DNA of 64,000 bases, taken from Balanoglossus misakiensis. Its lineage: Eukaryota > Animalia > Hemichordata. A program made the position numbers and the translations under genes. Below are positions 1 to 64,000 of the stretch, one piece after another. Position 1 is the first letter of the stretch. Each line of letters begins with the position of its first letter. The notes under the pieces are model-generated. The model ran no database searches and was not told where the DNA came from. It saw only the letters and a list, made by a program, of their open reading frames with translations. The stretch spans positions 3,333,943-3,397,942 of the forward strand of contig CM082595.2 in the NCBI GenBank assembly GCA_040954595.2, written 5' to 3'.

Positions 1-929
1 CGACTGGATGGGAACAGTGGGCGCCAACTGGAGGTGATCCTGCCTGTTACCGTTGTTTCGAAAACGAGGAGGAGTGGGAGAAAGCCAACAACATTTGCAA
101 GACGTACGGAGGATACCTGGCGTCCGTCCATAGTCGGTCAGAAAACGATCAAGTCGTGGGCGTCTGCGCGGGAGAATACAACCTCTGGATTGGATTTAAC
201 GACAAGGCTTGGGTAAGACACGACCCTAAGATTATTCTCTTGCTATAGGTAAGGTATTTTGCTGTCCTTAAGACAGCCTGAGGCTGTAAACCAGTTTGAT
301 TGTACTGTAAGTCCAATTTTCGGACGCACTGCGCATGCGAGATGACGCAAATTGGCATAACAGCGATCCAGCGCGTATATACTAGTATACCAGGCACTAA
401 AATGATATCACGACGCAAGTAAAGCTGAAAATAGCTGGAAACATAGGTGGTATCCTCCACTTCATCGTGTTAATTCTGTAAGGCAAACGTGGGAAAGCCA
501 TTGACAATACTATGAAACCGCAAACAGCGGGAAATAAACAGAGAGTCGGCCTACACTTTCAAGATTCAGAGGATGACGATACTTTCGCAAGTACAAGTAA
601 TATTGTTTCGTGTTGTTGTTGTTGACGTTGTTGACCACAGGAAGGTGACTGGGTGTGGTCAGATCAATCATCTGTTGTTTACACCAACTGGGATTCAGGG
701 GAACCTGACACTTCATCCAGTGGTCTTATTGACACCGACGTGCACTGTGCTCTTCAGCGTAATGAAGGAGCACTGCCGGGCGTAGGTTAGCATGACTATA
801 AAGTGGCTGTTGTTGGGTTGACTGTAAACTGGTGGCGGATGATGGTGACTGTACGTTAAATAGTCAGTTGTGTGTTGTTGTTGTTGTTGTTGGTGTTGTT
901 GTTGTTGTTGTTGTTGTTGTTGGTGGTGG

Positions 930-960
<31 letters not shown>

Positions 961-1285
961 GGTGGTGGTGGTGGTGGTGGTGGTGGTGTCGTCGACGTCG
1001 ACGAGGAGAGGGATAGAGGACAATCGTTTCGTTTTTGGTGGTGTTGGTAGTGGTGGTGGTGGTTACGGTATGCTAAAAAGTGGTGGTGATTCGGTGTTAC
1101 TTGTTCTGGTGGGTATAGTATGGCGTTGTAATAATCTGGCTGTTGTTGTGGTGGTGGTAAATGCAGTTTTGTCTTACACTTGTGATACTTGACTTTGAAT
1201 CTCTTCAAACACAGGCCTTGCGTGGGAGGATGAACAATGTACTGACAAGCACAGATTCACTTGCAAAGTGAATCTCATTCAGTAG
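1..1285 (+). CDS. C-type lectin domain protein, 3' portion (exons <1-212, 641-785, 1215-1285)
   Basis: Spliced translation TGWEQW...CYRCFENEEEWEKANNICKTYGGYLASVHSRSENDQV...LWIGFNDKAW|EGDWVWSDQSSVVYTNWDSGEPD...HCALQ...|LAWEDEQCTDKHRFTCKVNLIQ*. It shows the canonical CTLD WIG motif and Cys spacing. The GT-AG introns are phase-consistent. Confidence 0.93.
873..987. repeat. (GTT)n/(GGT)n microsatellite in lectin intron
   Basis: Trinucleotide tract visible directly. Confidence 0.95.
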
Positions 1286-3153
1286 CTCCATCAGGTATTT
1301 AAGCTCAATAGTCTTTTCAAGAGCTCACCACAACTTGGTGGTACATTGTATGTGGCCAAATTGTCCAGGGCCAATCGCCATACAGGCACTGTTGAATACA
1401 CAGCAAGATAACATACCCCATTCTTCATCATTGGCATGATTAAAGCTTATGATCACCTAGAGACACAACGCCTAGAAAAACACGTGGCCAAGGTGTTTGT
1501 GTGACAATATTTACCAGTAAACCAGTCCAATTTTTCTTTTCTTCTGATAGTTACTTTATTTTATTTTCCCAGGCAGCGTCATAGAGTTCCCGTTGTCGAA
1601 TTCGTTTCATGAATATTTCGATTTTGTTTGTGAAACAGTGTCGTCGATATTTTTAAAACTGGTGGTCGAATAAAAGTAAATCTGCACATCAATGTGTGTC
1701 CGTCAATCCGATGACAAATATAACGGGAGCGTCACACCTTAAGTGTTATAGAAGACTAAAAGCACACTGGGAACAGAAAAAACAAGGCATCTAACGACGC
1801 TTTGATTTTCAAATGATATTGTTTTTTATTTCCTTGTAAATGATGTAGTCTGTACTCCTGTTGTTCAGAATTAGATCACAACATACAACTCAGTAATGCA
1901 CGCTGAATAAAAGCACTCTGTACAAACTCGAGACGTTAATCGAGAGAAACATCCTACACGAACTCAAGAGGGCGTGCTACTTATGCACCCTCGTGATAGA
2001 AGCGTATTTACAGCCCGTCAAAAATAGCACAGTAAATGCTGCTAAGTTAAAATACACGAATCTCACTGTTACAAAAATACTCAAACAGTAAAGAACAAAA
2101 CGCCTCTAAAAGATCTGCTTTTCTGTGTGTAAAATATACATGAAAAAAACTAACCCATTTTCAAATCAACATTTAATGTGTCACGTGATTAGCAAGTAAT
2201 TTAATTACTTAAAAATAAATAAATATATACATATATTTTATGATGTTGTTCTGTTCGAATTGAAAAATAGAATATTAGTTGAGTCTATCATTTTTTTAAA
2301 AAGAAAACGTATCAAGCAGATTGTGAGAAAAGTTTTTTCATTTGACTGTAATTCGATCGATTTTTTAAGCTGGCGTTAACGACTGACATCTTTACATCAA
2401 GGATAATCATAGTGAAATAAATAAATTGGACCAAAATACTTCAACATCAAGGCAATATTCTCACGTATACGCCAATTTCCTAAGTACAACACACTTGATA
2501 AATACTGAAATATCTTTTGAAGTTCTGAAATAATTTAGATGAGCTTTAAGCTACTCGCATTGAGTAAAAACGAAGGGCGTTACGTTTTCTATAAGGCCCG
2601 CTTATACAGCCCCACCGCGCGATGGTTTAACCTTTCAAATTTGTGTATTGCACATTCGCCGACAAATTCCCTCCCTTCGTTTTTCTTATTGGTTGTACCT
2701 AGTCGACACCAAACAGTTGGAACAAGAGGCAGAATCGAAAGAAATAGTTTCATGGCCATCAAAAGAAAACAACAATATATGTAAAAATCAGGAAAAGGAC
2801 AATATTCTAACTTATGTTTAGACTTCTAAATTAATAACTGTAGCAACGGGTTGATAGCAAGGTCACGGTAATACAAGTCAAGATTTGTATGAAACTAGAA
2901 AAGGTGCAGAGTTGAACAATAATTTGAACTTTTCGTGTCGTTTACAAGGATGGGCCATGTGTTGTTTGTCCTGTGTCACCTGAGAATGTCCTCTCATATA
3001 AACTGCCTAGCCACGCGAGATCTCGTAGGGTCTCGTGGCGTTCGGAAAGTGGTCTATTTGTGACAACCAATTTGGAGAAATTCAGATTAGGATTATTCCC
3101 GGCGACCCCCTAACGGCAGTAACTGATGACGTCAGTGGACAGACATCATCCAA

Positions 3154-11721
<8,568 letters not shown>

Positions 11722-11821
11722 CAGTCCTGGTAGAAATTGCACTGGGCTGGGATATGCTTGATGTCTCGACGGTCCAATCGTCTCAGTTGAAGTGAGCTGC
11801 TAACATCCCTCAGCGCTGGGC

Positions 11822-11880
11822 TTTATAGAACACGGAAAACAATGATAAGGGGGTTTGACCACCGATGATCTCTCAGATAA
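11822..11880 (-). promoter_or_regulatory. Putative core promoter of the carotenoid oxygenase: TATA box plus GATA-like sites
   Basis: TATAAA on the minus strand at 11827-11822, about 100 nt upstream of the ATG. TGATAA and AGATAA elements lie at about 11843 and 11875. Confidence 0.55.
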
Positions 11881-14800
11881 CTTCCGGGGGCAGAAACCGT
11901 CTCTCCCTTTCATAAAACGCGGCGTATTGTCATGCTATTGTCTTTTTTGGCGAGGATCAAGGCGAGCGGAGCAACCCCCGTTGTGATTCGTGGCCTCTGT
12001 TTGAATGAGCTTGGCATTGGACTTAACCGAGTCCTTGTAGAAACGCGGAGATATGCCACTGTCGCGGTACGCGGCACATGGCGCGGACGTCATGATAGCT
12101 AAGTAGCGCTGAATACAAAAAAAAGTTTTGCATCAACATTTGTAAAGGATATGAAACGAAAGACCAATGAAGGCGGACCCTGCTTTTCACCCCCGGTAGG
12201 AACCTTGACCCCGGAGGTGGCCACGGCTTTTGTGATTGGTCCACCGGCACAACTTTTCTTCTGAAGGCAGGCTGGCCGATTGGGTGTTGATTTACAAGGA
12301 GTGAAATACTATCGTGACGTGTAAGATTTAGTTGAAATTAATGATTCCCCCCCCCCCTCGGACGATAGCCGGTGACAGCGACCAGCCTTGCCGCCGGACG
12401 CAACGAATCAGTCCTCAGTCTAACAGCAAGTCTCGAAGACGAAATATGGACTCATCTCGACTTCTAGTAGCCGAAACCTCTCAACAAACAGCCGATGAAA
12501 GTGACTCAACATGCATATCGTCGATTCCACCGGGAGATACCGACCACAAAAATGTACCACATTTAATTGATACGGGAATCTTAGGTCCATTGTGTGCCTG
12601 ATAGGTTCCATTCGCTTCACGCGTCGGCCAAAGCAAGAAAACCCTATACAAGCCGAATATTATGTCCAAATAAATATTAAAAACCGATATTCGTGGTTCA
12701 TATTAGATAATCTTCACCGCGTACCACACTCTCCCCGTTTGCGCTTGAAATCCAGTACCCATACCACCTGCTCTTGAACTACATCATATATACCAGATTT
12801 CGCTGCATGAGAGTTTCCTGATGCTACTAGCAGACAGTTTACGCAGACAAGACACACTTGAAAGTGTACTACCAGTTGAGAACGCGCCTTGAGAGTATTT
12901 AAAACAGGCCGGTGATTGAAAAAGGACCATGTGGTGACCTCTCTATCGGAGCCTCCCCGTGTCGCACCGGCAAGGCCAGTGAGAAGCAGCTACGCAGGAA
13001 AGAAATAAGCCGGCTGTCACGTGCGCCCCAAAACTGGATCAGCTGATAACATACACTTGGTGTAAGACGTCCCTGCCTTAATGGATACCCCCCTCCTAAC
13101 TTTTGGAGCGTTGCGAACGGCTGATTTCATCAGCAACCGGCTGGACTCTGACGATTGTACGGTCACCCGTTTTCCACAGCGCCGTTCACACTCACAGAGC
13201 TCTGACTTATCCGGCTCGTCACAACACTTAAGTACACTGTGACCTTACGTGGGAGAAAATCCCCCCAAGTCCAAAGAAAAGTCTGTGAGGCAAACATTAA
13301 AGCGACTGGTCTATTGAAGTCACTCAGTTTATAACGTGCTGACGACCTTCCCCCCCCCCCCCAAACCTGGTGACGCAATCGGCCAACCACGCGGTTTTTG
13401 CACTTGACACATGACTTCAACAATATCTGCGTGATTAACAGGTTGAGTGTTAAAGCAATGTTGGCTTTCCCAGACAACTCAAATTTACCTGCCAGGGAGA
13501 ATGCCAAAAACTCGTTTACTTCAATCCAACCACGCACAGACTCAACCTACACCAGTTTGTTAAAGTATGTCAAACCAACTTGGGGCAACGGCCGAAGTTG
13601 ACCAACGACATTGAGACAGAAAAAATGGCTGCAAATAAGTCGGCTACGTGATGATGCGGGGCAACGTCCGACCTTCAATCGGAATTTGACCTCAGTATTT
13701 CGATATCCACAGACGAAAAAAACAAGATAGTTTGACCTAAATTATGAATTGCTGGTCCTCTTGATAAATTAGTGACTGGGTGTCTTATTGGGGAGGCGGA
13801 AAAGGATGTGGCACGCGCGATCTGTAACACTCCGAGTATTGACTCAATCTATAGCGTCTTGTGTTACTTGTGGGGTGAAACTGTAACGGTCTACTGTATA
13901 CAATCATTAAGTCATAAATGCGCTACCAATTGGTCTCATTGTTCTCTGTGGTAAATTTTTGGATGCTTTTCTCAAACGTAAAAGAAAAGAAAGGTCATAT
14001 TTAGATTAGAAGGAGCCCTTTGTCCAATTGGCTCTACAGCCGCAATCTGATGAAAAAACTGGCAGATGTGCCATTATCATCATATGTAGTTTGTCTCAAG
14101 TCAGTGCGTTAACTGGTCGTGACATTGGAGTAGAACTCATCTGTCATGCGCACTATATACACATTGCGGTGTATCATCCATGCTTCGGGCGTGATACCCG
14201 AATGATGATGTTATCTCTCGTGTGGTGCGGCGGGGCCATTGGCTGACGGACGATTGGCCTGGCCGTCCTGTGTGCCCCAGATGTGATTCTCACCTGCGCA
14301 CGTGACACGTGCGAGGAAGTTTCCGCGCGAGCTTTGTCCACTGAAATCACAGTTCTCCCTACTTTAGATAGGTTTTTTGGCAACCTGGGTGAGTGATGAA
14401 CATCTCAATATGGTCGACACAATTTCAAGATGGCCGGATTTTGCCATGTTGAAAAATGAACGTTCATAAGCCAAAAGTGGGTCATTTTGTAACAGAAAAA
14501 TAACAAACGTGGAAAAAGTTGAATGAGTTTAATATGCTAACTATAAAGACGTGGACAGTGTTTCTGGCCAATCGTCGCGATGACCATAGAGTGTTAACAA
14601 CAAATAAAAAATGTATGGCCTACACTCGAGTGGTTTCCGAAAACACCAGTCAGCCAAAAATTATTTTGGCGGGTAAAACATCCGACATAGCTCCGGTTCA
14701 CTGCGGACACAATTTACACAGTCACCCGACGACCGCAAGTTGCCTTCCCGTGAACTCTTGCGGATATAGAATATAGGGGCAAGTGGTTTATTTAAACAAT

Positions 14801-17800
14801 TTCGATGGCAGCGGGCTTTTGCCCATGGCGCGTGTAGAAGGAGCTGAGTTTTCATCTATCTTTGCGATCATATTAGTCGTGACAGGCAGACTTATTTTTT
14901 CCAGTGTCAGATTCCCGGGACTTGGAGACACCAGTCCGTTTCATCATCGTTTGTGGCAATCGCTGCCCAGATTAGAGAATTTCGCAAAAACTGGTGAATG
15001 TGCACGTGATCTGATCGCGAATTATTGTAAACATATAATAGCACATTGCATAGCTATAATCTAATAGCGATTAGTCCAAAAAGACGAACGAACACATACC
15101 TCGTATTTGGCATAAGTTTTTTTTGGGAAATGTTTAGTGATGATGACGTCGTGATGACGATGTGATGACTGCTAGTATATAACCAGGCCAGGGATAGTGA
15201 CGTCTGCGACGACGGGAGTAGAGTTTGCGAGTTTCTGTGAGAGACGAGAAGTGGTTATATACTTTGCCAGAGATGGAGAACATTCAATATAGCCGGCGCA
15301 AATGTCATAAAGCACGTTTCGTTTTCCTTGTTGAGCACGCTCGTGGAGGGACCGTGATAACGAGTGTTCTTACACCGTGAAGTAAATCACAAACGCATCC
15401 GAGAGACGCAGAAAGCAGAGTGGCTGGTTCGCGACCGGCACACATTTGCAACCCGAACCGAGTGTTGACTGGGTCGTTCCCGGTATCACTTTCGAATAGA
15501 CGGAATGCCGCGAAAAAACAACAGCCTTCGCTTTGGTAAACAATTTCTGCCAACCCCGTTTTCTGATTTGCGCGGTAACTTCACGCACGGGGGAATGAAT
15601 AACAAGCCAATTTGGAACGATTACATGTACTTTGGAAAAAAAGTGCACCTCAAAAGTGTTGTTAAGAAATATATATCCTGTTTGGCCTTGATCAATGCCC
15701 GGATCTGTATGCAACACGCGTACAAGAATCAAGCCTATACACGAGGCCCAATAAATCTTACCAAGGCACGAAGTGGTTACTCAATCGAGTCATAAACGTA
15801 CACATGCAATAAGCCTTGGCACCTTGACCCCCCAGTTACTTAACTCCTATACAGGTCAAATCATCCGGGGCACTAGAAGTAGCGTTGCTTAACTTAGCAA
15901 TGCTATTGTATATGGTGTATTTTTGCAGGGATTTGGTAATAGGTTAGTTTGTGCGGAGCCCCAAGGCTTAGCGATTCTCAGTTTACGTGCAATCAGAATA
16001 CTGCTGCGCATGTCACACAGGACACCATATGTTAGAATATGTCTTACATATCTCCGAACGGTTCGTGCGCAACGAATGTTCGGTGTCAGTATTCGGTTGT
16101 TTTTTTAATAATCCCCGAGATACCTTTTGCCAGAATCAGGAAAAATTATGGGATTTACTGTTCCAGGTATAAATCAAAACCATATTATTATTTTGACTCA
16201 GAGATTAACTGTAAAGATTTACTTATTCACGATATTTGATTAAGAAATAGAAGTCTCCATAACTTAGTTGATATCGATGAACATTAAGTCACTCTCAAAT
16301 TGATTTTTTGGACTAAATGTCGTTTGTGGGGTCTTACGGTGGCTGGAAGCGTTGTCCTGAAGGTTAGCAGAAATTATGAAAGCAAGCTTTCGTAGGTAAC
16401 TGCGCAACTGCGAATCCACAGTCGGTATGTCTTACAGCAAACAGATCAAAGTGGTCGCCTTTTGAAATCGAGTATTTGGCCAAGGATAAAACCTTGGACT
16501 CTGCACAAACAAGCGGAAACAATTTGTCATTGAGCAGACAGCTGTGCGCAGGCGACTAGTAGTCGAGTTTTGTTTTCTTCAAAGTGAAATTTTATCAGTA
16601 AAACTGCCCTTTGCACATATCCATGCTTTGGTGAATATTTGGAATAATTTAAATATGCTTTAGCGAGTAGAACAAGAACGTTTTTTTCGCAGGCGAAAAT
16701 AACCAAAAACAGCTTCTGTCCCATAAAGAAGTCGAACATGAGACTGCATTTGATTGACAGAACAAAACTACTGAAACAAGTCAAAGTTACAGCTAATGGG
16801 ACTTTAAGACACGTGGAAACATTCTGGACGCTGTACTATACGCAGACGACCAGATTTTGTTTGTCAGAATATCTACGTAAACATGTTTACGTCTTTGCAC
16901 GGAAAACAGAACAACATGCGTGGCGCGTGCGTTTGCGCGTTCCTGGCGCGCACCAGCCCACTAGATTAATACCCCAACTACCATCTTTGGTGGAATTCTT
17001 GCAAACTGTCTTTGCAGCGGGGTTGTTTGAGGTTTTGTTTTTGGTGATCGAGGCTTTGTTGCCTCAAAGCAGCTGCTGTCAGTGTCCCAGGGCATTTTAG
17101 CGACCGAGAAGTTCCCGAGACCCTGGACAGGAGGTCCCAGGCCAGTAAAACAGTTTGTGAGATTAGGGTCACAGCCATTATAAGTCCGAACAAAATGATC
17201 CCCCCACCACCGTTGACTGCCTTATGTTATTTATGTACTTTTTATTGACTTCAATAGTAAGACGTTGGTCGTCGATCTGGAGCAGGCGTTCACCTCTCCC
17301 TATGCTGCAGATCTTGTAGGTCAAACTCCTTTCAACGCACACGCAGTCTCGCCAATTTCACTTTATTTCGCGTCGACGTCTCTCTCGGTACGTCCACTAT
17401 AGCGACCGGATTACCGCATTGAGATTATCGTCTATTAAGTCATTTTATTTTGCTGTCATCTGGTGTTTCGGTGTTCCTTTCCTTCATTCTCTTCTGGAGA
17501 TACCCCGGTAGTAATTGAACGATTTCTGAAATTGTCTGCAATCTAGGCCTACCACCTGGACAACAGACATGCGCGTTGATGGAATTGAGTTTTGCGACAC
17601 GGCGTGCCTTGGGACTCGGATAATCAAAGAAGGTTGCGTTTCATTGTGCTATTAAGAAACATCTTCTCTAGTGGAATTCGTGAGATTTTTTCAGCATGGT
17701 GAAGAAATAGGTCACTGTGCCCGTCGATATCTATTGTGTTCTAAAACAGTTACGCATGCGTGAGGAAGGTGTACTTTCGCATGCCAGTGCGCACGTAAAA

Positions 17801-20619
17801 TACATCTTCGCTGATCGAATGATTTTTATATATATTTGTGCAAGGACTTATATATATATTAGCTCTAGGAATCTGTCTGAACGGTTTATTGGAGAAAAAC
17901 CCAAATGGTTGGCTGTGCATCGCATTTCTCGTTAATCAAAATTGTGACAACCCTGGGGATATGTTTCTGAATATGCCTGGCCTACCATATGCTATAACAA
18001 TACCCCATTGTTAAAAATAAAACCACAGCAAATGTGCGCTCACCGCTCGATTGCACAACGAGAGTGTTAACCAGACGAGAAATATGCAGACCAACTCCGA
18101 CGCAAAACACGCAATGTGTATTGAAAAGAGTTTGACGCTCGCTGATCACCTTGATAAGCTAACTTACATTTGACACAAGGACTCGCTCCACTAAGAGGGC
18201 GATCGATAAGGAAAAATGGGCGGCCTCGACTCGCCTCGAAAACTGCACGTGTAACACGTAATTGCCTTGATGTGACAGAGAATGTCTGTTTTTTTACATA
18301 AGGAAAACTGCACTGACCAACACTGCACCAACATGCGTGTAGGAAAATTTTCTTGCAGTGATGTCATCCAATATACAGGTTTGCAAACGCAGCAAACCGA
18401 TAACACTATTGGCCGGGCTTATCGAAGACATGCTGTGTCTCACGTTTTGACTTCAATAAGAGACTAATTAACACAGACTGTCAACAAGAATATCAGACAA
18501 AGCAAATAGCCTTTCTAGTCTCTGCCAAATCTGCCCGCATCTCTTGGGAGTTCAGACGAGGCCAGGCTTTAGTCTTCTTCTGACAAATGGTATTTGTCGT
18601 CTGCAACCCCGATATGAATTTATCAGTTGATCTTGGTGATAGGTAACTATAATCGCACTTGATGAGCGAGAATCGAAGCTTTTTCACATGCGAAGTGGAG
18701 AAGCCGTTTACATCGATGAGATGAACGCCTTTTCTGTTATTTGCGGTGATTATTAGAAATAGTACTGAAGTCACCCAGCACCACTTCCGATGTGTCGGTG
18801 ATCGCTACCGACTGCGCGACTATCGTACGTTCGTCAGATCCGCCAATATCTTGTCAAAACTAACAACAGCGAAAAATACAAAACATAAAAACAAAAAAGA
18901 AACACAAACAAAACAGACAACAGACATGTTATCTTTCCCTGTGCACGTGAGGGCCGCACTTAATAGCTGCGTTGGTGTTTGATCGATTGAGCTCACTGCT
19001 CCCACTCATTATTCATCTACACATCAAAATAATAGGCACTGTTGTGACTACATCATAGTGTTCTTTCGTTAGGTTTACGCTTCTGAATTCTAGTACGGAT
19101 TGTGTTATGATAACGATTACACTGGTTATCTCTGGCACCCCTCCTCCTTCGAAAATAACAATTATCAAATTCTTTCTGTCAATTTATTTCTCTGATCAGG
19201 GCCGGGTGTCTTCTTGTCCGCCCTTGCCCCTGTCTGTCTCCTCGTCTCTGTCCGCCTCTCTCTGCTTCTGTATCCCCCTCCCCTTCCCCCTCAAGCCTCT
19301 TCAACTGCTTTTACTCAACGACACATCATAGCAGATTGTGCGAGTTCCGTTAGATTTGCAAAAACACAAGGTTTCATATGTCATCACAACCGTAGGTCAA
19401 TGTTCGCGGTTCAACCGTCCTGGATATAAATACTAGGGTTAAAGTAAGTAGGTCACTTCAGGTTTTTGTTTGTTTCGAAATTGCAGTACACCAAGTATCC
19501 ACATCGAGTCTGCGAACTCTTTGCTGTTAAGAGAACGACGTGTTTTTTCACCATGATGACAGCAACGAAATTTAATGTTCAGTATCTTTCCTAGCCTCGT
19601 ACGGTATCTGTATCCAAACACCAACTTCTGTAGGACCTCTTAAGGTTGTGCAAAATTCATGAAACTGTGTAATGATGGCAGTGATGGAAAAGGTGGCGGG
19701 TTTGTAGGTTGTGGTGGTGGTAGTTAGGGTGGTGATGGCGGTTGTGATGGTGGTGGTGGTGGTGGTTGTTGGCGGAGGTTGTTTTACTGTGGTGGTGATG
19801 GTAGGACAGCGGTGGTGGTGGTAATAATGATGATGACGATCAGAAGCAGTAGTTGTTGTAGTCAACGACAGTCGGATACACTTTGATGGTAGCTCTGTTT
19901 GGTGCAGTAAGGCAACCAATGCATATTGTACCACAAGTGTAGCTAGGTGCAGTGGGCAATCATTTTCCACCATTTGTTGGCTTTCGTGGTCATTCAACAG
20001 ACAAAACAGATCGGAATGAAGTATTGCTAGGAATTGTCTCTTCACGGTGGATGCCAAAGTGAGCAACTTTGGCCAATTCAGTAGCATTGTTATGCGACCA
20101 CTGTTTCATGTAAATATTACGCATATTAAAAAAGAATGGCTTTATGTTCTTCATTGGATGTCCACAGTGTATTGCGCCTGGGGCTAGTGGTATGCGGGTT
20201 CAAAGGGCATCACTTGTCGCGTGGGAGTGATCTCAACTGGCTTTCAGACTGCGAATTAAAAGAGCGTTATCTCGTTTCTGGTCAAGTGACTTCAAGCACC
20301 ATTCCAACGTCGCCGCGAGAAATGCGCAGGCGCAACAAGTGAACCGGTGGCAGCCGGCCCAAGCTTGCGATATCGGTCAGTCCTGTTGAACCACTCCGAT
20401 TGTGGATGTTCCCTGTGGCTGGATTCGCGCCAAAAATGTCAGACAGAGCAGACAAATTATTGTGACCACCGACGAAAGCTAGACTAGATCAAAGACACCC
20501 GCGACCAAGTCGTTGCTACGTAAATTGATAAGCGATTTGTTATTTTAATAATCATGACAAAAATCACGACTCTTAAGCAAAGGCCAATTTATTATTTATT
20601 TATATATTTTTATTTTGCT

Positions 20620-20739
20620 ATTCATTCATTCGTTCGTTCTTTCATTCATTCATTCATTCATTCATTCATTCATTCATTCATTCATTCATTCATTCATTCA
20701 TTCAGTCAGTCAGTCAGTCAGTCAGTCAGTCAGTCAGTC
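20620..20739. repeat. Compound (TTCA)n/(TCAG)n microsatellite
   Basis: Visible directly. Confidence 0.95.
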
Positions 20740-21363
20740 TTCGATTTAGCTTAGACAACGTACAGTACATCGTGGCTTATTATTACTTTGAAACTCCTGA
20801 CACAGTAATAACGCTTTCATTCGTACATCAACAATTTCAAGTTGGATAGCCAAACGAGTGCTTCACGTTCGCGATGCCTCCCCTCTCTCTCTCTCCTCTT
20901 CCCTCCCTCCCTCTCTGTACGAAACATCAATTAGATTCTAGGTCACCAGAAAATTTGAGCCACCAATATCACTCGGCACTTGATAGTTTGTTTATTGTTG
21001 ATCCCATGCACGATCGATAGAGTGACCAGCCCGATATCATAGCATGATAATATGATTCATACATTGATATCATGAAGATCCACCATTTTGTGCACGTATC
21101 CGTACTAGTACGTACATTTATATAGACAGGATGACACCAATAATCGAAAAAGCGCCCTCAAATATCTCTCCACGTTTTACTTGTCTCATGTGTGCAACCA
21201 TAGACCCTGGAGGGTGCTACGCTCTTATTGTCGACTGATACAGTAAAAGTGCCCCATGTCTACTGCTTATTTGGTAGGTCACGGCCTTCGCGCACTTATT
21301 CCCGGACAAGAGCGTTCTGGGCACCTGGGCAGACGCTCTTACTGACGGGTGATAGACAGTTGC

Positions 21364-24300
21364 TGTGTGATGTGGTGTGGTGTGGTGTGGTGTGGTGTGT
21401 GTGGTGTGGTGTGGTGTGGTGTGGTGTGGTGTGTGTGGTGTGGTGTGTGTGGTGTGTGTGGTGTGGTGTGGTGTGGTGTGGTGTGGTGTGTGTGGTGTGG
21501 TGTGGTGTGGTGTGGTGTGGTGTGGTGTGGTGTGTGTGGTGTGGTGTGTGTGGTGTGGTGTGTGTGGTGTGGTGTGTGTGGTGTGGTGTGGTGTGGTGTG
21601 TGTGGTGTGTGTGGTGTGGTGTGTGTGGTGTGGTGTGGTGTGGTGTGGTGTGGTGTGGTGTGGTGTGTGTGGTGTGGTGTGGTGTGGTGTGTGTGGTGTG
21701 GTGTGGTGTGTGTGGTGTGTGGTGTGGTGTGTGTGTGTGGTGTGGTGTGGTGTGGTGTGGTGTGGTGTGGTGTGGTGTGGTGTGGTGTGGTGTGGTGTGG
21801 TGTGGTGTGGTGTGGTGTGGTGTGTGTGGTGTGGTGTGGTGTGGTGTGGTGTGTGTGGTGTGTGTGTGTGGTGTGTGTGGTGTGGTGTGTGTGGTGTGGT
21901 GTGTGTGGTGTGTGTGGTGTGGTGTGTGTGGTGTGGTGTGTGTGGTGTGGTGTGGTGTGGTGTGTGTGGTGTGGTGTGTGTGGTGTGGTGTGTGTGGTGT
22001 GGTGTGTGTGTGTGGTGTGGTGTGGTGTGGTGTGGTGTGGTGTGTGTGGTGTGGTGTGGTGTGGTGTGTGTGGTGTGGTGTGGTGTGGTGTGTGTGGTGT
22101 GTGGTGTGGTGTGGTGTGGTGTGGTGTGTGTGGTGTGGTGTGTGTGGTGTGGTGTGTGTGGTGTGTGGTGTGGTGTGTGTGGTGTGGTGTGGTGTGGTGT
22201 GTGTGGTGTGTGTGGTGTGGTGTGGTGTGGTGTGGTGTGGTGTGTGTGGTGTGTGTGGTGTGGTGTGTGTGGTGTGGTGTGTGTGGTGTGGTGTGTGTGG
22301 TGTGTGTGGTGTGGTGTGTGTGGTGTGGTGTGGTGTGGTGTGTGTGGTGTGTGTGGTGTGGTGTGGTGTGTGTGGTGTGGTGTGGTGTGGTGTGGTGTGG
22401 TGTGGTGTGTGTGGTGTGGTGTGGTGTGGTGTGTGTGGTGTGGTGTGTGTGGTGTGGTGTGGTGTGGTGTGGTGTGGTGTGGTGTGGTGTGGTGTGTGTG
22501 GTGTGGTGTGGTGTGGTGTGGTGTGGTGTGGTGTGGTGTGTGTGGTGTGGTGTGGTGTGGTGTGGTGTGGTGTGGTGTGTGTGGTGTGGTGTGGTGTGGT
22601 GTGGTGTGGTGTGGTGTGGTGTGGTGTGGTGTGGTGTGTGTGGTGTGGTGTGTGTGGTGTGTGTGGTGTGGTGTGGTGTGGTGTGTGTGGTGTGGTGTGT
22701 GTGGTGTGGTGTGGTGTGTGTGGTGTGGTGTGGTGTGGTGTGGTGTGTGTGGTGTGTGTGTGTGGTGTGGTGTGGTGTGGTGTGGTGTGGTGTGGTGTGG
22801 TGTGTGTGGTGTGGTGTGTGTGGTGTGGTGTGGTGTGGTGTGGTGTGGTGTGGTGTGGTGTGGTGTGTGTGGTGTGGTGTGGTGTGGTGTGTGTGGTGTG
22901 GTGTGTGTGTGGTGTGGTGTGTGTGGTGTGGTGTGGTGTGTGTGGTGTGGTGTGGTGTGTGTGGTGTGGTGTGGTGTGGTGTGGTGTGTGTGGTGTGGTG
23001 TGGTGTGGTGTGGTGTGGTGTGGTGTGTGTGGTGTGGTGTGTGTGGTGTGGTGTGTGTGGTGTGGTGTGTGTGGTGTGGTGTGTGTGGTGTGTGTGGTGT
23101 GGTGTGGTGTGGTGTGGTGTGGTGTGGTGTGTGGTGTGGTGTGGTGTGTTGTGTGTGGTGTGGTGTGGTGTGGTGTGGTGTGGTGTGTGTGGTGTGGTGT
23201 GTGTGGTGTGGTGTGGTGTGGTGTGGTGTGGTGTGTGTGGTGTGGTGTGGTGTGGTGTGGTGTGTGTGGTGTGGTGTGTGTGGTGTGGTGTGGTGTGGTG
23301 TGTGTGGTGTGTGTGGTGTGGTGTGTGTGGTGTGTGTGGTGTGGTGTGTGTGGTGTGGTGTGGTGTGTGTGGTGTGGTGTGTGTGGTGTGGTGTGGTGTG
23401 GTGTGGTGTGTGTGGTGTGGTGTGGTGTGGTGTGGTGTGGTGTGGTGTGGTGTGGTGTGGTGTGTGTGGTGTGGTGTGGTGTGGTGTGGTGGGTGTGGTG
23501 TGGTGTGTGTGGTGTGGTGTGGTGTGGTGTGTGTGGTGTGGTGTGTGTGGTGTGGTGTGTGTGGTGTGGTGTGGTGTGGTGTGGTGTGGTGTGGTGTGGT
23601 GTGGTGTGGTGTGGTGTGGTGTGTGTGGTGTGGTGTTGTGTGGTGTGGTGTGGTGTGTGTGGTGTGGTGTGGTGTGTGTGGTGTGGTGTGTGTGGTGTGG
23701 TGTGTGTGGTGTGGTGTGTGTGGTGTGGTGTGTGTGGTGTGGTGTGTGTGGTGTGGTGTGTGTGGTGTGGTGTGTGTGGTGTGGTGTGGTGTGGTGTGGT
23801 GTGGTGTGGTGTGTGTGGTGTGTGTGGTGTGGTGTGTGTGGTGTGGTGTGGTGTGTGTGGTGTGGTGTGGTGTGGTGTGTGTGGTGTGGTGTGTGTGGTG
23901 TGTGTGGTGTGGTGTGGTGTGGTGTGTGTGTGTGTGGTGTGGTGTGTTTGGTGTGGTGTGTGTGGTGTGGTGTGGTGTGGTGTGGTGTGGTGTGTGTGGT
24001 GTGGTGTGTGTGGTGTGTGTGGTGTGGTGTGGTGTGGTGTGGTGTGGTGTGTGTTGTGTGGTGTGTGTGGTGTGGTGTGGTGTGGTGTGGTGTGGTGTGG
24101 TGTGGTGTGTGTGGTGTGGTGTGTGTGGTGTGGTGTGTGTGGTGTGGTGTGGTGTGTGTGGTGTGGTGTGGTGTGGTGTGGTGTGGTGTGGTGTGTGTGG
24201 TGTGGTGTGTGTGGTGTGGTGTGGTGTGGTGTGGTGTGGTGTGGTGTGGTGTGTGTGGTGTGTGTGGTGTGGTGTGTGGTGTGTGTGTGGTGTGGTGTGG

Positions 24301-25147
24301 TGTGGTGTGGTGTGGTGTGGTGTGGTGTGGTGTGTGTGGTGTGGTGTGTGTGGTGTGGTGTGTGTGGTGTGGTGTGGTGTGGTGTGGTGTGGTGTGGTGT
24401 GTGTGGTGTGGTGTGTGTGGTGTGGTGTGTGTGGTGTGGTGTGTGTGGTGTGGTGTGTGGTGTGGTGTGGTGTGGTGTGGTGTGGTGTGGTGTGGTGTGT
24501 GTGGTGTGGTGTGTGTGGTGTGGTGTGTGTGGTGTGGTGTGGTGTGGTGTGGTGTGGTGTGGTGTGTGTGGTGTGTGTGGTGTGGTGTGGTGTGGTGTGT
24601 GTGGTGTGGTGTGTGTGGTGTGGTGTGTGTGGTGTGGTGTGGTGTGGTGTGTGTGGTGTGGTGTGTGTGGTGTGGTGTGTGTGGTGTGGTGTGGTGTGGT
24701 GTGTGTGGTGTGATGTGTGTGGTGTGGTGTGTGTGGTGTGGTGTGGTGTGGTGTGTGTGGTGTGTGTGGTGTGGTGTGTGTGGTGTGGTGTGGTGTGGTG
24801 TGTGTGGTGTGGTGTGTGTGGTGTGGTGTGGTGTGGTGTGGTGTGGTGTGGTGTGGTGTGGTGTGGTGTGGTGTGGTGTGGTGTGTGTGGTGTGGTGTGG
24901 TGTGGTGTGGTGTGGTGTGTGTGGTGTGGTGTGTGTGGTGTGGTGTGTGTGGTGTGGTGTGGTGTGTGTGGTGTGGTGTGTGTGGTGTGGTGTGGTGTGG
25001 TGTGGTGTGGTGTGGTGTGTGTGGTGTGGTGTGTGTGGTGTGGTGTGTGTGGTGTGGTGTGTGTGGTGTGGTGTGGTGTGGTGTGGTGTGTGTGGTGTGG
25101 TGTGGTGTGTGTGGTGTGGTGTGTGTGGTGTGGTGTGGTGTGGTGTG
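21364..25147. repeat. About 3.8 kb (GTGTG)n / (CACAC)n pentanucleotide satellite with interspersed 9-mer variants
   Basis: Near-pure G/T array. The six 1100-1350 aa ORFs across it are stop-free artefacts. Confidence 0.98.
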
Positions 25148-27175
25148 CTTTGCTCTGCTCTGGACACACACTCTGTTAAGTCATCTTGAAAAGTTTTGGC
25201 GATGTAAAGCGCAATTTCACTTAAATTTAAATCCGATAGAACAGCGTACATGTACTTCTGTCCGCGATCTTATCAAGCCAACCGACCTTGCATGATGTTC
25301 TTAAAGTACATGTTGTAAACAGCAATAACCCTCTTTTGTACTTTTTCCATAAAAGAATGGCCTATTTTCTGCTTCAGGGGATTTCTATAAGCTATTTATT
25401 TTCAGATCATTCAATCAATCAATGCAATTTAGGTCGCCAAGGAGTGATGGTATGAAAGGAGTTTTCTATGGCTAGACAGTGCTTTACATAAGGCAAGGTC
25501 ACGAGAGTATGGTGACCCGCTAAGTCCGAGGTTTGCGCGAAACTAATTCTTTTATCCATATGTCCGACAAAAGTTTGGTCTTGTGTTAAAATGATCTCTG
25601 TGTACTGAGTTAGTCTTAAATCCGGCATACGAATTTTCGTATTTCTTTGCCATTAACTTAGAAATCAGTAAGGTGTGAAATGTGAAATATGATTTCGTAC
25701 GCAAAAATATGATTGATGAAAAGAGATTTTTTTTATAATGTGTTGCGAGATCATATGTGTTGAAAGTGATGACGTACCTGTTTTGAAAATCAAAATAAAT
25801 AGAGCGATCTTTGGAAAATATCTGTTGGTGTTTACACGATTATCAGAATAACACTTCGCTTATCAATTTACGTAGCAACGTTAAGGCACGGGTGTCTTTG
25901 ATGTAGGTGTCCTCCCGTCAGCGGCTGAAATATGCGTCTGTGGTCGTCTGTGTTTTTTTGGCGCGAATCCAAAGACTTTACCCACAGACCCTAGCCCCAG
26001 GGTCTATGTTTCAACTCTGAAAAGCCAGTGACATTGACCATTGCCATGCTGGCCATATTAAGGTGAACTCCCCCGACGTTTAATATACGATGTGCCTCGT
26101 TCTGAAATACTAGTATGTTCCCCGGGCGCGTGCTAACTTCATAGTGCGCGAGATTCCGCCTTCACGACATTGGAATGGGGCCTGCCATCACTTGACCAGA
26201 AACGAGATAATTATCTGTCTTATCTCCAGACTGAAAGGGCCCAGTGCGAAAACTCGCATGTGATCTGCGGCCAATTCTTGAATCTCTCGAATAGACCAAG
26301 GGCGACAATAACGGGAAAACACAATGACGTGACTGTTACCTTGGAGACCAGTTTATTTGGCCTTTGTAAATACAATTTATATTGCAATCTTGAAAGTTGA
26401 ACTGATTAGATTCACATTATCTGAAGAAGTAAAGACAATTCGTGACACCAGACAAAAGGTCGTGCGCGTGGTCCTTTGAAACCACAGTATCTGCCGTGTA
26501 AAACAGCGCACAGTTTTCGATCCAAGTTCACCCGCGCAGCAGGGAATTATGAGGTCCAACAATGTTGTAGATGTTCAGGATTTCATCTTGTCGTTGGGTC
26601 CTGCTCGGGCAATAACCCGTATTGGGGTCACCTCTGACTGGGTCACCATAACAAGGGCAATAACCCAGAGCGCCCTCTCAAATTTGAATTTAGCGCAGTG
26701 GGGCCGTGCTCGTGCAGGCAGCTGAGCCCCAGGCAAAAACTTACGTCCTTGCCAAAGTCGTACAAGTCAAGTCATTTTGTAAAAAGTGCATAAATTCTGT
26801 ATCGATATAACATTATTGAAGTTCCAGTGCTTATTGTAAATGAGTGCCGTGACGAGTATACAAAATGTAATTTCACAAATCAGTGCATGAAACAGTCTCT
26901 TTCCTTGATAAAGGATGAAGTTCAATTCGTACATCTGGTGCCGCCAGGTAGTCAGTCACTGTGCCCACTGCCTGCACTCTCTGCTGATGTCGAAGGTGCA
27001 TTTGTTGATTGTTTCAATTTTGGTGATCCGGGTGGACCCCCGCCCCTCTAGATGGTGACTTGGGTTCTTCTTTCAGGCCCTATCGTAGAAGTCGATGCTT
27101 TCCAGGCCAAAGGTTGCGTCAGACCAGTCAGGAGAAGGGGCAGGTCCCAGCCAGATGTTCATTTTGTTTCCTGGG

Positions 27176-30100
27176 TCAATTGCGTCTTTTCTGTATGTCT
27201 TTCAGCAAATCTCCTCTTCCCGCAGATGGTGGTTTTGATTCTGTTTTGGTTGCTTCGGAAAGATCTGGAGGTGGAGGGGCTTTGCCACTAGGAGGGGGAG
27301 GGGCTCCCCCGCCGGATTTTCCTGTTGTTTTTGTTTGTTTACTGTCTTTTTTGCTTGTGGGTGCCTTTCCAGAAGAACCTCCCTCAGAAATAGTAGGCTC
27401 GGTCCGTTTTTTCTGTATGTCCTTTAGCAAATCTCCCCTTCCTGCAGATTGTGGTTTCGATTCTGTTTTGGTTGCTTCGGAAAGATCTGGAGGTGGAGGG
27501 GCTTTGCCACTAGGAGGGGGAGGGGCTCCCCCGCCGGTTTTTCCTGTTGTTTTCGTTTGTTTACTGTCTTGTTTGCTTGTTGATGCCTTTCCAGAAGAAC
27601 CTCCCTCAGAAATAGTAGACTCGGTCCGTTTTTTCTGTATGTCCTTTAGCAAATCTCCCCTTCCTGCAGATTGTGGTTTCGATTCTGTTTTGGTTGCTTC
27701 GGAAAGATCTGGAGGTGGAGGGGCTTTGCCTTTTGGAGGAGGAGGGGCTCCCCCGCTGGATTTTCCTGTTGTTTTCGTTTGTTTACTGTCTTGTTTGCTT
27801 GTGGGTGCCTTACCAGAAGAACCTCCCTCAGAAATAGTAGGCTCGGTCCGTTTTTTCTGTATGTCCTTTAGCAAATCTCCCCTTCCTGCAGATTGTGGTT
27901 TCGATTCTGTTTTGGTTGCTTCGGAAAGATCTGGAGGTGGAGGGGCTTTGCCTTTTGGAGGAGGAGGGGCTCCCCCGCTGGATTTTCCTGTTGTTTTCGT
28001 TTGTTTACTGTCTTGTTTGCTTGTGGGTGCCTTGCCAGAAGAACCTCCCTCAGAAATAGTAGGCTCGGTCCGTTTTTTCTGTATGTCCTTTAGCAAATCT
28101 CCCCTTCCTGCAGATTGTGGTTTCGATTCTGTTTTGGTTGCTTCGGAAAGATCTGGAGGTGGAGGGGCTTTGCCACTAGGAGGGGGAGGGGCTCCCCCGC
28201 CGGTTTTTCCTGTTGTTTTCGTTTGTTTACTGTCTTTTGTGCTTGTTGATGCCTTTCCAGAAGAACCTCCCTCAGAAATAGTAGGCTCGGTCCGTTTTTT
28301 CTGTATGTCCTTTAGCAAATCTCCCCTTCCTGCAGATTGTGGTTTCGTTTCTGTTTTGGTTGCTTCGGAAAGATCTGGAGGTGGAGGGGCTTTGCCACTA
28401 GGAGGGGGAGGGGCTCCCCCGCCGGTTTTTCCTGTTGTTTTCGTTTGTTTACTGTCTTGTTTGCTTGTTGATGCCTTTCCAGAAGAACCTCCCTCAGAAA
28501 TAGTAGGCTCGGTCCGTTTTTTCTGTATGTCCTTTAGCAAATCTCCCCTTCCTGCAGATTGTGGTTTCGATTCTGTTTTGGTCGCTTCAGAGAGATCGGG
28601 AGGGGCAGGTGCTGGACCACTTGGAGGTGGAGGGGCTCCCCCGCTGGATTTTCCTGTTGTTTTAGTTTCTTTACTGGCCGTTGGTGCCTTAGGTTCGGTC
28701 CGTTTTTTCTGTATGTCTTGAAGTAAATCGCCTCTTCCCGAAGACTGTGGTTTTGATTCTGTTTTGGTCGCTTCAGAGAGATCGGGAGGGGCAGGTGCTG
28801 GACCACTTGGAGGTGGAGGGGCTCCCCCGCTGGATTTTCCTGTTGTTTTAGTTTCTTTACTGGCCGTTGGTGCCTTAGGTTCGGTCCGTTTTTTCTGTAT
28901 GTCTTGAAGTAAATCCCCTCTTCCTGAAGACTGTGGTTTCGATTCTGTTTTGGTTGCCTCAGAGAGATCTGGAGGGGCAGGTGCTGGACCACTTGGAGGT
29001 GGAGGGGCTCCCCCACTGGATTTTCCTGTTGTTTTAGTTTCTTTACTGGCCGTTGGTGCCTTAGGTTCGGTCCGTTTTTTCTGTATGTCTTGAAGTAAAT
29101 CGCCTCTTCCCGAAGACTGTGGTTTTGATTCTGTTTTGGTCGCTTCAGAGAGATCGGGAGGGGCAGGTGCTGGACCACTTGGAGGTGGAGGGGCTCCCCC
29201 GCTGGATTTTCCTGTTGTTTTAGTTTCTTTACTGGCCGTTGGTGCCTTAGGTTCGGTCCGTTTTTTCTGTATGTCTTGAAGTAAATCCCCTCTTCCTGAA
29301 GACTGTGGTTTCGATTCTGTTTTGGTTGCCTCAGAGAGATCTGGAGGGGCAGGTGCTGGACCACTTGGAGGTGGAGGGGCTCCCCCACTGGATTTTCCTG
29401 TTGTTTTAGTTTCTTTACTGGCCGTTGGTGCCTTAGGTTCGGTCCGTTTTTTCTGTATGTCTTGAAGTAAATCCCCTCTTCCTGAAGACTGTGGTTTCGA
29501 TTCTGTTTTGGTTGCCTCAGAGAGATCTGGAGGGGCAGGTGCTGGACCACTTGGAGGTGGAGGGGCTCCCCCACTGGATTTTCCTGTTGTTTTAGTTTCT
29601 TTACTGGCCGTTGGTGCCTTAGGTTCGGTCCGTTTTTTCTGTATGTCTTGAAGTAAATCCCCTCTACCTGCAGATTGTGGTTTTGATTCCGTTTTGGTCG
29701 CTTCAGAAAGATCGGGAGGGGCAGGTGCTGGACCACTTGGAGGTGGAGGGGCTCCCCCGCTGGATTTTCCTGGTGTTTTCGTTTCTTTACTTTTCGCCTT
29801 AGGTTCTGTCCGTCCTTTCTGTATATCTGTCAGTAGATCTCCCCTTCCAGATGGCTGTGCTTTTGGTTCAGTCTTTGTTGCATCTGAAAGATCTGGTGGT
29901 GGTGGGGCTGGACCACTTGGTGGGGGTGGGGCTGGACCACTTGATGGGGGTGGGGTTGGACCACTTGGTGCGGGTGGGGTTGGACCAGAAGGTGGCGGGA
30001 GACCTGCTTTGGTTGGTTCCGAGTCAGTCTTCGTAGCACCTGACAGGTCTGGTGGTGATGGTGCCTTGCCAGCCGGCGATGGGGGTGCGGCTGCGGGCTT

Positions 30101-33100
30101 TTTCTCTATTCCCCCGGGGGCTTTGGGTTTTCCATCAGGTAGACCAGCGTCCGGAGGGGCCATAGGGGGAGGTGGTTCACCACTTGGTGCCGAAGGTGGC
30201 GCTGTTGCTGCGGATGCCTTTTGTGGCTTGCTGATTTCTTTCGGCTGTGATTTAGTCTTTGTTTTTGGTTTACTTGCAAGAGCCGGCGGGGCAGGAGTCT
30301 TTTTGTCTTCATTTCCCACAGAAACCGGTTCTGGTGGTCCAATGTCATCTCTGTAATTTTAAGCAAGAAATACAACAAAATATTAAACTTTACCAGAGAA
30401 GTTACAGTGGTTCTACAGTATATGTAAACAAATGAAAATATAATGTAAATTTAGGAAGTTTTGTCTTTTCTATGATATTACTAGTAAAACAGTAAGTATA
30501 AATCGTGTTAATTTGCAAGTTTTGATATCCACCGCCTTGACCTCTGGTAAAGTTTTTGATGGATTACATCACACGACATTTTGTTTTTAGTCAGTATGAT
30601 TTTATTACAATTCAATCAAACTTTTAAATTAAGCCAATTACAGAACATGTGCCAAATACTTCTGTGGTCAACTTCACAGTTTAGCATCTATATCTACCAA
30701 TGGAATGGAAGCCTAGCAAAAAGCTTGGATAAACAAGAGTGTATAAAAAGGAAATTACGGTGGAGGTGGCGGCGGTGGTGGTGGGGGTGGAGGTCCGTCC
30801 CCACCAGGCGGAGGAGGCGCGTCGGCTCCAGGCGGTGGAGGGGCACTGCTGCCTGGAGGTGCCGGAGCACCCCCGGGAGGAGGAGGTGGACCTCCGCCCG
30901 GGGGTGGAGGCGCATCTGGGGGAGGAGGCGCGTTAGGCGGAGGTGGTGCATCCGGGGGAGGGGGTGCCGCTGGTGCCGCAGGGGCGTCTGGTGGTGGGGG
31001 TGGTGCTTCTGCTGCCGGTGCTGCTGCCGGTGGGGGCGCAGGCTCAGGAGCAGGTGCGGGTGCAGATGCTTGTGATATGTAAGATTCCACTGAATAACTT
31101 GGACTTGGAGCCTTCGCTGGCTTCTTCTTTTTGTCAGATCCACCTTTCTTTTTCTCTGGTTCTTTCTTTTTGGGTTTGTCATCTTTCTTTTTGTCCTTTT
31201 TCGGCGCCTTCTTCTCTTTCTCTTTCTCCTTTTTCTCTTTCTCTTTCTTCGCCTTTTCTTTTTCCTTCTTTTCTTTTTCCTTCTTTTCCCGTTCCTTCTT
31301 CTCTTTCTCTCTTTTGGCTTTCTCCTTTGCTGCTTTCTGTTTGTCTTTATTTGGTTTCTTCTTCACTGGCTCTTCCTCTTCTGAATCGGATGCGATGGAC
31401 CCCTCCTCTTCATCTCCGTGTCTGGATCCAGTTCTGGAACTGTGTAGAGGGAATGTGATGTGATCAGAAATTTGACTGTGAATGATTTCATTCTGATAAG
31501 AAGTGCTACATTCTCCATATGTCGCATTTCCGATATTTCCCTGATGATCAAAGATTGATATTTATAATCATAAGCACTTAGTTGATACTTACCCCAGACA
31601 TTGCCGTATGGATATCCCCATGGCGACAGTCAGGAGAATGACAGGCAGTGAGACAGGGGCTACTATTGATAAGATGGGCAACTCTTCTGTGAATATAAGA
31701 TTAGAGGTGGATATTGTAATCTGTGGGAATTCAGCCACTGTTACCATGGAAATTTGGCATATAAATTTTGACTTTGGTGACCACACGAAGCTGCTGTTGT
31801 CCCTTTGATATTGTTTTGGATGTGTTAAAGTTTTCTTTTGTGAGATCAACTATGTATCATGTTTACATTGCTCTGCTAGCTTACAAACAAGGTACAAGGT
31901 ATGCAAATTGTGGACAATGAAAGAATGTACTGATTTGTGAATCTTACCATTTCCGTAGAGTTTCTTTGGATCAAATGGTGTCATGTTTACTGAAAAAAAT
32001 AGAAAGCGGATCGTGAATGATTCCGGAAGTGGACATTTCCTTATTTCTGTGCATGTTTAACTGTTTTCATTCAAAGTCTGAGCGGTTATATTTTATGACT
32101 TGTCATGGTAGATATTCCTTACCTTTTAAAAGGATCACATTTGTAATAACTGTTGTGTGTCCACGAGTCACTTCACAGGCGTAAATTCCACTGTCTTCAG
32201 GTTTTGTCGACAGAATCTCTAAATCTCCGTAGTTGATCAGTTTCCTGTTACCTGAAATTACAAATACATGGTTATAACAGTTATGTATGTATCTAGCTAT
32301 ATATCTGTCTGTGTCCCTCTCTGTATTTCTCTCTCTCTCGCTATCTATATATCCCAAATGTTTTCACTACCAACCTTCGATTGAAAACAACTCGTCGTTC
32401 TTCAACCAGTGGACGCTGGCGTCCTCGTATTTCTTCATGTACCAGTCAACCAAGCAATGCATCTTAGCCCCCATGCCGTGACCCACGTGCAGCTCATGTA
32501 ACAATGTACCATCTGTAAAATTAAAATTTCTCGAGATATTAGCTGATAGTGGCCAGTCCAGGGACTTTCCTAAACTGGTCGTTATAGACAGGTGGCCTTG
32601 TCAATTGGTGTTCATGTAAATTGTAAGGGGTCTGCAACAAATTGGCCAATAGGTGGCCACAGTGGCCTATAGAGGTGACCACAAACACAGGTTTGACTAT
32701 ATTGATATCTTACCGACACATAGGCTTTCGGTGAAGCAGTTGTCGGCGGCTATGGCGTCGCCTGGACAGTTGTGTACCCCCGTCGTCTGGTCCATTCCTA
32801 GTCTGCACGTCCTTTCACGTGTCACGACCCCCTGTCCACACGTCACTGAACACTTGGACCAAGAACTCCAGGCATCCCAGCCGCCTGATTCTGGATTTTT
32901 GTAAGGAAAGGAAATTGTTTAATTATCACCTGATGGAAAGACACTTGTTGCATGTCGGGGTAGTTATTGGAAAAAAGAACAAAACTTGTATTGAGCATTG
33001 CCAGTGTATCCGGTGGTAAAACTTAAAGGCAAAGGTTGCAAAATATTTTATTAATATCAAAATCGGTGGATATTACTAGAAAGATGTCTCGTGCTTTGTA

Positions 33101-35318
33101 CGCATTACCAAGTGGTTTCTGCTATTTTGATTGCTTTGCTTGCGCATTCCAAATATTTGTCTCCCGGCACGACCATGAACGCAACCTTGCAACGTGTTCA
33201 CAAGACTTACCTCCGTGGCCGGAGCCTGATTGGCTGGGACAATTTGTCGGAGTGCAGGATTCCGTCTGCAGGGTCTCATCCCCACAGTCGCTCTGGTCTG
33301 CCTTGTCGCATGACCGTTCTCGTCGCCGAGTTTCGCTGTGGCAGTCACAGTGCGACCAAGGCGTCCATTGTGTCCACGTGACTCGAAGCGTAGCTACATG
33401 GACCAAAACGTTATTGTGTTATTCGTGATTGTATATTTTGCATGTGAGATAGGACGTTTTCCTCCAGAAGTGCCTTATTTGGTCGTACAATTTGAAGAAT
33501 TGTCGTTTCTGAATGTTTTATTATAATTTTTTATCAAGGATACCTGTTGAATATATTGAACGGCCAATCCGGAATTGAATGAGAAACAATTGTGTCAAAC
33601 AACTGCAGATAAGCTTACCCGCCAGAGCTTCACACTCGTTTGTAAATGGGTAACAAGGTTCCGTCACCGTGCCCTCGCCGGGGCAGTTCGAAGCCGTTAT
33701 CAGTGAGCCTCCCTCGACGATGGCTTGACACTCGCGCAGCATCTGGCGCGATCCCTTCACACATCCGGGAACGCTGACGGTTGAACAGGGCGACCATTCC
33801 GACCACCTGCTCCATTCTCCATCTTGTTCGCAAAAAAAAAAAAATGAGAGGACAATTCAAATTTGATATATGTCCGATCAAAATGGCGCTTTAAGTCTAC
33901 TGTGGCGAATTTCTACAATACTGTGGGCAATTATTCATCTTCTAAGTCCGGACTGAAAATCAAAATCATCTTCAGAGTTTCCTACCTGGGCATTCAAATT
34001 CGTTGCACGCCTCCACCTCCATCGCGTCGCCTTCGCAAACATCACTGATCGTTTCGTCCAGCTTGTTGAGACAGTTTCTTTCCCGGCGACGCGTGCCACC
34101 GAGACACGTTTGCGTGCACTGCAACCATTCAGCCCAGTGCGTCCATTCTGAAAAGATTGGGGCATATTTTTTATTTAATATTTATCATTTATTTAAATCA
34201 GGATTTAAATAATAGTCTCGGTTACCCAGAACCCTTTGCTTCTTCCGCTGCGCTTCAGAAAAGGAGCGCAGCGGAAAAAGCAAAGGTTCTGGGTAACCGA
34301 GACTAGTCACTGACTTGCCACTTGAACTCACCGTCACAGGGTCCCATGTCACACTCTTCTTCTTCTGTTCTTTCTCCAGAACAGTCTTTCGACGCCTGGC
34401 CATCGGCGGTCTCGCACGACCTCTTCCGGTGTCTCACTCCAGCGAGGCAAGCCACCGAACAGTCCGACCAAGCACCCCACTCCTTCCAGGCGCCTGTGGA
34501 TATACATCGGAACGTCGGTCAGAGGTCAACCGATCAAGAAAGGAGGTGGGTACAGTTTGGGTGGGATAGTGTAAGGTACGGTTGGTGTCTTAGGTTAGGT
34601 TAGGTTAGGTTAGGTTAGGTTAGGCAGGTACTGAACGCTGGCTTTTGAGCCTCTATATTCAGCTCCACTTCAGTCCATCATTGGGGTAGTTTTTCTCGGA
34701 TCTGGTTTGTATGATGTAGGGTTCGGAGTAGTTGTATTTCATTGTGTCTTGTCTGTTGTTAAGACAGCACACTGCCTTATGGCATTGACTGTATACAATT
34801 TTTGCAACCGGAGTCTCTGGTTTGTCGCGCATAAGACGATCGTCCGAGAGTAACAAACATTCGGTACCTTAATATTGTACACAAATCAGAAATTTCTGAA
34901 CAGTTTTACCTGGACAGGGCTCGTTGTCGCATGGTAATTCTTCTGTTGGTAATCCCTCACAATCAGTAGATGGCTCGGTCCTCTTAATTAAACACTCTCT
35001 AGTGCGAACTATGACGTCATCTCCACAAGTCGTAGGACAGTCTGACCATTGGCCCCATTTCGACCACCTGGCGGTTGCTTTAGACAAGAAAGTACAAGAA
35101 AGACAAAACATCACCATTTCCATAACGTTTTCTTAAAAATTGAATATGTATTGAACCAAACGAAAACGACTTCCAGGTTTTCAGTTGTGAGCTTGAGTAT
35201 ATATCATAAACTATCCGTTTTGAACGGCTCCATGGATAAGCTTTGCAGACTTACCACCATGGACTTCGGAGACCTTCGTAATCAACACAGCTAAAATTAT
35301 CCACGTCCCTTGAAACAT
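27176..35318 (-). CDS. Paralog A: type-I membrane protein with signal peptide, 6 TSP1, Ig, TM, KE-rich and polyPro tail, and optional 14x Pro-rich/WH2-like repeat exon. About 1792 aa long form, about 735 aa if stopping at 30755 (exons 35318-35255, 35077-34910, 34493-34332, 34147-33986, 33822-33619, 33393-33211, 32890-32714, 32512-32375, 32251-32123, 31989-31948, 31686-31593, 31439-30759, 30350-27176)
   Basis: Signal peptide [21 protein letters not shown]. Six phase-1 exons carry the WxxWxxWxxC..RxRxC TSP1 pattern. The Ig domain reads C..W.K...GDLEI...DSGIYAC. The hydrophobic segment is [25 protein letters not shown]. All junctions are GT-AG and phase-compatible. The join to the last exon is inferred. 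Confidence 0.85.
27190..29900 (-). repeat. Coding minisatellite: 186-bp (62 aa) and 222-bp (74 aa) tandem units, 14 copies of GRGDLLxDIQK
   Basis: The Q-type motif recurs from 28711 to 29641 (5 x 186 bp). The K-type units are spaced 222 bp apart. The reading frame is preserved throughout. Confidence 0.95.
34213..34305. mobile_element. Short palindromic MITE-like element flanked by TA
   Basis: TAGTCTCGGTTACCCAGAACCCTTTGCTT ... AAGCAAAGGTTCTGGGTAACCGAGACTA forms a near-perfect hairpin. The same terminus recurs at 63914. Confidence 0.75.
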
Positions 35319-36062
35319 CACAAACTCTGCACCATTTTCACCGTGTCAAATTCCTCTCCATTGCAAACATCATGTGCTTTCCGAGTAAAGTTTTTTTTTG
35401 TAAGAACAGATGATCAAAACACGCAGCCAGCTAACTCCTGGTTGTAGTTATATCTGACTTGGCACGAGCTCCTACGAATTTAAACGGTCTTCGAACACCG
35501 CGCATGTGCGCGAGCAGGGGAACTCCGCGACGCCCGCGTCTCGTAGCATCCGCGCGAGGGCCTGAATGCGCGCGCGCGTAGTATGCGCGTGCCACTTGGG
35601 AACTAAATTCCACATAATTATTCCATATTCATGAAATTGGTTGGAGTTATGGATTTTTTTTGGCTTGGGTAGGTGGTTTTGTTGTGTTGTTGGTGGCTAG
35701 ATTGGAGGGTGGCGTTCTCGGCTATGCAATACTCAAACTTATCACCATTCACTCTATAAAAAACACACAAGTATCGGTATTATTATTATTTAATGAAATG
35801 CTAAACTTAAAATTGTCTACAGTATATTTAGATCATTCTTATTGTACGCTCCCGTAGTGGGCAGTTATCGATTTGAAGAGAGAAAATTTTTGACATATTT
35901 GCTTATGAGCAACCGTCAGCTTTGATTCAGTGTCACTAGACGCAGATTTTGTTTGGTTTTTGTCTCGGACAATGTTGTAGAAATGTTTCTCAGTCCCCAG
36001 TGTTCTCATTGGAAGGTTTGTGACTTTCAAATAACACAGCGTATGCAGGTGAACTTGTGACA

Positions 36063-39000
36063 CTACGGAGGGGGTGGCGGTGGGGGTGGAGGCGGTGCAC
36101 CCCCCGCGTCATCCGGTGGCGGCGGAGGTGGTGGTGGCCCTTCAGAGCCCGGAGGCGGTCCGGGCGGTGGAGGGAGACCGCCGGCGTCTCCGTCCAAATA
36201 TGGAGGCTCCTCCTCGTAGTAGTGAAGTTGCTCCACCGGTTCAGCGTCAGGGGGCATAAATGCCACCTCTTCTTCCTGGTCATAGTACTGGCCCTGCGAA
36301 ACGTACGACTCCACCGAGTAGCTGGACCGAGCGTAGTTCTCGTCCTCCTCGCAGATCATTCCACTGTGATTCACCCTTTCAGCGGAGCTCTCCTTCTTTC
36401 GCCTGTGCCTCAAACCGTCCCTGTCTTCCCTCTTTTCATCTCTCTTTTCCTTTCCCCCTTTTCCCGATTTCTTCTTTCCCGGGTCCTTGTCTTTGCCGCC
36501 GTCTCTCTTTTTCCTTGCGGGACTCCCCTTCGATTTGGACTTTTTGGCTCTTTTCGACGCACCTTTTCCAAGTTCCTCGTCCGAGTTGAACGTCGAGCGA
36601 CTTCTACAAAAAAAACATGTCCGGTGGTAGGTTTTCATTGGTTGTAAACAAAAGCCGTCCATTTATACTCTAAGTATACGCAAGGAAGTCGTCGGCACAT
36701 GATATTGCTTGTGATATTGGTGTTTTCGAATTCCTGGGTACACCCAGGACACACCGATCCCAAAAATCGCATCGCACGTGTTGTTTGGATGTCTTGCCGT
36801 GCAGTGGCCCGAATAATGAACCCCAGTAACCATGGTAGCACACGATGATTGGTGCAAATCACACTTACCCGATGTACTGGCCTATGGATGCGCCAATCAC
36901 GAACGTCAGGGAAAGGACCGGAAGAGACAGTGGCACGGCAACGTCGAAGGAGAAAAAGTTTATGGAACCTGAAATTGTAGTTGATATAAAATGAAATAAG
37001 CATTTTCATGTATAGCTGTGGTTCTTACCGAAAAATCGTGGTTCTTACGTTTTACAGCCTACAAAGTCAAAACAAGGCAGACAGGCAGCAAGATAAGAAG
37101 TTAAACCATAACGTAGGATAAATCATTGTCCTAAACTGCAAATAACTTCAACTTGTATTTAGAAAATCTTACCATTTTCATAAAGAGCGCCTTGGTCAAA
37201 TGGCGGCACATCCACTGATGAAGAAAGAAAATTGATTGTTTTAATTCGTGTTTCCATAAATATACTTTCAAATTTACGCTAGTCCCCACCCCCTCCCCAA
37301 TGAGTCTGTAGTAAATGCGCAAAGCTCCATCTATGAGTTGAGTTCATAAAATGAATAATGGTGCACAGTCCTAAATATATAGTGACCGGAAAATAGTGTA
37401 CTGCACATACCTTTCAAAAGCACGACGTTTGTTATCACAGTCTTGTCGTCCAGCGTTACACTGCACGCGTATATACCACTGTCTTTCCTCTCGATGCTTT
37501 CGATCTCCAAATCTCCGTATTCCAATAGCTTTCGTCCGGCTGTCGAAAGAATGACGTCATACATTTTGGATGAATTTGAATTTTGACCGTTTGCTAACAA
37601 CACAGTGCTGCAAAGTATGACTCGTGTCTTGTTTTGTTTGCTATATTTTTTTAAATTTTGATCAAGACCTACAGACAATGAAAAATTATGTCCATTTGGT
37701 CTAGAATTAAGTGAAAAACATGGAAAAAATGTGTGGAAATGATAAAAATGTTGCACCACATTTTGATAGCGAGAAAAATGGAAGTAAAACAATCCACTTA
37801 CGGAATATAGGGAAGTACTGATTGTCCTTTAACCATGATACGGTAGCCGAGGGGTGACTATCCATGAACCAGTCCACCATGCAGCGAATTCTAGCTTTTA
37901 CCCTGCTGGTCACGTGGGCTTCATTAATCATTGTCATGTCTGAGGAGAAAGGAAACGGAATTATTTTTAATAATAATAAATAAGTATACATTAAATAGAC
38001 AAAATGACAGTTAGCAAGTGTAGTTACCTGGACAGAGCTGATCGGACACACACGTTTCCGTGACCATTGCCTCGCCGTTGCACCAGCCTTCAATATTGTC
38101 CGGATTGTGACAATCTCGCTCGCGGCTTCTTACCCCCTTACCGCACGTCACCGAACAGGGTTGCCATGGTGACCAATTGGACCAGCCCTCCGAGTATCCT
38201 CCTGTCGACGAAGAGGAATAACAGTGACGATATCCATGATGGTTTTATCTGAATATGATTGATCAGTCTTGAGTTTGTTTGGTGAAAGACAGACACGCAG
38301 AAAGGCAGGCAGACAGGCGCAACTATAACTCACCACATGGTCCTTCGTTGCAGGCAGACAGACCTTGGCGTTCTCCCTGGCATTTCTCAGCCACGCCCTC
38401 CTCCTTGCACTCTCTGTCTCGCGTCTTGACCCCATCGCCACAGGTCACGGAGCATTGTCCCCAGGGTGACCACAAATCCCATCCTTCTTGGTCCAGTTCT
38501 TCCCCTGTTGTCAGAGAACACGTGCTGAGTTGAAAAATGGAACTCTCAACAATTTCACCAATTGGCCAACAAGTCCTTCTCTATAAGCTTCTTTGGTAAG
38601 CTACTACACAGGAGGTGTTGCTACACTTACCGTTGTTGTTGTCATTGTTGTTGATGCCTTCGCAGAAGTTCCCACACTGCTCCTCCTGGTCGGCGTCCCC
38701 CTGGCACTCTGAGGGGCGCGCCCCCGGTGGGCAGGTGCGATGCCGGCTCCTCGTCCCAACACAGGTCGACCAGGGGTTCCATTCGGTCCATATTACTGTC
38801 AGTGTCAATAAAACAAGAACATGTTTTTAATTGTTGATTGCACATTGTGACGTCTCATACTATTGTCCAGCCAAAAAGGAGGTTGAGAGACAACATTTCT
38901 ATCTTTCTTTTGGTTGGTTGGAGGAAGACATAGGGCAAGTCAAATTACCAATTCGGTAAACGACCACAATGCGCGAACGAGAGAATGCTAGCGGAATAAG

Positions 39001-41339
39001 AGATATGGAAATTCTACAGAGGGGAGTGGTGAAGTGCGAAAAAGAACACATACATCGTTCATAGTTTCTTGATAACTTTCAAAGGTTTATTTACATGAAA
39101 ATACATTCTAAAATTTAAACAAGGACAGATATTCACTGAAACGAAAAAGAAAGACATTATATATTACTGTACTCTAGTAAATCTTCTTCAGTCTATAGTA
39201 TGACACATCTGAATATACATGTTAGGCTATACGTTGTAATATATGTAGCTTTTCACCAGGTACCTCCATTTATGGTCCAGTTACATCATTGTGTGTTAGT
39301 GAATTAAGCCCTGGGAACGTGTAAAGACCAATTCTTTGATCAGGTGGCATTTCAAATTTATTCCGAGAGGTTATTGCTTTTGAGTGTGTGATACAGGCGA
39401 AATAAAGTTCGTCTTGGTGATTTTATTTCTTGACATACCGGGGCATCGGCTTGAATGGCAATCTTTGGTCCTCTCGCCTTCGCCCGGGCAACCCCAAGCT
39501 TCTTCTCCGCTCTCTACGGTCCTGCAAGATCTCTTGCTGACCACGACTTTGGAAACGCCACAAGGGCATTCCGACCACTGGCTCCAAGTCGTCCATTCCT
39601 TCTGCGCCTCTGCAAATGAACAGAGTGGTCCCGTCAGATGTCGTGGTTATGTCACGAAAGCGACCATCATTTCTTTCCTGAAGTTCTCCGTACAAGCCGA
39701 GAGACGTGTGATCGTATGTTTTCTGCCAGATATGCCCAGTGCCTATGCGCTAAAACCACTATACACAAACGGATAAACCACGAGGTCCCACTTACCAACG
39801 CACGTGTCTGCAATCCGACAGGGCGTGTCTATGTTCTCAGAGGCGCCATAGCAAATGGATTCAGGCGACGGTTTTTGACACCCTCGAGTTCGAGTCCTGC
39901 TCTTGCTAGAGCAACCACACTCCGTCCACTGGCCCCACTCCAACCAGGTTCCTGAGAATATCCAAAGTAACATCCGTTGAAAAGAAAGACACAAAATCTC
40001 GTTTGGCACTCAACAAACGAGAGAGGAACTCTGTTCTTGGTCTATTCACTATCATTTCATCTCCTTTCATACCTCAACCATTCCCTACCTGGGCAAGCTC
40101 GGTCCGTGCAGGATTCAAAAGACTCGGACTCTCCCGCACATTTCGATTTCCTCGTCCGATCTCCGTTCATTTTGCGACAAGTCCTCTTTCGAGACGCCTC
40201 GCCAATTCCACAGTCCGCCGAACAATGCGACCAGCTTTCCCACTCACCCCAGGCTGTCAAGAAAAGAAATGGAGAAGTATTTGACCGGGAAGAGTATGGG
40301 AAGAGACGGTCGTATACGGGGGTACCTCCTTAACTGGATGTTGTATCCAAAACAGTGCAACACTGACTCACCCGGACAAACGGCATCGCCACACAGGATT
40401 TCCTCTTCACCGTTGTCCGGACAACCAGTGGTGACGCCCCCGGTCTTCGCCAGACAGTCTCTCGTTCTCCGCTTGGTGCTGCCACCACAAGTGGCCGCAC
40501 ACTCCGACCACTGGTTCCATCTGGCCCAACTTTGTCCTGAATAAGAAGTCACTGGTCATTGAAAGGTACACGCCTCCAAAATCAGGGTCAATTATATGTC
40601 ATATTTTGCACGTCAACTTTAGGCCATTCTCTATTAAAGTCGTGATTGGAGGTCACCGTTATACAGCGGATTTGGACCAAGGGTGGCGAGGTTAGAACAT
40701 GAACGGTGGGGACAGGCAGACAAATCCCTTACCTTCGCAGCCGGAAGGTACGCAATTCTCAAGTTCAATAGAATCGAAATTGCCACCTCTAGCACACTCC
40801 ATCATTGGAGCGGACTCGCCATTATCTTCACACCGTCTTTGGCGTATGCGATTTTTAGAAATGCAGGAACATTTCGACCATGGTTCCCATTCTGTCCACG
40901 CTGGACCCGCTGCTGAAAGAGAAAGACGTTGCAGTCCCTAAGTCCATACAGGCTGCTTTCATTTGTGTACTGTATCAGTCAAAGTTGGTGTCGAGTCAGT
41001 TGATGTTGTTATTGTTGTTGTTTTTCTCAATCTTGTCCCACTGGTCTCTTGTGTCTGTTGAAAATGTCCAATCTGACAAAAGATAGTGTCTGCTGACGGG
41101 AAACGCGGTCATCTTTGGTGACGCACACTAAGTCTTTGTACTGACCGAGCTCACCAATAAATCACAAAGTGGAACTGTCTTGAAAACTACTCAATATATT
41201 GGCCTGCAGTAATGGACGCCATGTGGTAGACATAGTCCCCATCTTGGGTTGTTTGCTTACCTGAAACACTTCTTTCGATGACGAGGGCTGCGAGCACGAA
41301 AGTAACCAGGGAGTTGACGGGCCTCGATGCTTGCTTCAT
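36063..41339 (-). CDS. Paralog B: type-I membrane protein with signal peptide, 8 TSP1, Ig, TM, Lys-rich and polyPro tail, about 791 aa (exons 41339-41261, 40912-40733, 40536-40372, 40253-40089, 39951-39796, 39609-39439, 38795-38631, 38504-38334, 38201-38028, 37939-37802, 37539-37411, 37214-37173, 36968-36869, 36603-36063)
   Basis: Signal-like exon MKQASRPVNSLVTFVLAALVIERSVS and eight phase-1 TSP1 exons. The Ig exons (138 and 129 nt) and the 42-nt linker exon match paralog A in size. The TM-like segment is VAVPLSLPVLSLTFVIGASIG. The tail ends in [10 protein letters not shown]. Confidence 0.87.
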
Positions 41340-41776
41340 TCCAGCAGTTGAACTCTCAGGCAAAAACATCGTCCCCCGAAGAAAATCCATGGTTTATCAA
41401 TGCTTTTCTGTGCTGTGTGGCTTGTTTTTCGAACCACTGCGAAATCTTGTTCGTGTGCACCGGGGGAACGTTTCTGTCGTTTGTTGGAACAGGGCTCCGC
41501 GCGCGCATGACGGCCTAGGGCGCGGTGTCTTTAGCATGGGCGCAGAATTGGGGTGCTCTCCCGCGTCCGCCGAGGCCAAAAACTTGCATGATTATCTACC
41601 ATTCCACATGGTAGAGGGGTTGGTCGAACAAGAAACGACTACACACAAAACAAAACTGCCGAAATAACAAATTTGAGACCCCTACACCCTTTTCACGTCG
41701 GATCGATATCTCCTCAGTACACCCCTACCCTCATTCGATTGGCCAGCCCCTTCTTGTTACTTCAACTTGTACTTAC

Positions 41777-42528
41777 AGTCGCCCTGGCAATGTATCACTT
41801 GACAGCTATCAACTTCAGTGTCCTCTCCCGGACATCTGGCCGTGAACACTCTCTCGTCCTTGATTACGCAGGTTCTTTGGCGGCTCCGGTCCCCCTCCCC
41901 GCAGGTGAGAGAACACGCCGTCCACGGTGACCACTCGTCCCATTCCGAGGGTTTTAGTAGTTCCAAATTTCTGAATGGGCCGTGGCCTATAAATCGATGA
42001 CGATGTTGAAAATGAAAATGAATGTGCTGAATACTGGTTTATATATCTTGACAAGTAATTGGAGAAAAGGGTGAAATTTTGTCAAGTGATACATATACAT
42101 GTATGTACTTACTTCCAGGACAGGGTGTTGGTTCGCTATTGCACGCCCTGGTCTGCTTTCTATCCAGCGGTAAACAAGTCCTTCTCACTTTTGGTTCGTG
42201 TACGTATACACACTTCCGCTTTTTCACACCCGGCACTATTCCACACGTCTTTGAGCACTCCTTCCAGGGTGACCAATGAACTAAGAATTAAATCACAAAT
42301 GCGAAGACATTTTGGAAGATCACTGCCATTATACAGGTTCTTCACAGGCCAATCTATTTGACCATTTTTGATCACATTCCCTTGGTTGGCCCGGCCAATT
42401 TCAGTCACTCCAAAATTCACTCAAAAAATCAATGTGTTATATTACTTACGAGAGGAATGACTTTGGTGTATTCTCGTCGCTAATATGAGAATTAAAGCCT
42501 CAACTATCACTGTGTTCAATGGAGTCAT
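41777..42528 (-). CDS. Upstream signal-peptide exon plus 2 TSP1 exons (42528-42450, 42280-42113, 41986-41777): alternative 5' end of paralog B or a truncated third paralog
   Basis: MTPLNTVIVEALILILATRIHQSHSS | LHWSPWKECSKTCG...KRKC...C | ...EWDEWSPWTACSLTCGEGDRSRQRTC...C. All junctions are phase 1 with GTAAG donors, and the last is compatible with the acceptor at 40912. Confidence 0.75.
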
Positions 42529-43564
42529 CACGCCAACCTTACGGAAGATGGTCGCCGTCCGCCCTTGGACAAAAGATGGCACTGGTAAAAGTGCATGGTT
42601 ACCCCGAAAACGCAAAATAGTTGAGATGTTTGCAAACGAAATCCGTGAAACTTCGCCCATCAAATGCTAGGGACATTGAAAAGCCAGGTCGCGCGCGCGG
42701 AATCGTTTGGCTTCGATAAGGCGTTCTTGAGGCGTTCTTCATGTTCTTTAGATGCGTTCTGGTTTCAAATGCGTGATGTTCTTGGACGCGCCATGCAAGA
42801 CGCAGTCGAGACATTCCAGTTTTTGCATGTTTTTTGTGGGGTGGAAATCGTTGATAATAAGTCCAGCTTTATAAGTGTCTATTAACTGCACTGCTATCGT
42901 GAATGATGCTGTGAATCTGTCAATGCACAGTTGTACTGTAGTTGCTATCTGCAGTGCAATAGCCATTCATGGGCGTGGTCAAATTTGCATATGTGGGGGT
43001 AACAATATAGTGCCCTCTGTGGTCACTTTGATGTTCATTGGGTTCCTTTCTTTTCTCTGTGAACTTGGTGGTTTCATGAATCAAGTCATCATTCAAGATT
43101 CAGAAATGTGTGTGTGATACAAAGTCAAGATACTGGTAGCAGGGTATTCATGTCAGTCCATTGCTTTGAGGTGTCGGGGACATTCAGAGCTTGTGCACAC
43201 AACCACACACAGAATTCTAGTTTTGAAAGTATTTTTTTTATTATAATAGCATACTTCACTTCGGATGAAACTGCTTCATTGCAGTCCAATACATAGTTCT
43301 CTTGATGCTCTGCATAATTGTCATAGGAGCTGAAATTCAAAAAGACGACTTTCAAAAATGGCCTCGAAATTACAATCTTATTGAAATACACCAAGGCCAA
43401 AATCTGCCACATATATCAATGCTTCCCACAATTAGCAAAGTATCCATACACACCAGGAAATGTGTGCATGAGTGTTGTACCATTGCATGGCAGTGAAATG
43501 GAAGTTAGAGCTCATTTCGCGGTGAAATGACAACCTGTCCGTGATCAAAATAATATCCTTCTCG

Positions 43565-45553
43565 TCACGTGACCATTTCCTCTTTCTCGTGTTCCTGCCC
43601 TTCCAGTCTCTTAATCTCTTCCTTGAATTTCTCGATGGCCTCCCGGTTTTGTTTCAGTCTCTCGTTGAGTTCGGCGATCTCGAAGCGGATCTTCTTCTTC
43701 GCCGACTGCACGGAAGCGAGGGTCTTCCGTTCCACTTCTTCGACTAAAGAGCGGGAGAAAGACACCGGATGAATCACGGATAATCGAGAGATAGAATGTA
43801 ATACTACTGCTCTTGCCAATTTGGTGAGAGATTTCATCGTACAAGAAAACACCGAAAATCAGTGTTTTGGTGACTCACAGTCATTTAGTACCACTAAATA
43901 AATACATTTATTTGTGGTCAGCTCTTACAAAGGCGCTGAAATATTAACCCAAGTTGTGTATGTATACTATACATGTGAAGTATGGACTCAGGTGAAATAT
44001 TGTCTATGATGCTTACAGTCAGTTTCATGTTTGTGCGGTCCAAGCGTCAATTGCCGAGTGTTGGTCAGTAACTGCTGCATCATCTGTGTGGGATCTTGAA
44101 AAATCTGAAATCGAACATTTGAAGAACATCGTCAGTTGTATGTTGTTGTGAAGGTTTTGGCCAAAGTGGTGACTATCATGTGGATGGGGCAAGTCGGCGA
44201 GTTGGGGGTCACAAGAAATCAATCAATCAATCAATATGTTGACTTGAAATGTTTGTAACATCTCAGACTGACATACTTACCAATTCATCATACTGTTCTG
44301 ATACTACATTCTTCTTACCAAGCATCAGATTCGTCTCGGATTGGAACAGCTTGAGAAGGTGATACACGGTGACCTGGAAGTAATCATATTAATATGTGAG
44401 AAAACAAAAGAAACTCATTATCATAACAATGTATTGTATTGTTATGTAAATTAGTAGAAGAATGGATCAGCATCACTTACTGGTCTCTCATTGGGATCAT
44501 TGAAGAAGATCTTGATGACAACTTCGAATTCACCCCAGCCTGTTTCCGTCACCTCGTAGGGAGGTTTCGTCAGAACTGTAAAGAGAAAAAAATCAACATT
44601 CGATTTTTCAGTGTGTGTTGTGTGGAGTGAAAAACAGTCTCTTCATATTGAGGTTTTGTTAGACAACTAGTGTACTGTAAAGAAGCTTTAGCGTGAAAAG
44701 TTGAGAGCATTTCAGTGCATCAACTGCTCATTCTTACCTCTCAGGGGATTTGTGTAGCTTTCGTGGAGTTTAAACTGTATCTTTTTCACGTAAACAGACA
44801 TGTCCTGCAAGATAACGAAAGGGATTCTCTTCAATGAACATAGATTCACATCACAAGTCATACGCCAGAAGTGTGATCTCAAATTTAAATGTTAGACTGA
44901 AATTGATGCATGTACATGATAGGTACAGAAACAAAACCCACAATATTAAAGAACTGTCAACATACCTCGTTTCTGAATGGTTTCAGGTAGACAGTCCACT
45001 GGTGTGTGTGTCCGTCTTCTTCACGTTTCTTCCCAAAATACCTGGCCATGTTTCCAAATACAACCGGTTTGATGATGGAAATGCCCTTATAACGATAAAA
45101 ATCCAACAAATTTGCATAAATAAACAAACCACATTACACACGTGAAATTGACAACCTCTTGTTTACATGCGTTGTTTTTATCATAGGCGTGTTTTAAACA
45201 ACTCGGAGTCATTTAATGGCTACAGTGATCGAAATGCGTAGGTTAGATAATGGATCTACTCTCTAAAACACAGAGCAGACAATAGATTTTACTTTTGACT
45301 ATAATGACAGTACGTACGACAATGCCATAGTAACATGATTCCTGCAGCTGCATGTTTGATAGTCCTGTTTCCCGGTGCCCGATCGTGATCGTGGTAAACA
45401 CCGATTGACAATCGGCTCGCTCAAGACATGCTTGAAATACTAGAGAATGGCACAGAGCGACTACCCACGTTTTTAGTTGAGCTCATGCTATATTGATCGC
45501 TAGAGAACACCTACCTTGACTCTGCCGCCAGAGTCTGGGCCAAATTCCGCCAT
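43565..45553 (-). CDS. YEATS4: YEATS domain-containing protein 4 (GAS41), 226 aa (exons 45553-45515, 45085-44966, 44804-44738, 44575-44481, 44373-44281, 44104-44017, 43743-43565)
   Basis: [13 protein letters not shown]|[40 protein letters not shown]|[17 protein letters not shown]..|..[15 protein letters not shown].. followed by a C-terminal coiled coil. It closely matches recalled human GAS41. Confidence 0.98.
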
Positions 45554-45559
45554 TTTGTA

Positions 45560-46770
45560 TTTCTGCAAAAGGGCAGTCATGTTGACCTTTCAGGCGTACT
45601 TATCCCCGGTCTAATTGGTCACGAAAACTGACACAAATTTGTCGATGCAAGATTAATAACTCCCTATCGAGGAATATTTATGTGTCATATTAAGCAGATC
45701 GTCACTTATGTTCGGTCTTAAGCCGAAGAAATAAAGAAAATGCGAAAGTGGCCCGGCGAGAGGGATCGGAGAAACTTCTCGGTCTGTTCCAGAAATCGTA
45801 ATCGACCAATCACAGAGTCCGTTCTTTCATTGAGGAAAGTAATACTAAGCTTCATGCGCACGCCCTTACGTCCTCGATCACGGAAGCAATAAATCACAAC
45901 GTTACTACTTGAACTATTATAACATTTACTGACATATACCTCAAATTTATTCCAAATAGTCTCATATTCAGCTAAAGTACAATTAATAAACTTATAAATG
46001 TAACTTTGAATCCAAGAAAATACAAGGGCTAATTTGTTAAATACAAAACGCAAGTTGCCTTGAAATGAGGATGTAATCGCGCTCACTTTCGAATGTAGAC
46101 GCTTCGTCGCAGGTTTCGAGAAACTATTTTCTCCCACCGTTTGGCGTAAAATGTTTTAAATTGCAAGAGATTCCCATAGGCAGCTTCTAACGTTCTTCTT
46201 TTAAGGTTGGTCAAATTTAATTTCCATAACAATAGAAATATGTGAAGTAATTATCGGGTTTGTTATTGTCGCGACGTCGACTATGCGTCCGCGTCCATGT
46301 GCGTGTGTATACACTAAACTATGTTGGCAAAATGCCATGCCATAGGTTTGTGTTCAGGCGTGACAGCTCGGTACATATTTTACGAAGCACTTTCAGTTTA
46401 AGATCATCCCTGATATATGGCCCCATTTTCTGTGATGATAACAGAAAACTGCCTACGTGTTGTAGATCAGACACGCCCTCCCTGGCCCCGACCGGCCAGG
46501 TCATCATTGGTATGCGCGCTTTCAGCCAGACGCGCTAGTAACGTCAATGGTCATGTGGTCAATGCACGTGATTTATGCGATTGCGTGGCAGAATATTTCA
46601 GGTTGCGTCACAAGTGTCTGGCCATTGTTTGGCAAATTAATTAAGACCCCGATTCTGATTGGTCAATTACTTTCCTCACAGGTAGACCAAAGCACTTGTG
46701 ATTGGTCAATTAAGCTTTGTGGGCGGACAATTTACTGATTGGGCGTTGACCCAATAATGTTTGTCAACAT
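45560..46770. promoter_or_regulatory. Putative divergent promoter region between YEATS4 and the GCPII-like gene, with several CCAAT boxes
   Basis: The genes are head-to-head with ATGs 1.6 kb apart. ATTGG/CCAAT motifs occur at about 45614, 45807, 46658, 46701, 46738 and 46752. An acceptor at 47141 upstream of the + ATG implies a non-coding first exon in this interval. Confidence 0.5.
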
Positions 46771-47170
46771 ATACAAACGTCTTGATAAATAAGATTTTAG
46801 GCCCTTTGACATTTCTTGGAAACATGAAGTGTCAGAGAGTGATGGGTTTAGGGATAGGTTTTAGGACCATGTTTAAGACCTGTGACCCTTGACCCTGGTC
46901 AAAAGTATATACTGTAAAACGGGAAATTTTCAAGATAATAAATAAAGCAGCAACTTTTACGCAACGATTATTTTTCGAGTTCTTGTATTTCACTGTATTG
47001 TTATATCTGAAAAACATTTTTACGCAACTTTTTGGGGGCATTTTTTGGCTCTCACGTAGTTTGCGAAAATTTCCCATTTTATTAAGCCTCATTAAATCAT
47101 ATTTTGATGACTTATGTGTGAATTTTGCCTTATTTGAACAGTGACATTGAAGTACCAACCATCTTAGACG

Positions 47171-50100
47171 ATGTCCACTAATGATGACAAGGGAGCTGGG
47201 ACGTACAGTCGATGGGAAGCTGATCCCGACACCATCGACATCGGCATTGACTATCACCGGCCCTTACCTGCCAGGCAATGGCCTGAATGGTGTTCGGGAA
47301 AGCCCGGGATTGCCTTGAAAGTCTTTCTGGCCATTTTCATTTTCTTGGTCGGGATCATACTCGGGTATCTGACACGGCGGCATCTGGTGAGTGTGGAATC
47401 TGTGTGCGATCAGCTGATGCTGGGATACAGTGTTGATGATGGCGTGACCCTGAAAGGAGAACTTCAAGCTGAAAATTTAGAAGAATTTCTGTCGTAAGTC
47501 TTCCGTCTATGTCCAGTATTTCTTTTCAAGTACTTATTTCCGCAATCCATTTCCACTATTGATACGTTAAAGGGACAAAGTCTCTCTCTCGCTGCCCCTT
47601 TTCCATTAATAATGTTTGATGCAAGACACTGTTTATGTTATTCTACATGCGGATATATAGTGAATCAACGTTCGACCACACACAACTTCCATCCCGTTTG
47701 TAGGATATGAGAGTAAAAATCCCGTCAAAATGAATAAATGGTAAAGAACGATTATTCATTTTGGCGAGTTTTTCACTCTCCTGTCTATAAGAGGGATGGA
47801 AGGTGTGTGTGGTTGAACGTTCATTCACTATATATCCACATGTAGTATAACAAACGTTGTCTCTTATCAAATAAAATTAATGGAAAAAAGGGCAGTGAGA
47901 GAGAGACTTTGTCCCTTTAATCTCTGGTGCATGATGTTAGTCACTCACACACGAAAGATCATATCTTGTTCTCTTTTAGGTATTTTTCCAACGCATCTCA
48001 TCCGGCAGGAAGTCTAAAGAACACGGAAAGAGCTCAGTTTATCAGTCAAAAGTGGGAGGAATACGGATTCAAAGTACAGACGAAATCCTACAATGTCTTG
48101 CTCTCCTCACCAAGCAGGTAGAGATTCATTTCCAGCAAATCTGACCCAGCATATCTTGCATACCTGAACAGATATCAATTGACATAATTTGGACTATCTT
48201 TGCTATGTGTTACAAGATGTTGGATAAATTATGCTGTACATTATTGCCATAAATTATGCTGAAATAGAAAGGCATTCTCGTAGTACCACCATGTATTGGA
48301 TTTCTCAGGAATCTGTGAAATAATAGGAGTTTGCTAGATTCATGTATAAAGTACACTTCAGACTAGCATAAAGTGGGGATTGTGCATAATTTTAATTCTG
48401 TTTTCCCCCATTGCAGCGAGACACAAAACAAAGTTGCCATAATGAATGAACAGAGAGCTGAAGCAGTTTCCATAATTCCAATGGACGGATCTTCACCAGA
48501 TCTGGAACAACCATTCAGTGCCTACAGCACCTGTGATAGTGGCTCCTGTATACGAGAAGTATGTACATGTACATATCTATACGTTAGTGGGGAAGAAATC
48601 TGAAAGAATTATTACAAACAGTAATGGAAATTCAGCTGCACTAATTATTTGTCTTAGAAAAATTTAAAGAGTCCAAAAATGAAATTGCAAATTTTTTTGT
48701 TCTAGAAGTGATTTCAAAGCTGTGTTATTTATTGTACATGTGTTATTTCAGGGGAGCCCTGTGTATGTGAATTATGGAACGCAAGAGGACTTTGAAAAAC
48801 TGAATTCATTGGTAGCCGATGCCGCAAGGAACAATATAGTCATCATGAGATACGGGAAATTACACAGAGCAAATATGGTATGTACAGTTGTGTAGTGTAG
48901 TTTGGAGATACACATATTCATTGGTACTCATTTGCCATTGACCTAGACAAACATTACTTCCACATTGAAGACAGCAGGGTTTGCACCAAATGACGACATG
49001 ATCCGTATGTCCTTTTTCCAGGTGAAAAATGCACAGGAAGCAGGAGCCATTGGAGTCGTCATGTTTCCCGATGCCAAAGACTTCGCCCAGGAAGGCATCG
49101 CACCGGAGAAAGTCTACCCAAACACATGGTGGTTGCCCATCAACGGAACAGAGAGGAACTCCTTGTATCTCAGTAATGGTGACCCCCTCACACCGGGACT
49201 ACCATCCATAGGTGAGTGTCTTTTGAACGCCGCATTTTCTCGGTCAAAATGTGGTGCTACATTTTAAAAAATTTCTCCCATTTTTCGGTATTTTTCACCT
49301 TAATTTTAGATCAAGTTGATATAAGTTCCCATTGTGTTTAGGTCTTGATCAAAATTTGAGAAAAAATGCGGAAAAAGTTATGCAGGTTTTATTTTTTGAA
49401 AGATGACGAGAAGTTGATTATTTTTGTACATTTTCTGACTCAGATGAAGCATACCATGTGAACGAGGAATCGGTCAACTTCCCCGGCATTCCTGTCCAAG
49501 CCATCAGTTTCGGAGACGCACAGAAGATCATGTGTGGCTCTTAGTAAGTCTATCAGTGTTTACCCCTCTCACCTCTATTTCCCTTTACGGAGATCCAGCT
49601 TTACCATAGAAAACAATAGAATTTGACCTAACCATGGTGGTGAAAGGGTTAAATATTTGTTTTCTCTGTACATGTTTATCTATGTCTGCTATGTTGTACT
49701 CCCTGTAACCAAACACACTATCACAAAAATTTCAGTGCACAAAAGGATACGAATCTCACCATTCCAACTTCTAAGTGATCTTGATTCTGTATCTTAAATA
49801 TCAGGACCAGGCCTAACCCCCAGTTCTTTTCTCATGTTGTATCGTCTTGTGCTTTGCAGTAAACTGGTTGCCCCGGACGCTCCTGAAGCCTGGCAGGGCA
49901 GTCTGGGTTGCACGTACGGTGTGGGACCGGGATTCGACCAGCCGGAACTGACACTGCAGATGGTGATTCACAACCGGAATGAAGTGAAGACCATCACCAA
50001 TGTGCTTGCCACGATTCCGGGATCAACAGAACCAGGTAAATGTTGTCCTTTTTCCGAATGATCATTTTCTGTCAAAGAAAGATGATGAATCAGGCAGATT

Positions 50101-52403
50101 CAAAGAAAGATGATGAATCAGGAAGATGTCTTTCCCACTTCCAATCCCAGCATTGACTGCGTTTGAGAGCCGTAACTTATCCGTGATTTTCATTCCATTG
50201 TTTCCTTAGATCGCTATGTGATCATGGGAAACCACCGCGATTCCTGGACCTACGGAGCCATCGATGCCGGCAGTGGAACGGCCATTATGATGGAATTATC
50301 CAGAACTTTGGGGAAAATGCTAACAAAAGGTATGACCAGTGGAATATTCCTGTAATATTCCGTAATCAATTGAATACAGCTTTCCGGCAAAGTTCACGCA
50401 TGGCCTTGCTCTGAATAAGTCGTGTGATGGCAACAGAAATAAACGAATGTAGGAACTGACATGAAACTGTTTGGCACAGTGAGATTACAATGTGAACTGA
50501 AATTCCCTGTGTTGATTCTCTGTGTCAGCTTCTTGACTGATCGTTCTCTGTTTCAGGTTGGAAACCGCGACGTACAATAATATTTGCCAGCTGGGATGCC
50601 AAGGAGTTTGGCATGATTGGATCAACGGAGTGGGCTGAGGTGACTGAAATGTTTTTGTTTCTTTTATTTGCAATAGGACATGTTTGTCTTCGCAACCCTC
50701 ACTAGTTTTGGAAGTGATGTCAGAGCAAGGGGGCAAAATCTATAGGAGGGTGGGCTAGCCCTTCTGAAACCCTTTAGTTACAAAAAATAATTGTTACATT
50801 GCTTTAATTATCTTCATTTCAAAATGTCTTATTATGTGATGTTTTTCAGGAGTATGAGAAGATGTTGATGAATCGAGCGGTTGCCTACATTAATTTGGAT
50901 GCGGTTGTCATGGGAAGTTATTCTCTGTCGGCTGGTGCTAGTCCTCTTCTCAATAAAGTTATCTACGAGGCCACCAAACAGGTAAATTAAAATTTTGAGA
51001 GAGACATTACCTGGAGCCAAATATGAGAACGTGTTTTAAGACTGATTTTCAAGGCGAATACTACAGTAACATTACTAGGTTGAAATTGTTTTTTTCAAGA
51101 CATTCATACTCTTACACATTGCTTCCATAGGTGGCCTGTCCTCACCATGACGATATGTCAGTCTATGAAAACTGGAGGTCAAAGTTCAGTGTCAGCTACA
51201 GTGGCGAAAAAGTTCCACAGTAAGTGACCATGAAATGAGATAGTTATGTCTTGGCGTGTTTGGCATAGATCAGGTTTCTTGACTGATCATATACTCAGAA
51301 ATCATACTAAACGTAATCAATCACCTATGCAAAATTTCCATGGAGACCGTGTACCTTTAAACTGTCATGTGCACTGTGCTCAAAACCATTCCATTTGTTT
51401 TTAGGTCCTTCAGACTTCAAGAATGTAACATTTCCACGTCACATTTTCTTTCATTTCAGAATTACCATCTTAGGCAGTGGATCTGATACACTTCCATTCA
51501 TCCAAACATTGGGCATCCCATCCATGGAACTATCATACACTTTTGATCCAGTAAGTTTCTTGTCACCTACATCATCCATTTCACAAGGGAACTTTTAACG
51601 TTGGCACATCCCCTTCCCCCCCCCCCCACCCCCAAGTTTTTCTTAATAAGGGGCATAAGGAATTTTTAATAGGGGTGTTTGTAATGGCTTAAGGTATACA
51701 AGGCTGTCATGTCCCTATACAAGTATCATCCTTCGCTGATTGACAGGGTGATATGGCTACAATTCTAGCACGCACGACATTCTGCAGGCCCCCTAATGTA
51801 CACATGCCCATATTAGGTTAAAAGGGCGTGGCTAAGTTTTTCGCTTGACCGCCTAAGCGAAACTCTGCGGTTAGCTAGACTTCATATTTCAACTAAAGAG
51901 ACAAGTGACTGTTGCTACCGGAAGTCAACAGTTTTGTCCGCGGAAAATCCAAGAAATAGTCCCTGGAAAGTTAGGGAATTATGAAAAAATTTGAACGTAC
52001 GACAAAAAGCGTAACCATCGCGTGCTTGCGAATCCTCTCACAGAGCCACCATCTTCAGATGTACCCTCTGTACAGCACAGCGTACGACGACTTCGACAGC
52101 GTCAAACGGGTGACCGACCCGACCTTTGAGACCCACCTGGCCATGGCGCAAGTACTCGGCCTCGCCTTACTGCAGCTCTGCGACTCGCTCGTCCTACCGT
52201 TCAACGTCTCGCACTACGCAACGGCCGTGCAGCAATACCGGGATGTTTTTCTGGAGATGGATTCTTTCAAGGACACCTCACAGAGTGAGGACATGGCTGT
52301 CTTGACAGGTAAAGTTATTGCCGAGTCTGTCATTCTCAGTTGTATGATAATGTATTATTATGTGGCTTGGTGTATATGCACTAGTCACTATAATAATAAA
52401 TCA

Positions 52404-52452
<49 letters not shown>

Positions 52453-52459
52453 GTCTGTA

Positions 52460-52490
<31 letters not shown>

Positions 52491-53401
52491 CTAGCTAGCT
52501 ATCTACAAATTCTTCATCACCCCCTGTAACTACGAACTTGTAAATGTTCCTGTATTATGAATCTTATTCTCACTATTTTCACATTTTTGTACATTTTGGG
52601 TTGCATCTAGATTATCTGAAAGTTGCCGTGGTCAATTTCACCACTGCCGCTGCAGACTTTGATGAAAGTCTGAAGGATTTGGCAGTTGACAAGTAAGTGT
52701 GGTTCTTTTCTCAACTGGACAGCTGTACTTGTAGATTTAGTATGTGAGAACATGGCCAATCCTGGCTTTTTATATATGTTTATACTGAAAGTAGTGTTCA
52801 CTGTTGTACTAAGTTCTTTTTATTTCTGCCCTTCATGCAGTCCCCTGGCTGTCAGAGCTGTGAATGATCGACTCATGCAGTTGGAGAGATCATTTATAAG
52901 GAGTGATATTGCTGTACCTGGCAGACTTCCACAGTACAAGTAAGTCTCGCTCTCGCTCCCTCCCCCTCTCTCCCTCTCCCTCTCACTTCCACCCACCCAC
53001 TGCCCACCCAGCTACATTACAGAGATGTGGTATCACCACCTCAAAAGTGATCTGCCTTTTTAAAAATCTGTGAGTTTGTGATATTGCTAAAGCATGTTTC
53101 TTGTATGGAGTTCATCACTTCCATTAGCCACTGCTCTTTGTAAAGGCACAGTTCCCATGAAATGCAGCTTGTATTTTCTAACTAACTCTAGTGTCTTTCT
53201 TGCAGACATGTGTTATATGCACCTAGTGCCCAGAATGCATACGAGGCAGTCACACTTGCCGGCATCGTTGACAGCATAACGGAAGCAAAGTCGAGAAACG
53301 ACGACGAAAGTTGGGAGAATGTCAAACTGCAGATGTCACTGGTCACATTGTCGATCAAATCTGCAACAGCAAGTCTCCGAGATTCGATTGTCCAGTCGTA
53401 G
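47171..53401 (+). CDS. Glutamate carboxypeptidase II / NAALADase / transferrin-receptor family (M28B) type-II membrane protein, probably catalytically inactive, about 783 aa (exons 47171-47493, 47980-48117, 48417-48558, 48752-48877, 49022-49211, 49444-49543, 49860-50035, 50210-50329, 50557-50639, 50850-50981, 51131-51219, 51460-51550, 52044-52308, 52611-52692, 52841-52939, 53206-53401)
   Basis: N-terminal [23 protein letters not shown] domain motifs VYVNYG..EDF, IMRYGK and GDPLTPG. M28 motifs [33 protein letters not shown] and LGSGSD. TfR-dimerisation-like C-terminus [23 protein letters not shown]. Sixteen phase-consistent exons. Confidence 0.95.
47567..47920. mobile_element. Non-autonomous DNA transposon (MITE) with about 40-bp TIRs and TTAA target duplication (Kolobok/piggyBac-type)
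   Basis: TTAA-AGGGACAAAGTCTCTCTCTCGCTGCCCCTTTTCCATTAAT ... ATTAATGGAAAAAAGGGCAGTGAGAGAGAGACTTTGTCCCT-TTAA. Confidence 0.85.
52404..52505. repeat. (TCTA)n/(TCTG)n microsatellite
   Basis: Visible directly. Confidence 0.9.
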
Positions 53402-54544
53402 TGCGGAGATTTAAAGGGCACAGGAAGATCACACAGTAGAACAAAATTCTCCCTTGTGCCAACAGTGTGTCATTTGAGTGTTTCGGCCCCCAAAGCGCAT
53501 GGCTTTAACCATACCACCGAAAATGCATGTACGGTTTGTTCACATGGTCAAATCTTTGTGTGTAGTGATGGCATACATACTGGCATTTTCATTAAATTCA
53601 GAAGTAGGTTGAATCGGGCTTTGTTGTACAAACATGTTAAGAACAGAGTTCTCAGAATCTGTTCTGTGCATACATATCTTTAATAAGGCATTCATGGAAA
53701 CGGTTACACTTGGATTGTGTGGCTCCTATGCAAGTTAATACTTATTTTTGCCACAGTTTCTTTTTATACTAAATTAAGTGATCGTTTGAACTGAATTTGT
53801 GTTAATTCATATTCTCCATAAATTTTATGTCAGCGTGCAAATTGGAATGACCGTATTTCCTGTTCAAATATGTAGTTAAAGAAATTGATTAGTACTGAAA
53901 TAAGTCTAGTACTGTGTTTGATTTTGTGTGAATTTTGTTATCTTGTACATCCTGTGAGAATGTGAGTAAATTTGCCGACTTTGCACAGTTCTGCAAAACG
54001 TAGTGTTCTTTCTGTAGTTGTCTCTGTGGTCAGTTTATGTGTTTTTTGTTTGTTTACTAACACTCACACATCACACAATATAAAGCTGACTCTGACAATG
54101 TCTTCAGAGAAGCTTTAATAACAATCAATTCAGTAACCAAGTTTGAACTTTCAACAGTGCCAGTGCTAGGGCATACTGTAGTCTCTAGACAGTCACTGTA
54201 CATGTTGTTGACGAGTCAAGTACGTTTTTAGAATTCCCCGGTGGTGTCAGGAAGAAGTTCTGAGTTCAAAGAAATATTCATGAATGCCGTGTATTGCGTT
54301 CAAAATATATACAAACTACTAGTACGCCCTCCCCCCCAAAAAAATAAAATGGCCCAACATAAGCCCTTATAATTGGTGTTAGGTATGTATATCGACAACA
54401 CCAAGGTCTATATACATATGTATCTAGCTTGAATATAAAAACAAAAGTCATTGACGCTGGTGGTGTTGAGGGCGCACATGTGCGGTTCAGACTCCTCCCC
54501 CCCTCAAGCAGTTTTAAACTATCCCTGTGCTTATTCACAACCAT

Positions 54545-55948
54545 CTAGTCGTTTTTATACTCTTGTTCACCACGACAGCGTTTTCTGTTTCTATCAATGA
54601 CACTCTGTAGAGTGACACACAGAGACATGTATCCACTGCGAGAAATGTCGTAACTGCTGAATTTTATCGTCGTTGCCCTGACAACACTGCACGTGCTGGA
54701 AGCGCTTTGAGGGACAGAATACCACGGTACGTCATAGTACCAACCCTGTCGGGGTGCCACCCCTATCCTTTTGAGAACCAAACCAACGTACGCGTCCTCC
54801 CAGGGGAGGTAACGCACAAACTCCGACGTCACGTATATCTGCTTAGCAACATCCGATGACATCACGTAGGCGGGCCCTTCCAAATAAGGCGGATAGGTCG
54901 CTTCTTGGAACATGTCGTAGGACGTGTACCACTTCGAATCGATGTCCCTGACGGGTTTTTCCTTGCGAAACCTGTTGCCTTCCGCAAATCCAGTCTTTGT
55001 GGCGTGATGCAAGATAGTACTGACGACATTCTCGGGGATAACGAACACATCTCTGCCATCAACCTTCATGACGTACTCCGTCCAATGACAAAACAAACTC
55101 ACCCACTTGAAACCCATAATGGTTTTCAGAGTGAGATTATTGTAGTTATCGATGAAGTTCTCCTGAATGATGTCTCCGTGGATGTCGTTTTCTCGCTCTA
55201 TGTCCTCTTGTAGGCGTCTGTCACTGACGGTTCCAAGCAGGAACATGGTGATCACTTTCCTTCCGCGAACGCTCTTTTCCCCTCCCCAGTGTTCGCGGAT
55301 GGCGTCTCGGTTCTCCCTCTCCAGGTGCGTGTTGAACACCAGGATGACGAGGAACAAGTCCGCCCCCGCGTCCCGGCACACGTTCCCGTTGGAGATGAGG
55401 AAGTCAAAGTCATGCTGGTTGATCTTGACCTTCTCGCTGTATAAAGGGATCCCATCCGCGCCCCTGCTGTTATTTCTGGTGGCCAAACCCGCGCTAGAGG
55501 CGGCCAGGTCGCCTTGATTCGAAGCCCCCGCGCGTCGGTGGCGCTCATGCAAATCCAGTTCCTTCTGAGGTGGTGGAAGGCGAGAAATATCATCGAAATG
55601 GTACCCCTCAACTTGACCCTTCGTGTTTTTAACCACACTGCCAACTCCTGAGTATTTTTCCTTGATCAAACTCGGCGAGTGACTCCTGTTTCTCAGATAT
55701 CCTGACGTTTTTTCATCTTTAACTTTCGGCAATGAAGAGGCGTTTTTCCTCTGTTCCAGCGCGAGTAAAACGATCCTGGATGCGTTGCTAAGCGATGATT
55801 GTTTGCTTAAAATGGATCGCTCGCTGTTATATCTCCTCACATCTGTCGACTGGTGCCCGTGGAAGTATAGAAGGAAAATTCCGCTAACGACAAGGCAGTT
55901 TAGCCATACAATCTTCCTTAGGTATCTTGTTCCAAGGAATCTTGCCAT
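54545..55948 (-). CDS. GT31 beta-1,3-galactosyltransferase (B3GALT1-like), single coding exon, 467 aa
   Basis: N-terminal TM and stem, then FLVILV..RDAIREHWG, FLLG, HGDIIQENFIDNYNNLTLKTIMGFKW, SKWY, YPPYLEGPAYVMS and EDAYVG. Confidence 0.93.
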   Translation of the reverse strand: MARFLGTRYLRKIVWLNCLVVSGIFLLYFHGHQSTDVRRYNSERSILSKQSSLSNASRIVLLALEQRKNASSLPKVKDEKTSGYLRNRSHSPSLIKEKYSGVGSVVKNTKGQVEGYHFDDISRLPPPQKELDLHERHRRAGASNQGDLAASSAGLATRNNSRGADGIPLYSEKVKINQHDFDFLISNGNVCRDAGADLFLVILVFNTHLERENRDAIREHWGGEKSVRGRKVITMFLLGTVSDRRLQEDIERENDIHGDIIQENFIDNYNNLTLKTIMGFKWVSLFCHWTEYVMKVDGRDVFVIPENVVSTILHHATKTGFAEGNRFRKEKPVRDIDSKWYTSYDMFQEATYPPYLEGPAYVMSSDVAKQIYVTSEFVRYLPWEDAYVGLVLKRIGVAPRQGWYYDVPWYSVPQSASSTCSVVRATTIKFSSYDISRSGYMSLCVTLQSVIDRNRKRCRGEQEYKND

Positions 55949-57749
55949 CTCCGGTTCCCAGAATACAGAATATCTTTATTTTGTAGGGGGCGATGTCTGT
56001 ATTCGCTATTTACGAGCTGGTGGCATTTTTGTGTGAAAGCTGGATTTTTGGTTTGCTTTGATTGGTTCGTTGGTTTGCTCACGTGTTTGACGATTGGTTG
56101 ATTGGTGAGCGAAAGGAGCAGGTCAGTCTCCGCGGTGGATCCGCGCTCATTAGGAGGGCGCGCGGACGCGTCGACGCGGCGGGACGGACTTGTGCCTGGC
56201 GCTACTGTATAGACGCTCTGGTTAGGAAAATAAATCCTGGGCTGTAATTCTAACTAGGACTTCGCGAAAGCACTGGTTTTCTTCCTTTGCTGCGGTGGAG
56301 CGGGGCAGGCGGTTTGATCGGCTGCAGATATTCGGTGCCTTTAAGCCCGATCGTCAATCTTGCTCAGACATGATCGATTAGTCCAGTCGAGTCGATCCTT
56401 CGAGCACATGGAATTAAAAATGATCCCTCCTGGATTTCCCGGGAAGATCGGCCACCAATCCCTGAATGAATCACTCCAATTCCAGTTGATTCCGTGTAAT
56501 CCCGTTTCCACGCTTGTCGTTATCCAGACTCACACAAAGCGATATTGTACAAAATCCTCTGTCGATCTTCGTTTATGTCGATCTGGAAAAGTACACAATA
56601 GAAGTGTCATATTAAACCAGACACAATTCTAAACCGGCAGACTTTTTTCTTTCTAAATCACGAAGCAGATGTATACGAAGGCAGGAAAAAATGCAGGAAG
56701 AAATCAATTAATATATATTGGAGGCAAAATGTTAATAACTCACTCCAATCTAACGCGAGCATAGCGGGAGCGCACGCCAAAATGACAATGATGGAACGGT
56801 GAATTTTTTTCGAGCGCTCTGGTGGGGTATAGAGTGATTTAAGAGTGTCACCGCCAGGGTCATCTTAATACGGATTTTCACGCTTCAGCGACCGCGGGAC
56901 AAAGACTCGCACGTGTTCTGCAGTCATATCTCAAAAAATACATTCCAGCGTTTTACGACAACCGGGTTAATAGTCGCGTCAATTCGACTGTCAACTCCAC
57001 GCCCTCCGACGTGTTGTTAAAACCATTCGTTACCTGAGAACAAAGGATGACTCATGCTTTTCCCGGAGAGCGACAAAATAAGCGTTAAACACCTATACAG
57101 AATCTACCGACGGGCAATTTGATTCCCAACAAATTTTCTCCGACACGTCTTTTCGTCTGTAAATTAATTTGATACAGGCTTGTGTCAGTAAAGGTATATC
57201 CCCCCTGAAGTTGCCTTTAGGAGTACGAATACTTGATACACAGAGAACGGTGTCAGATATTTTCCTAAAAATTTTGAAACTATCGTACGACGATTTAACA
57301 CTCGCTGGGAGTCTAATTAGTTTCGGATGTAACTCAATTTTCAGGGAGCAAATACGTGAGAGTGTACATGTTATGGACGTCCTTCGCATTTTAACATCCA
57401 TGCAACTATTAGGCCCCCGTTGCTTCGTTCAAAAGGGTGGGATTATTCTTTTTAAAGTGAGTGTTTCGAGATCACCACTGCCTCTCTCTGATATTTCCAC
57501 GGATGGTTGACTGATCGATTGCGAGAGAAATAAAAATGTTTGGCAAAAAAAAATGAAAAATGGCAGTCAAATCTTTTTCATCAGGCATTTGCATCTAAAT
57601 GGAATTGATAAAATTACTCTGTACAGTCAGGTCAAGTAGCTTTTGCAAATTAATAGAGTGGATTTCAAATTGGAGAGAGGTCGGTTTAATCGTCTGGAGA
57701 TATTTTCTTTCTCTCACACACTCTGTCATTCTCCCCAGTCATTATTTCA

Positions 57750-57960
<211 letters not shown>

Positions 57961-60714
57961 TCTCTCTGTCATTATCTATGAGTATATAGTATCTGTCTGT
58001 TCAATAAGTGCCACGAATTACCTGTTACCTTTATCATTATCATTTCAATCGCCAATCTGGGATCAGTTCATATCTGTAAAATCGCTTGTTGGTGATTCAG
58101 TTGAAAGGAGTGCTTTTTTCATACTCGTGATGTCGGCAGAACAAAGACCGGTAGCTAGGTATACCAATCCATTTGAAAAGCCTCGCTGTTGATTAAAATC
58201 CGTCGGCAGTGTGTGAAGTACACATATATTCGCGCGAAAATTCCCGTCGCATGCCTTCTCCCACTTTTGGCGCTTTGCCCCAGCGAGAAACAAATATATC
58301 CTAAATGTTGTAGTGCTACTTGAAAGTATTCTCTAATTGTCCGTGTCCAATTGAAACGCGGACGTTTTTTGAAATGATTACCCGAGCGAGAAATCCCACA
58401 GAAATCCTGTATTTGCAATTATTTTTTCCGTGTCTTTGTTAAAATTACTTCCGAAACTCCCGTGAAAACTTTGATATTTTTATGTACATGTATACTGTGA
58501 TTAGCAAATACTTTAGCTTCGGAATATGAACCACGGCGTTCGCTCGAAGTTCTCCATAAAAAAAAAAAAAAAAAAAAACATCTAGCAACTTATCCTGGTA
58601 GTGTAGCTCGATACGACTTCACGTGAAGCAAATAACTGTACCATTGATATTATGGTTAATACCACGGAGGGGTGTGTGAATTGCTTGTAACAACCTCGCA
58701 CTCAATCATAGCCGCTGGCAATTTCGCTTTCTTAATTTTAATAACAGCTTCGATTCTTTATTAAATGTCGTTTCTTTTTGCCGAGGGTGTGAAAAGGGCA
58801 CGCGCCTGGTTTGGCTTGCTCGATAATAGAAATGTTTCTTAGTCACCCGTCTGTGCTTTCTGCGCATGTCCCGAGTACTAGAAAACGTTCTTGGTTAATC
58901 CCAACCCGATTCTTTTGTTTCCCTACTTTGCAGAATTTCCGGATTTTCCCGAGCGGTGTTTTTTAGTGAATGAAATTCATGGAATGTTTCGATGCTGCAT
59001 GACGTGGAATACTAAGGTAGGGGACATTTTTATAAACGAAAAATATGCGCTCTATTTATATATTATTCATAATTTTATACTAAAGCGTAATTTTGCAAAA
59101 AGTGCCCTTTCGCGTTGTAATAACAGGCCAATCAGTCCTGTTTTATTCTATTCAACAAAAAATTCCCCCAACGAGAATTAAAATTGAAGCATTCTTTATT
59201 TCGGAAAGTAAAACCATGAATCCTTCTTAGAAACTGAACCAACAACGCTTTAAGTCCTAGAGTATAAATGTTCATGGGAGAACCTTTAGTGTAAGTGTTC
59301 CTTGAAAATGAAATACCCGCTTACCTTTAGATCTGTTGAAAAGAATCACTATTCAGTGCCCTTTCCTCGCATTCGATTCCATGTGTACCTAGTTTGGGAT
59401 CGTTCTGCGTACTGCGTGTGAAATGATCACGGAGTGTTCTATGATGAATCCGACGAGCGAGTGATATTTATATTACTCAATATTTTGCATGATTTAGCAA
59501 TGCAAATGAGGGTTGCTGTAGGCTCATAGTACACACTTACCGTCGCATACGTATGCGTGAGCACGATCACCGCCAAAAAAATAATCGTGTCCCTGTGAGT
59601 CCGTCTTGATGACATAATGGTGCGTGTGCGCTGGCTGGCTGTTTCTAACATTTACACAAAGGCGACTCAGTCAAAACGATTTGTGTGTGCATAGATAGCT
59701 TTCCAGGTATCGTTTATACAGCTGTCGTGCAAAAAAATTCTCCGATACTCGAGTGTGTGTCTAAGGAAAATTAATCAGTCTATTCTGAACGTTTCTATTG
59801 CCGAATGTGTGCATTGTTCATTTAGAATTTCATTGCCAGGTTGTAATTATATCATCTGATGTCATTCTAGTTATGCAAAATTGTGACATTAATGGGTTCT
59901 ATTAGCGATGATTAAACGGGTCCACTTTTTAATGAGAAATGCCTGTGATGATAATGTGCCGACAGAGAAGACAGTTAATCTCCCCCCGAGGATTATCCGA
60001 TACATTTAACAAATCGAGTGATGAATCCTGTATGGGCTGGCCAGTTTTTAACTGTAAGCAAGTATCATTCGCATGCCTTAGTCAGCGAGGGAGTTCATTC
60101 TAACGCCTCTCTCTTTAAAGGGGGAGGGTCGTCTGAACTGCGCATGTGCGATATTTCTGTTTATATACTCACCCCAGGCTTTAACCAACTCTAGTACTAG
60201 TATCATTTGGGTAGTGTAGCTCATTGCTAAAGTACTTAGCCAAGTCTCGCGATGATCGGAAAATGAAATGGACGCGTATTTGTTCATCCCGCAATCTGTG
60301 ACGGGTATTTCGCAAGGCTGAATGCGAGATCAATTAAACCAGAGCTTATAATGAACATATGGTTCAAGTTTTAATTCTAAAATAATTAAAAAGACAGCCC
60401 TTCATAACCCCGTATTCACGGCAACCAATACATACCAACAAAGTACCAATAATTCTATAAAGTAATCCATATGGTTCTATAGGAGGAATATTTCATTATT
60501 AAAACATATACAAAAGACATTGTTGCAGCTTATGAACGTCCATCTTTTAAACACGCAATTCGTGAGATTTTATATCACTCATGTCACTCACCTAGGTCGT
60601 AAAACATATTAAAAGCCCCGGTAATTAACTTTTGGCTATTTTTACAGCATTTTTCTCCCATTTTGGTACTAGAAGTAGTAGATCTTTGTAGCTTAAATGA
60701 AAACGCGAGGAAAA

Positions 60715-62083
60715 TCATAATTGGTCATCTTCAAAGGCAATTTTCTGTCGCCTAAAGATGTCTTCTGCCCTTCTGTATATCTCGATGTCATAGTGCAACG
60801 CTTCTCTCACGGCTCTGTCAGACGACAACTCAATTTTCAGCATTTCAACGACCTCTTCTTTGGTTATATTAGCACCCTCGCCTTCCTCCTCATAATGCCG
60901 TTGGTTGGCATGTTTCCCAACGCACATGGTGTGGAATGGAAGTTGGAAGGCGCGTTCCAACAGGCGGAAATTCATGTCGTATTCAGTCGTAAGACCTATG
61001 ACAGCGAACCACGACTCTAAGTTGTCCAACACGTAGTCTAAAACCAATTCCTTGTGTTCCTCCCGCATGACCTGATCCAAAAGGAGTTTTTGCCTCCACC
61101 ACGGTGGGATTTTCTCTATCGGTGGGTCTTCGGGAGTGCGTGCTTCGGCTAGTAACTCTGAATAGTCCGGCGTGAAAAAGTCCGGATTTAAAATCAACTG
61201 TCGGAAGAAAAAACTTCCCTGGTGCAATGCCCACTCATTCACTGTCATTTTCTCAGCGGGTCGCATCCTGCAATGTGCCTGTTTTATTTTGATGCACATG
61301 TTGTACGACGAAATCAGACGTTCGTACGGGTGCCGTAAGACGGTGAAAGCGCCACACGGCTTTGTCGTAAAATCGCAGACGGCGAAAGCCGAGGCCCCAG
61401 CGTAGGCCTTGGCGAGTTTTTGGTCCGTCCCATCAACCAGCATCTGGTTGTAAAACACGTTTGCGGTCGGATCGCCGACAAGAAGAAAGTTCGACTCTCC
61501 GATTTGTTCTAATATTTCTGAGAGACAGTTCTTCGTTGTTTGACCGCCGGACTTTAGGTTATGCACGAAGACCAATGTGCTGTTTGCGTATGCGGCGTCA
61601 GGTGGCGCTCTCTCTGAAGTCATTTTGTTCGTCGGGCGAGTGAAGAAGTTTGGAAGATAGTTGCGTTTCACCAACCACGGATACAGTTTGGTTGCATCCC
61701 GTTCTTTGTGGCGGATGACGTCATTCGATGATTTCCATCCGCTGTGAAAGACAGCAAACAACGGACAGCCTACCTTAGTGCACATAGTCTTAGTGTTGGA
61801 CCAATTTTCACTTTGACGTGTGTGAAAATTTAAGCAATGTGATTGTCAAGTTCTGAATCAATAAGCACATTCAATCGCTAGATCAAAACCCCATGCATGT
61901 TGTTCAACACGACCCACACACCAGAATAGTACATTTGCTAACTTACCCCGGTGATGGCACTGAACCAGAGGAGTATTCGCCAGTTTCACTCGGAAAATAA
62001 ACCCAGCAAAATACACTGAAGGCGATGATGACAGATGCTACTCCTATGACCGGCTTCAGATTCTGTCGCTGCCTGAATAACAT
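60715..62083 (-). CDS. Golgi type-II membrane carbohydrate sulfotransferase-like protein, about 387 aa (exons 62083-61947, 61741-60715)
   Basis: Exon 1 encodes a TM anchor (MLFRQRQNLKPVIGVASVIIAFSVFCWVYF). Exon 2 has a 5'-PSB-like FVHNLKSGGQT, a 3'-PB-like TVLRHPYERLISSY, FAVIGLT and a C-terminal YDIEIY. The phase-2 junction is consistent. Confidence 0.88.
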
Positions 62084-63913
62084 CGTGTTCCGAATCTACT
62101 GTTTGTGTGACCCGTGAACACAAACAGTCTATCACACACTCACTCGCAGTTCTACTGGAAAGCCGGTTCACCCTGCGTGTATATTAATGCAGGGGGGCTT
62201 CCAATAACGAAGATGTGTTTAGATTAAAGGTTTATATTAAATCGTGATTTTTATGATCGGGATTAGCACCGCTGACCCCAGCAATGAATGAGTGGGTTTC
62301 TAACTGTGTTGCATGCGTGCGCACTGCACCATCTGACAGGTATCAGCAATCAGAGTCTGCCACGTCACGCGATTGATGTCGCTCAGTTGGTTTTGTTTTG
62401 AATGCCGAGTCTCGGCTTTAAATCTGCTTTCAGAGTATTGTAATTATAACTGGTATAGGCTTACAAAATAATGAAAATATGCAAGCTTTAAAAGTACATT
62501 GCTGACGTCACAGGAAGCTAGCGAGCGAGCGCTTGGGGAGCCTGTGGGGTGGGGGGGGAGTGAGAGAAAGAAAGAGAGGGCGGAGATGAGGAGAGAGAGA
62601 GAGAGAGATTGAGAGGAGGGGCCGGAGAGACCAAAACCTCCAAAAGGAAAAAAAAATCTCCACACAAACCATATTCTTCACTCAAAAGTTTATTATTACA
62701 GTCGCATGTTAGTTAAATAAAAATACATAATTTTATGTGACATTGGAATTTGTATCAAAATATTAATGTTGATTCGTTCCTTCATTCTTTTCACACGCAC
62801 ACGCACACACTGCTTTCTAAGATTTGATTCAAAATCGCTAACCTTTTCAGTGGTAAATACTTCAGAATTGATTGCGAAAATTATACCGTAATAAACGCAT
62901 AACTATAGTTGAAAATACGTGAAACAAGTCTTTTTATATGACTCAGAAATACTTGAGATGTCACGATAGATAGTTATCTGGCAAACTTGATTTCTTCGTG
63001 ACAAGCCTCTTTAAGTCTTTGAAGACAATACCAGGCGTCTTTTACTACTCTTCAGGCTCAAGCGAGTAAAATGTCTAATATTTATCGCTAAATATGATTT
63101 AAAATTAACAATATTCAAAAGTTTCAGAAACAGGAAGGCTAACATCGCCTGTGAATTATAATTATACAGTACATGTACTCAGTTTGACCAAGCTTCTATT
63201 CAGCAATATATTAAGCTTTCCACCAATCGGCTTGCATCTATTAAGTTTTCCACCAATCGGCTTGCAGCATTTGCACCATTTCCATGGCAACTAAAGCCTT
63301 TAAATGAATCCGTGTCAGCAACACGTAGACTGCCAGTAATTATTACTGTAGTTGGTGGTTGATTGTTTTTCGCAGCAAATTTATAAAGCAAACTTAAAGC
63401 TTCCAAGACTAGTAAGTTTTATAGAATATCCTGCCATCATTGAGTTTTGATAATACATTATCACGTGCATAATTTTTTTAACATGACAAAAGAAGGTGTT
63501 CGACTGTGCAGATCCTTGAAGAGAAATAAGTTTCAGGTGCCTCAGAAAAAATGGCTTTAGCTTCAGCAGTGTGTAAGACTTTTTCGGGTGATAGCTCCTT
63601 ACAGTGCTGTCAAAGTTTGTAGGTGCTCTCGGACCCAGTGTGGTCATTTTTTGTCGCGTTCAAATTCACCGGAAGTTGCCCTTCAAACTCGCCGGAAGTT
63701 GTCACATTCGCCATCTTTGCACGCTTGGCAAAGGTCTGCATTGTGTTGTTTTCTCGGCTTGCCGATCCTGCGGTCCATCCGGTAAGGCTGTTGCATGAAA
63801 CCGTAGTATGTCTGAGAAAGAGAAAGCAATGTTATGTCCGAATCCCTGATATCTTATCAAATCTATTTACTCAGCCATTTTGAATACAAGATTTGAGATA
63901 ACGTGCTTGCTTA

Positions 63914-63975
63914 TAGTCTCGGTTACCCAGACGCCTTTGCTTCTTCCGATGCTCTCCAGAAAAGGGTCTGGGGAA
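63914..63975. mobile_element. Partial or diverged copy of the 34213 MITE family
   Basis: TAGTCTCGGTTACCCAGAcgCCTTTGCTTCTTCCG...CAGAAAAGG matches the left arm of the 34213 element. Confidence 0.65.
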
Positions 63976-64000
63976 ATGCTATTGAAAGCTTTGTGAAACA

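Follow-up and report, generated by a model that had tools for sequence, protein, structure and literature searches.

A hemichordate TSP1-Ig receptor gene with a probable alternative last exon of 14 proline-rich, WH2-type helix repeats

The window, a stretch of 64,000 nucleotides of Balanoglossus misakiensis DNA, contains a receptor gene (gene A), a paralog (gene B) and a repeat exon (exon 13), all on the minus strand. The receptor half of gene A consists of 12 GT-AG exons, runs from the ATG at 35318 to 30759 and is stop-free when spliced. The features of the locus are as follows.

36063..41369, minus strand: gene B, tandem paralog upstream of gene A, 800 aa
35255..35318, minus strand: exon 1, ATG and predicted signal peptide (N-terminal hydropathy up to 2.35)
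32714..35077, minus strand: exons 2-7, six TSP1 domains, one per exon, all phase 1
35077-34910, minus strand: exon 2, TSP1 (Pfam TSP_1 36.9 bits)
34493-34332, minus strand: exon 3, TSP1 (44.3 bits)
34147-33986, minus strand: exon 4, TSP1 (38.9 bits)
33822-33619, minus strand: exon 5, TSP1 (18.5 bits)
33393-33211, minus strand: exon 6, TSP1 (26.6 bits)
32890-32714, minus strand: exon 7, TSP1 (46.7 bits)
32123..32512 (32512-32375, 32251-32123), minus strand: exons 8-9, Ig domain, directly 3' of the last TSP1
31948..31989, minus strand: exon 10, short stalk, 42 nt
31593..31686, minus strand: exon 11, the one transmembrane helix (TM), residues 481-501
30755..31439, minus strand: exon 12, acidic patch, Lys/Glu stretch, SYSVESY motif and FH1-like polyproline
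30757-30755, minus strand: TAA ending exon 12 (735 aa if used), unless the weak donor after 30759 is taken
30601..30606, minus strand: AATAAA, putative polyadenylation signal for the short form
30351..30754, minus strand: AT-rich gap (30% GC) with a strong acceptor at its end
27176..30350, minus strand: exon 13, repeat exon, 1057 codons (ORF 27176..30358)
28504..29933, minus strand: repeat block 1, 186-bp units (62 aa), 7.7 copies, 93% matches
27183..28676, minus strand: repeat block 2, 222-bp units (74 aa), 6.7 copies, 95% matches

The predicted product of gene A is a surface receptor that crosses the membrane once, with six TSP1 domains and one Ig domain outside the cell. Five of the six TSP1 domains exceed the Pfam TSP_1 cut-off of 21.6 bits while the fourth falls below it. 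Pfam matches to the Ig domain are weak and confined to its second half; this domain is the best-conserved portion of the family. Together, the TSP1 exons, the Ig domain and the short stalk cover the ectodomain completely. An earlier note on this DNA had proposed the order signal peptide, six TSP1, Ig, TM, Lys/Glu stretch and polyproline, which is borne out by the 12-exon splice, Pfam, hydropathy and the Ig fold of an ortholog. The intracellular placement of the tail likewise holds, with the topology taken from the predicted signal peptide and the 38 cysteines on the N-terminal side of the membrane; three Lys/Arg residues adjoin the TM on each side, a balance of charge that favors neither orientation. 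Gene B encodes a signal peptide, eight TSP1 domains, an Ig domain, a TM, a Lys-rich stretch, SYSVESY and polyproline before a TAG stop. Its exon pattern matches that of gene A, including the 42-nt exon, and it contains neither a repeat exon nor a WH2-type helix.

Exon 13 begins with a Pro/Lys/Ala lead-in of about 150 aa followed by 14 units, each composed of a proline block, a PxDLS motif, a linker and a WH2-type helix. As originally described, all 14 units lie in a single exon: its ORF contains exactly 14 GRGDLLxDIQK motifs, spaced by 60, 62 (six times) and 74 (six times) residues, and the stop codon follows two codons past the last helix motif. No significant DNA or protein match to a degenerate 15th repeat was found past this stop. 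PxDLS occurs 15 times and is as well conserved as the helix. Each run of prolines within a repeat comprises four residues, which is short for profilin, and the linkers between helices are composed of Pro, Gly, Ser, Thr and Lys. The exon 13 product has no hydrophobic segment and no aromatic residue, hence no Trp, and its C-terminus is a basic helix. Variation among the 14 cores falls mostly at silent sites, indicating that exon 13 is coding: third positions make up 30 of the 44 variable sites, and silent changes account for 32 of the 49 alternative codons where 26% would be expected, the copies being non-independent. Two other explanations of the repeats were discarded. A satellite artefact is ruled out by the silent-site bias and the ortholog, and an RGD integrin ligand by the predicted cytoplasmic position of the motif, exon 13 having no hydrophobic segment of its own.

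Relatives were found only in two hemichordates and one crinoid. Three members stood among the 150 best of 3922 HMMER matches at E 0.001, a listing crowded by multi-TSP1 proteins in which others may be hidden, and word searches returned one member out of 12, three among 17 hits of 6087 and one among 7988 candidates. The same architecture, which the earlier note had proposed to look for in related genomes, is present in the Ptychodera flava ortholog XP_070560188.1 (a RefSeq model automatically named 'proteoglycan 4-like'). This model joins both halves, with five TSP1 domains, Ig, TM, a Lys/Glu stretch and 11 repeats of the same motif, and ends right after the last helix, as does exon 13 of gene A; its units are 71 aa long instead of the 62 or 74 aa of the 14 gene A units. 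The Ig domain and stalk are 84% identical over 102 aa. Within the repeat core the two species share the majority residue at 15 of 16 positions (0-15, counted from the start of the motif). Past the core, nearly every linker position differs, and the exon 13 lead-in is poorly conserved (28/83 aligned). Structure prediction of the P. flava TSP1-Ig unit reached a pLDDT of 89.8 with a 16-row alignment and 38.6 from sequence alone, and its Ig domain superimposes on contactin-1 with a Z of 13.7 and an rmsd of 2.0 over 95 residues. The P. flava model has no signal peptide, its repeats are partly off-frame and part of exon 12 is read off-frame, so that its join may be prediction only.

The other two relatives, XP_077868121.1 of Saccoglossus kowalevskii and XP_071945678.1 of the crinoid Antedon mediterranea, are 51% and 34% identical to gene A, respectively, over the last TSP1, Ig and TM. 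Both models look N-terminally cut and resemble gene A in their TSP1-Ig-TM-Lys-rich tail order; the repeat array is absent from both. The Saccoglossus model shares a SYSVxSY motif, its tail is acidic and it contains no WH2-type helix. The Antedon model combines polyproline with a terminal LLxxIK helix similar to that of the gene A repeats: LLQGIK lies within its last 8 residues after the polyproline, and none of 161 other fetched proteins has both features. A profile comparison of this crinoid helix with the repeat gave no alignment between them, the 8.8% probability returned applying to a different stretch.

The two halves of gene A had initially been linked through a junction 30759^30350, of which the phase and the acceptor stand while the donor is doubtful. 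Acceptor 30350 scores 9.4 bits, above the median of 24 real acceptors and a value reached by 2 of 210 decoy AGs, and GC content climbs from 24% to 44-68% across it. It is in phase with both exon 11 and exon 12, whose donors at 31593 (strong) and 30759 (weak) are both phase 2 and lead into the repeat exon in an open frame. Donor 30759 scores 2.6, a value that 26 of 265 decoy GTs reach, compared with 4.5-11.6 for the 24 other donors of gene A and the paralog, all of them stronger; its GT sits within CCG-TAA, overlapping the stop. Paralog B stops at the equivalent position, and the AATAAA at 30606 is the only one from 31000 to 26400. The weak donor overlapping the TAA, the shared stop and the downstream AATAAA make a tail-less 735-aa form of gene A likely. 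Rather than being the sole product, the fusion probably represents one isoform out of two or three, and it may proceed from exon 11 to exon 13, skipping the polyproline exon 12. Three products would be possible: one of 735 aa that ends at the stop at 30755, one of 1565 aa in which exon 11 joins exon 13, and one of 1792 aa in which exon 12 does.

In the repeat exon the first in-frame Met comes at codon 63, and the ATG at the start of the exon is out of frame, so that an upstream coding exon fits better than a gene start here. An alternative last exon is the best fit for exon 13 and a rather likely one, and with similar assurance we expect that at least one long form, with exon 11 or 12 joined to 13, exists. 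Two separate genes could be present instead: a TSP1-Ig receptor of 735 aa that resembles paralog B, and a soluble protein of polyproline and WH2 helices starting at Met 63 (30163), behind a small non-coding first exon in the gap. This would account for the stop, the AATAAA and the weak donor, and is consistent with donor-like sites in the gap at 30698 (4.35 bits) and 30394 (6.2 bits) as well as with a Met six residues past the apparent junction in the P. flava model. We regard it as unlikely, as the 405-nt, 30% GC gap would need to hold a 3' end plus a promoter, the first Met comes only after 62 open, exon-like codons, and the crinoid chain unites receptor, polyproline and a similar helix.

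The repeat helix was correctly read as WH2-type. LLxDIQ follows a relaxed N-terminal helix pattern (two hydrophobics, two spacers, I/L) in 14/14 repeats of gene A and 11/11 of P. flava, and in Pfam all three single repeats tested match WH2 either exclusively or best (E 0.015-0.046). In the Pfam WH2 scan (PF02205) proposed earlier, the whole exon, with 14 matched stretches, exceeds the cut-off of 23.1 bits by summing copies (74.5 bits), and the three single repeats stay below it at 13.8-15.4 bits; the best stretch spans only profile positions 2-15 of 28. The strict WH2 helix pattern of PMC3298513 is matched by 0/14 repeats, position 3 being Q, K or T, as is the full WH2 pattern, and a search with the repeat profile, extended to E 10, met no solved structure of a WH2 domain. 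LKKT(V) had been described as absent or compressed to KKRT; it is absent after the linker, occurring in 0/14 gene A and 0/11 P. flava repeats even with a relaxed pattern, and the final unit ends before it could appear. Judged by sequence, the repeats are WH2 helices only, with the LKKT half missing. Each helix would, with reasonable likelihood, dock in the barbed-end cleft of G-actin at low affinity. For WIP, PMC7407642 gives an affinity loss of only ~10-fold for fragment 29-46 compared with >1000-fold for 46-63.

Sub-threshold Pfam scores, the unmet strict helix pattern and the 15 equally conserved PxDLS motifs would also suit a fused protein whose repeats form a disordered scaffold, with conserved elements binding partners other than actin. 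The ranking of WH2 as only or top family in 3/3 single repeats and the position of the helix after a proline block, as in WASP-family proteins, argue against such a scaffold, which we consider improbable.

The reading we tentatively favor is that of a receptor whose alternative last exon adds a 14-unit cytoplasmic tail delivering actin monomers or holding filament ends at the membrane. Binding of ligands by the TSP1 and Ig domains would cluster the tails, the proline blocks would bind profilin-actin or SH3/EVH1/WW adaptors and hand monomers on, as for surface-clustered proline-rich and WH2 segments of WASP-family proteins, and avidity across 14 copies may offset the missing LKKT. Clustered segments of this kind speed elongation and tether filament ends (PMC5753033). 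Multivalent delivery of monomers, or tethering, is a better fit than nucleation of the Spire type. With 14 tandem helices, many monomers could be brought together at a single site on the membrane, and the array had been likened to the nucleators Spire, Cobl and VopL, an analogy weakened by helix-only units without the LKKT half. De novo nucleation by the fused array is quite improbable given LKKT absent in 14/14, helices 60-74 residues apart in Pro/Gly/Ser/Thr/Lys linker and no acidic Trp region for Arp2/3. Equally doubtful is a store or sink holding G-actin by the membrane until release, for which many low-affinity sites on a long spacer and the unreacted echinoderm sperm, with at least 80% of its actin monomeric (PMC2110911), would speak, but which lacks both the LKKT and the second helix that sequestering beta-thymosins carry (PMC7407642).

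A role in the sperm acrosomal process, first raised as speculation, gains one independent lead. In language-model features, TMEM81/SPACA1 clusters rank 2, 3, 4 and 7 (0.87-0.90) for the P. flava unit and 1, 2 and 3 (0.90-0.91) for the crinoid protein. The top match of the P. flava unit is an arthropod Ig/Unc5-N cluster (0.93), not TMEM81, and the TMEM81/SPACA1 clusters contain 238-282 aa proteins without the multiple TSP1 domains or repeat tail of the gene A family. Fold and sequence searches brought no confirmation: fold searches returned generic Ig domains, with IZUMO1 and SPACA6 not among the matches listed; neither was among the best 60 of 1009, the 12 of 12 or the best 60 of 263 profile matches; and a structure search in Atlas with the crinoid protein gave only matches with TM scores of 0.34-0.40. 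According to 10.1101/2023.07.27.550750, TMEM81 consists of a hinge, a single Ig domain, a linker and one TM, with no four-helix bundle. Gene A shows this order with TSP1 in place of the hinge. TMEM81 is reported as vertebrate-restricted (10.64898/2026.05.13.724128). Gene A belongs neither to the IST superfamily (IZUMO1, SPACA6, TMEM95), defined by a four-helix bundle and a CXXC pair (PMC12615630), since its ectodomain is taken up entirely by TSP1, Ig and short stalk, nor to FAM187/SPE-40, which the SPARK preprint describes with two Ig-like domains and a short tail where gene A has one Ig and a long tail. That the acrosomal process is driven by polymerisation has been known since 1973 (PMC2110911). 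Sperm is our leading guess for the cell type, possible rather than probable. It would be a long shot that gene A is an invertebrate counterpart of TMEM81-type sperm adhesion proteins whose long isoform, with its own actin-assembly array, couples egg contact to the acrosomal-process actin burst in hemichordates and echinoderms. If the sperm lead holds, gene A becomes a candidate for placing and feeding actin growth in that process, and the root of the TMEM81-like proteins would lie among invertebrates.

The proline-rich plus WH2 segments of WASP/WAVE/WIP, and Ena/VASP, resemble the proposed gene A tail in having an amphipathic LLxxI helix placed after a proline block and in clustering at a membrane. 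These proteins are soluble with complete, LKKT-containing WH2 domains, whereas gene A would carry its unit 14 times behind a TM; WASP/WAVE also have C and A regions, and without a C-terminal acidic/Trp region gene A falls outside the WASP-family Arp2/3 activators. Spire, Cobl and VopL likewise contain several WH2-type helices in a row. We take them to have 3-4 complete WH2 domains each and none to be an integral membrane protein; with 14 helix-only units and long proline-rich spacers, gene A is not a tandem-WH2 nucleator of complete domains. Listeria ActA, Burkholderia BimA and plant class I formins combine a membrane anchor, polyproline and an actin-binding part in one chain. ActA and BimA are bacterial surface proteins and the formins are FH2-based; none has TSP1 or Ig domains, and Pfam finds no FH2 in exon 12, exon 13 or the P. 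flava ortholog. To our knowledge, it is soluble adaptors that link animal adhesion receptors to actin, and no paper among those listed by literature searches, judged by title and start of abstract in a literature largely outside subscription journals, describes such a protein. If the favored reading is true, surface contact could drive actin growth directly, the repeats would form a natural test of helix-only WH2 units working by avidity, and a receptor tail with its own proline blocks and actin helices, switched by splicing, would be an animal counterpart of ActA, BimA or the plant membrane formins.

Splicing of the window sequence joins 12 GT-AG exons on the minus strand into one open frame running from the ATG at 35318 to 30759, the receptor part of gene A. 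These exons encode the architecture described in the earlier note (predicted signal peptide, six TSP1 domains, Ig, TM, Lys/Glu-rich and polyproline segments). As that note had suggested, the TSP1 domains were scanned against Pfam, and five of the six exceed the cut-off. The single TM helix spans residues 481-501. Intron 2 contains seven perfect TTAGG units (34590-34624). The receptor features, the tandem paralog gene B and the repeat exon (exon 13) are as follows.

From ATG 35318, minus strand: hydrophobic N-terminus of gene A
Following the TSP1 domains of gene A, minus strand: Ig domain, stalk, TM, Lys/Glu stretch, SYSVESY motif, polyproline
30350-27176, minus strand: exon 13, 1057 codons, beginning 405 nt beyond the receptor exons
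41369-36063, minus strand: gene B, 800 aa, 8 TSP1 domains, directly upstream of gene A, same pattern of exons
About 31090-31070 (gene A) and 36325-36300 (gene B), minus strand: SYSVxSY

Exon 13 is clearly coding. It matches the earlier account of about 1058 codons with 14 proline-plus-helix units: in each of the 14, a proline block is followed by PxDLS, then by a linker and finally by GRGDLLxDIQK, and the units form two tandem blocks with unit lengths of 186 bp and 222 bp. Of the 44 variable sites among the 14 repeat cores, 30 fall on third positions, and of the 49 alternative codons 32 leave the amino acid unchanged (26% expected; the copies are not independent). PxDLS occurs 15 times in 27176-30350 (minus strand), once per repeat plus one, and is kept in P. 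flava; it would fit the CtBP-binding consensus.

The proposed junction 30759^30350, linking receptor and repeat exon, is phase-compatible with a strong acceptor but has a poor donor. The GT of donor 30759 sits within CCG-TAA, at the position where gene B terminates with CCG-TAG and is followed by no repeat exon, and AATAAA lies 149 nt downstream of the gene A stop/donor site. With a score of 2.6, this donor ranks behind each of the 24 others in genes A and B (4.5-11.6), and 26 of 265 decoys score as high. A 735-aa form of gene A ending at the exon 12 stop is therefore likely. Acceptor 30350 scores 9.4, equalled by 2 of 210 decoys, and GC content goes up there. Also in favor of a join, the first in-frame Met of exon 13 comes at codon 63. 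Exon 11, the TM exon with a strong donor, and exon 12 both end in phase 2, which would give joined products of 1565 or 1792 aa. The model of the P. flava ortholog XP_070560188.1 holds receptor and repeat halves in one chain with 11 repeats, a support of limited weight since the model has no signal peptide and reads part of the exon 12 equivalent off-frame. The polyproline exon is off-frame at about residues 500-560 and the first TSP1 is also missing from this RefSeq model, defects likely due to assembly indels or faulty modeling. Overall, at least one long isoform of gene A is probable. Two separate genes, one for the receptor and one for a repeat protein, would sit well with the weak donor, but we consider this arrangement unlikely.

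XP_070560188.1 is 84% identical over Ig and stalk and is the sole close relative found, which points to an enteropneust hemichordate as the probable source of the window. In a HMMER search with the P. flava last TSP1, Ig and TM, the Ig-TM profile selects three family members among the best 150 of 3922 matches (domain E 4e-85, 9e-53 and 8e-32; best non-family match 8e-7): P. flava XP_070560188.1, Saccoglossus kowalevskii XP_077868121.1 and the crinoid Antedon mediterranea XP_071945678.1. No further member came from a word search based on the Ig alignment. The P. flava model has the joined architecture; the helix is absent from the Saccoglossus model, as it is from gene B. SYSVxSY is common to the cytoplasmic tails of genes A and B and the Saccoglossus protein (residue 282) while flanking sequence diverges; it is a possible tyrosine-based docking site. 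Further features of the window are listed below.

42528-41777, minus strand: three extra exons lying 5' of gene B, one resembling a signal-peptide exon (by eye) and two TSP1 exons (42280-42113 and 41986-41777); the last of them closes in phase 1, and the three may form another small TSP1 gene, the third here, or could be spliced into gene B as an alternative 5' end
45552-43565, minus strand: compact multi-exon gene (by eye), presumably YEATS4/GAS41-like
21365-25147: 3.8 kb satellite of about 788 GTGTG-type units, GC skew 1.0 across 22001-24000, spurious long ORFs in several frames
3132-6411, minus strand: ORFs, presumably a carotenoid oxygenase look-alike
47168-52490, plus strand: ORFs presumably resembling a glutamate carboxypeptidase II-like peptidase
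54545-55975, minus strand: ORFs presumably resembling a beta-1,3-galactosyltransferase
60715-61845, minus strand: ORFs presumably resembling a sulfotransferase

The repeats are half WH2 domains, not full members of the WH2 family. Pfam WH2 matches 14 stretches of exon 13, the best covering profile positions 2-15 of 28, and is the sole or top family for each of three single repeats, but these reach only 13.8-15.4 bits against a cut-off of 23.1. By the WH2 pattern of PMC3298513, the three hydrophobic helix positions are present in 14/14 repeats, whereas the strict helix pattern fits 0/14. LKKT, described earlier as absent or compressed to KKRT, is indeed absent (0/14 by the same pattern). The last helix motif lies at most 2 residues from the protein end in both B. 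misakiensis and P. flava, which argues for a helix-only design that has been conserved; between the two species motif and proline block are kept and the distal linker is not. By analogy, helix-only repeats may function like WH2, with predicted G-actin binding. For WIP, affinity is reported to drop about 10-fold for fragment 29-46 and over 1000-fold for fragment 46-63 (PMC7407642). The exon 13 helix is followed by 2-3 basic residues, in which it resembles the WASP central (C) helix with its basic end; the latter has three hydrophobic residues spaced by three (PMC3298513), a set that is incomplete in exon 13. The crinoid model has polyproline followed by LLQGIK at its end, a combination of polyproline and terminal LLxxIK-type helix seen in 0/161 other proteins compared, and profile comparison gave no alignment of this helix with the repeat.

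The repeat tail would act as a membrane-tethered, multivalent array that delivers actin monomers and tethers filament ends. The whole chain, comprising long-form join, actin binding and this mode of action, is the reading we favor, if tentatively. The sub-cut-off single repeats leave some room for a scaffold binding partners other than actin, which is rather improbable. Neither an acidic Trp region in the exon 13 product nor an FH2 match in exon 12, exon 13 or the P. flava ortholog was found, and Arp2/3 activation and formin action are therefore not expected. With 14 WH2-like helices but no LKKT, de novo nucleation by the array is quite improbable, as is an actin store.

In hemichordate sperm, the acrosomal process forms by actin polymerization. 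Echinoderm acrosomal processes are formed in this way (PMC2110911), and the family range as known from four species, hemichordates and one echinoderm, fits an acrosomal-process reading. By language-model features, the P. flava TSP1-Ig-TM unit ranks an arthropod Ig cluster first, TMEM81 clusters 2, 3 and 7 and SPACA1 4, while the crinoid protein ranks TMEM81 first (0.91, 191/256 features) and SPACA1 second. Shuffled input reaches 0.9 in 4-10 of 100 cases, and the two queries are related proteins. For TMEM81, the reported domain order is hinge, Ig, linker and TM (10.1101/2023.07.27.550750) and the reported distribution is restricted to vertebrates (10.64898/2026.05.13.724128); the IZUMO1 hinge is reported to be similar to a ribbon of Plasmodium TRAP (PMC8406655). 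Homology to TMEM81 is thus no more than possible, since the confidently predicted structure of the TSP1-Ig unit (pLDDT 89.8) is most similar to Ig domains of a generic kind, with contactin-1 at Z 13.7 and rmsd 2.0 over 95 residues. A sperm role of the receptor is possible but less likely than not.

Surface-clustered WASP-family WH2 and proline-rich segments are reported to make elongation faster and to tether the ends of filaments (PMC5753033). In gene A the proline and WH2-like module would be repeated in cis and clustering of the tails would be provided by the ectodomain. The single modules are known already and the novelty would lie in their combination in one animal membrane protein, an architecture missed by the automatic name of XP_070560188.1. 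Among the papers listed by literature searches, no title or abstract opening shows such a protein, in agreement with the earlier note, which knew of none characterized. Membrane-anchored analogues would be ActA, BimA and plant formins.
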